Positions 1 through 45,683 of a DNA stretch of 45,683 bases are shown here, piece by piece; the first letter of the stretch is position 1, and each line of letters begins with the position of its first letter. This DNA is from Pseudomonadota bacterium. Its GTDB lineage: Bacteria; Pseudomonadota; Alphaproteobacteria; Rhizobiales; Xanthobacteraceae. The notes under the pieces were generated by a model that was given only the letters and a program-made list of their open reading frames with translations, was not told the DNA's origin and did no database searches. The stretch covers positions 1 through 45,683 of the forward strand of contig JAEZFA010000249.1 of the NCBI GenBank assembly GCA_023417665.1, given 5' to 3'. The position numbers and the translations under genes were made by a program.

Positions 1-217
1 GATCCGGAATCTGCGTGACCAGATTCACTGGGTTCGTGTTTCCAACGCGATCCTGCCGGGACGCGTCGAGGAATCGCTCGCGGAAATGAAGCTCGTGCTC
101 GATGCACTGGAGCGCAGGGATGCAGAGGCCGCCGCTGCCGCGATGCGCATGCACATCGGCAATATCGCGACGCGGTTCAAGGCCCTCAGTGACGGATCGA
201 AGGTCACCGCAGCATGA
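1..217 (+). CDS. GntR/FadR-family regulator, C-terminal (FCD-like) fragment; 5' end lies outside the window
   Basis: Open frame from nt 2 to TGA at 215-217 (…EESLAEMKLVLDALERRDAEAAAAAMRMHIGNIATRF…). The helical Ala/Arg-rich tail is typical of FCD effector domains. The stop overlaps the next start (ATGA at 214-217). Confidence 0.5.
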   Translation, partial: IRNLRDQIHWVRVSNAILPGRVEESLAEMKLVLDALERRDAEAAAAAMRMHIGNIATRFKALSDGSKVTAA

Positions 218-615
218 CCTTCGAGAAGAAAGTCATCGCATCCGAGGATGCACCGAAGGGCCGCGGGCCATTTCCGCAGGCGCTTCGCTGCGGGCCGATG
301 GTGTTCGTTTCGGGGCAAGGCCCGCTGTCGGCAGCAACGAACGCCCCGATCGGCGGCACGTTCGCCGAACAGGCGATGCAAACACTTCGCAATGTCGAAG
401 CCGTACTCGCGGCCGCAGGCCTCGGGATGCAGCACATCGTAAAGGCGACGATCTACCTGCAGGATCTCGGCCGCGTCGAGGAGTTCAACGACGTCTACCG
501 CAAGGTCATGCCCGAGCCCTGGCCCGCCCGCACGCTCGTGGCGGCCGGCTTGCGCGGGATTGATGTCGAGATCGATGTCATCGCAATCGATCCGGAGGCG
601 AGGGGATTGTCATGA
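214..615 (+). CDS. ridA: RidA/YjgF/TdcF-family enamine/imine deaminase
   Basis: 133 aa. Family motifs present: 'GPFPQA…VFVSGQGP', 'KATIYLQDL…FNDVY', C-terminal 'PARTLV…VEIDVIA' with the RidA-type Arg retained. ATGA overlaps on both sides. Confidence 0.85.
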   Translation: MTFEKKVIASEDAPKGRGPFPQALRCGPMVFVSGQGPLSAATNAPIGGTFAEQAMQTLRNVEAVLAAAGLGMQHIVKATIYLQDLGRVEEFNDVYRKVMPEPWPARTLVAAGLRGIDVEIDVIAIDPEARGLS

Positions 616-2702
616 CGGCATCCTCTGCGCAGTGGATCGGTATCGATATCGGCGGCACATTCACCGACCTTTTTGTTGTCGATCCCGCGCAGGGCACCGC
701 GTCTACAAGCAAGGTTCTTACCGATCATGCCGACCCCACGGCCGCGCTCGAGCGCGGCCTTCAGGAGATGATCGCGAGTGGCGATCTCGTGCCCGAGAAC
801 GTGGAGCGGGTCGTGCACGGCACGACTTTGGTCACGAATGCCGTGATCATGCGCCGTGGCGCGCCGACCGCGCTGCTGACGACCGAAGGCTTTCGCGATT
901 CCATCGAGATCGGTACCGAGCATCGTTTCGATCTCTACGATCTTGGCATCGAGAAGCCGCTTCCGCTTGTTCCGCGCAATCTTCGCAGACCCGTCGCCGA
1001 GCGGGTGCTGGCGGACGGAACGGTAGAGCGTGTGCTCGACGAAGCCCGGACCCGCTCGGAGGTGAAGGACCTGCTCGATGCAGGGGTGGGCTCGATCGCA
1101 GTCTGCCTGCTGCATAGTTTCCGCAATCCCGCGCACGAACGGCGAATTAAAGAGATCGTCCGCGAGCTTGCGGAAAGCGTGCATGTGTCGCTTTCGAGCG
1201 ATGTGGCGCCGGAGATCCGCGAATATGAGCGTGCCTCGACGACGGCAATCAACGCCTTCGTCGCTCCCGAGGTCGGGCCTTATCTTCGTTCATTCGGCAG
1301 CCGGCTTGAGCGGTTGGGCATCAAGGCGCCGCTGCTGATCATGCAATCGAACGGCGGTACTGCCGCGCCGGAAGCGGCGGAGCGTTACCCGGTAAAACTT
1401 CTGGAGTCGGGTCCTGCCGCGGGCGCAATCGGTGCCGCGAACATTGCCAGGCTTTCGAAAGAAGATCGCGTTTTCTTCTTCGACATGGGCGGAACGACGG
1501 CCAAGGCCGTCATTATCGACAACGGCCAGCCTCTTATCGCGAAGAAGCTGGAGGTCGGGCACGTCTATCGGTTCAAGCATGGCAGCGGACTGCCGGTGCA
1601 AGCGCCGACCGTCGATCTCATCGAAATCGGTGCCGGCGGAGGATCGATCGCGCACATCGACGTGCTTGGGCTTCTGAAGGTGGGGCCGGAAAGTGCCGAG
1701 TCCGAGCCCGGGCCGGCTTGCTACGGTCTTGGCGGTACGCGGCCGACGGTTACGGATGCCGATCTCGTGCTCGGCTATATCGGCGCCGATACGTTTCTGG
1801 GCGGGCGGATGAAGCTCGACCTCGAAAAATCGCGCGCTGCAATCGAGCAGCACGTTGCAAAGCCTCTCGGTATCACGATCGAGGAAGCGGCAAGCGGCAT
1901 TCACCGCGTCGTCAATGAAAACATGGCGGCGGCGGCGCGCGTTCATCTGCTCGAACATGGAAAAACACCGTCGGCCTATACGATGGTGGCCTTCGGTGGC
2001 GCGGGGCCCGTGCATGCTTACGGGGGCGCCCGCATTCTCGGATGCCGACGCATTATCGCACCAATTCATGCCTCCGTCGGCTCCGCGTTCGGACTTCTGT
2101 GCGCGCCGATCTCGTTCGACACGGCGCGCAGCTTTCCGGTACCGCTGCGCGATGCCGATTGGGATGCAGCAGATGAGATCATTGCTGAGCTCACCGCCGA
2201 AGGCATGCGTCTGGTCAACTGGGCCGGCGTGACGGCCGCGGAAGCGGTGGTCGAAATCTCCGTCGATATGCGGTATCGCGGGCAAGGTCACGAAATCACC
2301 GTTCCGGTCGCGCCCGCACAGGTTCGTGCGCGTGATGCGCAAGCGATGGAGCGGAGCTTTGCGGAACAATACCGGCTGCTGAACGCGGTTTCGGGGCCGA
2401 GCGCCGCCGTCGAACTTGTAACCTGGCGCGTGCGCGTGCGCGGACCCGTGCCGACGGTTGCCGGAATGCCGCTCTCGGCGGCACGGTCTGCGGCATCGCG
2501 CAAACGCAAAGTCTGGTTCGAGGCGGGCGGATTTGCAGACGCCACGATCGTTGCTGCAGACGAGTTGGAAGCCGGGAAGGCGATTGCAGGACCGGCAATC
2601 GTCGAACTCGGTGGTGCAAGCCTGACCGTAGGGCCGGATTCGACGGTCTTGCTTCGTGCAGATGGCCTGATTGTCGTCGATATCGTCGAGGGCAGGGCAT
2701 GA
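612..2702 (+). CDS. hyuA: Hydantoinase/oxoprolinase family, A subunit (HyuA-like, ATP-dependent lactam/hydantoin hydrolase or carboxylase family)
   Basis: 696 aa. N-terminal 'IGIDIGGTFTDL' actin-like ATPase motif. Length and layout are typical of HyuA/OplaH/caprolactamase alpha. ATGA overlap with hyuB at 2699. Confidence 0.9.
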   Translation: MTASSAQWIGIDIGGTFTDLFVVDPAQGTASTSKVLTDHADPTAALERGLQEMIASGDLVPENVERVVHGTTLVTNAVIMRRGAPTALLTTEGFRDSIEIGTEHRFDLYDLGIEKPLPLVPRNLRRPVAERVLADGTVERVLDEARTRSEVKDLLDAGVGSIAVCLLHSFRNPAHERRIKEIVRELAESVHVSLSSDVAPEIREYERASTTAINAFVAPEVGPYLRSFGSRLERLGIKAPLLIMQSNGGTAAPEAAERYPVKLLESGPAAGAIGAANIARLSKEDRVFFFDMGGTTAKAVIIDNGQPLIAKKLEVGHVYRFKHGSGLPVQAPTVDLIEIGAGGGSIAHIDVLGLLKVGPESAESEPGPACYGLGGTRPTVTDADLVLGYIGADTFLGGRMKLDLEKSRAAIEQHVAKPLGITIEEAASGIHRVVNENMAAAARVHLLEHGKTPSAYTMVAFGGAGPVHAYGGARILGCRRIIAPIHASVGSAFGLLCAPISFDTARSFPVPLRDADWDAADEIIAELTAEGMRLVNWAGVTAAEAVVEISVDMRYRGQGHEITVPVAPAQVRARDAQAMERSFAEQYRLLNAVSGPSAAVELVTWRVRVRGPVPTVAGMPLSAARSAASRKRKVWFEAGGFADATIVAADELEAGKAIAGPAIVELGGASLTVGPDSTVLLRADGLIVVDIVEGRA

Positions 2703-4396
2703 AGCGCGAATTCTCCTCCTACGAACTCGAAATTCTCTGGAACCGGCTGCTGGCGATCGCCGAGGAGCAGGCGCAAGTTCTCATGCGCACCGCATTCTCC
2801 ACGATCGTGCGAGAAGCAGGGGACCTCTCGGCGGCGATCTTCGACTCGCGCGGCAGAATGATCGCGCAGGCGCGCACCGGCACCCCGGGCCACATCAATA
2901 CGATGGCGCTCGGGATGCGCCACTTCCTTGCGGAGTATCCGCTCGAAACGCTGGCGCCCGGAGACGCCCTTCTATCGAACGATCCGTACAAGCTGGCCGG
3001 CCAGCTCAACGATATGTCGCTCGTGACGCCCGTGTTCCGCGACGGCAAGGTCGTGGCGCTGTTCGCGAGCTGTTGCCACATGGTCGATGTCGGCGGGATC
3101 GGGCTGACCGCGGACGGCCGCGAAGTGTTCGAAGAGGGGCTGCACGTCCCGTTCTGCAAGTTTCGCGTAGCCGGCGAAGAGAACAAGGACGTTTATCGGT
3201 TCATCACCGCGAACGTGCGCACGCCGCGCGAGGTGATCGGCGACCTCGAAGCACAGGTAGCGGCAGGCGAGGTCGGCGCTTCTCGCCTTCTGGATCTGCT
3301 CGAAGAGTTTGGCCTCTCGCATATCGAGGACTTGTCTGACGAAATCATTTCCCGTTCCGAAGCCGCCATGCGCAAGGCCATTCGTGCATTTCCGGACGGC
3401 GAGTTCCGCAACGTTGCCGTGAACGACGGCATCGAAAAGCCGCTGAAGCTCGCGGTTTGCGTCTCGCGCAAGGACGACGAGATGCTGATCGATTTCGACG
3501 GCACCGACGCCGCCGTCGAACGCGGGATCAATGTGCCGCTGGCTTACACGACGGCCTATGCAACCTATGCCGTCAAATGCGTGGTCGCGCCGGAAGTGCC
3601 GAACAACCACGGCAGTTTCGTGCCCATTCATGTGCAGGCTCCGTCGGGATCTCTGCTCAATCCGGTGCCGCCTGCGCCGACCGCCGCGCGCCATATCCTC
3701 GGCCATTATCTGCCAAGCGTAATCTATCCCGCGCTTGCCGAAGCGCTGCCGGATCGGGTGCCCGCCGACAGCGCTGCCGGACTATGGGTCACGCAGGTCA
3801 GCGGAAAGAGCGTTGCCGGCGAGCCGTTCTCCTTCGCGTTCTTCTCGGTCGGCGGCATGGGCGCGCGTCACGACAAGGATGGCCTTTCCACCACTTCGTT
3901 TCCGAGCGGGATCCAGAACGTCTCGACCGAGATCATCGAATCCGTATCGCCGGTGCTGTTTCGCAAACGGGAGTTGCGTCCGGATTCCGGTGGGGCCGGG
4001 CGTTATCGCGGCGGGCTTGGCCAGACGATCGAATTCGAAGTGCGGGCGGCGGGCCAAGTAACGCTCTCCGCAATGTACGACCGCATTCACGATGCACCGC
4101 GCGGCACGGAAGCCGGCGGAGATGGCGCGGGCGGTGTGGTCATCGGCGAAGCGGGCCGCCAACTGGCGCCGAAGGGACGAAGCACGCTGCGGGCCGGCGA
4201 ACGCGTTCATCTCGAACTGCCGGGCGGCGGTGGTTACGGCGACCCGCGTGAACGCGATCCCGCCGCGCTCGCAAAGGATATCGAGCTTGGGTTTGTCAGC
4301 AGGGACGCTGCGGCGAGCGAATACGGACGATCCTTGCACGCCAAAGCGGAAGTTCCGGCTTCCGGATCAAAAGCGGCAGGCAACAGCGGAAGGTAG
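2699..4396 (+). CDS. hyuB: Hydantoinase B/oxoprolinase family, B subunit
   Basis: 565 aa. N-terminal 'EILWNRLLAIAEEQAQVLMRTAFSTIVREAGDLSAAIFD' is the hallmark HyuB start. Translationally coupled to hyuA. Confidence 0.9.
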   Translation: MKREFSSYELEILWNRLLAIAEEQAQVLMRTAFSTIVREAGDLSAAIFDSRGRMIAQARTGTPGHINTMALGMRHFLAEYPLETLAPGDALLSNDPYKLAGQLNDMSLVTPVFRDGKVVALFASCCHMVDVGGIGLTADGREVFEEGLHVPFCKFRVAGEENKDVYRFITANVRTPREVIGDLEAQVAAGEVGASRLLDLLEEFGLSHIEDLSDEIISRSEAAMRKAIRAFPDGEFRNVAVNDGIEKPLKLAVCVSRKDDEMLIDFDGTDAAVERGINVPLAYTTAYATYAVKCVVAPEVPNNHGSFVPIHVQAPSGSLLNPVPPAPTAARHILGHYLPSVIYPALAEALPDRVPADSAAGLWVTQVSGKSVAGEPFSFAFFSVGGMGARHDKDGLSTTSFPSGIQNVSTEIIESVSPVLFRKRELRPDSGGAGRYRGGLGQTIEFEVRAAGQVTLSAMYDRIHDAPRGTEAGGDGAGGVVIGEAGRQLAPKGRSTLRAGERVHLELPGGGGYGDPRERDPAALAKDIELGFVSRDAAASEYGRSLHAKAEVPASGSKAAGNSGR

Positions 4397-4450
4397 CAAG
4401 GCTCGACAGCGCGGTGCTGCCGGGAATGTTCAACAGGGGAGACCGGTGTA

Positions 4451-5428
4451 ATGAGTGTTTCAAAAGTTTTGTTGGCGGCCGTCGCTGCGTTGTCGTTGAG
4501 CGCAGCTGGTGCATCCGCTCAGACGATGAATCTGAAGCTGGGCTTTGCGACGGCTCCGACTTCTCCTTACGGCTACGCTGCGAAGATTTTCGCGGACGAA
4601 GTCAAGGAGAAGAGTAACGGCCGGATCACGATCGAGGTGTTTCCCGGCAGCCAGCTTGGCGGCGAGCGCGAGATGCTCGAGAGCCTGCAGATAGGAACGC
4701 TGGACCTGAATTTCACTTCGCCCGCGCCGCTCACGAATTTCGTACGGGAAGCCGGTATCTTTGAGGTGCCGTTCCTCATCCGCGGCTTCGATCATGCAAA
4801 TGCAGTGCTCGACGGTCCGGTCGGTGAAGGCTTGCGCAAGAAAATCAACGAGCGCAACTTCGTCAGCCTCGGCTTCGGATATCTTGGCCCCGTGCATCTC
4901 GTGACGAACAAGCGCGGGATTGCAAAGCCCGATGACTTGAAGGGCATGAAAATCCGCACGCAGGAAAATGAGATCCATCTCATTACCTTCCGTACGCTCG
5001 GTGCATTGCCGACCCCGATGGCCTTTCCGGAACTGTTCGGCGCGCTGCAGCAGGGGGTCGTCGATGGCATGGACAATCCTTCCACGACCGTTCAGTCCGG
5101 CCGTTTCTTCCAGGCCGCGAAGTATCTCACGCTCACGGGTCATCGCTTTATCATGACGCCGATCCTTGCCTCGCCCGCCACCTGGAAGAAGCTGAGCGAA
5201 GCCGACCGCAAGATCGTCGCCGACGCGGCTCGCGTGGCGGGTGATGCGTTGCGCAAGCGGGTTCGCGAGCTCGAAGAAGAGACCGTGAAGGCGCTCGGCA
5301 CCGCTGGCATGGAGGTCGTAAAGGTTTCCGACATCGACGCCTTTGTGAAGGCCCTGCAGCCCGCTAATGCGGAATTCGAGAAGCGGTTCGGAAAGGACGT
5401 GATCGAAGCGATCCGGAATACGAAGTAG
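4451..5428 (+). CDS. dctP: TRAP transporter substrate-binding protein (DctP family)
   Basis: 325 aa. Signal peptide MSVSKVLLAAVAALSLSAAGASAQT. DctP-like body ('GSQLGGEREMLESLQIGTLD'). GGGGAG RBS 9 nt upstream. Confidence 0.9.
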   Translation: MSVSKVLLAAVAALSLSAAGASAQTMNLKLGFATAPTSPYGYAAKIFADEVKEKSNGRITIEVFPGSQLGGEREMLESLQIGTLDLNFTSPAPLTNFVREAGIFEVPFLIRGFDHANAVLDGPVGEGLRKKINERNFVSLGFGYLGPVHLVTNKRGIAKPDDLKGMKIRTQENEIHLITFRTLGALPTPMAFPELFGALQQGVVDGMDNPSTTVQSGRFFQAAKYLTLTGHRFIMTPILASPATWKKLSEADRKIVADAARVAGDALRKRVRELEEETVKALGTAGMEVVKVSDIDAFVKALQPANAEFEKRFGKDVIEAIRNTK

Positions 5429-5453
5429 CCGCATTTCGCCGGCGATACGAAAG

Positions 5454-5481
5454 GGTGGCCGCGGGAGACCTCGCGGTCACC
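5454..5481 (+). other. Intercistronic stem-loop between dctP and dctQ
   Basis: 5454-5463 (GGTGGCCGCG) pairs with 5472-5481 (CGCGGTCACC), giving 10 bp including one G.U and an 8-nt loop. A competing 7-bp stem exists between 5461-5467 (GCGGGAG) and 5485-5491 (CTCCCGC). Confidence 0.4.
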
Positions 5482-5551
5482 ACGCTCCCGCGACCAGCAA
5501 CGTGGCGTTCGGTCCGGCCTAATAGCGGCGCTTCCGGAGGAGAACATTCAG

Positions 5552-6064
5552 ATGGACAAGGCAGAACGCATCTTCGTTGCGGCAAATCGCTGGGCGCTGA
5601 TCATTACTCTGGCGGCAATGAGTGTGATCGTGTTTGCCAACGTCGCGCTTCGCTATCTTGCAAGCTACTCTTTCGTCTGGGCTGAAGAGCTTGCGCGCTA
5701 TCTGATGATCTGGATGACCTTCCTCGGCGCGGGCCTCGTGCTCCGTTTCGGAGGCCATATCGGCATCAACAGCCTTCACCACATCCTGCCGCGTCGTCTC
5801 GGTCAGTTCCTCCGCGTCGGGCTGGCCTTGCTGATGATCGTCTTCTTCGCGGCGATGGCCTGGCGGGGACTGGATTATATGCAGGTGGCGCAATACCAGA
5901 GCACGCCGGCGTTAGGGCTGCCGTTCTCGTATGTCTATGCGGTGTTTCCCGTCGGCTTCGGCTTGCTCATCGTTCACCTGCTTCTGATCATCAGACACTA
6001 TGTGCTCGATCACCGGTTCGTCGAAAGCGACGAAGTGAGCGCTGATGTTGCGTCGGCGCTCTGA
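5552..6064 (+). CDS. dctQ: TRAP transporter small permease (DctQ family)
   Basis: 170 aa with four hydrophobic segments. GGAGGA RBS. Sits between dctP and dctM. Confidence 0.85.
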   Translation: MDKAERIFVAANRWALIITLAAMSVIVFANVALRYLASYSFVWAEELARYLMIWMTFLGAGLVLRFGGHIGINSLHHILPRRLGQFLRVGLALLMIVFFAAMAWRGLDYMQVAQYQSTPALGLPFSYVYAVFPVGFGLLIVHLLLIIRHYVLDHRFVESDEVSADVASAL

Positions 6065-6073
6065 GGGCATGTC

Positions 6074-7357
6074 GTGATCCTGACGCTCGTCATTTCGATC
6101 GTGGTTCTGCTGGTGCTCGGCATGCCGGTCGCATTTGCGCTTGGCATCGCTGCCTGGCTCGCGATTCTCGTCAGCGGGCGATTTCCCGAGATCGTTATCG
6201 TAAAGGAGATGTTCTCCGGGCTTGACAGCTTTCCGCTGCTCGCCGTGCCGTTCTTCATTCTCGCGGCCGAACTGATGACCGGAGGCTCGCTAAGCGCGGT
6301 TCTTCTGCGGTTTGCCATGCAGTTTCTCGGGCATCTGCGCGGCGGGATGGGCTACGCCAACATCATGTCGCTCACGCTGTTCTCCGGGATTTCCGGCTCG
6401 GCACTCGCGGACGCCGCCGGGCCCGGCTCGATGATGGTGCGCATGATGCAGGAGGCCGGCTACAAGCGCTCCTATGCGGCGGCGCTGACGGCGGCAACGG
6501 CGGTGATCGGCCCGATCATTCCGCCGTCGATCATCATGATCATTTATGCCCTGCAGTACGAAGGCGTATCGATCATTGCGCTGTTTCTGGCAGGTTTCAT
6601 TCCCGGCCTGGTGATCGCGCTCGGCATGGCGACGGTCAATTGGCACGTATCGCGCAAGCGGGGCTATCGTTCGGACGCGGTGCGGCCCAATGCCCGCGCG
6701 ATGATCTGGAATACGATCAATGCGGTGCCCGCATTGCTTCTGCTCGTGATCATTATAGTCGGCATTCGCTCGGGCGTCTTCACGCCGACCGAAGCATCGG
6801 TGATCGCGATCTTTTACGCTCTGATCGTCGGCATGTTCTTCTACAGAACGTTGCGGCCGTCGGACCTTCCGCGAATTCTCGCAACGTCGGCCCTGCTTTC
6901 GGCTTCGGTGCTTGCGATGCTGGCGACGTCGCAGGCATTTGCCTGGGTGCTGACGATCGAGAGCGTGCCGCAGAATATTACGGCGACGATCATCGCCTGG
7001 GACCTAGGGCCGATTGCCTTCCTGATCGCCGTCAACATTCTGCTGTTGCTGTTCGGCATCTTCCTCGAACCGCTTCCGGGCGTGATGATTTTGGTCCCGA
7101 TCCTCGCGCCGATCGCGACCGGGCTCGGCGTCGATCCCGTGCATTTCGCGGTGATCGTTTGCTACAATCTTACGCTTGGGATGATCTCGCCGCCGATCGG
7201 CAGCCTGCTTTCCGTGGTCTCGATGACTGCAAAGGTGGATTTGCCCGCGCTGGTTCGGGAGCTGACGCCGTTCCTCATCATGCATCTGTTCGTGCTGGCG
7301 CTGCTGACTTTTGTCCCGGCGCTTTCGACCTGGCTGCCGCGGGTAAGCGGGTTCTGA
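6074..7357 (+). CDS. dctM: TRAP transporter large permease (DctM family)
   Basis: 427 aa polytopic membrane protein with a GTG start. Typical DctM length and N-terminus ('…GMPVAFALGIAA…'). Confidence 0.9.
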   Translation: MILTLVISIVVLLVLGMPVAFALGIAAWLAILVSGRFPEIVIVKEMFSGLDSFPLLAVPFFILAAELMTGGSLSAVLLRFAMQFLGHLRGGMGYANIMSLTLFSGISGSALADAAGPGSMMVRMMQEAGYKRSYAAALTAATAVIGPIIPPSIIMIIYALQYEGVSIIALFLAGFIPGLVIALGMATVNWHVSRKRGYRSDAVRPNARAMIWNTINAVPALLLLVIIIVGIRSGVFTPTEASVIAIFYALIVGMFFYRTLRPSDLPRILATSALLSASVLAMLATSQAFAWVLTIESVPQNITATIIAWDLGPIAFLIAVNILLLLFGIFLEPLPGVMILVPILAPIATGLGVDPVHFAVIVCYNLTLGMISPPIGSLLSVVSMTAKVDLPALVRELTPFLIMHLFVLALLTFVPALSTWLPRVSGF

Positions 7358-7432
7358 TGCTTCAATTGCAGACTGTCACGCGATGCAAGGATTTCGGCCG
7401 CTTCGCGCAATTCCAACCGACGATAAGAAAGC

Positions 7433-8587
7433 ATGCGTATGCGAATTGAAAAGGTAACGGCACGAGTCTTTTCTTTCGTTTTCGACAAAACCGCGCTGAG
7501 TTTCGGCGTCGGCAGAAACGTGAAGCGCGATTTCGTGATGGTGAAGGTGGTCGCCGAAGACGGGACGACAGGCTATGGCGAAGCACACCACGCCATGGCG
7601 CCGACTGCGATATCGGAAATCGTCAATCATAGCCTGACGCCGCTGCTGATCGGAATGGACTGCCTCGATCGCGAAGGCGTGTATGACCGCATTTACCGGT
7701 CGCAGATCCAGACACACGGCACCGGCACCGCCGCTGTCATCGCCGCGAGCGGCATCGATATCGCGCTATTCGATGTGGCGGGAAAGCTGTTGAAGCAGCC
7801 GGTCTGCGCACTCCTGGGCGGGAAGCCGAAGGCATCACAGGCTTACGCGGGCGGCTTGTCGCTCGGCTTTCAGCCGCTGGAGTCGCTCGAGCAGGAAGTG
7901 CGGCGCTATGTCGATCTCGGGTATAACGCGATCAAGCTGCGCGTCGGGCAGGACCCGCGGATCGATTCCGAACGGGTAGGGCATATCCGAAACGTGTTCG
8001 GCGACAAGCTGAAGATTGCCGTCGATGCAGCGACCCGCTACTCGGTGCTCGACGTGCAGGCAGTGGCGCGATACTGTGAGAAGTATAACGTGTGGTGGCT
8101 GGAAGAGCCTTTCACGCCCGATAACATAGATGGCTATAAAGCGATGCGCCGTTACACTTCGACGCCGCTGGCGGCAGGCGAGAACCACTTCACCAAGCAG
8201 GCATTCCGTGAGTTGTTGCGCGAAGGCGCCGTCGACATCGTGCAGGCCGATTGCACCAAAGCCGGCGGCATCACGGAGGTGAAGAAAATTGCCGATATGG
8301 CGGCCGCCTATCATGTCATGGTAGCGCCCCACACAAGCCAGAGCGTGTTGAGTGCCGCCGCAAATTTGCACCTGCTTGCGGCAATCCCGAATGGACTGGT
8401 TCACGAGGCGGACCTTGCGCCCGTCAATCCATTCCGCGACCGCCTTGCGAAGAATCCGATCGAGTTGTCAGGGGGCGGGATGGCGCCGCCGGCAGGATAC
8501 GGGCTCGGCCTGGAGATTGACGAAGCGGAGATGGAGGATTTCGACGGCGTGGCGGGCCCTTGCTATTTGCCGCCGTCGTTCAGTTGA
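7433..8587 (+). CDS. Enolase-superfamily enzyme (mandelate racemase/muconate-lactonizing subgroup, acid-sugar dehydratase-like)
   Basis: 384 aa. Metal-ligand series 'AVDAA' (Asp), 'WLEEP' (Glu), 'AAGEN' (Glu), plus 'VQADCTK' Asp and 'APHTS' His dyad. Confidence 0.85.
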   Translation: MRMRIEKVTARVFSFVFDKTALSFGVGRNVKRDFVMVKVVAEDGTTGYGEAHHAMAPTAISEIVNHSLTPLLIGMDCLDREGVYDRIYRSQIQTHGTGTAAVIAASGIDIALFDVAGKLLKQPVCALLGGKPKASQAYAGGLSLGFQPLESLEQEVRRYVDLGYNAIKLRVGQDPRIDSERVGHIRNVFGDKLKIAVDAATRYSVLDVQAVARYCEKYNVWWLEEPFTPDNIDGYKAMRRYTSTPLAAGENHFTKQAFRELLREGAVDIVQADCTKAGGITEVKKIADMAAAYHVMVAPHTSQSVLSAAANLHLLAAIPNGLVHEADLAPVNPFRDRLAKNPIELSGGGMAPPAGYGLGLEIDEAEMEDFDGVAGPCYLPPSFS

Positions 8588-8623
8588 AACTGTTTCGGCG
8601 AGACGATAATCGCCGCGTTCAGC

Positions 8624-9574
8624 TTATAGCGTCATTCCGGGAATGTGATCGTCGGTAATTCTTGCGATGCAATGGCTCGCGAATTCCTGCAGCAGTTTCG
8701 TTTTCCGGATTTGGCTCAGGAAGGCGAGCCCGATCGTCGGCCGCCGGTAATTGCCCGCGAGCGGTACCCGCACCAGCTGCTTGCCATCGAGCGAGATGTC
8801 GCATTTCGGCTGCACATGAAGGATTGCGAATCCGTAGCCGTTGCCGACCAGAGAGCGCAGCATCTCGATGTTCGGCGTGGTGATGGATACCTTGGGTTCG
8901 TATCCGTCGTTCTCGAACAATTGTAGCATTGCGTCGCTGCTGAACGGCAGGTCCAGCAAGATCATCGGTTCATTACGCACGTCTGCGAGCGTGAGCGAGA
9001 TGCGCGTCGCCAGCGGGTGATTGACCGGGAGCAGGACGTAAGGTGGGAGGCTTGCCAGCGGAATGAATTCGATTTCTCCCGGCATTGCCATCGCGGCGGG
9101 ATCGAGGCGCACGGCGTCGTAGGTGATGGCGGCGTCGATCTCGGCCGACCGCAAGCCCTCGATCAGCGATCGCTGGTTTCCTTCAATCGGCCGCAGCATC
9201 GTGTTGGGATGCTTCTGCGTGAACTCGGACAGCAATTGCGGCATGATGATGGGGGCGAGCGTGATCATGCAGCCGACGCTCAGCTTGCCGCGGACTTCTT
9301 CGGTCAGGTCGGACGCAAGATTGTAAATCGCGTCAGCCTGCGTGATCACCGCTTTTGCTTCGCGAAGGATGGTTTCTCCGATCGACGTCAGGGACAGGCC
9401 TTGCGCGTGGTGACGGAGAAACAGTTGTACGCCCAGCTCCCGCTCCAGATGCGAGATTGCGGTCGAAATCGATGGCTGGGAAATATTGATGTATTCCGAT
9501 GCCAGCTTGATGCTTCCGGTTTCCGCCGCAGCAATGAAATATTGTAGCTGTCGAAGCGAGTAACGCATTTGCAT
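8624..9574 (-). CDS. LysR-family transcriptional regulator
   Basis: 'MQMRYSLRQLQYFIAAAETGSIKLASEYINISQPSISTAISHLERELGVQLF' is a classic LysR HTH. I trimmed the start to Met13 of the 328-aa ORF; Met at 9568 is also possible. Confidence 0.85.
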   Translation of the reverse strand: MQMRYSLRQLQYFIAAAETGSIKLASEYINISQPSISTAISHLERELGVQLFLRHHAQGLSLTSIGETILREAKAVITQADAIYNLASDLTEEVRGKLSVGCMITLAPIIMPQLLSEFTQKHPNTMLRPIEGNQRSLIEGLRSAEIDAAITYDAVRLDPAAMAMPGEIEFIPLASLPPYVLLPVNHPLATRISLTLADVRNEPMILLDLPFSSDAMLQLFENDGYEPKVSITTPNIEMLRSLVGNGYGFAILHVQPKCDISLDGKQLVRVPLAGNYRRPTIGLAFLSQIRKTKLLQEFASHCIARITDDHIPGMTL

Positions 9575-9645
9575 TTCTGGTCGTCGGGGCGCACGGAGCA
9601 GCCTGCGCAATTCAAAACACAGTATAGATGCATGCAGCGACCGGA

Positions 9646-9666
9646 CGTGATGAAATTTCCGTCACG
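9646..9666. promoter_or_regulatory. LysR-box-like dyad in the divergent promoter region
   Basis: CGTGA-TGAAATTTCCG-TCACG: 5-bp inverted arms around an 11-nt AT-rich core. Related elements GAATTTCCA (9682-9690) and GGAAATTTA (9710-9718) follow at about 30-bp spacing. Confidence 0.4.
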
Positions 9667-9820
9667 CGATGCCTAATGTTTGAATTTCCAAACCAGCCGC
9701 AAAAAAAATGGAAATTTACATGCGATCTGCGCTTTCATCTAATGCAGGCACGGTCGCGGTTTCGCGCGTATCTGCAGCGTGTTCCGCAAATCCTCATACG
9801 CAGAACCAAGGGTAAGCACG

Positions 9821-11056
9821 ATGCTGCAAGATCTGTTCAAGCACGTCGAGAAGGACGAGCTGATCAGCGTTGCCTCGGAACTAATCAAGTTTCCCAGCTT
9901 CAAAAATCAGGAAACGCCGGTGGCGAAGCATCTTGAGCAGTGGTTTGGCGAGCGCGGATATGAAGTCGAGCTCGATGAAGTCGAGCCCGGCCGCTTTCAG
10001 ACCATCGCTACGCTCAAGGGCGAAGGGGGTGGCGGCAACAGCCTGATGTTCAACGCGCATATCGATATCAACTCGCTGGTGCGCGGCTGGAAGCGCGACC
10101 CGTGGCAGGCGTGGGTCGAGGGCGACAAGCTGTTCGGCCACGGCGTGCAGAACATGAAGGGCGGGCTTGCGACGATCATGGTTGCGGCGGATGCCTTCCG
10201 TAAGGCGAACGTCAAGCTCAAGGGCGATCTCGTGCTCGCCTGTGTCGTCGGCGAAACGCAGGGCGGCGAGGGCATGCATCATCTGATGAAGCGCGGTTTT
10301 CGCACCGACATGGCCGTCATCACCGAGCCTTATGGCCGCGGCAATCTGGTCACGGTGCATGCCGGCATCCTTCACATGGCGGTGCATGTTTATGGCCGCA
10401 CTGCACACATGAGCAGGCCGAAAGGCAGCATTCACGCCATCCACAAGATGGTGAAGGTGATCGAAGGGCTGAACACGGTGGATTTCACCTATACGCCGCG
10501 CGCCGACCTGCCTGACCTTCCACTTTTGAACGTCGGCAGCATCATCGGCGGCCGCGGCGACGACTACTATCTTTCCGATGCGCCCTACATTCCGGATATG
10601 TGCACGGTAATTGTCGATGTGCATTTTCTGCCCGGACAGACGGTTGAGGGTATCGTTGCCGACATTCGGCAGCGTCTCGACAAGGTCAAGGCGACGGATC
10701 CCGAAATCGATTATGCAATCGAAATCCCGCCGCCGGACTTCTTCGTCTCCCGCCGCCGGCTCGTGATGCCGCCGCTCGACGTGCCGTCGGATGCAAACAT
10801 CGTCCAGGCGATTGCGCGAAACTTCGAGAAGGTGACGGGCGAGAAAGTGCGCTCGATCGGCTCTCTGGTGCCGAACTCCTACTCGGCCTGCGATACTTCG
10901 TGGCTGTGGGACGCGGGGATTCCGTGCCTGAATTACGGGCCGACCACGGGTAACGGAGGCGGCGGTCCGGAGAACGCGTTCGTCGTGATCAGCGAGATGG
11001 AGGAGTGCGCCAAGGTGCTGATCGCGACGGCAGAGGAGGTTTGCGTCGCTGCCTAG
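9821..11056 (+). CDS. M20-family (ArgE/DapE/CPG2-like) homologue with a degenerate second metal site
   Basis: 411 aa from ATG 9821 (the ORF track extends to GTG 9779). 'NAHIDIN' (His/Asp) and 'AVITEP' (Glu) are retained. However 'GHGVQNMKGG' has Asn where the bridging Asp sits, 'VGETQGGEG' replaces 'DEE', and the C-terminal 'GGGPEN' replaces 'AHxPDE'. Confidence 0.75.
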   Translation: MLQDLFKHVEKDELISVASELIKFPSFKNQETPVAKHLEQWFGERGYEVELDEVEPGRFQTIATLKGEGGGGNSLMFNAHIDINSLVRGWKRDPWQAWVEGDKLFGHGVQNMKGGLATIMVAADAFRKANVKLKGDLVLACVVGETQGGEGMHHLMKRGFRTDMAVITEPYGRGNLVTVHAGILHMAVHVYGRTAHMSRPKGSIHAIHKMVKVIEGLNTVDFTYTPRADLPDLPLLNVGSIIGGRGDDYYLSDAPYIPDMCTVIVDVHFLPGQTVEGIVADIRQRLDKVKATDPEIDYAIEIPPPDFFVSRRRLVMPPLDVPSDANIVQAIARNFEKVTGEKVRSIGSLVPNSYSACDTSWLWDAGIPCLNYGPTTGNGGGGPENAFVVISEMEECAKVLIATAEEVCVAA

Positions 11057-11085
11057 ATTGGTGCGCCGCTGGTGGGAGCCGCAAG

Positions 11086-12396
11086 GTGAACAAGAAATCC
11101 GGAAACAGGCTGGACGTCGTTTCCATCCGGCGGGATTTGCACGCGCATCCTGAAACCGGATTTCTCGAGTATCGCACGGCATCCCGCGTCGCTTCGACCT
11201 TGAAGGAACTGGGCTGGCAGATCTCGGCCGGCCCGGAGGTGATGCGCGCCGACGCAATGATGGGGCGGCCATCGCTTCCGCGCATCGAAGCGGCGCAGAA
11301 ATATGCCGCGGAAAACGGGGCGTCGCCGGAATGGGTTTCGCGCATGCCCGATGGCCAGACCGGAATCGTTGCGGACATGAAGCGGGGCGAGGGGCCGGTG
11401 GTGGCGTTTCGCTTCGATATGGACGCGCTTCCGGTGCTGGAGGCGGCGGAAGATATTCACAAGCCGGCGGCGGGAGGATTCCGTTCGCTTCGCGACGGCG
11501 CAATGCATGCCTGCGCACATGACGGGCATACGGCCATTGGTATGTGTGTCGGTGAACGGATTGCGCTCAGCGACAGCTGGCAGGGCACGGTAAGGCTCGT
11601 TTTTCAGCCTGCCGAGGAGGGCGGCCGCGGTGCCTATCCGATGGTGAAGGCGGGCGTATTCGAGAACGTCGACTATTTCTTTGCGGCACATCTGGGCTGC
11701 AACGTGCCGAGCGGGACCATTGCCGCGCAGATTTCGGGGCATCTGTTTTCTAAAAAGTTCAACGTCTCGCTGCGGGGGGTGGCCGCGCATGCGGCGTCGG
11801 CCCCGGAGCGCGGCAGGAATGCGCTGCTCGCGGGCGCCGCCATGGTAGTCGCGCTGCATGGCATCGTCAGTCCGGCGAAAGCCCGGACGGTACTGAATGT
11901 GGGCAAGATGGTTGCCGGCACGACGCGAAATGTCGTTGCCGACAGCTGCGAACTTGAACTTGAGGTTCGCGGCGACTCCGAAGAATCGCTCGCTTACATT
12001 TCCAGGCGGATGGAAGAGATCATTGCAGGCATTGCTTCGGCTTATGGGGTCGAGTTCTCGCTCGAACTTGTCGGGCATACCATCGGCGCGAGTGCCGACG
12101 CCGGCGCGATCGAGATCGTCGCCAGGGCCGCGCATGCGACGAAGGCCGTGCAATCCGTTCTGCCGAACTGGGTATCGGGCGGCAGCGAGGATGCAACATT
12201 CATGATGCGCGCCGTGCAGGAGCGCGGCGGCGTCGCGGCTTATTTCGGCATCGGCAGCAACATCCCCGCGCCACACCACGCCGCGAACTTCGATATCGAT
12301 GAGCGTTCGCTCGCCATGGGGGTCGATGTGTTCGTCAATATTGCCGAACAGCTGCTGTCCCGCGAGCCGGACAATGCAAGGGAGCCGGTGACATGA
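11086..12396 (+). CDS. M20D-family amidohydrolase (aminoacylase/hippurate-hydrolase-like)
   Basis: GTG 11086 follows a GGGAG RBS (the ORF track extends to 11005). 'IRRDLHAHPETGF', 'MHACAHDGH', 'FQPAEEGGRGA' and 'PAPHHAANFDIDE' give the complete M20D ligand set. Confidence 0.85.
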   Translation: MNKKSGNRLDVVSIRRDLHAHPETGFLEYRTASRVASTLKELGWQISAGPEVMRADAMMGRPSLPRIEAAQKYAAENGASPEWVSRMPDGQTGIVADMKRGEGPVVAFRFDMDALPVLEAAEDIHKPAAGGFRSLRDGAMHACAHDGHTAIGMCVGERIALSDSWQGTVRLVFQPAEEGGRGAYPMVKAGVFENVDYFFAAHLGCNVPSGTIAAQISGHLFSKKFNVSLRGVAAHAASAPERGRNALLAGAAMVVALHGIVSPAKARTVLNVGKMVAGTTRNVVADSCELELEVRGDSEESLAYISRRMEEIIAGIASAYGVEFSLELVGHTIGASADAGAIEIVARAAHATKAVQSVLPNWVSGGSEDATFMMRAVQERGGVAAYFGIGSNIPAPHHAANFDIDERSLAMGVDVFVNIAEQLLSREPDNAREPVT

Positions 12397-13091
12397 CCTA
12401 TTCGGTCGTAGCGCGCTGCGCCGAAACCGGCGCATTCGGAATTGCGATCACGTCCTCGAGCATATGCGTGCCGAGCCGTTGTGCGTGGGTCGGTCCGCTT
12501 GGCGCGGTGGTGACGCAGAACCTGACCAACCCCGGCCTGGGGCCGGCGGGCCTGCAACTGCTTCGTCAGGGAATGGGCGCGAAGGCGGTATTGACTGCGC
12601 TTATCGACGGCGATCCGTCGCCGGCCTGGCGACAGGTCGCGGTCATCGACCGCTATGACCAGATCGCCTTTCATTCGGGCGCGAAGTCGCTTCCTGCGGT
12701 CGGGGTGAGCCGCGGCAAGGAATGCTTCGCCTTCGGAAATATCCTGGCGAACAGCGACGTTCCGAAAGCGATGACGGATCGCTTCGACATGCTGGCCGGC
12801 CGCTCGCTTGCCGAGCGCTTGCTGCAGGCGCTCGAGGCGGGTCTTGATGCCGGCGGCGAAGTGGCGGATGAGCGCGCGGCCGGTCTTCACGTTTGTCAGA
12901 CTTATGACTGGCCGGTCGTGGATCTGCGTGTCGACTGGCATCCCGACCCGATCGTAAAACTTCGCGAAATCTGGACGGAGTATGAACCGCAAGCGCACCT
13001 TTTCGCGCTGCGCGCCAGCGCCCCCGAGGAAGCCGCGCTTCTGAAAGAGTCCGCCGCCCTCGGCTTGATCCAGTCCGGAAGAAAAACATGA
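12393..13091 (+). CDS. DUF1028-family protein (Ntn-hydrolase fold, function unknown)
   Basis: 232 aa. N-terminal 'MTYSVVARCAETGAFGIAITSSS…GAVVTQN' matches the DUF1028 start (Thr2 is the putative nucleophile). ATGA overlaps at both ends. Confidence 0.65.
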   Translation: MTYSVVARCAETGAFGIAITSSSICVPSRCAWVGPLGAVVTQNLTNPGLGPAGLQLLRQGMGAKAVLTALIDGDPSPAWRQVAVIDRYDQIAFHSGAKSLPAVGVSRGKECFAFGNILANSDVPKAMTDRFDMLAGRSLAERLLQALEAGLDAGGEVADERAAGLHVCQTYDWPVVDLRVDWHPDPIVKLREIWTEYEPQAHLFALRASAPEEAALLKESAALGLIQSGRKT

Positions 13092-13543
13092 CGCAAGCGC
13101 CCATCATTTATTTTCTGAATGGTCCGAATACCAATCTTTACGGAGCCTCTGCCGCTTCGCACGCTCCCGGCGTTTCGTTTGCGGGGTTGCAGTCTGACTG
13201 CGAAGCGCTTGCGGAGAAGCTCGGCCTGTCGCTCAGGTTCCTGCAGTCGAACTATGAAGGCCAAATCGTCGACTGGATCCAGGAGGCGCGGGGCAGTGCG
13301 GCGGGTCTTGCGATCAATGGTGCGGGTCTGACCTATACCTCCATTGCCGTGCTCGACGCGCTGCTTGCGTTCGACAAGCCCATTCTTGAAGTGCACATGA
13401 GCAATATCTGGAAGCGCGAGCCGTTTCGCCACCATTCCTACATATCGCGTGCGGCAACGGGTGTTATCGCCGGTCTCGGCGCGAGAGGGTATATGCTCGC
13501 CATCCGTACACTGGCGGAACTGGTTGCTGACGGTGGAAAATGA
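13088..13543 (+). CDS. Type II 3-dehydroquinate dehydratase-like protein (AroQ fold) lacking the catalytic lid Arg/Tyr
   Basis: 151 aa. 'LNGPNTNL', 'QSNYEGQIVDWI', 'INGAGLTYTS' and 'EVHMSNIWKREPFRHHSY' identify the fold. The lid is 'YGASAASHAPG' instead of 'LGxRxPxxYG'. Confidence 0.8.
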   Translation: MTQAPIIYFLNGPNTNLYGASAASHAPGVSFAGLQSDCEALAEKLGLSLRFLQSNYEGQIVDWIQEARGSAAGLAINGAGLTYTSIAVLDALLAFDKPILEVHMSNIWKREPFRHHSYISRAATGVIAGLGARGYMLAIRTLAELVADGGK

Positions 13544-14478
13544 GCGCGCAGGAATACATCGTCTATTACGGCGGAATAGATAACTTCTCCGACTGGAAGT
13601 CCGCGATCGCGCGTGAAATTCCGGACGTCGCGCTGTTCCGGCATGACGAAAGCTTCGAGCCGGCGAAAGTCCGTTACGCGATGGTCTGGAAGCCGCCGCT
13701 GGGATTTTTCAGCCGCTTCAGCAATCTGATGTTCGTCGCGAACCTTGGCGCAGGGGTCGACGCAATTCTTGCCTCTCCCGATCTGCCGGAAGTGCCGATT
13801 ACGCGCATCTACGATCCGGGTATGGCGAAGCTGATGTCGAACTACATCTCCTTCGCTGTCCTGCGATACGCGCGGGATATTCCGCTTCTGGAAGCGCAGC
13901 AAAAGCAGCAGGTGTGGCAGTACAAGCGGCCGCGCAATCCGGATGAAATCCGCGTGGGCTTTCTCGGCATCGGCGAACTCGGCGCGCATGCAGCAAAGCA
14001 GCTTGCGCAGCAGGGGTTTGCCGTGACCGGATGCTCGCGCTCGGCGTCTCCGGTCGATGGCATCGAGAAAGTGTATCCGCTGGAGCGGATAAAGGAGTTT
14101 CTGAATCAAACCGAGATTCTGGTCGTCATGCTTCCGCTGACCAGGGAAACCCGCGGTCTGATCGATGCCGAACTGCTGTCCGCGCTGCCTGAGGGCGCGA
14201 AGATCATCAATCCGGCGCGCGGCGCCATCTTCAAGGAAGCCGATCTTATCGGCGCACTTCAATCCGGGCATATCGAAGCGGCGACGCTCGACACCTTCGA
14301 GGTCGAGCCGCTGCCGAAGAACAGTCCGCTATGGACGTTGCCGAATGTTCTCATTACGCCGCATCTGGCATCGCATCCGGTCCCGTCATCATCGGCGCCG
14401 CAGATTGCAGAGAACATCCGACGCATGCGCCGCGGCGATAAACTGTTGAACGAAGTGTTTCGTTCGCGCGGCTACTAG
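13540..14478 (+). CDS. ghrA: D-2-hydroxyacid dehydrogenase, glyoxylate/hydroxypyruvate reductase A-like
   Basis: 312 aa. 'YAMVWKPP', 'LGAGVD', NAD fold 'VGFLGIGELG', Arg/Glu/His triad ('NPARG', 'FEVEPLP', 'TPHLAS'). The C-terminal '…RSRGY' resembles E. coli GhrA as I recall it. Confidence 0.75.
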   Translation: MSAQEYIVYYGGIDNFSDWKSAIAREIPDVALFRHDESFEPAKVRYAMVWKPPLGFFSRFSNLMFVANLGAGVDAILASPDLPEVPITRIYDPGMAKLMSNYISFAVLRYARDIPLLEAQQKQQVWQYKRPRNPDEIRVGFLGIGELGAHAAKQLAQQGFAVTGCSRSASPVDGIEKVYPLERIKEFLNQTEILVVMLPLTRETRGLIDAELLSALPEGAKIINPARGAIFKEADLIGALQSGHIEAATLDTFEVEPLPKNSPLWTLPNVLITPHLASHPVPSSSAPQIAENIRRMRRGDKLLNEVFRSRGY

Positions 14479-14699
14479 CGAATTCAAATTTCCGATCTTC
14501 CTGCGACGCAACCTGGTTGCGGCGGACAATACTCGTTTCGTTCGATGAATTGTCGCGCGGACGGCTGCTTCTACTTTTCCAAATCACGGCATCGGCTTTG
14601 AGAATCGGGGTGCTTCACGCTTACGCGGTGAAATGCACAAATTACCGACGCTCTTCAATCGATACACGCTGCGCGCGTTTATTTACGCGAAACGCTCCT

Positions 14700-14715
14700 T
14701 GGCACGATGCTTGCT
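14700..14715 (+). promoter_or_regulatory. Sigma-54 (RpoN) -24/-12 promoter
   Basis: TTGGCACGATGCTTGCTG: TGGCACG-N4-TTGCT matches the consensus TGGCACG-N4-TTGCW at every specified position. It lies 58 nt upstream of ATG 14773, with a GGAGG RBS in between. Confidence 0.7.
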
Positions 14716-14772
14716 GATCTTGGTGTACTCGGCAGTGCGACATTCTGTGCTGCAAGCAGGTAGGAGGTTCGA

Positions 14773-15804
14773 ATGAAGATACGTGGGTTAATGTTTGCGG
14801 CAGTCATGTCGGCGATCGGGATGAGCGCCGCCGGCGCGCAGGAAAAACTCGTGATCGACAGCTGGGGCGGAAAATTCCCGAAGTCGGTAACAGAGTTCGT
14901 CGCCAAGAAGTTCAAAGCGGAAACCGGTGCCGACATCGAATTCATCACCGGCGGCACGATCGATCGCCTGAACAAAGCCAAGCTGATGAAGGCGCGCCCC
15001 GAAAGCGATATCACGTTCACGACGGCGCATGTCGGCTGGCTCTACGTCAATGACGGCCTGTTCGAGAAGCTCGACCTTTCCAAGATTCCGAACGCAAAGA
15101 ACCTCTTCAGCACGTCGAAGATCAGCGACTATCACCTCGCCGTGTACGGCTATGTCTACACGATCGCATACCGTACCGATCTGACACCGAAGGGAATTGA
15201 ATTCACGACGTGGGAAGATCTGTGGCGTCCCGAGCTGAAGGGCATGATCTCCGCGGCCGACTTCGATCCGAGCCACGTCATCAGCGTGGCGGCGCATCTC
15301 GCCGGTGCGCCCGCGGCGCATTGGGAAAAAGGCCAGGACAAGCTTCGCGCGCTGAAACCGAACTTCAAAGCGTTCTTCACGAACGATGCGAACAGCATCC
15401 AGCTGTTCTCCTCTGGTGAGACGCCGGTGCAGGTTCTTCTTTCGTCGAACGGCTATCACATGATGAAGCAGGGCGTGCCGATGAAGATCGTTGTGCCGAA
15501 GGAAGGTGCCGTGCTCGGCATCGACACCATCTCGATCACCAAGGGCACGAAGAAGGCCGACCTTGCCTACAAGTTCATTAATATCGTGCTGTCGCCCGAA
15601 GTGCAGAAGGGATGGGCGGAAAGCGAGAAGCGTAGCCCGGCCGTCTCGAACGTGAAGCTGAGCGACGAGACCGCGAAGCTGCCTGGCGTCATGACGACCG
15701 AAGAGCAGTGGAAAACCATGACGCTTCCGATGGACCAGAAGGTGCGCGCCGAAAAGCTCGGCGAATGGCGTAAGTGGTTCACCGAGAACATGATCGCGAA
15801 GTGA
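14773..15804 (+). CDS. ABC transporter substrate-binding protein (PotD/PotF-like, family 1)
   Basis: 343 aa. Signal peptide MKIRGLMFAAVMSAIGMSAAGAQE. 'IDSWGG…' start typical of polyamine/opine-type binding proteins. Confidence 0.8.
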   Translation: MKIRGLMFAAVMSAIGMSAAGAQEKLVIDSWGGKFPKSVTEFVAKKFKAETGADIEFITGGTIDRLNKAKLMKARPESDITFTTAHVGWLYVNDGLFEKLDLSKIPNAKNLFSTSKISDYHLAVYGYVYTIAYRTDLTPKGIEFTTWEDLWRPELKGMISAADFDPSHVISVAAHLAGAPAAHWEKGQDKLRALKPNFKAFFTNDANSIQLFSSGETPVQVLLSSNGYHMMKQGVPMKIVVPKEGAVLGIDTISITKGTKKADLAYKFINIVLSPEVQKGWAESEKRSPAVSNVKLSDETAKLPGVMTTEEQWKTMTLPMDQKVRAEKLGEWRKWFTENMIAK

Positions 15805-15821
15805 TCTGAACCTCAAGATTT

Positions 15822-15853
15822 GCGCGGACGGTTCCTGAGCGGGCCGTCCGCGC
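15822..15853 (+). other. Intercistronic stem-loop after the binding-protein gene
   Basis: GCGCGGACGG (15822-15831) and CCGTCCGCGC (15844-15853) form a perfect 10-bp GC-rich stem with a 12-nt loop. No U-tract follows. Confidence 0.5.
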
Positions 15854-15868
15854 GACAAGGCGGAACAC

Positions 15869-16723
15869 ATGAAGAAGCGTCACTTTATAGGATGGTTCCT
15901 TACGCCCGCGGCGATGGTCGCGATCGGCTTCGCAGCGCTCATGTTTGCGATGCTGCAGTATGGCCTTCGAGCGCATATCCCCGGGTCACTGGATGTCGGC
16001 GGCTTCACGTTCGAGAATTTCACGGTGATCGTGAAGAACTCGATCTACGCGAAGGTCTTCGTCGATACGGTAGTGATCTGCTTCTTTACCGCGCTGTTTT
16101 CCCTGCTGCTCGGCTACCCGCTGGCCTATGCGCTGGTGAATGTCGAAAGCAAGTGGATCAAGTCCGCAATCCTCATCATTTCAATCACGCCGCTCTTTCT
16201 GGGCGAGGTCGTGCGGACCTATTCCTGGATTCTCGTCCTTGGAAATTCCGGCTTCATCAATAGCGTGCTGATGGGGCTCGGGATCATCGAGCGGCCGTTT
16301 CAGCTGATGTTCACGACCACAGGCGTCACCATGGCGCTGGTGCACGTTACGCTGCCGATCGTCGTCATCATGCTTGCGGTGGCGATCGCGCATATCGATC
16401 AGGATTACAAGAAAGCGGCGACGAGTCTCGGCGCCGGCCCGGTGCGCGTTTTCATGACGGTCACGCTGCCGCTTTCCATCCCCGGAATTCTGGCCGGGAC
16501 GCTTACGGCATTCGCGACGACGTTCAGCGCGTTCGCGACGCCGAGTGTAATCGGCGGCGGCAAGATCAACATGGTGTCGAACCTGGTTTATCAGCTCGGC
16601 CTTGCCTCGTTCAATTTCCCGCTTGCGGCCAGCCTGAGCATTTCCAGCCTTGCCCTCATTCTCCTGATCGTCGGTCTCGTCGGAAGAGCATCGAAGAAGG
16701 TCGAGCGCTATGCGGAGCACTGA
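15869..16723 (+). CDS. ABC transporter permease (PotB-like)
   Basis: 284 aa polytopic protein. EAA-type loop '…DYKKAATSLGAGPVRVFMTVTLP'. Confidence 0.85.
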   Translation: MKKRHFIGWFLTPAAMVAIGFAALMFAMLQYGLRAHIPGSLDVGGFTFENFTVIVKNSIYAKVFVDTVVICFFTALFSLLLGYPLAYALVNVESKWIKSAILIISITPLFLGEVVRTYSWILVLGNSGFINSVLMGLGIIERPFQLMFTTTGVTMALVHVTLPIVVIMLAVAIAHIDQDYKKAATSLGAGPVRVFMTVTLPLSIPGILAGTLTAFATTFSAFATPSVIGGGKINMVSNLVYQLGLASFNFPLAASLSISSLALILLIVGLVGRASKKVERYAEH

Positions 16724-16726
16724 GCA

Positions 16727-17545
16727 ATGAACGCAAAAGTCATGAAGTCGCTGCCCGGATTTCTCGTCAAGGCGCTGGTTGTTGCGATTCTCGGCTTCAT
16801 TCTGATGCCGACGATCGTCGTGGCAATATCGGCGTTCGACGCGCGGGAATTTCAGGCGTTTCCGCCGAAGGACCTTTCGATTCGCTGGTTCATCAACGCA
16901 TTCGAGTACCGCGATTTCAGGATCGGTCTCGTAAACAGCGTTTATGTGATGCTGTGGACGTCTTCGCTGGCGCTGTTGATCGGCGTCGGGTTCTCGCTCG
17001 CGCTGCATCGCTACGAGTTTCAGTACAAGAGAACGCTGGAAACGATTCTGATGTCGCCGCTGATCGTGCCGCATTTCACGGTCGGGCTCGGCATTCTCAT
17101 TCTTCTGGCGCAAGCCAATCTGCCGCTCAGCTACGCCGCGGTCATCTTCTGCCATCTGGTGCTCGTGCTGCCTTACGTCATCCGGAGCATCTATGTTTCG
17201 CTGAAGAATCTGGATGGTCGCTATGAGCTTGCGGCGGCGAGTCTGGGTGCTTCGCCGCGCCGCGTGTTGTTCACGGTGACGCTGCCGCTGTTGATACCCG
17301 GCATGGTCGGCGGATGGCTGTTCGCGGCAATTCTCTCGTTCAACGAATTCACCGGTTCGCTCTTTATCACGAACCAGTCGACCCAGACGCTGCCGGTCGC
17401 GATGTACAACTATGTGCGCGAATACGCCGACCCGACGCTGGCGGCGATTGCGGTCGTCTACATCGTGATCACCGGCACGCTGCTGGTCCTTGCGAACTAC
17501 TACCTGGGTTTGGGGAAGGTGCTGAATGTCGAACAGACTCGCTGA
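16727..17545 (+). CDS. ABC transporter permease (PotC-like)
   Basis: 272 aa. '…YELAAASLGASPRRVLFTVTLPLL' EAA loop. Confidence 0.85.
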   Translation: MNAKVMKSLPGFLVKALVVAILGFILMPTIVVAISAFDAREFQAFPPKDLSIRWFINAFEYRDFRIGLVNSVYVMLWTSSLALLIGVGFSLALHRYEFQYKRTLETILMSPLIVPHFTVGLGILILLAQANLPLSYAAVIFCHLVLVLPYVIRSIYVSLKNLDGRYELAAASLGASPRRVLFTVTLPLLIPGMVGGWLFAAILSFNEFTGSLFITNQSTQTLPVAMYNYVREYADPTLAAIAVVYIVITGTLLVLANYYLGLGKVLNVEQTR

Positions 17546-18659
17546 TAATCTCAAGGAGAGCGCGATTGTGAAGGCTTCGATGACGCCGGAGACGATTGCC
17601 GTAAAGCTGGATGCCGTCACCAAACGCTTCGGCGATACGGTCGCGCTCCACGAGGCTTGGCTCAAAGTACGTTCGGGCGAGTTCATGACGCTGCTCGGCC
17701 CTTCGGGCTGCGGCAAGACGACGATTCTCAACCTCGTCGCCGGCTTTCTCGAGTGCGATGCCGGTGAAATCTTCATCAGCGGCGAACTGGTGACGGAAAC
17801 GCCTACCTACAAGCGCGAGATCGGGATCGTCTTCCAGAACTACTCGCTGTTCCCGCACATGACCGTCGAGAGTAATGTCGGATACGGGTTGCGCGCGCGC
17901 GGCGTGAAGGCCGAGGAAATCGCGGTCCGTGTCAACGAGGCGCTGGAGCTGGTCAAGCTGTCGGGCTTCGAGAAGCGCAAGCCCAAGCAACTGTCCGGCG
18001 GCCAGCAGCAACGCGTGGCGCTCGCACGCGCGCTGGTGCTGCGGCCCAAGGTGCTCCTGCTCGACGAGCCGTTCTCCGCGCTCGACAAGAATCTGCGCGC
18101 CTCGATGCAGATCGAGCTCAAGGAGATCCAGAGCAAGCTCGGCGTGACCACGATCTTCGTAACCCACGACCAGAGCGAAGCGCTCAGCATGTCGGACCGG
18201 ATCGCGGTGATGTCGGCCGGCAAAATCCGGCAGATCGGTACGCCGATGGAGGTCTATGAGCATCCGTCGGATGAGTTCGTCGCTTCGTTCATCGGCGATG
18301 TGAACGTTTTTGCCGGCCGCGTTGGCGAAGCGGGTCGCATTGCTATCGGCGAGACCGAGATCGCGCTGCCGGAAGCGAAGCGCGGTTCGACCAGCGGCAG
18401 TTCGGTGAGGCTGTTCGCCCGCCCGGAACATCTCCGGCTTGTGAACGCGGAGATGGCGGGTTCGCTGCAGGCGACCGTGCAGACGCTGGTCTATCAGGGA
18501 AGTCACATCGACGTGCATCTGGCCTGCGCAAGTGCCGAGAGCGGCCGAATAATGGTGCGCGTTCCGTCCGCCGCCGTGAGCGAGAAGCTCGCAGTGGGCG
18601 CGCCGGTAGGGCTGCAGTTCGTGCCTGAGAAGCTGAACATCTTCAACATGAGTGAATGA
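17526..18659 (+). CDS. ABC transporter ATP-binding protein (PotA-like, with C-terminal TOBE-like domain)
   Basis: Walker A 'GPSGCGKTT', signature 'LSGGQQQRVALARAL', Walker B 'LLLDEPFSALD'. The start is ambiguous: ATG 17526, GTG 17568 (AAGGAG RBS 9 nt upstream) or ATG 17580. Confidence 0.85.
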   Translation: MSNRLADNLKESAIVKASMTPETIAVKLDAVTKRFGDTVALHEAWLKVRSGEFMTLLGPSGCGKTTILNLVAGFLECDAGEIFISGELVTETPTYKREIGIVFQNYSLFPHMTVESNVGYGLRARGVKAEEIAVRVNEALELVKLSGFEKRKPKQLSGGQQQRVALARALVLRPKVLLLDEPFSALDKNLRASMQIELKEIQSKLGVTTIFVTHDQSEALSMSDRIAVMSAGKIRQIGTPMEVYEHPSDEFVASFIGDVNVFAGRVGEAGRIAIGETEIALPEAKRGSTSGSSVRLFARPEHLRLVNAEMAGSLQATVQTLVYQGSHIDVHLACASAESGRIMVRVPSAAVSEKLAVGAPVGLQFVPEKLNIFNMSE

Positions 18660-18660
18660 A

Positions 18661-19269
18661 ATGAAATTATTCTACGCGATCACGTCGCCTTACGTCAGAA
18701 AGGTGATGGTTACGGCTTACGAGCACGGGCTTACCGACCGCATCGAACTGATCAAGATGCCGGCGAAGGATCCGCTGGAGCCGTCCATTGCGACTAGCCA
18801 CAACCCGCTCGGAAAAATCCCGACGCTGATTACCGACGACGGCGAGGCGATCTACGACAGCGTCGTGATCTGCGAATATCTCGATGGGCTTGCTCCGGAA
18901 GCGAAGCGGCTGTTTCCCGGCGGCGAGGAGAAAATCCCTTCACTCGTGCTGCATGCGCTCGCCAACGGCATGATCGATGCGGGCATGGCGGCGCGCGCCG
19001 ATGAAGTCGTCAGGCCGGAAGCTTTTCGCTGGGAAGGCGGCAAGAACTACCAGATGGAGAAGATGAGGCTCAGCCTCAAGGAGATCGAGAGCAGGGTCGA
19101 TATGTTCGACGAGGCGCTCTGCATCGGCAAGATCACCGTCGCCTGCGGGCTCGGCTGGTTCGATTTCCGCTTCCCGGGGTTCGACTGGCGCGCGGATTTT
19201 CCGCTGACCGCACAGTGGTTTGAATCGGTGAGCATGCGTCCGTCGATGCAGGCAACGCGGCCGGCGTAA
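18661..19269 (+). CDS. Glutathione S-transferase (YibF-like)
   Basis: 'MKLFYAITSPYVRKVMV…' resembles the YibF 'MKL…YTSPFVRK' N-terminus. 'IPTLITDDGEAIYDSVVICEYL' is the GSH-binding region. ATG lies 1 nt after the ATPase stop. Confidence 0.8.
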   Translation: MKLFYAITSPYVRKVMVTAYEHGLTDRIELIKMPAKDPLEPSIATSHNPLGKIPTLITDDGEAIYDSVVICEYLDGLAPEAKRLFPGGEEKIPSLVLHALANGMIDAGMAARADEVVRPEAFRWEGGKNYQMEKMRLSLKEIESRVDMFDEALCIGKITVACGLGWFDFRFPGFDWRADFPLTAQWFESVSMRPSMQATRPA

Positions 19270-19320
19270 CGGGCAGAATTTTCCGAACTAGCCCGAAGGA
19301 AAATGCGATTTTACTTGGTC

Positions 19321-19332
19321 GGAAAATTTTCC
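19321..19332. promoter_or_regulatory. Perfect 12-bp palindrome GGAAAATTTTCC upstream of the HpaB-like gene
   Basis: Read directly. Related half-sites GAATTTTCC (19276-19284) and GGAAAAT (19298-19304) lie just upstream. Confidence 0.35.
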
Positions 19333-19393
19333 TTCATTCGTAATGCAGTTTTGCCCGCGGCACGCGGGAGTAATTTGAAGGATAGCGCAGGCG

Positions 19394-20833
19394 ATGATCA
19401 GGACAGGTGAGCAGTATCGGGATTCCATCCGTGACGGCCGGCGCGTCTGGATAAACGGCGAGCGGGTTCAGGACGTGACCCGCCATCCGATGTTCCGTCC
19501 TGCGATTGATGTGCGTGCCTCCTGGTACGATATGCAGCACGACGCCAAGCATCGCGCGACGCTGGTGACGGAAACGGAAAAGTTCGGGCCGGTCTCCAAG
19601 GTTCTGTCGATGCCTTACACGAAAGAGGACTGGCACGAGAAGCGCGCGGCGGTCGAGCTCATGTTTGGCGCCGCAGGGGGCTTCATCACGCGCTATGGCG
19701 ATCCCGGAGAGCTCTGGGCCCTACACGACGGCGAGAAGGTGATCGCCGATCTCGTGCCGGAATATGTGCAGAACGTCCGCCGCCATATTGATCGCGTCAT
19801 CGAGCAGGACCTGTTCACGGCCTCCGCGAATACCGACCCGAAGGGCGACCGCTCCAAGCGCCCGCAGGATCAGGATCCCGACATGCTGCTGCGTGTCGTG
19901 AAGGAGACCGACGCCGGCATCATCGTGCGCGGCGCCAAATACGAGACGGCGGCGGCTTACGCCAACCAGGCGTTCACGAAGCCGACGATCGCGAATTGGG
20001 GCGACAGCGAGCTTTCCGATTACGCGGTCGGCTTCATGTGCAATCTGAGCGCGCCGAACCTGCGCTTCATCTGCCGGACCGGCTTCGCCGGCAACGGAAG
20101 CCCGGAAGATTATCCGCTGTCGAGCCGGTTCGACGAGGTCGATGCGCTGATCGTGTTCGACGACGTGCTGATCCCGTGGGAAGACGTGTTCTTCTGCCGT
20201 CAGACCAATGCCGCGACCTACATTCGCAGCACGCTGCATCGCTACGTCGTGTTCACCTTCGTGATGCGTGCAATGAAAATCGCCGACATGCTGATCGGCG
20301 CTTCGCTTCTCAACGTGCGCCAGACCGGCCTCGAAAAGCAGCCGGCGGTGCAGGAGAAGCTCGCCCACATGGCGGTCTATCGCGAAGGCATCAACGCCTA
20401 CCTCACGGCGGCGATTGCCAGCGCGGAAAGGAGCCCCGGCGGACTGATGATGCCGGCGCAGTCCTTCATGATGACGGGCCGGGTTTTCGCGGTGATGAAC
20501 CTGCACGAGATCGTCCATATCGCCCGCGAGCTTTGCGGCGGTCAGGTGTGCATTACCCCCGATATTGCGGCGTTCCGCGATCCGGAAACCGCGCCCTGGC
20601 TCGAGAAGTACTACACGATCAACGAGTCCTGGCAGGCGGAAGACCGCCGCAAGCTGCTGGCTTATGCGCGCGATCTCATCAATTCGGATTTCGCCGGTCA
20701 TCAGCTCAGCTTCAACTTGTTCTCGCACTCGCCGCCTTATGCGTTGCTCGGCGCGGTCTATCGAAACTTTCCTTGGTCCGAGCCGGTCGATTTCGTGCGC
20801 AAGTCTGCCGGGCTTTCCGACCGCGTGAAGTGA
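19394..20833 (+). CDS. HpaB-family (4-hydroxyphenylacetate 3-monooxygenase-like) FADH2-dependent oxygenase component
   Basis: 479 aa. 'TGEQYRDSIRDGRRVWINGERVQDVTRHP' is the hallmark N-terminus. 'IIVRGAK' and 'PLSSRFDE' are present. Confidence 0.85.
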   Translation: MIRTGEQYRDSIRDGRRVWINGERVQDVTRHPMFRPAIDVRASWYDMQHDAKHRATLVTETEKFGPVSKVLSMPYTKEDWHEKRAAVELMFGAAGGFITRYGDPGELWALHDGEKVIADLVPEYVQNVRRHIDRVIEQDLFTASANTDPKGDRSKRPQDQDPDMLLRVVKETDAGIIVRGAKYETAAAYANQAFTKPTIANWGDSELSDYAVGFMCNLSAPNLRFICRTGFAGNGSPEDYPLSSRFDEVDALIVFDDVLIPWEDVFFCRQTNAATYIRSTLHRYVVFTFVMRAMKIADMLIGASLLNVRQTGLEKQPAVQEKLAHMAVYREGINAYLTAAIASAERSPGGLMMPAQSFMMTGRVFAVMNLHEIVHIARELCGGQVCITPDIAAFRDPETAPWLEKYYTINESWQAEDRRKLLAYARDLINSDFAGHQLSFNLFSHSPPYALLGAVYRNFPWSEPVDFVRKSAGLSDRVK

Positions 20834-20837
20834 TGCC

Positions 20838-22133
20838 GTGAAGACGAAGCTTCAATTCCACCAGCAAGGCTTCGATCATGCGGATATTTCGGGGATCTGG
20901 AGGTCGGGCGAGGCGTCGCGCGATTTCCGGACGCTCTGCTCGTTTGGTGGCCGCTTCGCGGGCACCGCAAGCGAGCGCAATGCCACGGAATATCTTGCGC
21001 TTCGGCTGGAGCAGATCCTTGGCGTGCAGGCGCGGCGGCTGCCGGTACCTTATCTCGGCTGGGACCGCATCGGCGGCCGGCTGGATATGGCAGACGGCGT
21101 CACGATCCCGGCGACGCCGCTCGGCCGCTCTCCGGCGGTCAGCAAGCTGAAAACAAAGGTTGTCGATCTGGGGCGAGGCACGCGCCGCGATTTCGATGCC
21201 GCTGCCGACAGGATCGCGGGTTGTGCCGTGCTTGTCAGCCACGAATACATGCTCGCTTCCGGCCATGTGCACCGCCGCGACAAGTATCGCTGGGCGAAGA
21301 TGTTCGGCGCTTCGGCTTTCATCATTGCCTGCAATCTTCCGGGCAATCTCACGGTGACCGGCTCGGCGGGAAGCGGCGCCGAGGACGATATTCCCGCGGT
21401 CGGGGTGTCATATGAAGACGGCCGGCGCCTTGCCGCGCAAGACGGCGAGATTTCCATCACGGTCGAGGGGAAGTTCGAGAGACGCGTTGCGGAGAATCTG
21501 GTCGTCGATATTCCCGGCAACGGCGATCGCGTCATCCTGCTCTGTGCGCATATCGACGGGCATCACCTTTCCGAGAATGCGATCGACAACACTTCCGGTT
21601 TGACCGTGCTGCTGCTTGCAGCCGGCGTGATCGCCGACATTGCCGAGCGCAGCCGCTATGGGCTCAGGATCGTCCTGTTCAATGTCGAGGAATGGGCGGT
21701 CATTGGTTCCAAACACTATCTCGACTCGCTGCCGGAGCAGGAACGTGCACGCATCGTCCTGAATATCAATCTTGATTCCGTCGCGGGCGCGCGCTCGCTC
21801 ACCGTGCTGACCAGCGGACTTTCGGATTGCGAAGCGCTCGTGAACGAAGTGAACGAGCGTTCGTTGCTGGCACTTGGTATTGAGCGGCCGTTCCTGGGCA
21901 ATTCCGACCATGGAAATTTTATCCGGAAAGGGATTCCGGCAATGCGCCTTTGCGCTGGCTGGAATGACCCGGCCTCGAACCTGCGTTTTCTTCTGACGCC
22001 CGCCGATACGCCCGACAAGGTTTCTCTGCCCGAGATCGGGACGGCGGCGGTGGCAACGGCAATGCTTTTCGAGCGTGCGGTGCAGAGAGACGAGTTTCGC
22101 TTCGACCGCGCGCCGGTCAATGGAGAAGTCTAG
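20838..22133 (+). CDS. M28-family zinc aminopeptidase-like protein (no signal peptide)
   Basis: 431 aa with a GTG start. Full ligand set: 'CAHIDGHH', 'DNTSGL', 'FNVEEW', 'NLDSV', 'SDHGNF'. Confidence 0.8.
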   Translation: MKTKLQFHQQGFDHADISGIWRSGEASRDFRTLCSFGGRFAGTASERNATEYLALRLEQILGVQARRLPVPYLGWDRIGGRLDMADGVTIPATPLGRSPAVSKLKTKVVDLGRGTRRDFDAAADRIAGCAVLVSHEYMLASGHVHRRDKYRWAKMFGASAFIIACNLPGNLTVTGSAGSGAEDDIPAVGVSYEDGRRLAAQDGEISITVEGKFERRVAENLVVDIPGNGDRVILLCAHIDGHHLSENAIDNTSGLTVLLLAAGVIADIAERSRYGLRIVLFNVEEWAVIGSKHYLDSLPEQERARIVLNINLDSVAGARSLTVLTSGLSDCEALVNEVNERSLLALGIERPFLGNSDHGNFIRKGIPAMRLCAGWNDPASNLRFLLTPADTPDKVSLPEIGTAAVATAMLFERAVQRDEFRFDRAPVNGEV

Positions 22134-22627
22134 TGAAGGATATTCAGGAACGCTTCAGGCTTGCCATGCGCGGAACCGTTTCCGGCGTTTCGATCGTGAC
22201 CGCGGCCGGGGAAACCGGACACGTTGGCGTCACCGTGTCCTCGCTCTCGTCGCTGTCGCTGGAGCCGCCGTCGATCCTCGTGGCGATTCACGAGAAAAGC
22301 TACGCGCTTGCGACGATCGAGGCGCGGAAGCACTTCGCCGCCAATATCCTGTCGGGCAGCCAGATGTATCTCGCGGAGATCTTTGCCGGAAGAAGGCCGG
22401 ACATGAGAGGCGACAGGTTCAGCCATGCCTGCTGGCGAACGCTCGCGAGCGGCGCGCCGATTCTGGAGCATGCGATCGCCGCTTTCGACTGCAAGCTGGT
22501 GCAGGTCGTGCCGTTCGGGTCGCACCGGATTCTTCTTGGCGAGGTGCTGGACCTTCGCCATTCCATCGCGCCGGCGCTGTTCTATTCCAACGGCGTTTTC
22601 GGGACTGCGCAGTCCGATCTCGGATAG
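22133..22627 (+). CDS. Flavin reductase (HpaC/flavin_reduct domain)
   Basis: 164 aa. 'FRLAMRGTVSGVSIVTA…VTVSSLSSLSLEPPSILVAI'. GTG overlaps the M28 stop by 1 nt. Confidence 0.85.
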   Translation: MKDIQERFRLAMRGTVSGVSIVTAAGETGHVGVTVSSLSSLSLEPPSILVAIHEKSYALATIEARKHFAANILSGSQMYLAEIFAGRRPDMRGDRFSHACWRTLASGAPILEHAIAAFDCKLVQVVPFGSHRILLGEVLDLRHSIAPALFYSNGVFGTAQSDLG

Positions 22628-22711
22628 CATTGCCGATCCCGGATAGCGTGGCTGGTGCGCTTCGAAGAAAGCGCGCCGCAAACTGCTCAAGCGTCAGCCT
22701 ATGAATTGATC

Positions 22712-23314
22712 TCAGGCGAGCTTCTTTCTGGTTGGCCGGGCTTTGCGTTTCGACGCCGACCGCGTCGTCAGATAGTCCGAGCTTTTTGCAAGCCGCGATT
22801 TCAGGTGGCCGGCGAAATCAACGGCGGTTGCGCCGCCATCGGATAGCCGACGCATGATCTTGCACAGTATTCTGAACTCGTCGGCATTCAACGTCTCAAA
22901 AAGCATGTCGTTGACAGGCCGCTGGAGGATCGCGAGACGAGCGAGCAGGGCGTTTCCCTGACTTGTTATCGCCAGTCTCACACGCCGGCCATCCACCTGA
23001 TGTGGACGCTTGCTGACCAGCTTGTCGTCGACGAGCTTGTTTATCTCGAGCGTCACGAAAGCGCTGCTCAGGTGGAGACGCTTGGCGATATAGCCGACAC
23101 CTTCGCTTTGCGGAGATTGTGCGATCGCGATCAGGATCAAATATTGGGCAGTGGAAAGTCCGGCGTATTCCGCGAACTTCCCGCGCGCTGCTTCGAGGCA
23201 GCTGCCGAACGCAAAGAAATCATACAGTAACGCTCGAAACGTCCGGTCGCTCCCCTGGTCGAGCAGTTCCGCTTTCGAGACCGTTCGCAGATTGGCCAAT
23301 GTTTGATCCCCCAT
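22712..23314 (-). CDS. MarR-family transcriptional regulator
   Basis: 200 aa. 'GLSTAQYLILIAIAQ…GYIAKRLHLSSAFVTLEINKLVDDKLVSKRPHQVDGRRVRLAIT' is a winged HTH. Has a basic C-terminal tail. Confidence 0.85.
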   Translation of the reverse strand: MGDQTLANLRTVSKAELLDQGSDRTFRALLYDFFAFGSCLEAARGKFAEYAGLSTAQYLILIAIAQSPQSEGVGYIAKRLHLSSAFVTLEINKLVDDKLVSKRPHQVDGRRVRLAITSQGNALLARLAILQRPVNDMLFETLNADEFRILCKIMRRLSDGGATAVDFAGHLKSRLAKSSDYLTTRSASKRKARPTRKKLA

Positions 23315-23361
23315 GCCGCGCTTCTGTGCAGCAAGTTAGCCAACCCGGCCGCATTGCACAA

Positions 23362-23382
23362 TTGACAGCAATTTATATTTGC
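23362..23382. promoter_or_regulatory. Candidate -35 box / MarR operator
   Basis: TTGACA (23362-23367) is followed by GCAATTTATATTTGC (GCAA-N7-TTGC dyad) in the 124-bp divergent spacer. Confidence 0.3.
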
Positions 23383-23438
23383 CACAAAACTATCTCAGAA
23401 ATGGAAACGCAAGCACCGCGTTGACGTTTGGAGGCGGG

Positions 23439-23957
23439 ATGGACGGCCGAGGCTTTCGCAAAGCGCTAGGAGAGTTCGCTACCGGCGTCGCCATCATTAC
23501 CGCCCGCAGCAAGGGCGAGGAACTGATCGGCATGACGATGAGCTCCTTCAACTCCGTTTCCGTCGATCCTCCACTGGTTCTGTTCAGCGTAGATCGTCGC
23601 GCGTACAGCCTTGATGCGATGCTCGTGGCGTCAGGTTTTGCCGTGAACGTGCTTTCGCGCGATCAGGAATGGCTTTCCGACAGGTTTGCACGCGCGCTCG
23701 GCGACAAATGGAGCAGCGTCGAGCACACGATCGGGCATGAAGAGGCGCCGCTGCTGTCTGGCGCTCTCGCGCATTTCGAGTGCGAGCCTTACGCGAATTA
23801 CGAAGGCGGCGACCACATTATTTTTGTCGTTCGCGTGCTTCGGTATTCGGTGCGGGGCGATCCCGCGCAGCCTTTGATTTTCTTTCGTGGTCGGTATCGG
23901 GATCTCGTTGGTGAGGGCGAGAGAGAACCCGCCTGGCCACTGCCAATCCACTACTAA
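23439..23957 (+). CDS. Flavin reductase (flavin_reduct domain)
   Basis: ATG 23439 sits 4 nt after a GGAGG RBS. 'FRKALGEFATGVAIITA…MTMSSFNSVSVDPPLVLFSV'. Confidence 0.85.
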   Translation: MDGRGFRKALGEFATGVAIITARSKGEELIGMTMSSFNSVSVDPPLVLFSVDRRAYSLDAMLVASGFAVNVLSRDQEWLSDRFARALGDKWSSVEHTIGHEEAPLLSGALAHFECEPYANYEGGDHIIFVVRVLRYSVRGDPAQPLIFFRGRYRDLVGEGEREPAWPLPIHY

Positions 23958-23977
23958 TAACGGATGGAACGACCCAA

Positions 23978-25453
23978 ATGATGCGATCAGCCAAAGAGTA
24001 TTTGTCGGCACTGCGGGATGGCAGGCAGATATTCATCAACGGCAAGCTCGTTGAAGATGTCACGACGCACCCCGCGTTTCACAATGTAGCCCGCTCGATG
24101 GGGCGGCTGTTCGATTTTGCGAAAGCCGACGCCAACCGCAAACTCATGACGTTCGAAACCGAAGCGGGGCCGGCAAACCGGATATGGCAGCTCCCGACTT
24201 CCTATGACGAACTTGTCGAGCGCCGCCACGCGCTTGAGGCGTGGGGTTCGCTGCATGCCGGATATCTGGGCCGCGCGCCCGATCACGTTGCCTCGTGCAT
24301 TTCCGGTCTTTACATGGGGCTCGACGTTTTCAACGAATACGATCCGGCTCGGGCCGAAGCGCTGGCGAATTACTATCGCTATGCGCGCGACAACGATCTC
24401 TATCTCACTTATGTGATCATCAATCCGCAGGCGGACCGCTCGAAGGGCGCTGCCGAGCAGGCGGATCCGTATCTCACGGCAGGGGTTGTCGCGAAGGACG
24501 CCGAAGGAATTACCATTCGCGGCGCGAAGATGCTTGCGACCGGCGGCGTCGTCGCCGACGAAGTCTTCGTCACCACGATCCAGCCGATGCGCCCGGGCGA
24601 GGAGCGGTATGCGATGTCATTCGCCATACCGATCGGCGCCAAGGGATTGAAGCTGCTTTCGAGGAAGTCCTACGAGGAGTCCGCCGGCGCGGTCTTCGAC
24701 AGTCCGCTCTCGAGCCGCTTCGACGAGAACGATTCCGTGCTTTATTTCGACGACGTCAAGGTGCCCTGGGAGCGCGTGTTCATCGAGGGCAGCGTGGAGA
24801 TGTGCCAGAAGCAGTTCCACGCAACGCCGGCGCATGTATTCCAGAATTATCAGGCCATGGTCCGCCTGACGGTCAAGCTGCGCTTTCTCACGGGGATCGC
24901 GCATCGCATTGCCGAGATCAACGGCGTGACCCAGTTTCCGCAAGTCAAGGAAATGCTCGGTCAGGTCGCGGCCGAGGCGGGTATGGTCGATGCCCTGGTC
25001 GCGGCGATGGAAGCGAAGGGTTCGATGTACGGACCCTACTACATCCCGCACAAGCATACGCTCTATTCCGCGCAGGTCTTGACGCAGCAACTGTATTCCA
25101 AGGTCGTCAACACGCTTCGCGAGCTGGCCGGCGGCGGCATGATCATGCTGCCGTCCTCGGTCGAGGACTATTCGAATCCCGAGATTGCCGATCTGATCTC
25201 GAAGACGCAGCAGTCGCCCAATGCCAGCTCGAGCGAGCGCGTGAAGTTCTACAAGCTTGCATGGGATGCGGTGGGGTCCGAATTCGGATCACGACACCAG
25301 CAGTATGAAATGTTCTACGCCGGCGCGACTTTCGTGACGAAGGCGCATTCCTACCGGACATACGACTGGGCATCCGCGAACAAGCTCGTGCAAGGAATTC
25401 TCGAATCCTACGACCTCGCCGGCGATCTAAGCCGCGAGAACAAGGCAGCGTGA
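23978..25453 (+). CDS. HpaB-family FADH2-dependent oxygenase component (second paralogue)
   Basis: 491 aa. 'SAKEYLSALRDGRQIFINGKLVEDVTTHPAF', 'ITIRGAKM', 'PLSSRFDENDSVLYFDDVKVPWERVF'. Confidence 0.9.
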   Translation: MMRSAKEYLSALRDGRQIFINGKLVEDVTTHPAFHNVARSMGRLFDFAKADANRKLMTFETEAGPANRIWQLPTSYDELVERRHALEAWGSLHAGYLGRAPDHVASCISGLYMGLDVFNEYDPARAEALANYYRYARDNDLYLTYVIINPQADRSKGAAEQADPYLTAGVVAKDAEGITIRGAKMLATGGVVADEVFVTTIQPMRPGEERYAMSFAIPIGAKGLKLLSRKSYEESAGAVFDSPLSSRFDENDSVLYFDDVKVPWERVFIEGSVEMCQKQFHATPAHVFQNYQAMVRLTVKLRFLTGIAHRIAEINGVTQFPQVKEMLGQVAAEAGMVDALVAAMEAKGSMYGPYYIPHKHTLYSAQVLTQQLYSKVVNTLRELAGGGMIMLPSSVEDYSNPEIADLISKTQQSPNASSSERVKFYKLAWDAVGSEFGSRHQQYEMFYAGATFVTKAHSYRTYDWASANKLVQGILESYDLAGDLSRENKAA

Positions 25454-25465
25454 GGGAGCGCCGGT

Positions 25466-25846
25466 ATGCCCGTAAACAAGAAACACGATGAGTTCTACAC
25501 GCTCGACATGTCGTCGGGGTGGGAAACTCCGGCGGGTTACCCTGCCGGAATTCAGCAAAAGATTCTTTCCGGCGCACTGGACGAAGAGGCAATGCGCGGT
25601 ACGCGCACGCGGCTGCTGCGCTTTGCGCCGGGGACCTACACCACGAAGCCCTTTTCTCACGAGTACTGGGAGGAGGTTTATCTCATCTCCGGAGACCTGA
25701 TCGTCGGCAATGACGAGAAGGGCAATGGCGGACAGAATTTTCCGCCGAACACCTATGCGTGCCGCCCACCGCACGCAAAACACGGGCCGTTCAAATCAGA
25801 GAACGGCTGCATGCTTATCGAAATTCACTACTTCGATCCTGTTTAA
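25466..25846 (+). CDS. Cupin-domain protein
   Basis: 126 aa. 'HEYWEEVYLISGDLIVG' and 'PPHAKHGPF' form a two-motif cupin barrel. Not assignable to a dioxygenase family by eye. Confidence 0.6.
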   Translation: MPVNKKHDEFYTLDMSSGWETPAGYPAGIQQKILSGALDEEAMRGTRTRLLRFAPGTYTTKPFSHEYWEEVYLISGDLIVGNDEKGNGGQNFPPNTYACRPPHAKHGPFKSENGCMLIEIHYFDPV

Positions 25847-25887
25847 GTCACCCACTCGTATCAGCACTCGCAAACGGGGGAATAAAA

Positions 25888-27183
25888 ATGAAAGTACGAA
25901 ATTTCCTACTGTGTTTGGCATTCGCAGCCGGTGTGGCGGCGTCCGGACCCGCTTCCGCGCAGGAAAAGCCGGCAACGCTCAATGTCGGCATCTTCACCTT
26001 CACCTCCGGCCCGGCCGCGGCCTATGGCATGCCAGGCAAGAATGCCGCCGATCTGATGATCGAAATGATCAACGCGACCGGCGGCATCGGTGGCGTTCCG
26101 CTCGCTGCAACCTATGTCGATGAGGCGCAGGGCGCGCAAGGCGTGATCGCCGAGTATCGCCGGCTGGCCAGCGATCAAAAGAACCAGGTCATGATTGCAG
26201 CGCTGTCCAGCGCGAACTGTCTTGCCTTGGCTCCGATTGCCGAGCAGTTGCAGATGCCGACCATCGGCTGGAACTGCGATACGCACCAGCTGCTGCTGGA
26301 CGGCAAGAGCAAGTTCGTGTTTCGGCCCAACGGAAACACCATTCCCGAGTTCATGGCCTATGCGATCTATCTGCTGCAGCACAAGCCGGACGTGAAAACG
26401 ATCGCGATCATCAATCCGGACTATGCCTTCGGTCACGATGCGGCAACGATCTTCAAGGCCGCGCTGAAGGCGTTCAAGCCGGATGTTGAAGTGGTCGCCG
26501 AGCTTTATCCGAAACTCGGCTCTCCGAACTTCCAGACCGAGATTTCCCGCCTCGCGACCGCGCGGCCGGATGTGATTTTCTCCAATCTCTGGGGTGCGGA
26601 TCTTGAGAATTTCATCCGTCAGGCCTCGCCCCGCGGGATCTTCTCGTCCAGTCAGGTGGTTCTGGCGCTCGGTGAAACCGTTCTCCAGCGCGTTCCTCTG
26701 CCCGAAGGCGTGATCGTCGGCGTGCTCGGCGACGGCTGGTGGATGTCGTCGGATTCGAAGAAGAACGAGATGACCGCGAAATTCGCCGAAGCCTACAAGA
26801 AGCGCTTCGGGGAGTATCCGGTGTTCCCGTCGATGAAGATGGCGAATACGCTGCTTTACATGAAGGCGGCCTACGAAGCCGCGCTCAAGAAGAATAACGG
26901 AAAATGGCCGACGCGCGAACAGGTGGCCGATGCCATGAAGGGAAGCGTCGTTCCCACCCTGACCGGTATTGCGCGCACGCGTCCCGACAATGACGGCGTC
27001 GTCGATCAGATCGTCGGCGTGACGGTCAAGTCGTCCGCGTACCCGTTCCCGGTGATCGGAAAAATGGTCCGCTACAAGGGCGAGTCGTTGATGCCTGCGG
27101 GTAATGAAGACCCGATCAAGTGGATTTCTACGTTGAAGCCCGACTTCGTGGCCAATGCCCCGAAGCCGGACAGCTACAAGTAG
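25888..27183 (+). CDS. ABC substrate-binding protein (LivK/branched-chain amino-acid/amide type, family 4)
   Basis: ATG 25888. Signal peptide MKVRNFLLCLAFAAGVAASGPASAQE. 'LNVGIFTFTSGPAAAYG' is typical of Leu/Ile/Val/urea/amide binding proteins. Confidence 0.8.
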   Translation: MKVRNFLLCLAFAAGVAASGPASAQEKPATLNVGIFTFTSGPAAAYGMPGKNAADLMIEMINATGGIGGVPLAATYVDEAQGAQGVIAEYRRLASDQKNQVMIAALSSANCLALAPIAEQLQMPTIGWNCDTHQLLLDGKSKFVFRPNGNTIPEFMAYAIYLLQHKPDVKTIAIINPDYAFGHDAATIFKAALKAFKPDVEVVAELYPKLGSPNFQTEISRLATARPDVIFSNLWGADLENFIRQASPRGIFSSSQVVLALGETVLQRVPLPEGVIVGVLGDGWWMSSDSKKNEMTAKFAEAYKKRFGEYPVFPSMKMANTLLYMKAAYEAALKKNNGKWPTREQVADAMKGSVVPTLTGIARTRPDNDGVVDQIVGVTVKSSAYPFPVIGKMVRYKGESLMPAGNEDPIKWISTLKPDFVANAPKPDSYK

Positions 27184-27210
27184 CGCCATACACCACAGAC
27201 CCGGAAGCGG

Positions 27211-28122
27211 TTGTTACATACGATGCTTGCTCTCGCGATCACTCTTCTGCTCGACAGTCTGGCCAGCGCGGCGCTGATATTCTTTGCCGCCGTTGGATTG
27301 ACGTTGGTCTTTAGTGTTCTGCGCGTATTGAATGTGGCTCATGGCAGCCTCTATTCGATCGGAGCCTATGTAGCCGCTTCCGGGTGCCTTTTCGTCGCGA
27401 GCGCGGGGCTCGATCCTCGCCTCTCGTTCGTGGCGCTGCTTTTCAGTGCGGTTCTCGTCGCCGCGGCGCTTGGGCCGCTGATCGAAAGAACGCTGATCCG
27501 CTGGACGTACGGAAAATCGGAAGCGGTTCAGATTCTCGTGACGTTTGGCCTGTTCCTGATGCTGGAGGACATCCAGAGAAAAGTATTCGGCGTGCAGTCG
27601 TTTTACGAAGACACGCCGATGCGACTTCTCGGAACTTCGGAAATCGGGGGGATTGTCTATCTCAACTACCAGCTCCTGCTTATTGCCGCCGCTGCCGTCG
27701 TGGTGGTCGGGCTGCGCCTGATCATCCGGCGGACCCGAATCGGCCGGCTGGTAACCGCCGTCGTGGTGGATCGCGAGATGGCGCTCTCGGTCGGGATCAA
27801 TACGAGCCGCATCTTCGTGCTTGCGTTTTCGTTCGGCGTTTTTCTCGCGGCGTTGGGCGGTGCCCTGGCCGTGCCGACATCGGGCGTTGCTCCCGGACTG
27901 GGGGCCGACACCATGGTCCTTGCGTTCGCGGTCGCCGCGATCGGCGGCCTGGGGCAAATTGAAGGGGCCGCGGTTGCAGCCGTCATCGTCGGGGTCGCGC
28001 GGGTTCTTGCGATCTATTTCGTGCCGTCGCTCGATGCGGTCGCGCCTTATGCGGCCATGCTGGCGGTGCTGCTCGTCAAGCCTTACGGACTGTTTGGCTC
28101 CGTAACTGCGAGGCGGATCTGA
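27211..28122 (+). CDS. livH: Branched-chain amino-acid-type ABC permease (LivH-like)
   Basis: About 300 aa polytopic protein. 'NVAHGSLYSIGAY' is the LivH motif. Start is TTG 27211 or ATG 27223. Confidence 0.85.
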   Translation: MLHTMLALAITLLLDSLASAALIFFAAVGLTLVFSVLRVLNVAHGSLYSIGAYVAASGCLFVASAGLDPRLSFVALLFSAVLVAAALGPLIERTLIRWTYGKSEAVQILVTFGLFLMLEDIQRKVFGVQSFYEDTPMRLLGTSEIGGIVYLNYQLLLIAAAAVVVVGLRLIIRRTRIGRLVTAVVVDREMALSVGINTSRIFVLAFSFGVFLAALGGALAVPTSGVAPGLGADTMVLAFAVAAIGGLGQIEGAAVAAVIVGVARVLAIYFVPSLDAVAPYAAMLAVLLVKPYGLFGSVTARRI

Positions 28123-29045
28123 TGGTTCGTATCGCGTTCATCGTGGGCCTTGCGGCGCTGGCCATTGCGCCGCTGCTGGCACCCTGGCTGCAATTCGTTC
28201 TCACGGTCGCGATTGCGAAGGGATTTGCGGCGCTCGGGGTCGCGATCCTGTTGCGGGCGGGGCTGATCTCGATTGGCCATGCAATGTTCTTTGCCGTCAG
28301 CGCCTATGCCTCGGCCTTTCTGCTTCGTTTCGGTGTCACCGAGTTCGTCGCGATCCTGTTGATTTCGGTCATCGTGTCGGGGATCGTCGGCGCCATCGCG
28401 GGTCTCTTTCTCGTCCGCTATCGCGCGATATTTTTCGCGATGTTGAATCTCGCGATTTCGATGGTGTTTTACGCGCTGTTTGCGAAGCTCTACCGCGTAA
28501 CCGGCGGCACCGACGGCATGCCGATGCCAATCCCCACCTTGTTCGGCGCATCGCTTAGCGAACCGGTGTTCAAGAACATCCTCTTCTACCTCTCGATCGG
28601 CCTGATGCTTGCGGTCGGGTGGCTCATGCACAAGTACCTGCAAAGCCCGCTGGGACAGGCGCTGGCGGCGGTCCACACGAACGAGGTGAGGCTCGAATAT
28701 ATCGGCGTCTCGGTGAAGCGGGTGCTTCTCGTCGCCTATATTATCTCCGCGGTTCTCGCCGGCATCGGCGGCACCATCGCCGGCTTCGCAATCGGCCGCG
28801 TGATTCCGGACTTCGCGTTCTGGACGGCATCGGGGCATCTCGTGCTGGTTGCGGTTCTCGGCGGGATTGGCGGTATCGCCGGAGCGTTCATCGGCGCGCT
28901 GTTCCTAGAGTTGTTGCACACGGTCGCGGTCACGATCACCGATGCGTGGAATTTCATCGTCGGCGCGGTGCTGATCGGAGTCATCATGTTTCTCCCGCAA
29001 GGGCTTTACGGGTTGCTGACGCGCCGGAAAGTGTCGGTGAAATGA
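28122..29045 (+). CDS. livM: Branched-chain amino-acid-type ABC permease (LivM-like)
   Basis: 307 aa. 'GLISIGHAMFFAVSAY' is the LivM motif. 1-nt overlap with livH and ATGA overlap with livG. Confidence 0.85.
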   Translation: MVRIAFIVGLAALAIAPLLAPWLQFVLTVAIAKGFAALGVAILLRAGLISIGHAMFFAVSAYASAFLLRFGVTEFVAILLISVIVSGIVGAIAGLFLVRYRAIFFAMLNLAISMVFYALFAKLYRVTGGTDGMPMPIPTLFGASLSEPVFKNILFYLSIGLMLAVGWLMHKYLQSPLGQALAAVHTNEVRLEYIGVSVKRVLLVAYIISAVLAGIGGTIAGFAIGRVIPDFAFWTASGHLVLVAVLGGIGGIAGAFIGALFLELLHTVAVTITDAWNFIVGAVLIGVIMFLPQGLYGLLTRRKVSVK

Positions 29046-29794
29046 GCGCGCGCGTCCTGAAGGTCAGGGATATTCACGTCGACTTCGGCGGCATCAAAGC
29101 GGCCGACGGCGTGAGCCTCGACGTGTTCGACGGTGAGTTTCTCGCTGTTATCGGGCCGAATGGTTCGGGCAAGACGACCTTGCTGAACATTTGCACCGGT
29201 TATGTGCGGCCGGCTTCGGGCGAGATCCATTTGCACGACCGCGAGATCACGAAACTTTCGCCGCGCGACATCGCTCATCTTGGCGTCGCGCGAGCCTTTC
29301 AGATTCCGCAGTTGTTCTCGGACCAGACCGTTATCGACAACATTATGCTGGCGCTTGCCGCCAAGAAGGGCTTCTGGACGGGAACGCGTCCGCTCGCGTC
29401 CGAAAGCCGCCGGGCAGAGGCGGAGTCGCTGCTTGGCCTTTTCGGGCTCGAACAGGACAAGGACCGGGTCAGCAATACGCTTCCCGAAGGTCACCGGAAG
29501 CTTCTCGATATCGCCATTGCGCTCGCACAAAAGCCGCGCCTGCTGCTTCTCGATGAGCCGACGAGCGGCGTCAGCGCGCTCGAGCGGTTTCAGATCATGG
29601 AAGCGTTGATGGCGGTGCTGCGAAAGCAGAACGTCACCGCGCTTTTCGTCGAGCACGACATGGATGTCGTGGCGCGCTACGCGGACCGGGTGCTGGTCTG
29701 GAACTCCGGGAAGATCATGGCCGAAGGCAGTCCGGACCAAGTATTCAGCGATGCGAGAGTGCTCGAGAGCGTCGTGGGAGTGGCGCGATGCTGA
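29042..29794 (+). CDS. livG: ABC ATP-binding protein (LivG-like)
   Basis: 250 aa from ATG 29042 (the ORF track's 28619 start is a spurious extension through livM). Walker A 'GPNGSGKTT', 'LLLDEPTSGV'. Confidence 0.85.
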   Translation: MSARVLKVRDIHVDFGGIKAADGVSLDVFDGEFLAVIGPNGSGKTTLLNICTGYVRPASGEIHLHDREITKLSPRDIAHLGVARAFQIPQLFSDQTVIDNIMLALAAKKGFWTGTRPLASESRRAEAESLLGLFGLEQDKDRVSNTLPEGHRKLLDIAIALAQKPRLLLLDEPTSGVSALERFQIMEALMAVLRKQNVTALFVEHDMDVVARYADRVLVWNSGKIMAEGSPDQVFSDARVLESVVGVARC

Positions 29795-30444
29795 CGTTGA
29801 ACGATGTGCGTGCGTCCATCGGCGGGGTGCCGGTTCTTCGCAATGCAAGCTGTGTTGTTGCCAACGGCAAGACGACGGTTCTTGTCGGGCGCAATGGCGC
29901 CGGTAAAACGACGACGCTCCGGGCAATCATGGGACTGCTCAGGATCGACCACGGAGAAATCCGGCTCGACGACCGGGATATCGTGGCCGATCCGGCATAT
30001 CTGCGCGCGAAGCTGGGGATCGGTTACGCGCCGGAGGACCGCAGGCTGGTTCCTGAATTCAGCATCGAAGAAAACATCACCTTGCCGGCATTGGCGCTTG
30101 CGCTTCCAGGCGCGGAAGTCAGCCGCCGTCTCTCTGAAATTTACAGCCTGCTGCCGCAGCTGGAAAAATTGCGGCTCCGGCCCGGCGGCTCGGTTTCCGG
30201 CGGTCAGGGCAAGATGGTTGCACTGGGGCGCGCACTGATGGTTGCGCGGACGGCGCTGCTGCTGGACGAGCCGTTTCAGGGGCTGGCGCCGGCGCTGGCG
30301 CTCGAATATGCGCAGACGCTCGGCGAGTTGCGGAAACGCCGGCCCGAGCTTTCACTCCTGATTACGGAATCGTCCCCGGCGCTTCTCAACGATGTCGCGG
30401 ACGTAACCTTCCAGATCGAGCGTGGGGACATTTCCCCGGCCTAG
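29788..30444 (+). CDS. livF: ABC ATP-binding protein (LivF-like)
   Basis: 218 aa. 'GRNGAGKTT', 'VSGGQGKMVALGRAL', 'LLLDEPFQGLAP'. Confidence 0.85.
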   Translation: MLTLNDVRASIGGVPVLRNASCVVANGKTTVLVGRNGAGKTTTLRAIMGLLRIDHGEIRLDDRDIVADPAYLRAKLGIGYAPEDRRLVPEFSIEENITLPALALALPGAEVSRRLSEIYSLLPQLEKLRLRPGGSVSGGQGKMVALGRALMVARTALLLDEPFQGLAPALALEYAQTLGELRKRRPELSLLITESSPALLNDVADVTFQIERGDISPA

Positions 30445-30463
30445 GGATGCGTGAGAAAATAAA

Positions 30464-31147
30464 ATGACATTGCGCTTCAGAAGACATGCCGGAAACATTC
30501 AGGACAGCGTTGCAATCGAGATCGATACGCTGGTCATCGCGGGATGGGCTGGCCGGAACGCCGCTGCAATAGAACATCATATCGAGGAGCTTGCCGCACT
30601 CGGCATCCCCCGTCCTTCGACGACACCGCTGTTCTATCGCGTGGCTGCGGAGACTTTGACGCAAACGGACAAGCTGACTGTGCTCGGCCCCGACGGCTCC
30701 GGCGAAGTCGAACCCGTGATCGTTTCCATGGCTGACGGCCTGTGGGTCGGGATCGGTTCGGATCACACGGATCGAAAGGCCGAAGCCCATGGCATTGCGC
30801 TATCCAAACAGATGTGCGGCAAGCCGGTCGGGATTGAACTCTGGCGTTACGAAGACGTCGAGAAGCATTGGGACGAGTTGCAGCTTCGATCCTGGATGAC
30901 GATTGCGGGAAAGAAGACGCTGTATCAGGAGAGCAGTATTTCCGCCTTGCGCAGTCCGCGCGATCTCGTCGAGCGATACACGGGTGGAAAATCGCTGCCG
31001 ACCGGCACCCTGATGTTCTGCGGAACTCCCGCCGCGATCGACGGGATCCGCATGGGTTCTCGCTTCGAGATGGAAATTACCGATCCTGTGCTGCAACGCT
31101 CGCTTCGCCACGCATACGACGTCGTAGAGCTTCCGGTCGTTTCGTGA
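30464..31147 (+). CDS. DUF2848-like protein (function unknown)
   Basis: 227 aa. 'LVIAGWAGRN…IEHHIEELAALGIPRPSTTPLFYRV…GSDHTDRKAEAHGIALSKQMCGKP…' matches my recollection of DUF2848. Not verified by search. Confidence 0.5.
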   Translation: MTLRFRRHAGNIQDSVAIEIDTLVIAGWAGRNAAAIEHHIEELAALGIPRPSTTPLFYRVAAETLTQTDKLTVLGPDGSGEVEPVIVSMADGLWVGIGSDHTDRKAEAHGIALSKQMCGKPVGIELWRYEDVEKHWDELQLRSWMTIAGKKTLYQESSISALRSPRDLVERYTGGKSLPTGTLMFCGTPAAIDGIRMGSRFEMEITDPVLQRSLRHAYDVVELPVVS

Positions 31148-31160
31148 GCCGCTGATCGCC

Positions 31161-32468
31161 ATGGATCGCAGGGCTCAGGAATCCGCCGTCGCGAAGCTGG
31201 AGAGTGCTTTGGCAAGCATTCGATCGGCGGATCACGAGGGTAAGAAGGTATTCACGAAGGTTTTTGCCGAAAGCGCACGGCAGGAAGCGGAAGCATCCGA
31301 TCAGCGGCGCAAATCCGGCACGCTGCGCGGCTCGCTGGATGGCGCGATTGTCTCAATCAAGGCGCTTTTCGACGTCGCAGGAGAGGTTACGGCCGCCGGT
31401 TCAAAGCTGCTGCGCGGGCTTCCGGAAGCAAAATCCGACGCGGTCGTCGTATCCCGCCTGCGGAGCGCAGGAGCCGTAATCATCGGCACCACGCAGATGA
31501 CGGAGTTCGCCTTCTCGGCACTCGGCGTCAACCCGCATGACGAAGTGCCCGGGAATCCGGCCGACCGCCAGCGCGTTCCGGGCGGCTCGTCATCCGGTGC
31601 GGTTGTTTCCGTGATTGATGGTATGGCGGAGATTGCGATCGGGAGCGATACCGGAGGCTCGATCCGCATTCCTGCGGCTCTGTCCGGTGCGGTCGGCTTC
31701 AAGCCGACGGCAGGACGAATTCCGACGCATGGCGCCTTTTCGCTGTCGACAACGCTCGATACGGTCGGACCGATATCCGACAGCGTCGCCAATTGCGCCG
31801 CTGCCTATCAGACTCTTGCCGAAACTTCGCAAGACGAGTTAACGGCCGCTTCACCCGGGAGCTTTCGGCTCACAATTGCGCGGGGCCGGCTGTTCGACGG
31901 CTGCGACGAAACCGTCGAGCGCTCGTTTTCCGACGCCGTGAAGCTTCTTCGGACACAGGATGTTGACGTCCAGGACGGCAATATCGATGCGGCGTTGAAC
32001 GCGATCGCGGAAATCGACAGGATCGGGACATTCCCCTCCATCGAGGTGCGAGTAAGCCTGCGCAGCCTCGGGATCGAGGATCTTGAAGAGGTCGATCCGA
32101 ATACCAGAGTTCGGATAGAGGCCGGGGACAAAGTGAGTGCGTCCGACTATGTGAGAATGGTCAGGCTGCGCAACGCTGCAGTTACGGCATTTGAATCCTC
32201 GCTGGCAGCCAATGAAGTCGTCGTTCTGCCGACGACACCCATCGTTGCGCCGACAATAAGCTCGGTTGCGACACCGGCGGAATTTCACAGCAAGAACGGA
32301 TCGGTCTTGCGCAATCCCCGCGTTGCGAATCTGCTGGATTGTCCGTCGATTTCGCTTCCGCTGCCGGGCGACTTGCCTACCGGCTTCATGCTGATCGGGA
32401 AGCGCGGCGCAGATGAGGGCCTGTTGCGGATTGCGCGCTGCATCGAGTCGATGATCAAGCTGCATTGA
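31161..32468 (+). CDS. Amidase-signature (AS) family amidase
   Basis: 435 aa. Lys in 'VSIKALFDVAG', 'GGSSSGAVVSV', 'GSDTGGSIRIPAA' give an intact Ser-cisSer-Lys triad. Confidence 0.9.
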   Translation: MDRRAQESAVAKLESALASIRSADHEGKKVFTKVFAESARQEAEASDQRRKSGTLRGSLDGAIVSIKALFDVAGEVTAAGSKLLRGLPEAKSDAVVVSRLRSAGAVIIGTTQMTEFAFSALGVNPHDEVPGNPADRQRVPGGSSSGAVVSVIDGMAEIAIGSDTGGSIRIPAALSGAVGFKPTAGRIPTHGAFSLSTTLDTVGPISDSVANCAAAYQTLAETSQDELTAASPGSFRLTIARGRLFDGCDETVERSFSDAVKLLRTQDVDVQDGNIDAALNAIAEIDRIGTFPSIEVRVSLRSLGIEDLEEVDPNTRVRIEAGDKVSASDYVRMVRLRNAAVTAFESSLAANEVVVLPTTPIVAPTISSVATPAEFHSKNGSVLRNPRVANLLDCPSISLPLPGDLPTGFMLIGKRGADEGLLRIARCIESMIKLH

Positions 32469-32596
32469 GCACCCTCGAAACGTGGGTGCCGTAGGACGGC
32501 GTCAGAAAGCCTGCGTCCGCCGGAGCCAAATGCTCCCAAGGCATGGAAATAGCGAGGCTCTTGCCTGCATAAAAACTGGCTCCATTCGCATGAGTA

Positions 32597-32613
32597 ATGC
32601 TAAGAATTAGCAT
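32597..32613. promoter_or_regulatory. 7-3-7 perfect palindrome (operator-like) next to a candidate sigma-70 promoter
   Basis: ATGCTAA-GAA-TTAGCAT, followed by TTGACT (32621-32626), 17 nt, then CAAAAT (32644-32649). Confidence 0.45.
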
Positions 32614-32829
32614 CATAAATTTGACTTAGGTCAGCGACGGGCACAAAATTTTGGAAATGTGCACGAAACCGCATAGCTCACGCATGTTTAGCGCGCTGCC
32701 CACGGCCCGAGGGCGCGTGGCCGTTGCTTCGGCCGGCGCGACACCGGGCGGCGAGGGGAACGCTGCTTCCCTGAAATTCCATGCCGCAGGACATTCTCTC
32801 GCCCAGCGCCGAAACAGGCGGTGTCGCTG

Positions 32830-34212
32830 ATGGCCCGTATCTCGATCGAGCACGGGCTGGTGCTGACAATGGATCGCTCGAACCGTTTTATCGAGAACGG
32901 GCGCGTGATCATCGAAGGGCGCGACATCGTTGCCGTTGAATCCTGCGACACCGCTCAATCGCCGAACGTCGATCATGTGATCGACGCAAGCGGAAAGATC
33001 GTGCTGCCCGGCCTGATCAACGCGCATACGCATCTGTGCATGGTGTTCGGCCGCACCATCGGGCCCGAACGCAGGCTGCTGGAGTGGCTCGATCTTCTCA
33101 TGCCGATCATGGCGGAGATGGACGAGGATGCGCTCTATGTCGCCGAGCTGCTCGGCTGCGTCGAAAACATCAAGAACGGCAATACCAGCCTCGTCGAGAA
33201 CATCTTCATGCCGCCCGGCAGGAATGCGGATATCGAAGATGCTGCGTTCCGGGCAATGCGGGACAGCGGAATCCGCGGGACGGTCGCGCGGGCAACGGAA
33301 ACGCGTGCATTTGATCCGCGTTTTTGCGAGACGGCGGCCGAGCAGGCCGAGCGCGTCGAGCGGCTCGCCGGGCGCTGGAATGGATCGGAAGGCGGCCGTT
33401 TGCGCATGTCGATCGGACCGCTGCTGCCGTGGGTCGTCGATGAGGAAGGCTTTCGGAAAACGCGTGACGTCGCGCGCGGCAACGGCCTCTCGCTGCACAT
33501 GCATGTCGCGGAGTCGCCGGAATTCAATCTGATGATTGCGCGCCACTACGGCCGCAATATTCGTCAGGTCGAACTGCTCGACGAAGTCGGATGTTTGGGT
33601 CCCGACGTTCAGGCCGTTGCCTGCTCGGACGTTTCCGCGCATGAAATCGAATTGCTCGCAGCAAGCGGCACCGCGGTGCTGTTCGATCCGCCGACGCGGC
33701 TGTTCTGGGGGACCGGCTTTCCACCGATCAAGGATTTTCTGACGGCCGGCCTGACTTGCGGGCTCGCCACCAATGGCGCGGCGGCCAACTGCGGTCAGGA
33801 TTTGTTTGACAGCATGAAATATGCGTGCGCGACGGCGAAAACCGCCGCCAACGATCCGCGCGCACTCACCGCGGCGCGGGCGATCCGCATGGCAACCGAA
33901 GAAGGCGCTCGCGCGATCGGACTGCAGGATACCGGCTCCATCGAAGTCGGAAAGCGCGCCGACCTCATCACCATCGATGCAAGACAGCCGCATCTGTCGC
34001 CGCTGTTCGATCCGGAGAAGGCGCTCGTTTACAGCGCGCGGGGCGGGGATGTCCGCGACGTGGTCATCGACGGCCGCGTGGTCATGCAGAATCGCGAAAT
34101 CAAGACAATCGATGAGAAGGCGCTTCTCAAGGAAGCGGAGGAAGTCGCGCGCCGTTGCGCTGCCCGTGCCGGTGTCGCACTTCCGTTGGAGCGGGTAGCA
34201 AGCAATGCTTAA
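32830..34212 (+). CDS. Amidohydrolase-superfamily protein, ATZ/TRZ / SAH-MTA-deaminase-like, with substituted catalytic residues
   Basis: 'LPGLINAHTHL' (HxH) and 'LHMHVAES' (HxxE) are present. However 'AVACSDV' replaces 'AAHCVHL', 'LFDPPT' replaces 'SHNPxS', and 'LATNGAAAN' replaces 'LGTDGAASN'. Start is ATG 32830 (GTG 32821 also possible). Confidence 0.8.
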   Translation: MARISIEHGLVLTMDRSNRFIENGRVIIEGRDIVAVESCDTAQSPNVDHVIDASGKIVLPGLINAHTHLCMVFGRTIGPERRLLEWLDLLMPIMAEMDEDALYVAELLGCVENIKNGNTSLVENIFMPPGRNADIEDAAFRAMRDSGIRGTVARATETRAFDPRFCETAAEQAERVERLAGRWNGSEGGRLRMSIGPLLPWVVDEEGFRKTRDVARGNGLSLHMHVAESPEFNLMIARHYGRNIRQVELLDEVGCLGPDVQAVACSDVSAHEIELLAASGTAVLFDPPTRLFWGTGFPPIKDFLTAGLTCGLATNGAAANCGQDLFDSMKYACATAKTAANDPRALTAARAIRMATEEGARAIGLQDTGSIEVGKRADLITIDARQPHLSPLFDPEKALVYSARGGDVRDVVIDGRVVMQNREIKTIDEKALLKEAEEVARRCAARAGVALPLERVASNA

Positions 34213-34945
34213 GGCACTATCACTCGTGGCGGCGTTCATCGTCTGGGGTCTGTTGTCCCTGACGCTGCCTCCCGAAATCTTTCCGGGGCCGATCGAGACT
34301 ATTCAGGCGCTCTGGACGTCGATTGCGAATGGAGAAATCTGGCTCGATCTCTGGATGACCATGGTGCGGGTCGTGGGCGGCCTGCTGCTCGCGATGCTGA
34401 TCGGCGTTCCGATCGGCGTGATCATGGGTCTGAACCGCCGCGCGGAGAACGTGCTCGACGTTTGGGTCATGATTGCCCTGACCGTTCCCAGTCTCTGCTA
34501 CGCCATTCTTGCCTTCATGTGGTTCGGGTTGAACGAATGGGCCGCGATCATTGCCATTGCAGTGACCGCAGCGCCTTCGATCACGATCAATATCTGGGAA
34601 GGCGTGAAGAACGTCGATACGAAGCTTGTCGCGATGGCGCGCGTGTTCGAGGCGTCGCGTCCGGCAATCGTTCGTCAGGTGCTGCTGCCGCAGATTTTCC
34701 CTTATGTGATGGCGTCCGCCCGCTTCGGCCTCGGCATCATCTGGAAGATCACGGTTCTTGTTGAACTGATCGGGCGGCCGAATGGCGTCGGGTTCAAGCT
34801 GTTCTACTGGTATCAGCTCGCCGACATGCGTCAGGTTCTGGCCTGGACGCTGCTTTTCACGATCATCATGCTGCTGATAGAGCTTGCAATTCTGAAGCCG
34901 ATCGAGCGGCGCGTTTTCGCGTGGCGTCCCGAGGTGGCGGTATGA
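34205..34945 (+). CDS. ABC permease (NitT/TauT: nitrate/sulfonate/bicarbonate-type)
   Basis: 246 aa. 'FPGPIETIQALW…' N-terminus and six hydrophobic segments. Overlaps the amidohydrolase stop by 8 nt. Confidence 0.85.
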   Translation: MLKALSLVAAFIVWGLLSLTLPPEIFPGPIETIQALWTSIANGEIWLDLWMTMVRVVGGLLLAMLIGVPIGVIMGLNRRAENVLDVWVMIALTVPSLCYAILAFMWFGLNEWAAIIAIAVTAAPSITINIWEGVKNVDTKLVAMARVFEASRPAIVRQVLLPQIFPYVMASARFGLGIIWKITVLVELIGRPNGVGFKLFYWYQLADMRQVLAWTLLFTIIMLLIELAILKPIERRVFAWRPEVAV

Positions 34946-35754
34946 GCGTTGCTGTTGAAGTTGCGTCGCTCCGCAAGACCTTCGTGGCCCGCGATGGCGG
35001 CTCGCTCGATGTCCTGAAGAACCTCGACCTGCGGGTAGAGTCGGGCGAGTTTCTCTGCATCCTCGGTCCGTCGGGTTGCGGAAAGTCGACCCTTCTCAAC
35101 ATCCTCGCCGGACTCGACAAGGGATACGAAGGCCGCGCGGACGTCACCGGCGGCCGTGTCAGCTATCTGTTTCAGGAGCCGCGGCTGCTTCCCTGGCTGA
35201 CTGCAGAGCAGAACATCGACTTTGCGCTGTCGAATTGCCGCGTTCCGGCGTCGCGCTGGGACGAACTGAAATCGCGCTATCTGTCGATGACTGGCCTGTC
35301 CAAGTTTCGCGACTACTATCCGCATCAGATTTCGGGAGGCATGGCGCAGCGCCTCGCGCTGGTGCGCGCGCTTTGCGTGGAGCCCGGCGTTCTGCTGATG
35401 GACGAACCGTTCTCGGGACTTGATGAGATCACGGCGCGCCGTATCCGCTCGGATCTGCTCTCGATCTGGGAAGAGACGAGAAAGACGATCATCTTCGTCA
35501 CGCATAACGCCTATGAGGCGTGCTTTCTCGCGGATCGCATCCTCGTCATGTCGAGCGGCGCATTCAAGAGCGAAAGGCGCGTGCCGATCGCCAGACCGCG
35601 CAGCTACGACGATCCGGAAGTGTTCAAGCTCAGCCGCGAGGTGATCAGAACCTTCGGCGACGAGATCGAGCCCGGCAATGAGAAGCCGGCGGCACCTGCT
35701 GCGCCCGATTCAACTCCGCTCGAGACCGAAGACCGGCTCTCGACTGTCCGCTAA
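34942..35754 (+). CDS. ABC ATP-binding protein (NitT/TauT family)
   Basis: 'GPSGCGKST', 'ISGGMAQRLALVRAL', 'LLMDEPFSGLD'. ATGA overlap with the permease. Confidence 0.85.
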   Translation: MSVAVEVASLRKTFVARDGGSLDVLKNLDLRVESGEFLCILGPSGCGKSTLLNILAGLDKGYEGRADVTGGRVSYLFQEPRLLPWLTAEQNIDFALSNCRVPASRWDELKSRYLSMTGLSKFRDYYPHQISGGMAQRLALVRALCVEPGVLLMDEPFSGLDEITARRIRSDLLSIWEETRKTIIFVTHNAYEACFLADRILVMSSGAFKSERRVPIARPRSYDDPEVFKLSREVIRTFGDEIEPGNEKPAAPAAPDSTPLETEDRLSTVR

Positions 35755-35772
35755 CCAACGAGGGGAATAGAA

Positions 35773-36744
35773 ATGTTGCTTCGTCTTGCACTATCCGCTG
35801 CCGTCGCGCTGGCGACCTGCAGTGCCGCGCTCGCGCAAACCAAAGTGCGCGTCGGCGATCTTGCCCAGTCTCTGAACGAGATCGGGTCGCGCGTGATTAT
35901 CGACCAGGGGCTCGACAAGAAGCATGGAATCGCCGTCGAGTACCGGGCCTATCCGACGCTGGATGGGTTGTTCACGGCGATTCGCGGCAAGGACGTCGAT
36001 GTCGGCTTCGGCGGCTGGACGGCTATCGCGCAGTTCCGCAGCAAAGGCACTCCCGTCACGATGATCTTTCCGGTCGGAACCGGCGTGACGGTCGACGTCA
36101 TCGTGCCGGTAAACTCGCCGATCAAAACGATCGCCGATCTTAAAGGCCAGAAGGTCGGTTCGTTTGCCGGTGCCGCGGGAACCGCGACCGTGCTGTTCCG
36201 GGTGATCGCATCGAAGTTCCACGGCTTCGACCCGGCAAAGAGCGGCGACCTGCAATTCGCGGGTCCGGGCCTCCTGCCGGCGCTGCTCGACAAGGGCGAA
36301 ATCGCTGCCGCGGTCATGTTCGATCCGCTGGCGGCAAAGCTCGTCGCTTCGGGAAAGTATCGCTCGATCGGCAATCTTGCGGACGCCTATAAGAAGGGAA
36401 CCGGGGACGATTTTCTCTGGATCGGTTACTCGACCAACGACGACTTCATGAAAGCACACCCGGATGCGCTGACCAAGTTCACGCGCGCATGGCTTGAAGC
36501 GATCGAATACGTCAAGGCCAATCCCTCGGTGTTCGATGCTTACGGCAAGAAGTACGGTCTTGATGCCGCCGCCATTGCGCTTCTGCGCCAGCGCGTGATC
36601 GCGGACTACACCACGACATGGAACGACGCCACGCTGGAATCGATCCGCCGCTTCGCCAAGCTCGCGAATAGCGTCATGGGTGACGGCTATCTCGATACGG
36701 TGCCGCCGGCGGCGTTCACCACCCGCTTCGACCCGAGAAAGTAA
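35773..36744 (+). CDS. ABC substrate-binding protein (NMT1/SsuA-like)
   Basis: 323 aa. Signal peptide MLLRLALSAAVALATCSAALAQT. SsuA/TauA-like body. Confidence 0.75.
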   Translation: MLLRLALSAAVALATCSAALAQTKVRVGDLAQSLNEIGSRVIIDQGLDKKHGIAVEYRAYPTLDGLFTAIRGKDVDVGFGGWTAIAQFRSKGTPVTMIFPVGTGVTVDVIVPVNSPIKTIADLKGQKVGSFAGAAGTATVLFRVIASKFHGFDPAKSGDLQFAGPGLLPALLDKGEIAAAVMFDPLAAKLVASGKYRSIGNLADAYKKGTGDDFLWIGYSTNDDFMKAHPDALTKFTRAWLEAIEYVKANPSVFDAYGKKYGLDAAAIALLRQRVIADYTTTWNDATLESIRRFAKLANSVMGDGYLDTVPPAAFTTRFDPRK

Positions 36745-36832
36745 GCGCAGCGGATTCCGTAAGACTGGGGGCAGTCTGATCCGACGCTCGCCCCGATCTA
36801 CCGGGCGTCAAAGTTTTTGCCGTGAGTTGCCG

Positions 36833-37531
36833 ATGGCTACTTTTGTTGTCGCGCATGGCGCGTGGTCTGCGGGCTGGGTGTGGAAGAAGATGCACTCCCG
36901 CCTGCGCGAGAAAGGGCATGCGCTCGTGGTGCCGAGCTATACGGGCTCCGGCGAACGCGCGCATCTCGCTTCACCTGCGATCGGGCTTGATAGCCATGTG
37001 CAGGACATTCTGATGGTCCTAGAGTTCGAAGACCTCAGCGACTTCATTCTCGTTGGTCATTCCTACGGCGGCATGGTCGCAACGGGTGTCGCGGATCGCG
37101 CCGCCGAGCGGATTTCCAGGCTCGTCTATCTCGATGCCTTCGCGCCGATGCATGGACAAAGGGTATTCGATTTCTATCCGGAAGGAGAGGAGGCGCGGAA
37201 ACGCGCCACTGCCATTGATGGCTGGCAGATGCCGCCGAGTCCTTTGCCGCCCGACACCGCGCCGGCTGATGTCGCGTGGATGACGCCCCGCCGGGTGCCG
37301 CATCCGCTCGCGTCGTTTGCGGAGCCGCTACATCTGAAGAACGAAGAGCCGAAGATGCCGCGAAGCTACATCTATGCGCAGCGGCACATTCCCGGCGATC
37401 CGTTCCGGCAGTTTTATGAGCGTGCCAGGAAAGAGGCATGGCAGACCTTTGAAATGGATGCGAGCCATTCTCCGCATGTCACGGCGCCGGATGCCCTGGC
37501 GGAGATACTGGACGCGATTGCGCGCAGTTGA
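36833..37531 (+). CDS. Alpha/beta hydrolase, SABP2/methylesterase (MES/PytH/MheI)-like
   Basis: 232 aa from ATG 36833. 'FVVAHGAWSAGWVWKKM' (compare SABP2 'HGxxHGxWxWxK'), nucleophile elbow 'VGHSYGG', C-terminal 'DASHSPHV'. Confidence 0.75.
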   Translation: MATFVVAHGAWSAGWVWKKMHSRLREKGHALVVPSYTGSGERAHLASPAIGLDSHVQDILMVLEFEDLSDFILVGHSYGGMVATGVADRAAERISRLVYLDAFAPMHGQRVFDFYPEGEEARKRATAIDGWQMPPSPLPPDTAPADVAWMTPRRVPHPLASFAEPLHLKNEEPKMPRSYIYAQRHIPGDPFRQFYERARKEAWQTFEMDASHSPHVTAPDALAEILDAIARS

Positions 37532-37576
37532 GGTGTCTTGATCCTCGCGCGGCGGGTTCGTTCGGAAGAGCGGCGA

Positions 37577-38500
37577 TCAGCTATTCCTGCCGGCCTTGCC
37601 CTTGAGGATTTTCGCGCTGGTCTGCGCCATCCATTTGATGCCGGTGTCGTTCGAGAAGCGCGAATGACTGTGCACCTTGATTTCCATCTGCGGTAGCTCG
37701 AACGGAAGGTCGAGCATTCGAAACTCCTTCTTTGCGTTCAGCTGCAATGCAAGATGCCTCGGAAACAACGCCACGAGATCCGAGTTCCTTACGATATCCG
37801 GGGCGGCGGTGAAGTGTCCTCTGACGGCGATCTGCAGCTTGGCGGTTTCGTTCGCAAGCGACTGTTCCACGAGTTGATGAACCGAAGACGTGGTTCGCGC
37901 GAAGAAAAAGCGCAGTTGCGAGAAATACTCCTTGGTGAGCGTTGATTTCGCAATCGGGTGATTGGCCCGCGCGAGACAGACATATCGATCCTTCATGATC
38001 TCGATGCTGGTAAGCTCCTTGTCGGAAATGTTTATGGCGCCGATTGCGAGGTCGATTTCCCCCGAGCGCATGGAGCTTGCGAGGCTCTCGGGAATGAGCG
38101 GCGCGATATGAATCCGCACGAAGGGGGAAATGCGGGAAAGTTCACTCACCAGTTGCGGGAGAAGGTGAAACTCCGCGATGTCCGACATCGCTATTCTGAA
38201 TGTCCGTTCGGTAACGCTTGCGTCAAAGATGACGCCGCTCTGCAGCGTGCGGTTCAGGAGTTCGAAAGCGAGATCGAGCGGCTCATGCAGGCGAACTGCC
38301 GCGTCCGTTGGCAGCATCCGGTTTGCGACGCGCACGAATAGCGGGTCGCCGAAGCGCTCCCGCAATCGCCGCAGAGCATGACTGATGGCGGGTTGCGTCA
38401 GACCAAGACGATCGCCTGCGGCGGTGAGACTGCGAAGATCCCAGATCGCGAAGAAGACGCGCAGGAGATTCAGGTCGAGATCGTTATTACTCCTATTCAT
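37577..38500 (-). CDS. LysR-family transcriptional regulator
   Basis: 307 aa. 'LDLNLLRVFFAIWDLRSLTAAGDRLGLTQPAISHALRRLRERFGDPLF'. Visibly lower GC than its neighbours. Confidence 0.85.
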   Translation of the reverse strand: MNRSNNDLDLNLLRVFFAIWDLRSLTAAGDRLGLTQPAISHALRRLRERFGDPLFVRVANRMLPTDAAVRLHEPLDLAFELLNRTLQSGVIFDASVTERTFRIAMSDIAEFHLLPQLVSELSRISPFVRIHIAPLIPESLASSMRSGEIDLAIGAINISDKELTSIEIMKDRYVCLARANHPIAKSTLTKEYFSQLRFFFARTTSSVHQLVEQSLANETAKLQIAVRGHFTAAPDIVRNSDLVALFPRHLALQLNAKKEFRMLDLPFELPQMEIKVHSHSRFSNDTGIKWMAQTSAKILKGKAGRNS

Positions 38501-38563
38501 GCAATAAATAATAACTATGAATTTGACTTAGTGCAAGCCGACTTTCATCGTGTTGGTAAGGCC

Positions 38564-38623
38564 CGACACTCCGACGCGCACATGAACAAGTCCGGTTTGC
38601 CGTTCGTCCGTTGCGGAGTGTCG
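38564..38623 (+). other. Long-range 10-bp perfect stem in the 284-nt leader/divergent region
   Basis: CGACACTCCG (38564-38573) and CGGAGTGTCG (38614-38623) are exact reverse complements enclosing 40 nt. Confidence 0.4.
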
Positions 38624-38784
38624 TTGAAAGGCGAGCAACGCATTCTGGAATCCGTCGATGACGCAAACTGTTCGGCTCCATCGCCATTGCGATCCACGTT
38701 TCGCCTGCGGGTTCGTCGCTGCTTCAACGAGCAATACGCCGGGGCGACGCGGCGACGGTGAGCAATTGTGCAAGGAGATGTGGA

Positions 38785-39990
38785 ATGAATAAAGCTGTCG
38801 CAGTCGGAAACACGACTGCCTCCGAGTTTGATTACATGAGCGCGGTGCGTTCCATTCTTCCCCGCATCGCGGCCTCGACGAAAGAGAGCGACAAGCTGCG
38901 CCGCCTCAGCGATGACGCGGCCAATGCGCTGCGGGAGTCCGGGCTTGCGCGCACCATTACGCCGAAGCAGTTCGGCGGCTACGAGCTTTCCCCGAGTGTT
39001 CACATTCGCGCCTGCGCGGAAATCGGAAATGTCTGCTCGGCCGCGAGCTGGGTGTTGATGGTCTGTGTCGCGCATGACTACATCATCGGCCGCTTTCCCG
39101 AAGAATGTCAGCGCGAAGTCTATGAAGGCGACGCGGACAACCTGGTCGCGGGTTCGCTGGCGCCGGCCGGCGTGATGGAGCCGGTGGAAGGTGGCTGGCG
39201 TGTTACGGGCCGCTGGCAGTTCGGAAGCGGCTGCGATCATTCCCCATGGTTTATCGTCGGCACCCGATTGCCGAATGCAAAGCCGGACGAATACACGAAC
39301 TATCACATCATGGTTCCGCGTTCAGACGTGGTCATTGACGACACCTGGCATACGCTCGGAATGCGCGGTACGGGATCGAAAGATCTTGTAGTTACGAATG
39401 CCTTTGTGCCGCAGCATCGCGTGATGCCGACGCATCCGACCTTCCTTGGTCTCAGTCCGCACGCGAAAGCGCCGACCTACCGCCTGTCGGTCTATTCAGG
39501 CTTGCCGGCGATGCTTTCGGGTTCGGTGCTTGGCATGGCGGAGGGAGGTCTCAAGGCTTTCATCGATGCCACCGCAGTGCGTCTTACGCCGCATGGTGTC
39601 GCGAAAGCGAAGAATCCGCTGATGCAGAAGCGGGTGGCGGAATCCGCCGCGGAGATTGCCGCCGCGCGGCGCTTGCTCGAGGATATGTGCGATCGCTTCG
39701 ATGCGCTGATCGCCATCGACCAGGCGCCCATGTCGCCGGGTGACCGCATACAGATGCGCTGGGACTCCGCTTTCATCGTCGAGCTATGCCGCCGGGCAAT
39801 CGAGCGGCTTTACGCGGCGTCCGGTGCCGCCGGTCTCTATGAGGGCAATCCGGTTTATCGGGCCTATCGCGATATCATGACGGCCTGTCACCACGCGGTC
39901 ATCGACTTTGACACGGTCTCCGGGTTGATGGGCCAGTTCAAGCTGACCGGCGATCTCGGCGAGAATCCGCGCGGCGCGCCGTTCGCATAA
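38785..39990 (+). CDS. Acyl-CoA-dehydrogenase-fold flavin-dependent monooxygenase (HsaA/DszC/C2-HpaH-like oxygenase component)
   Basis: 401 aa. AAGGAG RBS 7 nt upstream of ATG 38785. ACAD N/M/C architecture ('WRVTGRWQFGSGCDHSPW', C-terminal 'YRAYRDIMTACHH'). Followed by a flavin reductase rather than ETF. Confidence 0.7.
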   Translation: MNKAVAVGNTTASEFDYMSAVRSILPRIAASTKESDKLRRLSDDAANALRESGLARTITPKQFGGYELSPSVHIRACAEIGNVCSAASWVLMVCVAHDYIIGRFPEECQREVYEGDADNLVAGSLAPAGVMEPVEGGWRVTGRWQFGSGCDHSPWFIVGTRLPNAKPDEYTNYHIMVPRSDVVIDDTWHTLGMRGTGSKDLVVTNAFVPQHRVMPTHPTFLGLSPHAKAPTYRLSVYSGLPAMLSGSVLGMAEGGLKAFIDATAVRLTPHGVAKAKNPLMQKRVAESAAEIAAARRLLEDMCDRFDALIAIDQAPMSPGDRIQMRWDSAFIVELCRRAIERLYAASGAAGLYEGNPVYRAYRDIMTACHHAVIDFDTVSGLMGQFKLTGDLGENPRGAPFA

Positions 39991-40041
39991 GGCGCGAAAG
40001 GCGAGGAATTCCAGAAGCCAACCGCAACGGAGTGGCGGGAC

Positions 40042-40545
40042 GTGAGCACCGACAAGTCAATTTCGGCGGATCTGTTCAAGCAAAGCATGCGCTTCCTCGC
40101 CGGAGGCGTATGCATTCTCGCAACGAACAGCGACGGCGAGCGGTATGGAATTACAATGACTGCCGTTTGCTCGCTGACGATCGATCCGCCGTCGCTGGTT
40201 GCCTGCGTGAACCGCAATACCGGCACGCATGTAACCATGTGCCGGACGAAACGGGTCAGCATCAACGTATTGTCGGATGACCAGACGGACATGGCCGAAC
40301 TCTTCGCGTCCAGCGCGGTAAGAGGGCCGCAGCGCTTCGATAACGAAAAGTGGACCGAAATGCCGAGCGGCGTGCCTGCGCTTCTCGGCGCGCTCGCGGT
40401 GCTTGATTGCGAGGTCGTTCAGCAAACCTCGGTAGGACAGCATTCGGTTTTCTTCTGTGAAGTGAAGAACGCCGTGCTTCAGCCGGAGCGGGGCGCGCTC
40501 GTGCACTTCAATCAGAAATTCTTCGCCGTTCAGCCGTCTTGCTGA
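40042..40545 (+). CDS. Flavin reductase (third copy)
   Basis: 167 aa with a GTG start. 'FKQSMRFLAGGVCILAT…ITMTAVCSLTIDPPSLVACV'. Confidence 0.8.
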   Translation: MSTDKSISADLFKQSMRFLAGGVCILATNSDGERYGITMTAVCSLTIDPPSLVACVNRNTGTHVTMCRTKRVSINVLSDDQTDMAELFASSAVRGPQRFDNEKWTEMPSGVPALLGALAVLDCEVVQQTSVGQHSVFFCEVKNAVLQPERGALVHFNQKFFAVQPSC

Positions 40546-40572
40546 TCGTCAAGTCTGCCGTCCGCAGTGACC

Positions 40573-41789
40573 ATGCATACGAAACGTAACGGCGATAGCT
40601 CGGGCCCGCTTGCCGGATTGAAGGTCGTCGATCTGACGTCCGTGGTCATGGGGCCGGTCACCACACAGATTCTGGCCGATTACGGTGCCGATGTCGTGAA
40701 GGTCGAGCCGCTCGAAGGCGACGTGATGCGTCTCGCATCGCCCATGCGCAGCCCGGCGATGGGCGCGATGTTTCTCCACGCGAACCGAAACAAGCGCAGT
40801 CTCGCCCTTGATGTGAAGAAGCCCAAAGGAAAGCAGGCGCTTCTGAAGCTTTGCGCCAACGCCGATGTCTTCATTCACAATATAAGAAGCCCGGCCATGC
40901 GGCGGCTCGGCCTCGGCTTCGACGACGTTCGCGCGGTAAAGAACGACATTATTTACGTCAGCTTGACCGGCTATGCCGAAGCGGGTCCTTACGGCAGCCG
41001 CCCTGCCTATGACGATATCATTCAAGGCGCGGTCGCGATCCCGTCGGTTTGCGCGTCGGTCACCGGATCGGAGCCTGCTTACGTTCCGCTTACGATGGTG
41101 GACAGGATTTGCGGCATCAGCGCCGCGCATGCGGTGCTTGCCGCCGTCATTCATCGGGATCGAACCGGCGCGGGGCAGTCCGTCGAAGTGCCGATGTTCG
41201 AAACCATGGCGCAGTTTGTTCTTGGCGATCATATGGGCGGCGAAACATTCGAGCCAACTCATGGCCCGACCGGCTATTCGCGCCTGCTTGCGCGGGACCG
41301 CCGGCCTTATGCGACGAAGACGGCTATATCTGCGTCATGGTCTATTCGGACAAGCAGTGGCGTTCGTTCTTCTCTTCGATCGGGAATGGTCCGTGGCAAG
41401 AGCGGGCCGATCGCTTCGCCACCCATGCGGTTCGTGCGAAGCACTATGAGGACGTCTATCGCCTGTTGCGCGAAATATTCCCGCTGCGCACGACCGCCGA
41501 ATGGGAAGAAGTGCTGAACGCGTCCGATATCCCGCACTCTCCGCTGCGCAGTCTGGATAGCCTGATTGACGACGAGCATCTTGCCGCCGTCGGGTTCTTT
41601 CGGGAAATGGACCATCCCAGCGAAGGGAAAATCCGGCTCACGGGTATTCCGACGCGATGGAGCGAATCCCAGCCCGGGGTTCGCATGCATCCGCCGCGGG
41701 TCGGGGAGCAAAGCGCGGAGATTCTGAGCGAGCTTGGATTTGACGCCGGGGAAATCGACGAGCTGCGTGCTGAAAAGGTTACGCTTTAG
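40573..41789 (+). pseudogene. Family III CoA-transferase (CaiB/BaiF/Frc-like) interrupted by a 1-nt deletion
   Basis: The N-terminal part lies in the 40567 frame ('LAGLKVVDLTSVVMGPVTTQILADYGADVVKVEP…RDRRPYATK'). The C-terminal part lies in the 41049 frame from 41319 ('DGYICVMVYSDKQWRSFF…RTTAEW…'). The join is at ACG AA|GAC, 41314-41321. Confidence 0.8.
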
Positions 41790-41959
41790 CGCTGCCCATT
41801 GAAGATCGATCGAAGAATTCTTCAGCTTTAATCTTCTGCAGCCGACGGGTAGATCCCGTCGCGCGTGGTTGCGTGCTCACGGCAGATCAAATTGATCAGT
41901 AATTGCTTTTCGCGTTATCACGATGAAATCGCGTGCGCGCTTATTAGAGGAATTCCAGC

Positions 41960-42430
41960 ATGTTTCTGCGAATGCTTTGGTTGTCGGGCGTTCTGTTTCT
42001 GACGACGTTGGGCTCCGCGATTTCCGCAGAGACGGGGAATATCCTTGCGTTCGAACGCGACAGGCTGAAAGCAGCCTGTCAGCAGATCGATTTCATGCCC
42101 GGCTTCATCGAGATGACCGACCTCAACGGCGACGGGATTGAGGACGCCATTATCGACTACGGTCATCTGCAGTGCGACGGGAGCAATATCGCCTTCTGCG
42201 GCTCCGGGGGATGCACGCTGCGCTTTTATGCCGGCCTTGGCGGTGAGCGCTTTGCGGAGGCAGGCGAGTTTCTGTCCTTCGGTATCCGTACCAGGGGACG
42301 CGGAAAAAATCTGCGGATTGCTATTCGCGTAGGGGGTGGCGCCTGTGGCAAGGCCAACGCCGCATCCTGCACGCTGGATGCGGCACTGGTCCGCAACAAG
42401 ATCGTGGTTCGCGGGCGTTCCGGACGCTAG
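41960..42430 (+). CDS. Exported Cys-rich hypothetical protein
   Basis: 156 aa. Signal peptide with an AISA/ET cleavage site. Six Cys residues. 'DLNGDGIEDAIID' is a Ca-binding / FG-GAP-like loop. No family recognised. Confidence 0.55.
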   Translation: MFLRMLWLSGVLFLTTLGSAISAETGNILAFERDRLKAACQQIDFMPGFIEMTDLNGDGIEDAIIDYGHLQCDGSNIAFCGSGGCTLRFYAGLGGERFAEAGEFLSFGIRTRGRGKNLRIAIRVGGGACGKANAASCTLDAALVRNKIVVRGRSGR

Positions 42431-42477
42431 GCCGAACGCAATCGTCGAGGCCGAGACTATCGATCACGCTAAAATAA

Positions 42478-43413
42478 CTACTGATGGCTCTCGCGCCATT
42501 GCTTGAGATAGCCGCGGGCGAAGTCGTGAAATGTTCTGGTCAGGCGACGGCGCGCAAGCCGGCGTAGCGAGACGAGCACGACATTGAGCGGCCGCAAGGA
42601 CTCCTGCAGTTCGAGACGAACGACTTCGCAGCCGTCGTAAGTAAGCGATACGCGGGGATTGAGGTTGAGAAGCGAATAGCCGAGCCCGTTGCCGACAAGG
42701 GAGCGGACCGCTTCGAACGAAGTCGAGCGATAGCGGATTTTCGGCTCCAGCCGCTGGCTGTAAAAGATCGAGAGAAAATATTGCCGCGTGTGCGGCAGAT
42801 CCATCAGGATGAACGGCTCCTCGATCAACTCGGCGAGCTTCACGCTCTTGCGGCCGGCAAGCGGGTGCGAGGCGGGGACGATTACGAAAGGCGGCAGTTC
42901 GGCCATGTGGACGGCGTCATAGGCGTCGGAAATATCGAGATCGAAGGTGAGCGCGAGTTCGATCAGGCCGCTGCTCAAGCCTTGCAGTATCTGCTCCTGG
43001 TCGCCGATGTGAATGTTCACCTGTATGCTCGGATAGGCCGTGTTAAATTCGGCGAGCATCTGCGCGAACATGATCGGCGCCAGATTGGTGAAGCAGCCGA
43101 TCGAAACTTCGCCTTCGATGCCGCTGCCCAGCGCGCCGGCGATCACTTCGAACTCGTCGGCGTGTGCGAGCAGACCGCGCGCTTCCAGCGAGAGAATTTC
43201 GCCTGATCGCGTCGGCACGAGGCCTTTGGCGGGCTTGCGTACGAAGAGCTGAATGCCGAGCCGGCTTTCGATGTTGCTCACCGCGGCGGAAATCGCCGCC
43301 TGACTGCGGCCGAGTTTTTCCGCCGCACCCGCGACGCTTCCGGTCTCCGCGACCGTCACGAGCGCGCGCAATTCCCGCAGCGAAAAGTAGTTCAGTTTTT
43401 TCGAATTACTCAT
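42478..43413 (-). CDS. LysR-family transcriptional regulator
   Basis: 311 aa from 'MSNSKKLNYFSLRELRALVTVAETGSVAGAAEKLGRSQAAISAAVSNIESRLG'. The 420-aa ORF-track version adds an Arg/Pro-rich artefactual extension. Confidence 0.85.
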   Translation of the reverse strand: MSNSKKLNYFSLRELRALVTVAETGSVAGAAEKLGRSQAAISAAVSNIESRLGIQLFVRKPAKGLVPTRSGEILSLEARGLLAHADEFEVIAGALGSGIEGEVSIGCFTNLAPIMFAQMLAEFNTAYPSIQVNIHIGDQEQILQGLSSGLIELALTFDLDISDAYDAVHMAELPPFVIVPASHPLAGRKSVKLAELIEEPFILMDLPHTRQYFLSIFYSQRLEPKIRYRSTSFEAVRSLVGNGLGYSLLNLNPRVSLTYDGCEVVRLELQESLRPLNVVLVSLRRLARRRLTRTFHDFARGYLKQWRESHQ

Positions 43414-43455
43414 TTCAGATATTCCGAGTTTTCGAATGATGCATTTGCGGCAAGG

Positions 43456-43472
43456 ATATTGCAACGCAATAT
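43456..43472. promoter_or_regulatory. 7-3-7 perfect palindrome in the LysR/nitrilase divergent spacer (LysR T-N11-A type)
   Basis: ATATTGC-AAC-GCAATAT, centred 33 nt upstream of the nitrilase ATG. Confidence 0.5.
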
Positions 43473-43496
43473 TCAAGGCCGCTGAAGTCGAAAAGC

Positions 43497-44573
43497 ATGA
43501 AAAATCAAGGCACTGGTAGTTTGGGTAAGGTCGTTGTCGCTGCCGCGCAGGTCGTGGCCCCGCTTTTCGATATTCGTGCTGCCGTGGCCAAATGTTGCGG
43601 GGTAATTGCCGAGGCCGCGGCGCAGGGGGCCCGGCTTGTCGTGTTTCCCGAGTCGTTCCTGCCGGGGTTCCCGATTTGGAACGGGCTGTACCGGCCGATC
43701 GACGGACACTCCTTCTTCCGCCGCTTCGCCGAGAATTCACTCGACGTGAACAGCGAGCTTTTCGCCGAGATTTGCGCGGCCGCCGCGCGGCACCGGATCT
43801 TCGTCAATCTGGGTTTCTCCGAGCGCTCCTCCGCCAGCCGCGGCTGTCTTTGGAACAGCCAGGTCCTGATCGGCGACAACGGCGCGGTCCTGAACCATCA
43901 CCGCAAGCTCGTTCCGACGTTCTACGAGCAACTGTCCTGGAACCGCGGTGATGCGTTGGGGCTTCGGGTCATCGACACCGCCATCGGCCGGGTCGGCGGC
44001 CTGATCTGCGGCGAGAACAACAATCCGCTAGCACGCTATGTGCTGATGAGCGGTGCGGAAGAAATCCACTGCGCAAACTATCCCTCGATCTGGCCGTTTC
44101 GCGATCCGCGCGCGAGCGCGCCCTATGATTTGCGAAAGGCGATTCATTTCCGCGCCGCCGCGCACAGTTTCGAAGCCAAGGTCTTCACGATCGTCAGCGC
44201 CAGCGTGCTGGACGACGAAACGGTCGCCATCGTCAGCGAAGGCAATGGCGAGATCGAAGCAATCATGCGCGCCTGTCCGCAGGCCTGCTCGATGGTGATT
44301 TCCCCGATGGGTGACATCATCGCGGAGAAGGCGCCGGGCGAAGAGGGGCTGCTGCTTGCCGAGATCGATCTCGCGGGTCTGGTCGAACTGAAGCAGCACC
44401 ACGACATGGCCGGCTACTACAATCGCAGCGAACTGTTCCGCGTCGGTCTGATCCGCGAACGGCCTCGCACGCTCGATAGCTCGGACGCGGCCGAGATCGA
44501 GCGCGTGCCGCAGGATGGCATCGAGGATACTTTCGGGCGGCGCGATCTCTCGCTTCAGGTGGCCGCGCAATGA
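43497..44573 (+). CDS. Nitrilase-superfamily C-N hydrolase (nitrilase/cyanide-hydratase branch-like)
   Basis: 358 aa. Glu in 'VVFPESFLPGFPIW', Lys in 'HRKLVPT', Cys in 'GGLICGENNNPL'. Confidence 0.85.
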   Translation: MKNQGTGSLGKVVVAAAQVVAPLFDIRAAVAKCCGVIAEAAAQGARLVVFPESFLPGFPIWNGLYRPIDGHSFFRRFAENSLDVNSELFAEICAAAARHRIFVNLGFSERSSASRGCLWNSQVLIGDNGAVLNHHRKLVPTFYEQLSWNRGDALGLRVIDTAIGRVGGLICGENNNPLARYVLMSGAEEIHCANYPSIWPFRDPRASAPYDLRKAIHFRAAAHSFEAKVFTIVSASVLDDETVAIVSEGNGEIEAIMRACPQACSMVISPMGDIIAEKAPGEEGLLLAEIDLAGLVELKQHHDMAGYYNRSELFRVGLIRERPRTLDSSDAAEIERVPQDGIEDTFGRRDLSLQVAAQ

Positions 44574-45355
44574 GCGCGCCGGCAAATCGCTCCGGCCGAT
44601 CCGGCTATGCGATCAGCGCTTTTGCGGTGGCGCTGGCGCTGCTTGCCTGGTTCGGTCTTTCGAGTTTCGTGCACCCGGTTCGCTTTCCCGTGCCTTCGGA
44701 CGTGCTGGAAGCATTCCGCCAGATCGCATTTGACGGCTATGCCGGCGGCACGCTGTTGATGCATGTGCTGCACAGCATTCGTCTTGCGCTGATGGGTTTC
44801 CTGGCGGCGATCAGCGTCGCGATCCCGGTCGGGATACTCATGGCGCTCGACAGGCGCATCGAAGCCGCGATCAATCCGATCATCTCGTTCATTCGACCGA
44901 TCCCGCCGCTTGCCTGGATTCCGGTGGCGATCATCTGGTTCGGTCTCGGCGACGGCGCAAAGATCTTTGTGATCTGGTTCACGGCCTTCGTGCCGGCGCT
45001 CATCAACACCTATAGCGGCGTGCAGGGCGTGGACAAGACCTTGATCGCAGCCGCAAGGGTGCACGGCGCACGCGGCTGGCGGCTCTTCGTCGATGTCATT
45101 CTTGCCGGCGCCATGCCGATGATCTTCGGCGGCTTACGGGTTTCGCTACAGGCGTCCTGGATGGCACTGGTCGCTGCCGAACTGGTCGGTGCGTTCTATG
45201 GGCTGGGTCGCGTGCTCACGATTGCGGCGCAGGATATTTATCCAGCCATGATCGCGGTCGCGATGATCTGCGTCGCGCTCGCCGGCGCGCTGATGACCAA
45301 GGGGCTCGACCTGATCGAACGCCGCGCGATGCCGTGGCTCAGGAGGCCGCTATGA
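44570..45355 (+). CDS. ABC permease (NitT/TauT family)
   Basis: 261 aa polytopic protein. 'FPVPSDVLEAF…' N-terminus. ATGA overlaps on both sides. Confidence 0.85.
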   Translation: MSAPANRSGRSGYAISAFAVALALLAWFGLSSFVHPVRFPVPSDVLEAFRQIAFDGYAGGTLLMHVLHSIRLALMGFLAAISVAIPVGILMALDRRIEAAINPIISFIRPIPPLAWIPVAIIWFGLGDGAKIFVIWFTAFVPALINTYSGVQGVDKTLIAAARVHGARGWRLFVDVILAGAMPMIFGGLRVSLQASWMALVAAELVGAFYGLGRVLTIAAQDIYPAMIAVAMICVALAGALMTKGLDLIERRAMPWLRRPL

Positions 45356-45683
45356 CGATGGCAGCAGTCTCTCCTTCTGCGGTCGATCGCGCGCAGGAAA
45401 TGCGGTGCCGGGGTGTCGCAAACTACAAGCTGATTTCCTTGGCGAGCGTGCTCGCGATGCTCGCGATATGGTCGGCGGTTTCGCTGGCGGGCATGGTTTC
45501 TTCCGCAGTGTTTCCGTCGCCGTGGGATATCCTGAGCGCGGGCTATCGTCTGGTCACGCAGGGCTTCACCGGCCATACGCTGCAATACCATCTGCTTTCG
45601 AGCCTGGGGCGCTTTGCCGCCGGGTTTTTGCTCGCGGCCGTCATCGGCATTCCGCTCGGTCTGGTGATGGGGTGGTCGCCGGT
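45352..45683 (+). CDS. Second ABC permease (NitT/TauT family), 3' end outside the window
   Basis: ATG 45352 (ATGA overlap). Translation 'MTMAAVSPSAV…FPSPWDILSAGYRLVTQGFTGHTLQYHLLSSLGRFAAGFLLAAVIGIPLGLVMGW' is paralogous to the preceding gene. Not in the ORF track because there is no stop in the window. Confidence 0.75.
   Translation, partial: MTMAAVSPSAVDRAQEMRCRGVANYKLISLASVLAMLAIWSAVSLAGMVSSAVFPSPWDILSAGYRLVTQGFTGHTLQYHLLSSLGRFAAGFLLAAVIGIPLGLVMGWSP

Follow-up and report, generated by a model that had tools for sequence, protein, structure and literature searches.

A LysR-linked Xanthobacteraceae locus predicted to import and degrade an amide-linked nitrogen compound is a variant of a widespread proteobacterial cluster

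The 45,683-nucleotide contig analysed here (the window) carries a modular, LysR-controlled locus that probably (about 0.6 by our estimate) imports an amide-linked nitrogen compound and degrades it, nitrogen scavenging being its most likely role, as a variant of a widespread gene cluster. The cluster comprises four modules: a PotD-fold ABC importer with a LysR regulator; a flavin monooxygenase, which may be FMO-like or an HpaB accompanied by its reductase; C-N hydrolases, namely a DUF1028 Ntn hydrolase and an M20 hydrolase, usually with RidA; and an obligate pair, AroQL and GhrAL, often accompanied by a glutathione S-transferase (GST), an MDR-type quinone/enone reductase and an FMN-dependent 2-hydroxy-acid oxidase. 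The original prediction had seen here a linked gene set with no described pathway, and this view held: co-occurrence of the genes is strong and a search of the open-access literature returned no published account of the cluster.

Five co-directional open reading frames had been placed on the + strand between 9821 and 14478, and we confirmed all of them; identical gene calls are recorded on two independent metagenome contigs. Family assignment with HMM profiles (Pfam-type domains plus NCBIfam and TIGR models with their cut-offs) recovered every family first proposed, that is, two M20 proteins, DUF1028, DHquinase_II and a GhrA-like dehydrogenase, and the LysR gene is divergent as described (Table 1). 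The first M20 gene does lie just upstream and co-directional, with a spacing of 29 nt (11056 to 11086) rather than 30. The boundaries originally drawn proved too narrow, and the unit is predicted to run past 14478 to about 22627, adding GST, HpaB, M28 and flavin reductase genes. In our reading the five genes open a catabolic locus under LysR control that spans about 13 kb (9821-22627) and is predicted to act as a single unit; its parts 9821-14478 and 14773-22627 are separated by a 294-nt gap with its own promoter element. The rest of the window likewise carries C-N hydrolases and importers and forms an island of such genes.

Table 1. Features of the locus and its control elements in the window
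Feature	Coordinates	Strand	Assignment
LysR-type regulator	8624..9574	-	HTH_1 + LysR_substrate; 316 aa from ATG at 9574; divergent
Divergent control region	9575..9820	.	Short A/T-rich inverted repeats, candidate LysR boxes
M20A, atypical NaaA-like M20 metallohydrolase, 411 aa	9821..11056	+	Peptidase_M20 + M20_dimer
M20D amidohydrolase, 436 aa, GTG start	11086..12396	+	Peptidase_M20 + M20_dimer; TIGR01891
DUF1028 Ntn-hydrolase-fold protein, 232 aa	12393..13091	+	PF06267, 205 bits
AroQL, type II dehydroquinase paralogue, 151 aa	13088..13543	+	DHquinase_II, PF01220, 149 bits
GhrAL, GHRA-branch D-2-hydroxyacid dehydrogenase, 312 aa	13540..14478	+	2-Hacid_dh_C
Sigma-54 -24/-12 promoter element	14700..14714	+	TGGCACGATGCTTGC, TGGCAC-N5-TTGC
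PotD-fold ABC importer	14773..18659	+	SBP 14773-15804; permeases 15869-16723, 16727-17545; ATPase 17526-18659
YibF-like glutathione S-transferase	18661..19269	+	GST_N_2, GST_N_3; best structure 4IBP (YibF-like)
HpaB-family two-component flavin monooxygenase, oxygenase subunit	19394..20833	+	HpaB_N + HpaB
M28 aminopeptidase with PA domain	20838..22133	+	Peptidase_M28 + PA
Flavin reductase, HpaB partner	22133..22627	+	Flavin_Reduct, 119 bits

The neighbourhood, whose lack of conservation had been named beforehand as a refuting result, proved strongly conserved in a set of 83 AroQL loci that covers alpha-, beta- and gammaproteobacteria. Among these 83, GhrAL was found in 77, the ABC ATPase in 76, LysR in 75 and the SBP in 65; DUF1028 and RidA were each present in 69 and an ArgE-type M20 in 58. 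Most loci also carry a flavin monooxygenase, FMO-like in 50 and HpaB in 27 (orthologues with 56-65% identity), usually with a flavin reductase after it. An HpaB orthologue with 62% identity also occurs in locus L093; in the Bradyrhizobium and Tardiphaga loci a Flavin_Reduct family gene lies immediately 3' of HpaB. Gene order is shuffled from taxon to taxon, with RidA and DUF1028 adjacent in 48 of 65 loci. The cluster is widespread, from soil bacteria to conjugative IncF plasmids of Klebsiella; between a plasmid cluster of this kind and the window, protein identity is 46-63% (LysR and GST 46%, SBP and ATPase 58%). The window holds a lineage-specific variant. Its closest relative, locus L086, has the same M20A-M20D-DUF1028-AroQL arrangement, with AroQL 82% and M20D 75% identical. 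An enzyme module of HpaB, DUF1028, M20A, FMO and RidA also occurs without AroQL and GhrAL, together with a paralogous PotD-fold transporter.

The original prediction combined two M20 paralogues in the pathway; such a pair is not among the core features of the cluster. M20D is a genuine member of its family (291 bits to TIGR01891, cut-off 154, with the MHACAHDGH motif) and a lineage-specific recruit: none of the 80 genome loci has it, and its relatives in metagenomes reach at most 56% identity and never accompany the cluster. The window's own small clade is the one group in which it was found alongside the cluster. The idea that M20A is an M20D-type deacylase was rejected. Among solved structures it comes closest to 5-nitroanthranilate aminohydrolase (E 1e-21), and both carry Asn instead of the bridging Asp (GHGVQNMKG) and GET instead of EE. 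M20A lacks three canonical metal ligands and could be non-catalytic. Homologues of M20A adjoin DUF1028 in Dehalococcoidia and Hyphomicrobiales. In the DUF1028 protein Thr2 is invariant across 21 homologues and is the presumed N-terminal nucleophile; its AF2 model (pLDDT 80.8) has 2IMH as top fold match, followed by proteasome beta subunits, HslV and Anbu. M28 had no match in the 83 AroQL loci and was hence classed as a lineage-specific addition.

The divergent control region contains inverted repeats, AATTTCCA / TGGAAATT among others, as candidate LysR boxes, and no match to the sigma-70 consensus was found in it. The predicted sigma-54 promoter and PotD-like importer downstream were borne out by a perfect motif, 59 nt 5' of the SBP start codon and the only match in the whole window (0.08 expected), and by the position of the importer within the same conserved cluster. 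Of 62 regions upstream of SBP genes, 20 have the motif, and two of these 20 come from copies of the window itself; of the 18 other loci with it before the orthologous SBP gene, 17 are HpaB-type and one is not (L038, Cupriavidus), and FMO-type loci, mainly beta- and gammaproteobacterial, hardly ever have it there. In the HpaB-type, mostly alphaproteobacterial loci the promoter suggests that the importer is under nitrogen control. NtrC would presumably be the activator; no sigma-54 enhancer-binding protein gene is encoded in the window. The importer carries SBP_bac_8/6/1/11, ABC_tran with TOBE_2, and BPD_transp_1 domains, and its SBP has lost the motifs by which PotD contacts polyamines, so that an amine ligand is speculative. 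The GST reading frame that follows opens at GTG 18652, ATG 18661 being the likely start.

An alternative that we consider unlikely is detoxification or resistance, in which an antimetabolite of amino-acid or peptide type, toxic and electrophilic (enone-, epoxide- or quinone-bearing, for example), would be taken up or intercepted and then neutralised by the peptidases, GST, enone/quinone reductase and GhrAL. Carriage on the Klebsiella plasmids, GST and the MDR reductase in 52 and 50 of the 83 loci, and the extra M20D and M28 peptidases of the window variant would all fit, as would RidA, whose family quenches reactive enamines and imines. However, a dedicated high-affinity ABC importer behind a nitrogen-type sigma-54 promoter suits scavenging better, GST and the reductase are mostly missing from HpaB-type loci, and the cluster has no conserved efflux or target-protection gene.

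We likewise find improbable the original suggestion that translational coupling of the four proteins reflects a stoichiometric complex through which an intermediate is channelled. The three ATGA start/stop overlaps on which this rested (12393, 13088 and 13540) are indeed present, GhrAL lies immediately 3' of AroQL in all but one of 77 loci scored (76), and the dodecamers formed by type II dehydroquinases could serve as a scaffold. Yet four-base overlaps are common in bacterial operons and those of the window are neither unusual nor conserved: only the one between M20D and DUF1028 is kept in L086, and elsewhere the AroQL-GhrAL spacing is mostly 15-60 nt. Moreover, DUF1028 is directly 5' of AroQL in only 2 of 67 loci, often being on the opposite strand or kilobases away, and the genome loci lack M20D altogether. 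What persists is a single constantly adjacent pair, with GhrAL as the obligate partner of AroQL.

Very improbable, in our view, is hydroaromatic catabolism of the quinate/shikimate type, with AroQL as a genuine 3-dehydroquinate dehydratase, GhrAL providing or removing the keto group and the hydrolases as bystanders. AroQL does exceed the cut-off of the type II dehydroquinase subfamily model NF003807 (149.6 bits, cut-off 130) and retains Asn16, the substrate-binding residues Asn79, Asp92, Ser108, Arg113 and Arg117, and the catalytic His106/Glu104, but with 147.6 bits it does not reach the equivalog cut-off for aroQ (169.85). Changes at Arg23, His85, Ile107 and His111 run through the subfamily and give it an Asp23, Tyr85, Met107, Trp111 signature (Arg23 to Asp in 108 of 120 members, His85 to Tyr in all 120). 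The lid had been described as missing; instead, the loop is full length and aligns without gaps to the S. coelicolor enzyme, and in the window it has lost its catalytic residues, with Arg23 replaced by Ser and Tyr28, the catalytic base, by Ala, the latter a feature of the window clade. The conserved neighbours include no dehydroshikimate dehydratase, quinate/shikimate dehydrogenase or protocatechuate genes, and the enterobacteria that host the plasmid copy already have a dehydroquinase, the type I enzyme AroD. AroQL is classed as a neofunctionalised type II dehydroquinase paralogue, and the window copy could even be catalytically dead through loss of Tyr28.

A chance juxtaposition of housekeeping argE/dapE-like deacylases, an aroQ of aromatic amino-acid synthesis and a ghrA of glyoxylate detoxification, which the PGAP-style names on related records evoke, is effectively refuted by co-occurrence across three proteobacterial classes despite shuffled order and by the AroQL-GhrAL adjacency, with each of the three protein types under its equivalog cut-off (M20A 201 bits against 218 for ArgE/DapE; GhrAL 210 against 403 for GhrA, its best NCBIfam model) and with altered catalytic residues in AroQL and M20A.

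Returning to nitrogen scavenging from an amide-linked compound, we infer the following scheme, which covers the class of substrate, the sequence of steps, what AroQL and GhrAL catalyse, and activation by NtrC. Under nitrogen limitation the cell would take up an amide-linked, nitrogen-containing organic acid, whose amide or amine bonds would be hydrolysed by M20A, M20D, M28 and DUF1028, and the freed core would then be oxygenated by HpaB with its flavin reductase. The resulting keto- or hydroxy-acid skeleton would pass to GhrAL, interconverting 2-oxo and 2-hydroxy acids, and to AroQL, which through its retained His106/Glu104 core may catalyse enolate-based beta-elimination or dehydration of a dehydroquinate-like keto-carboxylate; GST would deal with a reactive enone or quinone. 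The 2-oxo-acid step first envisaged for the GhrA-like protein is plausible in this scheme, given its GHRA-branch placement (nearest structures 4XA8 and 5VG6, E 1e-105) and an FMN-dependent 2-hydroxy-acid oxidase in 27 loci. In the window clade M20A, M20D and M28 stand in place of RidA and the ArgE-type M20, which, together with loss of the AroQL lid Tyr, suggests that this clade has adapted to a substrate that is peptide-like or modified in some other way. The overall plan resembles that of the NtrC-controlled Rut pathway, where a flavin monooxygenase and an amidohydrolase act alongside a RidA-family protein and the carbon skeleton is disposed of by a reductase.

The ORF map and translations bear out the five co-directional + strand genes of the original prediction, and the three ATGA overlaps fall exactly where stated, at 12393, 13088 and 13540, with the LysR gene on the opposite strand as proposed and 29 nt separating the two M20 genes, M20A and M20D. 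Two independent metagenome assemblies carry identical proteins and gene calls. HMM searches confirmed all the family names given earlier, and at the finer level the textbook identities fell under their cut-offs: the type II dehydroquinase paralogue (AroQL) scores 147.6 vs 169.85 bits on the aroQ equivalog TIGR01088, the GhrA-like dehydrogenase (GhrAL) 210 vs 403 bits on the equivalog NF012013, and M20A 201.1 vs 217.6 bits on the ArgE/DapE-type subfamily model TIGR01910. Among the aroQ, GhrA, ArgE/DapE and M20D identities, only M20D passes its subfamily model, the aminoacylase/hippurate hydrolase-type amidohydrolase TIGR01891 (291.5 vs 153.75 bits).

Features of the cluster and of the neighbouring regions, in window coordinates
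Feature	Coordinates	Strand	Remarks
Hydantoinase/oxoprolinase A	612-2702		upstream unit
Hydantoinase/oxoprolinase B	2699-4396		upstream unit
TRAP transporter DctPQM	4451-7357		upstream unit
MR_MLE (enolase superfamily)	7433-8587		upstream unit
LysR gene	8624-9574	-	opposite strand to the five genes
M20A	9821-11056	+	411 aa
M20D	11086-12396	+	436 aa, GTG start
DUF1028	12393-13091	+	232 aa
AroQL	13088-13543	+	151 aa
GhrAL	13540-14478	+	312 aa
Sigma-54 element TGGCACGATGCTTGC	14700-14714		downstream of GhrAL
ABC importer	14773-18659		downstream of GhrAL and the sigma-54 element
YibF-like GST	ends 19269		after the ABC importer
HpaB-family oxygenase	19394-20833
M28 aminopeptidase	20838-22133
Flavin reductase	22133-22627
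Second flavin reductase	23379-23957
Second HpaB-family oxygenase	23978-25453
DUF2848 (FAA-hydrolase-like)	30464-31147
Amidase-signature enzyme	31161-32468
Amidohydro_1 enzyme	32821-34212
Nitrilase-superfamily CN_hydrolase	43497-44573

The functional unit reaches beyond the stretch 9821-14478 to which the prediction had confined it and spans about 9821-22627, because the GST, HpaB and flavin reductase are conserved members of the cluster in other loci. Scans of 8500-23500 for sigma-70 promoters and terminators gave counts no better than shuffled sequence, so that operon boundaries could not be set by those scans. The divergent intergenic region between LysR and M20A (9575-9820) holds several 8-nt A/T-rich inverted repeats (AAATTTCC/GGAAATTT, AATTTCCA/TGGAAATT and AATTCAAA/TTTGAATT), which could be LysR-binding boxes.

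One genome per species was scanned with AroQL, which gave 361 matching stretches; the best 80 of these, with 10-kb flanks, together with three plasmid loci formed a set of 83 loci that was queried by tblastn with the window proteins and those of a Klebsiella IncF plasmid cluster. The AroQ-like search returned many homologues at 60-70% identity with a common lid sequence (NGPNANLYGLDxxGxYG), the best identity in the species-representative genome set being 68%. GhrAL was found in 77 of the 83 loci, followed by the ABC ATPase (76), LysR (75), DUF1028 and RidA (69 each), the substrate-binding protein of the importer (SBP, 65), an ArgE-type M20 distinct from M20A (58), GST (52), an FMO-like flavoprotein (Pyr_redox_3) and an MDR-type quinone reductase (50 each), and HpaB and an FMN-dependent 2-hydroxy-acid oxidase (27 each). 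When every ORF of the 83 loci was clustered de novo, with shadow ORFs removed, the only further conserved partner was the flavin reductase adjoining HpaB.

The original prediction had staked itself on conservation of this neighbourhood, and we found it conserved over three proteobacterial classes: in alphaproteobacteria (Bradyrhizobium, Tardiphaga, Methylobacterium, Rhizobium, Roseibium, Paracoccus), betaproteobacteria (Variovorax, Cupriavidus, Bordetella, Achromobacter) and gammaproteobacteria (Klebsiella and E. coli plasmids, Pantoea, Pseudomonas, Marinobacter). Both the order and the strand of the genes differ from taxon to taxon, a signature of functional rather than inherited linkage, and two adjacencies are kept despite the shuffling, AroQL followed by GhrAL (76/77 loci) and RidA followed by DUF1028 (48/65 loci). 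Identities between the window and the Klebsiella plasmid cluster range over 46-63% (LysR 46%, DUF1028 46%, AroQL 63%, GhrAL 52%, SBP 58%, ATPase 58%, GST 46%).

The 13-kb plasmid version is hosted by conjugative IncFIB/IncFII Klebsiella plasmids and lies at 2758-16065 of Klebsiella pneumoniae plasmid pUCLAOXA232-6.X (NZ_CP012572.1) in the order RidA, DUF1028, ArgE, ABC ATPase, quinone reductase, GST, AroQL, GhrAL, LysR, SBP, two permeases, FMO-like enzyme and FMN oxidase. AroQL had tblastn matches in 106 Klebsiella plasmid records, with 62.9% identity in every record among the matches listed, and among E. coli complete genomes the Klebsiella-type cluster was present on one plasmid only. A search of plasmids for near-identical DNA returned nothing beyond one 267-bp Variovorax match.

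Two versions of the cluster can be distinguished, one in beta- and gammaproteobacteria that combines the FMO-like enzyme with quinone reductase and GST and in some cases the FMN oxidase, and one, mostly alphaproteobacterial, with HpaB and the flavin reductase; the two oxygenases often substitute for each other, and some loci have both. Four modules make up the cluster (importer/regulator, oxygenase, C-N hydrolase and AroQL-GhrAL), because the hydrolase/oxygenase set occurs without AroQL/GhrAL and the latter pair without the hydrolases. The first situation is found in locus L093, which has LysR, an ABC system, HpaB (62%), DUF1028, M20A (63%), FMO and RidA, and in L092, which has DUF1028, ArgE, M20A, LysR, an ABC system and FMO, the transporter of both loci being a paralogous PotD-fold system with about 27% identity. 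The second is found in some Rhizobium loci, which carry AroQL, GhrAL, LysR and the ABC system, in some cases also the FMO-like enzyme, and have no DUF1028, RidA or M20.

The window's version lacks RidA, the ArgE-type M20, the quinone reductase, the FMO-like enzyme and the FMN oxidase, and carries M20A, M20D and M28 in their place. M20D was found by tblastn in 0/80 genome loci and, when used as a metagenome anchor, had relatives of at most 56% identity, none of them with the cluster; it is therefore not a core component, and the emphasis originally laid on two M20 paralogues gives way to a lineage-limited M20D. The M20A-M20D-DUF1028-AroQL arrangement recurs in one other contig, the window's closest relative L086 (AroQL 82%, M20A 89%, M20D 75% and DUF1028 82% identical), so that the five-gene arrangement is real but limited to a small clade.

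M20A was rejected as a canonical ArgE/DapE-type deacylase: besides its score under the cut-off, the di-metal ligands (His, bridging Asp, Glu-Glu, Glu, His) are altered, with the bridging Asp replaced by Asn, Glu-Glu by Glu-Thr and the C-terminal His gone. Among 120 homologues the Asn is present in 119 and the motif GHG[VI]QNMKG in 115. The best PDB match, remote at 78 bits over a 397-residue alignment (E 1e-21), is 5-nitroanthranilate aminohydrolase NaaA (5K8M-5K8P), which has in common with M20A an Asn where the bridging Asp would stand, one Glu for Glu-Glu and the absence of the C-terminal His ligand. NaaA is an M20 enzyme that performs hydrolytic deamination with a substrate-coordinated divalent metal, by metal-dependent nucleophilic aromatic substitution (PMC9814641). 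Unlike the NaaA context, the window contains no nitroaromatic pathway genes, and M20A homologues that are 62-71% identical extend from Hyphomicrobiales to Dehalococcoidia and repeatedly adjoin DUF1028; this high conservation beside DUF1028 implies a widespread substrate other than that of NaaA.

In two Dehalococcoidia-type Chloroflexi contigs (L090 and L091, 8001-10032), DUF1028 comes directly after M20A (63% identical to the window's) in a setting of luciferase-like monooxygenases and CoA-transferases; the pair thus crosses phyla with unusually high sequence conservation. A Hyphomicrobiales MAG (JBIOEJ010000048.1, 5474-6715) encodes a 413-aa protein of unusual architecture, made up of RidA (Ribonuc_L-PSP) repeated three times in tandem; its gene is flanked by an M20 and an arginase-family gene and lies two genes upstream of an M20A orthologue.

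The translation of M20D reads MHACAHDGH at the Cys/His metal motif (MHACGHD). DUF1028 (PF06267, 205 bits) is predicted to be an Ntn hydrolase that uses an N-terminal Thr, and it lacks a characterised relative, because Thr2 is invariant among homologues and the confident AF2 model (pLDDT 80.8), with an Ntn alpha-beta-beta-alpha fold, matches only Ntn/proteasome folds, namely 2IMH (TM 0.71), followed by proteasome beta subunits, HslV and Anbu; the fold search with this model returned no characterised enzyme beyond that generic fold.

AroQL covers 136/138 positions of the DHquinase_II profile (PF01220, 148.9 bits), passes one subfamily model (NF003807, 149.6 vs 130) and has the fold and length of the AroQ enzymes of S. 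coelicolor (1D0I and 1GTZ, the latter being the R23A mutant) and M. tuberculosis (1H05), at about 45% identity. It had been described as lid-less, but alignment with the S. coelicolor enzyme shows no indel in the lid; what differs are its residues. Dehydroquinase catalysis requires Arg23 and Tyr28 (S. coelicolor numbering). Over 120 AroQL homologues, Asn16, the substrate-binding residues Asn79, Asp92, Ser108, Arg113 and Arg117 and the His106/Glu104 pair are kept, with Arg23 changed to Asp in 108, His85 to Tyr in all 120, Ile107 to Met in 118 and His111 to Trp in 117, so that Asp23, Tyr85, Met107 and Trp111 provide a residue signature for the subfamily. Tyr28 is kept in 115, and those with Ala in its place are precisely the three members of the window's clade, the window copy having Ser at position 23 and Ala at position 28. 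Judged from these residues, AroQL is a putative neofunctionalised paralogue with a dehydroquinate-like pocket, since lid residues essential for dehydroquinase catalysis are changed, and the window copy may be further diverged or inactive.

GhrAL has the D-2-hydroxyacid dehydrogenase NAD(P)-binding domain (PF02826, GHRA branch, 153 bits), and its catalytic Arg, Glu and His motifs are seen as ARG, EVEP and TPH. Its closest structures are the uncharacterised Xanthobacter proteins 4XA8 and 5VG6 (E 1e-105), after which the top named structures are GhrA entries. E. coli/Salmonella GhrA (YcdW) belongs to the same 2HADH branch, with a full-length alignment to 3KBO (E 6e-57); unlike it, GhrAL is genomically locked to AroQL. 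Related records carry the names "type II 3-dehydroquinate dehydratase", "glyoxylate/hydroxypyruvate reductase A" and "acetylornithine deacetylase", which were transferred by homology, are contradicted by the residue analysis and are probably wrong.

The sigma-54 promoter predicted for the PotD-like importer is borne out as a sequence element: TGGCACGATGCTTGC is a perfect TGGCAC-N5-TTGC consensus (GG-N10-GC core) at a suitable distance from the gene and the sole match in 45.7 kb, vs 0.08 expected. Such an element lies upstream of the SBP gene in 18 other loci, 17 of them HpaB-type and the exception a Cupriavidus locus. The window's ORFs include no enhancer-binding protein (Sigma54_activat-type), which implies a global activator such as NtrC encoded elsewhere, and we infer from this an NtrC-like nitrogen control of the importer promoter. 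The SBP has a cluster-D fold (SBP_bac_8/6/1/11 domains; PotD match E 1e-20), with the unliganded Clostridium SBP 4EDP as closest structure, and the importer has in common with the PotD/PotF polyamine importers the SBP fold family and an architecture of two permeases and one TOBE-containing ATPase. The motifs with the acidic and aromatic residues that we take, from the PotD literature, to contact polyamines are replaced in the window SBP (WTEY by WGGK, IWNG by LLSS and FWMD by LGID).

The genes at 612-8587 form a separate upstream catabolic unit that is not conserved with the AroQL cluster, MR_MLE having a match in 2/83 loci at 27-28% identity. At 22712-25453, a MarR regulator gene on the - strand precedes the second flavin reductase and second HpaB genes; two HpaB copies also occur in some Bradyrhizobium loci. 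Genes for nitrogen-compound catabolism are dense at 25759-34212 and 43497-44573, and with a Liv-type and an NMT1-type ABC system and two more LysR genes the remainder of the window has the appearance of a C-N hydrolase island.

The conserved LysR-linked set thus comprises an importer, with a sigma-54 promoter in many loci, a flavin monooxygenase, C-N hydrolases and keto/hydroxy-acid enzymes. Our preferred reading, to which we assign a probability of roughly 0.6, is that the cluster imports an amide-linked organic acid and scavenges its nitrogen. Hydrolases would release the nitrogen (M20A, M20D, M28 and DUF1028 in the window; the ArgE-type M20, DUF1028 and RidA elsewhere), the monooxygenase would activate the substrate core, and GhrAL, with the FMN oxidase where present, would interconvert a 2-oxo and a 2-hydroxy acid. 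An electrophilic intermediate would be handled by the GST and a quinone/enone reductase. For AroQL we propose, with much lower confidence, that the retained His/Glu core drives an enolate-type elimination on a dehydroquinate-like keto-carboxylate. Ureide/allantoate, AbgAB p-aminobenzoyl-glutamate, ectoine (DoeB2), opine, histamine and quinate pathways were considered and dropped, because all equivalog models scored far under cut-off and the conserved neighbourhood lacks the partner genes characteristic of these pathways.

The GST and quinone reductase would also suit the detoxification of an electrophilic antimetabolite, which we regard as unlikely, the dedicated importer with its sigma-54 promoter being a better fit to scavenging. 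The overlap chain had suggested a stoichiometric complex; L086 keeps the M20D/DUF1028 overlap only, so the chain is not a conserved feature, and such a complex now seems less likely still. Genuine hydroaromatic catabolism would fit the dehydroquinase fold, and with no shikimate or quinate genes among the conserved neighbours of the surveyed loci it is improbable. Chance juxtaposition is scarcely credible for a linkage that survives shuffling among taxa.

Nitrogen scavenging, the preferred reading, also admits a bolder and doubtful form, an undescribed widespread pathway with two new functions: enolate-driven beta-elimination on a keto acid by AroQL and GhrAL, and nitrogen release by DUF1028, M20 and RidA. 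AroQL would then no longer dehydrate dehydroquinate, and the eliminated substituent might be C-N or C-S linked. The original interpretation is thus borne out in part: its label "undescribed C-N cleavage pathway" is fair, and its stress on two M20s, a lid-less AroQ and a complex is not.

The cluster is catabolic and of a familiar general kind, built from known superfamilies; the combination of components has not been described, and three or more of its enzyme subfamilies lack an assigned function. Searches of open-access full text found no description of the cluster, of a DUF1028 function or of an AroQ-like subfamily. A crystal structure of DUF1028 (2IMH) dates from 2006, and to our knowledge the family still lacks a function; type II dehydroquinases are regarded as a fold with essentially one function. 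A tight genomic context that can be tested, extending to about 100 Klebsiella plasmid records, is now defined for both DUF1028 and the dehydroquinase-derived AroQL, a solid and testable lead for deorphanising them, and several carriers are genetically tractable. If the proposal is true, solving the pathway would deorphanise the DUF1028, AroQL and NaaA-like M20 subfamilies and explain a metabolic module borne by Klebsiella IncF plasmids.

A known parallel is the E. coli Rut system (rutABCDEFG), which scavenges pyrimidine nitrogen under NtrC/sigma-54 control. By analogy, not homology, the logic of the cluster appears to parallel it in sigma-54/nitrogen control, a two-component flavin monooxygenase with its reductase, an N-releasing amidohydrolase, a RidA-family protein (RutC) and a reductase that turns a reactive carbon skeleton into a hydroxy acid. 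Family-level homology is limited to RidA and the flavin reductase: the oxygenase is HpaB or FMO-like in the cluster and luciferase-like (RutA) in Rut, and the hydrolases are Ntn (DUF1028) and M20 enzymes in the former and isochorismatase-like in the latter. Unlike Rut, the cluster has an ABC transporter, a LysR-type regulator and the additional AroQ-like and GhrA-like enzymes.

Follow-up and report, generated by a model that had tools for sequence, protein, structure and literature searches.

The gene at 13088..13543 on the forward strand of the window (the whole stretch of DNA analyzed here, 45,683 nucleotides) encodes a 151-residue protein of the DHquinase_II fold. It belongs to a populous subfamily that we name AroQ-like (AroQL), and we consider it probable, from its conserved residues and genetic partners, that the product is a working, neofunctionalized enzyme that carries out a dehydroquinase-type step on a substrate other than dehydroquinate, beside a reductase. 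The name "3-dehydroquinate dehydratase" is almost certainly wrong for this protein, because the subfamily is without the essential lid Arg and this member is also without the catalytic Tyr. A textbook enzyme, type II dehydroquinase is also a target for antibacterial drugs, and to our knowledge the Arg and Tyr of its lid are regarded as indispensable.

Family membership and fold

Superfamily membership is clear from the match to Pfam DHquinase_II (PF01220; 148.9 bits, cut-off 23.3, E 1e-43), which aligns residues 7-142 of 151 to model positions 2-137 of 138. The looser NF003807 subfamily model is also passed (149.6 bits, cut-off 130), while the score on the TIGR01088 aroQ equivalog (147.6 bits) falls below its cut-off of 169.85. 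Five further AroQL members score 144-158 bits on this equivalog, all below the cut-off, whereas two canonical controls pass it (L076, 200.9; L081, 190.5). The AF2 model of the protein has a pLDDT of 89.9, with a mean of 64 for lid residues 21-30, and its best Foldseek matches are 1gtz and 1d0i, with TM scores of 0.89-0.91 and rmsd of 1.5-1.7 Å. The motifs NGPN, QSNYEG, EVHMSN and FRHHS are present, as the initial annotation had read them.

Lid and active-site residues

Residue equivalences are given in S. coelicolor (Sc) dehydroquinase numbering, from a HMMER alignment to 1d0i in which the lid is ungapped. The substrate-covering lid comprises residues 15-31 (TNLYGASAASHAPGVSF; 13130..13180, forward strand), as delimited by this alignment, column statistics and a codon view. 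In the ungapped alignment Ser21 (codon 13148-13150, forward) occupies the position of the lid Arg (Sc Arg23, Mtb Arg19) and Ala26 (codon 13163-13165, forward) that of the lid Tyr (Sc Tyr28, Mtb Tyr24). By alignment and codon view, His25 (codon 13160-13162, forward), which is invariant in the immediate clade, lies at Sc Ile27, and Pro27 lies at Sc Gly29. This alignment places neither an Arg nor a Tyr at the two catalytic lid positions, and the earlier reading of this lid holds. The first 49 residues contain no Arg, and the protein's sole lid Tyr, Tyr18 at Sc Leu20, is by its distribution a residue of the whole subfamily and not a displaced catalytic Tyr. Allowing paired one-codon indels in the lid alignment would put His25, not a Tyr, in the Tyr column. 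Both Arg and Tyr are found in 97 of the 102 readable lids among the nearest 150 representatives at 50% identity.

A possible origin for the new lid is an in-frame register shift, with YGPD becoming HAPG through paired one-codon indels. A compensated frameshift was considered as its source and rejected, as sister lids translated out of frame never yield SHAPG.

Outside the lid, Tyr83 (codon 13334..13336, forward; in the motif TYTS) replaces the His that binds the C5 hydroxyl (Mtb His81, Sc His85), confirming the His-to-Tyr change noted in the initial annotation, and is a subfamily-wide change. The segment Glu101-Val102-His103 (13388..13396, forward) carries the general-acid His and its Glu partner (Sc Glu104/His106) and is invariant in AroQL and canonical sequences. 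The catalytic roles of dehydroquinase residues, including this general-acid pair, have been described, and canonical enzymes require both the Arg and the Tyr of the lid (PMC6011038). Also kept are the Asp contributed by the neighboring subunit (Asp90; Mtb Asp88', Sc Asp92'), the carboxylate and C1-hydroxyl ligands Asn77 (Sc Asn79) and Ser105 (Sc Ser108), the Asn of the ketone water (Asn14; Sc Asn16), and both Arg residues (Arg110 and Arg114; Sc Arg113 and Arg117). The initial annotation had concluded that a canonical dehydration mechanism looked impossible; with His103/Glu101, Asp90', Asn14, Asn77, Ser105, Arg110 and Arg114 intact, and with an invariant His25, a potential base, beside the former Tyr site, this wording is too strong.

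The AroQL subfamily

We define AroQL as the DHquinase_II subfamily with Tyr at Sc 85, of which 224 unique sequences were sampled. These sequences form a monophyletic, exclusive clade (support 0.874, stem 0.34), and by the phylogeny and residue columns AroQL is a distinct and uncharacterized sister family of the type II dehydroquinases. Counts at the Arg position and at Sc 85 cover 224 AroQL and 35 canonical sequences, and the column statistics on catalytic positions cover 215 and 23, respectively. The lid Arg at Sc 23 is found in 0/224 AroQL sequences versus 35/35 canonical ones, the position being Asp or Glu, usually Asp, in 216 of the 224. Tyr occupies Sc 85 in all 224, where canonical sequences have His (24), Thr (10) or Phe (1). 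The initial annotation had treated both the Arg-less lid and TYTS as anomalies of this one protein; they are instead hallmarks of its subfamily, and only the loss of the Tyr is specific to its clade.

Relative to canonical enzymes the subfamily shows the changes Leu17 to Ala, Leu20 to Tyr, Arg23 to Asp, Leu33 to Phe, His85 to Tyr and His111 to Trp, and its signature comprises Tyr20, Ser32, Phe33, Tyr85, Met107 and Trp111. The window's protein carries this entire signature, as Tyr18, Ser30, Phe31, Tyr83, Met104 and Trp108. The usual AroQL lid, with Asp or Glu at Sc 23, Tyr at Sc 28 (219/224) and Ala at Sc 17 (214/215), is not found in it, these positions being Ser, Ala and Thr. Retained throughout AroQL are the fold and, in the numbering of the window's protein, Asn77, Ser105, Asn14, Asp90', Arg110, Arg114 and the His103-Glu101 pair. 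Elsewhere in the subfamily the lid Tyr has become Asp in three independent assemblies in which the reductase partner is still present, and Glu or Cys in others; because of these substitutions, the Tyr position can be said to change repeatedly, and often to residues capable of acid-base chemistry.

AroQL ranges over Alpha-, Beta- and Gammaproteobacteria and is found in over 100 plasmid records of Klebsiella as well as on E. coli plasmids. Every annotation name that we encountered for it was "type II 3-dehydroquinate dehydratase", marking a systematic misannotation. A literature search that included DUF1028, dehydroquinase paralogues, the Klebsiella proteins and PDB codes found no publications on the subfamily or its gene cluster.

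A three-member clade with a second lid remodeling

The same lid, S(A/S)ASHAPGVSF, occurs in two independent sequences from metagenomes, with 86% and 82% identity to the window's protein, and is thus not an assembly artifact. The stretch SHAPGVSF is unchanged in all three members. The trio is strongly supported (0.999) on a long stem branch (0.38) and lies within an eight-member clade (0.956) together with L003 and Bradyrhizobium-type copies. Searches of genome contigs, metagenome contigs and an index of 5.8 billion proteins for further members without the Tyr found only these two (P0002 and P0003).

The trio has undergone a second remodeling of the lid, with Asp becoming Ser, Tyr becoming Ala and Gly becoming Pro, plus the new invariant His25. 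In the sampled sequences the loss of both the lid Tyr and the family Asp is confined to these three members. The window's protein is the most derived of the AroQL lid variants. The trio departs at eight of the 81 positions with 90% or higher conservation across the subfamily, leaving 73 unaltered; four of these departures are among the 11 such positions in the lid and four among the 70 outside it (Fisher p = 0.01). The binding and acid residues are identical across all three. Within the clade dN is 0.08-0.14 with dS saturated, and dN/dS is 0.03 for the window's gene versus L167, values that indicate strong purifying selection on the trio. Decay accommodates such maintenance by selection less well than does a new function or a role outside catalysis.

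Gene neighborhood

The gene lies in a run of overlapping reading frames. Its start codon shares the ATGA at 13088-13091 with the stop of the upstream DUF1028 gene, and a second 4-bp overlap (13540-13543) joins its own stop to the ATG of the gene that follows. The DUF1028 gene (12393..13091, forward; Pfam DUF1028, 205 bits) is translationally coupled to it and is found upstream in all three clade members; the sole solved relative of this protein is PDB 2imh. Further upstream are an M20 amidohydrolase (11086..12396, forward; Pfam Peptidase_M20 and M20_dimer), whose start is uncertain, the longest ORF beginning at 11005, and an M20 deacylase paralogue of the ArgE/DapE family (9779..11056, forward). 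The former scores 291 bits on TIGR01891 (amidohydrolases; cut-off 153.75) and is conserved in L001, where the latter has an 89% identical homologue in the same order. A LysR-family regulator (8624..9610, reverse; Pfam HTH_1 and LysR_substrate) is divergently transcribed.

Downstream, and coupled through the ATGA overlap, is a GHRA-type D-2-hydroxyacid dehydrogenase (13540..14478, forward; Pfam 2-Hacid_dh_C, 153 bits). This intact gene encodes a protein about 60% identical (353 bits) to X. autotrophicus 4XA8/5VG6, with 196 bits to the GhrA structure 3kbo. The classification of 2-hydroxyacid dehydrogenases that defines the GHRA subfamily terms the physiological role of its enzymes undiscovered (PMC6303947). 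A PotD-like ABC importer follows (14773..18659, forward), with a binding protein (14773-15804), two permeases (15869-16723 and 16727-17545) and an ATPase (17526-18659), and then a glutathione S-transferase-family protein (18652..19269, forward; Pfam GST_N_2/3). The segment 19394..22627 (forward) encodes an HpaB-type oxygenase (19394-20833), an M28 peptidase (20838-22133) and a flavin reductase (22133-22627). For the binding protein, DUF1028 and the reductase, the solved homologues found were only unliganded or unnamed structural-genomics entries. The AroQL gene is the only type II dehydroquinase gene in the window, and no aro or qui genes were found among the ORFs scanned there, in agreement with the non-shikimate context proposed earlier.

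This arrangement recurs across the subfamily. In 102 of 111 AroQL loci, versus 0 of 29 canonical aroQ loci, the next gene downstream encodes a GHRA-type reductase, and the window conforms, its reductase being immediately downstream on the same strand. Among 77 AroQL loci with at least 8 kb on either side, orthologs of the PotD-like importer (55-66% identical) occur in 69-74, DUF1028 within 10 kb in 69, RidA in 69, an FMO-like oxygenase in 67, GST in 65, LysR in 60 and QOR in 55, and shikimate or quinate genes in none. HpaB and its reductase stand in for the FMO-like oxygenase at the sister loci L004, L007, L009, L050 and L168. The island of ABC importer, DUF1028, RidA, GST and oxygenase is conserved, Klebsiella plasmids included.

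Proposed function and alternatives

The retained residues and the neighbors suggest that the AroQL ligand would be a carboxylated, hydroxylated compound that resembles dehydroquinate but is distinct from it, on which the protein may perform an enolization or beta-elimination of the dehydroquinase type. This step would feed or follow that of the NAD(P)H-dependent GHRA-type reductase encoded by the overlapping gene. In the operon, which LysR would control, the PotD-like ABC system would import the compound, the two M20 enzymes, DUF1028 and M28 would be candidates for the removal of an amide or acyl group, and HpaB with its flavin reductase could oxygenate it. The second lid change in the trio would then have altered the base (His25, or the kept Tyr18 or Tyr83), the substrate or both, with function not lost. 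The pattern of conservation makes such a change of base and/or substrate most likely, rather than loss of function; that His25 specifically is the replacement base is a narrower proposal, and a doubtful one.

The main rival is a pseudoenzyme: an oligomeric, non-catalytic AroQ-fold protein that binds a dehydroquinate-like ligand and serves as a binding, sequestering or scaffold partner of the reductase, or as a sensor. We judge this unlikely, though it is the alternative to be taken most seriously. Both lid residues found essential in canonical enzymes (PMC6011038) are missing, the long stem of the trio (0.38) points to a burst of change, and the tight translational coupling with the reductase is compatible with a physical complex; a structural role would likewise give purifying selection. 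However, His103/Glu101, Asp90', Asn14 and both Arg are strictly kept in the trio and in all 224 AroQL sequences, which would be unnecessary for a pure scaffold. The changes of the trio, moreover, cluster in the lid and were then frozen, the new invariant His included, and parallel changes of Tyr to Asp and Tyr to Glu elsewhere bring in possible bases. The initial annotation had offered a neofunctionalized enzyme or a scaffold; upkeep by selection bears out this pair of options.

The two remaining explanations are much less probable. Persistence as a 3-dehydroquinate dehydratase, catabolic or as a back-up, using another base such as His25 or Tyr18, would fit the passing NF003807 score, the label that public pipelines give the whole subfamily, and the retention of every ligand of the dehydroquinate carboxylate, C1 hydroxyl, C3 ketone and C4 hydroxyl. 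We nonetheless regard it as improbable, given the failed equivalog cut-off that canonical controls pass, an essential Arg that is missing throughout the subfamily and usually replaced by an Asp of opposite charge, the Tyr in place of the His ligand of the C5 hydroxyl, and the lack of shikimate or quinate genes in the window and in the 77 well-flanked loci. The family is also carried on plasmids of Klebsiella and E. coli, hosts that make AroD already. Least probable of all is gene decay, in which an AroQL copy lost its activity recently and is turning into a pseudogene. The long branch and the loss of an Asp and a Tyr with 97-100% conservation in the rest of the subfamily are what decay might produce, but an ORF that is intact at full length, with operon coupling in three lineages, a dN of just 0.08-0.14 despite saturated synonymous divergence, and the 73 of 81 unaltered conserved positions speak against it.

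Within the preferred reading of a neofunctionalized enzyme, a broader and more tentative proposal, somewhat less likely to be right than wrong, is that AroQL and the GHRA reductase form the core of an undescribed oxidative pathway that scavenges an imported, probably amine-bearing carboxylate. The same proposal suggests the PotD-like importer, the DUF1028 and M20 hydrolases, RidA, GST and an interchangeable oxygenase as its further recurrent parts. AroQL would then catalyze a reaction new to the dehydroquinase fold, and the clade of the window's protein would have exchanged the Tyr/Asp lid for a His-based one and taken a different substrate, making it a natural experiment in lid exchange. Several substrates came up by analogy of gene content alone (Rut-like ring opening, glyoxylate-releasing N-dealkylation, an amino-dehydroquinate, and cyclohexanone-type amino acids or dipeptides), and none of these is claimed here.

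These observations describe a populous sister family of type II dehydroquinases that is entirely without the lid Arg and is coupled to a GHRA-type reductase. They also give the GHRA reductases a fixed genetic partner for study, and the natural lid variants Asp/Tyr, Ser/His, Asp/Asp and Asp/Glu provide material for learning how the dehydroquinase fold builds its base.

Comparison with known systems

A comparison of the window's protein with canonical AroQ (PF01220, TIGR01088; S. coelicolor 1D0I/1GU1, M. tuberculosis 2DHQ/3N59) shows agreement in fold, length and the NGPN, QSN-EG and EVH-SN motifs, at about 46% identity and with zero lid indels. The carboxylate-binding Asn and Ser, the Asp' of the neighboring subunit, the His-Glu pair and the two Arg (Sc 113 and 117) are likewise shared. 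Unlike canonical AroQ, it has Ser21 for the lid Arg, Ala26 for the lid Tyr and Tyr for His85, a sub-cut-off equivalog score, and coupling to a GHRA-type reductase in place of a shikimate, quinate or accBC context. The best PDB match in both sequence and fold is the R23A variant of S. coelicolor dehydroquinase (1GTZ), with which it shares a small residue at the Arg position; 1GTZ, however, is a true dehydroquinase that was engineered to lose its function, and in it Tyr28 and His85 are still present.

Among other AroQL proteins (K. pneumoniae plasmid pKPHRJ; Achromobacter, Bordetella, Methylobacterium and Rhizobium) the window's protein nests at 55-68% identity, and its operon shares with theirs the downstream GHRA-type reductase, DUF1028, the PotD-like ABC importer, GST and LysR. 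It differs from them in having Ser for Asp/Glu, Ala for the 98%-conserved Tyr followed by Pro for Gly, and Thr for Ala17, and its operon includes two M20 genes, M28 and HpaB with its reductase, where RidA, QOR and an FMO-like oxygenase are found in most of the other operons. The partner reductase, for its part, resembles the GHRA subfamily (E. coli GhrA; 4XA8/5VG6) in its scores and in the retained subfamily Trp of VWKPP, but lies below the cut-off of the NCBIfam GhrA equivalog (210 versus 403).

The AroQ-like gene and its altered lid

The open reading frame at 13088-13543 (+; 151 aa) is a real gene, joined by 4-bp ATGA overlaps to the DUF1028 gene that precedes it (12393-13091) and the GHRA-type reductase gene that follows (13540-14478). 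The Pfam DHquinase_II model matches across the entire length of its product (148.9 bits), and an AlphaFold2 model (mean pLDDT 89.9; alignment of 54 homologues) superimposes on the type II dehydroquinase (DHQase II) of S. coelicolor (Sc) with a TM-score of 0.89-0.91 and an rmsd of 1.5-1.7 Å, the sole internal stretch of low confidence being lid residues 21-30 (mean pLDDT 64). HMMER aligns the lid to the Sc enzyme without gaps, placing Ser21 in the column of Sc Arg23, His25 in that of Ile27, Ala26 in that of Tyr28, and Pro27 in that of Gly29, with Tyr83 at Sc His85; there is no Arg upstream of residue 50 in the protein. The description in the initial annotation, of a lid with neither Arg nor Tyr and a Tyr replacing the His of the THTS motif, is therefore correct. 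An assembly artefact is ruled out as the source of the odd lid, as two metagenome sequences of independent origin (86% and 82% identity) have it too.

AroQL, a sister family of canonical AroQ

The best 120 of 2,066 homologues, sampled along with 160 loci from genomes and metagenomes, split sharply into two classes: canonical AroQ, with the pattern NGPNLNLLGxR(E/Q)PxxYG ... THTS ... SNI(H/Y), and a query-like class, whose members nearest the query read NGPNANLYGLDxxGxYG ... TY(T/S)S ... SNIW. Across 215 unique query-like sequences (Sc numbering), Leu17 is replaced by Ala in 214 and Leu20 by Tyr in all, accompanied by Arg23 to Asp/Glu, Thr32 to Ser, Leu33 to Phe, His85 to Tyr, Ile107 to Met, and His111 to Trp; Asn16, Tyr28, Asn79, Asp92', Glu104, His106, Ser108, Arg113, and Arg117 are invariant or nearly so. 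In a maximum-likelihood tree, all 224 Tyr85 sequences form a single exclusive clade (support 0.874, stem 0.34), here called AroQL, and a lid Arg is found in none of these 224 as against 35 of 35 sequences outside. Thus, two of the three anomalies first noted, the lost Arg and the TYTS motif, are present but not peculiar to the query, being traits of the whole family.

AroQL members score 144-158 bits against the TIGR01088 aroQ equivalog (cut-off 169.85 bits), compared with 190-201 for two canonical controls. NCBI has no model specific to AroQL, and the name "type II 3-dehydroquinate dehydratase" reaches its members solely via a loose subfamily model. No solved structure lies within AroQL (best PDB identity 46%), and a full-text literature search found no paper on the subfamily or its genomic island. 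The query is a previously undescribed variant within a known fold family.

Other DHQase II variants were also met. A further group of homologues from metagenome loci (L145, L147, L151, L154, L156, L157, L161-L163, and L165) combines a canonical lid with Thr at the position of the C5-OH-binding His85. Aliirhizobium smilacinae (L013) carries AroQL and a second DHQase II paralogue 6 kb apart (3971-4408, -, and 10001-10453, +), the second having the canonical Arg/Tyr lid and Phe at the His85 position (YTFTS). Six 50%-cluster representatives of ~300 aa (P0121, P0123, P0136, P0153, P0157, and P0159) match the query in two stretches and look like tandem double DHquinase_II domains.

A second rebuilding of the lid

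The query and its two close metagenome relatives form a clade inside AroQL (support 0.999) on a long stem of 0.38 substitutions per site, beside a Bradyrhizobium-type group and L003/P0004, whose lid (LSALGVYG) retains the Tyr. Only eight of the 81 positions at least 90% conserved in AroQL are changed in all three members. The lid accounts for four of them (Ala to Thr, Asp to Ser, Tyr to Ala, and Gly to Pro), so that 4 of 11 such positions are altered there and 4 of 70 in the rest of the protein (Fisher p = 0.01). The pocket residues are the same in all three, and so is the lid, S(A/S)ASHAPGVSF, with an invariant His25 one residue ahead of the former Tyr column. Their dN is 0.08-0.14 with synonymous divergence saturated, and dN/dS between the window gene and L167 is 0.03, a mark of purifying selection. 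The pattern of changes and the dN/dS indicate a remodelled function under selection rather than decay. Given a pair of one-codon indels, HAPG would align to YGPD of the sister lids, and His25 would derive directly from the Tyr (TAC to CAC). Saturation of synonymous sites blocks a choice between the two lid alignments.

Independent replacements of the lid Tyr are also seen elsewhere in the family: Asp in P0019 (three separate assemblies, reductase still directly after it), Glu in P0016, and Cys in P0143, a 50%-cluster representative. At the loci bearing an Asp variant (lid GTDG; L171 6775-8159, L172, and L173), the reductase still comes next, but the other neighbours are a 2OG-Fe(II) oxygenase and an ABC system of the NMT1 type, not the usual island.

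Genomic context

A GHRA-type D-2-hydroxyacid dehydrogenase lies directly downstream on the same strand at 102 of 111 AroQL loci with sufficient flank, versus 0 of 29 canonical aroQ loci. Within 10 kb at the 77 AroQL loci having at least 8 kb on both sides, recurrent neighbours are the genes of a PotD-like ABC importer (69-74 loci), DUF1028 (69), RidA (69), an MSMEG_0569-like flavin oxidoreductase (67), GST (65), LysR (60), a PIG3-type quinone oxidoreductase (55), an ArgE-like M20 (35), and an alpha-hydroxy-acid oxidase (24). Genera that carry the island are Rhizobium, Methylobacterium, Achromobacter, Bordetella, Paraburkholderia, Pseudomonas, Pantoea, and Erwinia, and it is also present on IncF plasmids of Klebsiella pneumoniae and on a few of E. 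coli. Plasmid records hit by tblastn number 106 for Klebsiella and 7 for Escherichia; of the complete E. coli genomes, only 1 in 5,426 has it. A complete copy on the conjugative IncFII plasmid pKPHRJ of K. pneumoniae (NZ_CP120848.1; L170 6758-20065) runs RidA, DUF1028, ArgE-like M20, ABC ATPase, quinone oxidoreductase, GST, AroQL, GhrA-like, LysR (opposite strand), binding protein, two permeases, FMO-like oxygenase, and alpha-hydroxy-acid oxidase.

Relative to the usual island, the query operon is without RidA and QOR and has gained two M20 genes and one M28 gene, and in its wider clade HpaB plus a flavin reductase replaces the FMO-like oxygenase. The 45-kb window holds no second DHQase II gene and no shikimate or quinate gene, the latter bearing out the non-shikimate context initially proposed. 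It does hold an island of two-component flavin monooxygenases (19394-27183 and 38758-40545), in which two oxygenases of the HpaB type, one that resembles acyl-CoA dehydrogenases, and four flavin reductases are interspersed with amidohydrolases, several LysR/MarR regulators, and four importers. The gene for a PA-domain M28 peptidase (20838-22133) separates an HpaB oxygenase gene from that of its flavin reductase, neighbouring genes overlapping or lying a short distance apart. Weak DNA matches point to an alphaproteobacterium as the likely source of the sequence, and a search for RNA or DNA sequencing runs that contain it gave none. At the query's nearest Tyr-bearing relatives, the Bradyrhizobium-type loci L005 (764-7931) and L168 (2915-5278), a ~785-aa molybdopterin oxidoreductase precedes an AroQL-reductase-GST trio, and L005 also has Amidohydro_1, urocanase-like, and S-Me-THD-like genes.

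Possible function of AroQL and the query

In canonical enzymes (M. tuberculosis numbering), Asp88' and the lid Arg activate the lid Tyr, which takes the pro-S proton at C2, and His101 protonates the leaving C1 hydroxyl; the carboxylate is held by Asn75, Ile102, and Ser103, the C5 hydroxyl by His81 and Arg112, the C4 hydroxyl by Asp88', and the ketone by a water on Asn12 (PMC6011038). Apart from the lid Arg and the His that binds the C5 hydroxyl, AroQL keeps this entire set, and it has gained Tyr, Tyr, Trp, Phe, and Asp at the pocket mouth. Its ligand may resemble DHQ at C1, C3, and C4 and differ on the C5/lid side. A cationic or amine substituent would be in keeping with both the aromatic-plus-acid rim and the PotD-like importer. 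We infer an enolisation or elimination step tied to the reductase, with a second change of base and/or substrate in the query clade. His25 is a tentative leading candidate for the base there, and Tyr18 and Tyr83 could serve instead.

The initial annotation took the protein to be probably a neofunctionalised enzyme or a scaffold. A remodelled, selected function fits the low dN and the frozen, rebuilt lid, and of its two forms we consider an active, neofunctionalised enzyme the probable one. A ligand-binding pseudoenzyme or scaffold of the reductase would account for the tight link to the reductase and for a lid lacking both "essential" residues, but it leaves unexplained the strict retention of the acid pair and the frozen new His, and we regard it as rather unlikely. 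That the query is a true DHQase with an alternative base is very unlikely: the equivalog score, the genomic context, and the change from Arg to Asp throughout the family all speak against it, as does carriage on plasmids whose hosts, Klebsiella and E. coli, already possess AroD. A decaying gene is scarcely credible given the dN/dS. The active, neofunctionalised enzyme remains our preferred reading.

The AroQL and GHRA module at large is a more interesting object than the query gene itself. The partner reductase (13540-14478) is intact and retains the Trp specific to GHRA enzymes, whose physiological role is still to be discovered (PMC6303947). An AroQL-reductase pair is also present at a Xanthobacter locus (L050). 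The partner reductase shares about 60% identity with the X. autotrophicus GHRA homologue solved in two functionally unassigned structures (4XA8 and 5VG6), which are probably orthologues of the AroQL-coupled reductase.

Follow-up and report, generated by a model that had tools for sequence, protein, structure and literature searches.

A MarR-linked operon with an HpaB-type oxygenase, a Liv-type importer, a DUF2848 protein and an amidase, possibly for the breakdown of a small nitrogen-containing aromatic acid

We tentatively propose that ten genes divergent from a MarR-family regulator gene constitute a MarR-repressed operon for the uptake and breakdown of a small nitrogen-containing aromatic or heteroaromatic carboxylic acid, a general scheme that we favour as our working model. 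Pyrrole-2-carboxylate is the most economical candidate and our best guess for the substrate, although a doubtful one. The arrangement is not due to chance, and the gene set recurs across loci of other genomes.

Results

The sequence-only reading had described ten co-directional genes from 23439 to 32468, divergent from a MarR gene and separated by 41 nt or less. Pfam searches bear out this gene content (Table 1), and the spacers measure 20, 12, 41, 27, 19 and 13 nt, with overlaps at three junctions. Promoter- or terminator-like sites within the gene block were in no excess over shuffled sequence, and the view that the genes act as one functional unit under the divergent MarR protein is supported.

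Table 1. Features of the operon and its regulatory region
Feature	Position	Strand	Pfam match	Remark
MarR-family regulator, 200 aa	22712..23314	-	MarR_2, 34 bits	divergent from operon
TTGACA -35-like hexamer, operon promoter	23362..23367	+		read from sequence
Probable MarR operator (predicted)	23374..23392			degenerate palindrome copy
NAD(P)H:flavin reductase, small component of two-component monooxygenase	23439..23957	+	Flavin_Reduct, 142 bits	ORF 23379-23957; probable ATG 23439
HpaB-family flavin-dependent oxygenase, 491 aa	23978..25453	+	HpaB_N, 302 bits; HpaB, 203 bits	
Small monocupin, 126 aa, Cupin_7/ChrR-like	25466..25846	+	Cupin_7, 29.8 bits	
Periplasmic binding protein, HAAT/Liv-type ABC importer	25888..27183	+	Peripla_BP_6, 180 bits	ORF opens at 25759
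Permease, LivH/UrtB-like	27211..28122	+	BPD_transp_2, 96 bits	
Permease, LivM/UrtC-like	28122..29045	+	BPD_transp_2, 97 bits	start overlaps preceding stop
ABC ATPase, LivG-like	29042..29794	+	ABC_tran, 100 bits	4-nt overlap with preceding gene
ABC ATPase, LivF-like	29788..30444	+	ABC_tran, 92 bits	7-nt overlap with preceding gene
DUF2848 protein, 227 aa	30464..31147	+	DUF2848, 269 bits; FAA_hydrolase, 27.7 bits	
Amidase-signature enzyme, 435 aa	31161..32468	+	Amidase, 236 bits	

In related loci the MarR gene usually lies divergent from the flavin reductase gene, and the promoter carries a conserved palindrome, TAGCTTT-N5-AAAGCTA, of which 40 of the 46 orthologous intergenic regions hold a perfect copy. 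The sole match with three mismatches or fewer in the window (the whole stretch of DNA analysed, 45.7 kb) is the degenerate copy TATATTTgccacAAAACTA, situated directly 3' of a TTGACA hexamer. In alignment this hexamer coincides with a TTGAC block that 25 related loci share between their MarR and reductase genes. We regard the palindrome as the probable binding site of MarR, a protein that is 50-59% identical to its orthologues (operon enzymes, 70-90%).

The cupin is very highly conserved, with 4648 homologue clusters, the best 120 of which are 77-88% identical. Of 85 loci anchored on the cupin in other genomes, where related genomes are not independent samples, 79 hold HpaB, 71 MarR, 70 the flavin reductase, 61 DUF2848, 43 the binding protein and 40 the amidase. 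The set recurs in Alpha- and Betaproteobacteria: the ten-gene order is identical in 15 loci, where amidase orthologues (63-67% identity) are the last gene, is kept without the amidase in 7, and is shuffled in Bosea, Rhizobium, Shinella, Acidibrevibacterium, Thioclava and Caballeronia, while Thermoleophilaceae carry a cupin-amidase-DUF2848 core. Natural fusions join Cupin_7 to DUF2848 (7 contigs) and HpaB to DUF2848 (one contig), and a CN_hydrolase-Cupin_7 fusion adjoins DUF2848 in Priestia megaterium. The cupin/DUF2848/amide-hydrolase set also occurs without an oxygenase, by TRAP or MFS carriers, aminotransferases and a D-glutamate-cyclase-like hydro-lyase. It is well supported that these three enzymes form a conserved module of their own. 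Within its host genus the operon is accessory: 14 further species of that genus did not yield it. Our literature search found no paper on the cluster, which is real and widely conserved, yet unstudied.

Could two unrelated modules have been joined by chance in one transcript, a MarR/HpaB/cupin unit detoxifying a phenolic compound and a Liv-type importer that, with DUF2848 and the amidase, draws nitrogen from an aliphatic amide or the amide of an amino acid? We consider this improbable. Although MarR-reductase-HpaB-cupin does stand alone in Tardiphaga and Bradyrhizobium loci (L100, L102, L105), at least five distinct gene orders bring the halves back together in different families, fusions tie the cupin both to DUF2848 and to an amide hydrolase as well as HpaB to DUF2848, and the conserved operator lies upstream of the whole block. 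The adjacency of DUF2848 and the amidase, a point raised for checking in the sequence-only reading, is conserved: when the phylum was sampled evenly, about 24 of the 32 loci with DUF2848 showed it. Such pairs occur there without HpaB, as separate modules would predict.

The binding protein starts at ATG 25888, from which a signal peptide ending in ASA|QE is read. The importer is not orthologous to those for Leu/Ile/Val or urea: the scores of its binding protein lie far under the cut-offs of the LivJ/K (54 versus 477 bits) and UrtA (75 versus 493) models. Among solved structures, 3i45 and 4ey3 come nearest to the binding protein, the latter of which we take to be an aromatic-acid-binding protein of Rhodopseudomonas palustris. 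The best NCBIfam match of the flavin reductase is the p-hydroxyphenylacetate hydroxylase reductase (161 bits, cut-off 340), and the best solved relatives of the oxygenase are 4-HPA 3-monooxygenases (277-290 bits; TIGR02309 345 bits, cut-off 480). Compared with the pocket of Thermus HpaB, R99 is retained, whereas Y104 is replaced by H103, H142 by Y145 and S197/T198 by I201/Q202, so that an Arg/His/Tyr set is kept at the phenol-binding positions, but swapped. Because this set is retained and the closest likeness is to phenol-type 4-HPA hydroxylases, a phenolic substrate may apply.

The predicted structure of DUF2848 (AF2, pLDDT 97.3) matches only FAH-fold enzymes in Foldseek (probability 1.0, TM 0.6-0.68), including the fumarylpyruvate and maleylpyruvate hydrolases 4maq, 6j5y and 6jvw. 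In an hhalign comparison with a canonical FAH protein, H39 falls on the histidine of GRNYxxH, and the metal ligands of ExE are matched by E81/E83; E81, E83, S99, D100, H101, D103, R104 and K115 are invariant or nearly so. As modelled, DUF2848 is a divergent, hidden FAH-superfamily enzyme that retains the metal site of the family. Chelation of 2-oxo or 2,4-dioxo acids is typical of FAH enzymes, and the earlier label of an uncharacterised protein therefore needs qualifying, since a fold of the 2-oxo-acid-binding kind makes it not wholly obscure. The cupin model (pLDDT 92.7) resembles TM1459, KdgF, Dke1 and DddK (TM 0.64-0.69). H65, E69, E70 and H106 are invariant, and in the cupin motif the position of the second His is taken by Y67; H65, E69/E70 and H106 make a possible 2-His-1-Glu metal site, and the cupin could be a ring-cleaving dioxygenase instead of an isomerase.

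Such a dioxygenase would be required if an aromatic amide or anilide were imported and cleaved first by the amidase, as the sequence-only reading had it, with HpaB hydroxylating the resulting acid or phenol, the cupin cleaving the dihydroxy ring and DUF2848 hydrolysing the fission product in the manner of a fumaryl- or maleyl-pyruvate hydrolase, altogether a short pathway resembling the gentisate or homogentisate route. This order and this substrate class are not supported, and we judge the route unlikely. The phenol hydroxylases related to HpaB, the hydrolases among the DUF2848 matches, the likeness of the binding protein to 4ey3, and a cupin site that could hold Fe(II), with the dioxygenase Dke1 among its fold matches, all speak for it. 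However, one residue of the standard metal motif, the second His, is missing from the cupin, and the cupin-DUF2848 pair occurs by aminotransferases or TRAP carriers in loci without an oxygenase, where there is no obvious substrate for O2-dependent cleavage of an aromatic ring.

The amidase weighs further against an amidase-first order. Its Lys-cisSer-Ser triad is intact, as previously noted (K67, S143 in GGSS, S167 in DTGGSIR), and it scores slightly under the cut-offs of PRK05962 (430 versus 463) and PRK07056 (428 versus 447). In related loci its place is sometimes taken by a Nit2-type omega-amidase, of a family acting on small aliphatic amides. The CN_hydrolase adjoining a cupin-DUF2848 fusion has as its best solved relative 3p8k, an unnamed carbon-nitrogen hydrolase, followed by mouse Nit2 (2w1v) and yeast Nit3 (1f89); both Nit enzymes act as omega-amidases on 2-oxoglutaramate. 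The 7 same-order operons without the amidase suggest a final step that a housekeeping enzyme could cover, not an initial one. Because of these losses and the Nit2-type swap, and because of the oxygenase-free sets and a DUF2848 fold that binds 2-oxo acids, amide hydrolysis probably occurs late, on a small 2-oxo-acid amide, and the amidase most likely acts last.

The oxygenase-free contexts fit such chemistry. In Ralstonia and Vibrio, DUF2848 and the cupin lie downstream of aminotransferases, and elsewhere DUF2848 and the amidase lie downstream of TRAP carriers together with the D-glutamate-cyclase-like hydro-lyase. Aminotransferases yield 2-oxo acids, TRAP carriers take carboxylates, and the hydro-lyase family is tied to 5-oxoproline chemistry. 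As a counterpoint, the aminotransferase-linked variants have no amidase, an absence that the 2-oxoglutaramate idea neither needs nor explains.

A route for aminobenzoates or aminophenols is, in our view, also improbable. Here HpaB would hydroxylate an amino-aromatic acid (e.g. anthranilate or 3-aminobenzoate), the cupin would cleave the ring in the way of the dioxygenases for 3-hydroxyanthranilate or 5-aminosalicylate, the ring-fission product would be deaminated by the amidase-signature enzyme as an enamine deaminase, and DUF2848 would hydrolyse or decarboxylate the 2-oxo-dienoate so formed. This leaves the TRAP, hydro-lyase and aminotransferase contexts unexplained, the cupin belongs to Cupin_7 and not to the 3-hydroxyanthranilate dioxygenase family, the decarboxylase, semialdehyde dehydrogenase or isomerase needed is absent from the conserved set, and a Nit2-type omega-amidase in the place of the amidase points to true amide hydrolysis. 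On the other hand, CnbZ of Comamonas CNB-1 is an amidase-signature protein that deaminates 2-aminomuconate-type compounds, and fumarylpyruvate hydrolases as well as decarboxylases of the 4-oxalocrotonate type share the FAH fold. An HpaB-type anthranilate hydroxylase is moreover recorded in Geobacillus (Liu et al. 2010, as cited in PMC6165268).

In 12 loci a UbiD decarboxylase follows the HpaB-cupin core, with TctCBA and UbiX also present. The best solved relative of this UbiD is HmfF, the 2,5-furandicarboxylate decarboxylase (277 bits), whose substrate is a five-membered heteroaromatic acid, a point in favour of the scheme set out below.

Discussion

In the scheme that we favour, the Liv-type importer would bring the compound into the cell and the flavin reductase would supply reduced flavin for hydroxylation of the ring by the HpaB-type oxygenase, both well-supported steps. 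Downstream of import, each step is proposed from gene context: the hydroxylated product may tautomerise to a lactam or enol form, the cupin and DUF2848 may convert it, by isomerisation, hydration or ring opening, into an open-chain omega-amide of a 2-oxo acid, and the amidase would release ammonia and a central 2-oxo acid. For the candidate substrate, pyrrole-2-carboxylate would pass via 5-hydroxypyrrole-2-carboxylate and 2-hydroxy-5-oxoproline/2-oxoglutaramate to 2-oxoglutarate and NH4+, and the mass balance fits (pyrrole-2-carboxylate + O + H2O = 2-oxoglutaramate).

The hpa system with its HpaBC 4-hydroxyphenylacetate 3-monooxygenase (E. coli W; Thermus thermophilus HpaB, PDB 2yyg/2yyj) likewise pairs a small flavin reductase with an HpaB-fold oxygenase, is controlled by a MarR-type regulator (HpaR) and uses a FAH-fold enzyme, HpaG/HpcE, downstream, as DUF2848 could be here. 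Yet our oxygenase falls under the HpaB equivalog cut-off and has an altered pocket, and instead of an extradiol dioxygenase, dehydrogenase, hydratase and aldolase the operon holds a small cupin, DUF2848, an amidase and a Liv-type importer. The gentisate pathway also places a cupin (gentisate 1,2-dioxygenase) and a FAH-type fumaryl/maleylpyruvate hydrolase after an aromatic hydroxylase, but gentisate dioxygenases have two cupin domains in about 350 aa and bind iron through three His residues, whereas ours is a monocupin missing one His; the operon has no isomerase, and its cupin/DUF2848 pair occurs elsewhere without an oxygenase.

The final step proposed here resembles that of the glutamine transaminase/omega-amidase route (2-oxoglutaramate to 2-oxoglutarate and NH3), and a Nit2-like CN_hydrolase or an aminotransferase adjoins the cupin and DUF2848 in related loci. 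However, the hydrolase of the operon is of the amidase-signature type and not of the nitrilase superfamily, and the known route has neither the cupin nor the FAH-fold partner. For the oxygenase, a parallel is the pyrrole-2-carboxylate monooxygenase of Rhodococcus sp., a two-component flavin-dependent enzyme acting on a small heteroaromatic 2-carboxylate, as ours may be. Its end products are reportedly 2-oxoglutarate and ammonia, which the enzymes of the operon could deliver. The tentative link to this enzyme (Becker, Schrader and Andreesen 1997, listed as reference 51 in PMC6165268) is one of chemistry and gene context.

In the 2-furoate/HMF pathway of Cupriavidus basilensis HMF14 (hmfABCDE, hmfFGH), UbiD/UbiX decarboxylates a heteroaromatic dicarboxylate, as the HmfF-like UbiD of the 12 related loci may do. 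Our scheme would share its logic of C5 hydroxylation of a 2-carboxylate, tautomerisation and hydrolysis to a 2-oxoglutarate derivative, but the operon has no CoA ligase and no molybdenum hydroxylase, hydroxylation falling to a flavin monooxygenase, and the presence of an amidase suggests nitrogen rather than oxygen in the ring. By this analogy, the proposed breakdown of pyrrole-2-carboxylate would be a candidate nitrogen analogue of the 2-furoate route.

Architecture, boundaries and regulation of the operon

The gene list put forward by the sequence-only reading was borne out when we listed the open reading frames in all six frames and scanned them against Pfam and NCBIfam. The operon genes are separated by spacers of 41 nt or less, with overlaps at three junctions, and promoter-like or terminator-like matches inside the block were no commoner than in shuffled sequence. 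Downstream of the amidase gene, 360 nt of non-coding DNA precede an amidohydrolase/NMT1-type transporter set that forms a separate unit; a promoter-like TTGACT-N17-CAAAAT within this gap (32621-32649) marks the downstream end of the operon. Just upstream of the operon lies a second, tightly packed two-component trio, whose genes encode an oxygenase of the HpaB family (19394-20833), an M28 peptidase carrying a PA domain (20838-22133) and a flavin reductase (22133-22627). Neither this trio nor the downstream set was kept beside the operon in the loci from other genomes that we compared, and the genes flanking the operon are members of other units. A third flavin-dependent system occupies positions 38758-40545, where an oxygenase of acyl-CoA-dehydrogenase fold (group D) adjoins another flavin reductase, beside genes for a LysR regulator and a family III CoA-transferase.

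Genes of the operon and the divergent regulator gene
Feature	Position	Strand	Basis
MarR gene	22712-23314	-	Pfam/NCBIfam scans of six-frame ORFs
Flavin reductase	23439-23957	+	Pfam Flavin_Reduct
HpaB-family oxygenase	23978-25453	+	Pfam HpaB_N and HpaB
Cupin_7 protein, 126 aa	25466-25846	+	Pfam
Peripla_BP_6 binding protein	true start ATG 25888	+	signal peptide ending ASA|QE
BPD_transp_2 permeases (two)	between binding protein and ATPases	+	Pfam
ABC ATPases (two)	between permeases and DUF2848	+	Pfam
DUF2848	30464-31147	+	Pfam
Amidase-signature enzyme	31161-32468	+	Pfam Amidase

By Pfam, the importer is a complete five-component set of the HAAT type (binding protein, two BPD_transp_2 permeases and two ATPases), and about 40 related loci preserve it as one block. 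Its binding protein fell below the curated cut-offs for both LivJ/LivK (NF011933, 54.1 versus 477) and UrtA (TIGR03407, 74.6 versus 492.75).

The divergently transcribed regulator carries a winged-helix MarR domain, and a palindrome is present at the divergent promoter. Alignment of the MarR/reductase intergenic regions revealed a TTGACA box and, directly after it, TAGCTTT-N5-AAAGCTA, which is perfect in 40 of 46 other loci and which we regard as the putative MarR operator. The window copy (23374-23392, TATATTTgccacAAAACTA) has three mismatches and is the sole match in the window at up to three mismatches, and the window MarR is the least conserved protein of the operon set (50-59% identity to its orthologues), which suggests either a joint drift of operator and repressor or, here, weaker or relaxed repression. 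Another candidate operator, ATTGC-N10-GCAAT at 23355-23374, was dropped as it is not conserved in related loci.

Enzymes encoded by the operon

The oxygenase is covered over its full length (residues 6-475) by the HpaB_N (302 bits) and C-terminal HpaB (203 bits) domains, and scores below the cut-offs of the TIGR02309 equivalog (345.1 bits, cut-off 480.2) and of TIGR02310 (308.5, cut-off 885.2). In HpaB of Thermus, Arg100, Tyr104 and His142 reportedly bind the phenol and Ser197 and Thr198 the carboxylate. Alignment to the Thermus enzyme revealed that R99 is kept, that Y104 and H142 correspond to H103 and Y145 and that S197/T198 correspond to I201/Q202; the operon HpaB, which does not retain the full set of substrate residues, differs from the Thermus enzyme in that the Arg/His/Tyr set at the phenol site is present but swapped and the carboxylate loop is changed. 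The Flavin_Reduct gene ends 20 nt upstream of the HpaB gene, and the pair is kept in 70 of 85 related loci.

Among 4648 clusters of cupin homologues, the best 120 show 77-88% identity; between different bacterial families it is about 80%. Its structural model (pLDDT 92.7) is a plain monocupin that resembles TM1459, KdgF, Dke1, DddK and RemF alike, so the fold names no reaction. Motif 1 reads H65-E-Y67-W-E69-E70, with Tyr instead of the second His, and H106 of motif 2 is invariant. The metal motif is thus incomplete with respect to the canonical G-x5-H-x-H-x3,4-E ... H, and the residues present make a three-ligand metal site possible.

For DUF2848, a search of 1.84 billion representatives returned 1485 clusters at E ≤0.001, or about 1500 at 50% identity. 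An AlphaFold model on 92 diverse members (pLDDT 97.3) was used for Foldseek, whose top matches all have the FAH fold (probability 1.0, TM 0.6-0.68, 15-18% identity) and include Cg1458 oxaloacetate decarboxylase, fumaryl- and maleylpyruvate hydrolases, FAHD1, HpcE, YisK and KdaD. Pfam FAA_hydrolase matched DUF2848 in part (27.7 bits, cut-off 23.9), and hhalign against a canonical FAH protein (probability 89%) placed E81/E83 on the ExE ligands and H39 on the GRNYxxH histidine, the Asp ligand having no confident alignment. E83, S99 and D100 are invariant, and E81, H101, D103, R104 and K115 nearly so. Since a sequence search of solved structures gave a marginal match only (4maq, E = 0.35), the kinship with FAH is apparent only from fold and profile comparison; a protein atlas search with DUF2848 returned DUF2848 and FAH clusters only. 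On the basis of the FAH-fold model, the residues that align with the ExE ligands and the histidine, and their conservation, DUF2848 is a divergent enzyme of the FAH superfamily, and the residue pattern and the model indicate that it is very probably active. The superfamily comprises hydrolases, decarboxylases, isomerases and hydratases, which work on 2-oxo or 2,4-dioxo acids chelated by a metal. Two proteins (P0122 and P0126, 420-439 aa) are DUF2390-DUF2848 fusions, DUF2390 being a further uncharacterised family.

The amidase scored 236 bits against Pfam PF01425 (cut-off 27), and its Ser-cisSer-Lys triad, which the sequence-only reading had described as intact, is in place (K67, S143 in GGSS 141-144 and S167 in DTGGSIR, with roles assigned by motif). 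Against NCBIfam PRK07056 it scored 428.3, below the cut-off of 447, compared with 628 and 675 for the partner amidases at two related loci (L040 and L119). By these scores the window amidase belongs to a lineage close to, yet separate from, the PRK07056 subfamily, the usual partner of DUF2848.

Conservation and re-assortment in other genomes

We mapped the window proteins onto 85 loci, 80 of them anchored on the cupin in species-representative genomes and five from exact-protein look-ups. HpaB was present in 79, MarR in 71, the reductase in 70, DUF2848 in 61, the binding protein in 43 and the amidase in 40, all minimum counts because many contigs end early. Fifteen loci have the exact window order from reductase to amidase (Bradyrhizobium elkanii/ivorense group, Afipia clevelandensis, A. 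birgiae, and uncultured Afipia and Bradyrhizobiaceae MAGs), and seven (L051, L059, L062, L071, L072, L088 and L107) have the same nine-gene order without the terminal amidase, including a Nitrobacter MAG (L059) whose cupin is 90% identical. In place of the amidase, this MAG has a further cupin (58% identical), encoded about 2 kb downstream from DUF2848. In Bosea, Rhizobium, Shinella and Paenochrobactrum, reductase-HpaB-cupin-amidase is followed by a GntR gene and then by DUF2848 on the opposite strand, facing the importer. All gene types occur in Acidibrevibacterium, on a Thioclava plasmid and on plasmid pNK83 of Caballeronia sp. NK8, yet in other orders, and Thermoleophilaceae (Actinomycetota) have cupin-amidase-DUF2848-ABC. 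That the same parts are re-assorted in different lineages is strong evidence for a single function.

Downstream of the HpaB-cupin core, 12 loci carry a UbiD decarboxylase resembling HmfF (2,5-furandicarboxylate decarboxylase), TctCBA, a TPP enzyme and UbiX. A variant in Pseudolabrys/Bradyrhizobium (13 loci including L069, L079, L080, L086 and L103) has DUF2848, reductase, cupin and a 54%-identical HpaB, and adds an 'AA_synth' (PF06684) protein, an amidohydrolase and a second Liv-type binding protein. Three Bradyrhizobium loci (L028-L030, around 9226-10381) look like a decaying copy of the core: the cupin is intact, the adjacent HpaB is called at only 252 aa versus 491 aa in the window, and MarR is called in pieces in two of the three. 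Since searches of 14 other species from the window's genus (72-100% completeness) found neither DUF2848 nor the cupin, and the best matches to the operon are in Nitrobacter, Afipia and Bradyrhizobium genomes, the operon is an accessory trait of this 3-Mb genome, one that was probably acquired.

A module of cupin, DUF2848 and amide hydrolase

In an even sample of the phylum, DUF2848 was present in 32 of 401 genomes (8%), and in about 24 of the 32 loci an amidase of the PRK07056 subfamily lay within 3.5 kb; the DUF2848-amidase adjacency, which the sequence-only reading had singled out for comparison across genomes, is conserved. The two main DUF2848 contexts are the bare amidase-DUF2848 pair and the operon LysR | D-glutamate-cyclase-like 'putative hydro-lyase'-DctPQM-DUF2848-amidase. 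Seven contigs encode a Cupin_7-DUF2848 fusion. A TRAP carrier lies upstream in all of those displayed; where the contig reaches beyond the fusion, a CN_hydrolase (nitrilase superfamily) comes next. The best solved relative of this hydrolase is 3p8k, an unnamed carbon-nitrogen hydrolase, with the omega-amidases Nit2 of mouse and Nit3 of yeast ranking second and third. On a Priestia megaterium plasmid (NZ_CP146258; L149, 5250-7285) the module takes a Firmicute form: GntR, an MFS carrier, DUF2848 and, adjacent to DUF2848, a 386-aa CN_hydrolase-Cupin_7 fusion in which the Cupin_7 domain is C-terminal. Aminotransferase-DUF2848-cupin with an MFS carrier, without amidase, is found on Ralstonia solanacearum megaplasmids (L148, 7165-9417) and a Vibrio maritimus plasmid (L152, 6039-8354), and the two aminotransferases are not orthologous but come from different families (YbdL-type, and a MocR-like domain without HTH). 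An HpaB-DUF2848 fusion on one long-read contig is given little weight because that contig has other broken genes. The fusion proteins tie the parts of the module together, and its constant core is cupin plus DUF2848, usually with an amide hydrolase from either of two unrelated superfamilies.

The sequence-only reading, right about the operon itself, was borne out in part only in its interpretation, according to which the amidase would act first on an aromatic amide or anilide. That order is hard to square with the seven same-order operons that have no amidase, with the omega-amidase type that stands in for the amidase elsewhere and with cupin-DUF2848 pairs that occur without any oxygenase; we consider it unlikely, even though HpaB is closest to phenol hydroxylases and has their Arg/His/Tyr set, if swapped, the cupin could conceivably hold iron, and DUF2848 is as similar to fumarylpyruvate hydrolases as to any other FAH enzyme.

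Proposed pathway

In our reading, the variable 'front ends' of the module each deliver a carboxylate, by TRAP, Tct, MFS or Liv import, by transamination that turns an amino acid into a 2-oxo acid, by a 5-oxoproline-type hydro-lyase or, in the window, by ring hydroxylation, and 2-oxoglutaramate or its ring form 2-hydroxy-5-oxoproline would satisfy all of them. Glutamine transamination yields 2-oxoglutaramate, on which Nit2-type omega-amidases act. The compound is also the hydration product of 5-hydroxypyrrole-2-carboxylate, and the atoms balance (pyrrole-2-carboxylate + O + H2O = 2-oxoglutaramate). On the basis that this compound suits every front end, and from the gene associations, folds and motifs observed, we infer a sequence in which the substrate would be imported, the two-component flavin monooxygenase would hydroxylate it at C5, the cupin and DUF2848 would bring about tautomerisation, hydration or ring opening, and amide hydrolysis would yield 2-oxoglutarate and ammonium. 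The general scheme, in which amide hydrolysis comes last and its substrate is a 2-oxo-acid amide formed from a hydroxylated ring acid, is one that we favour tentatively; pyrrole-2-carboxylate as the specific substrate is more doubtful. A two-component monooxygenase acting on pyrrole-2-carboxylate has been reported from Rhodococcus sp. The proposed route would be a nitrogen counterpart of the furoate pathway, in keeping with the decarboxylase resembling HmfF that the variant loci encode. That UbiD was rejected as a pyrrole-2-carboxylate decarboxylase of the PA0254/HudA type (91 bits, versus 277 for HmfF). Nicotinate/picolinate (via 2,5-dihydroxypyridine), purine/ureide and methionine-salvage (acireductone dioxygenase) readings were also discarded, the defining enzymes of each being absent from the conserved set.

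At neutral pH, 2-oxoglutaramate is nearly all in the lactam form, 2-hydroxy-5-oxoproline, and we know of no enzyme described for the conversion of this lactam to 2-oxoglutaramate. A bolder and rather improbable proposal is that the operon encodes the gene-less pyrrole-2-carboxylate route and that the cupin and/or DUF2848 opens 2-hydroxy-5-oxoproline, or hydrates the dehydrated form, to 2-oxoglutaramate.

Significance

Our literature search found no published description of the cluster and no mention of DUF2848; the operon, catabolic and put together from known enzyme superfamilies, is widespread yet uncharacterised. Three of its ten products, the very highly conserved cupin, DUF2848 and the PRK07056-like amidase, have no assigned function yet are widespread. 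Identifying the substrate would put a name to an entire pathway in bacteria of soil and roots, among them Bradyrhizobium, Afipia, Bosea, Rhizobium and Burkholderiaceae, and a new branch of the FAH superfamily would gain a function. Genes for an enzyme activity recognised since the 1990s could follow from it, as could a step now missing from 2-oxoglutaramate metabolism. If the lactam-opening proposal is true, the cupin-DUF2848-amide hydrolase module would serve wherever 2-oxoglutaramate arises, be it after glutamine transamination, TRAP import or heteroaromatic hydroxylation.
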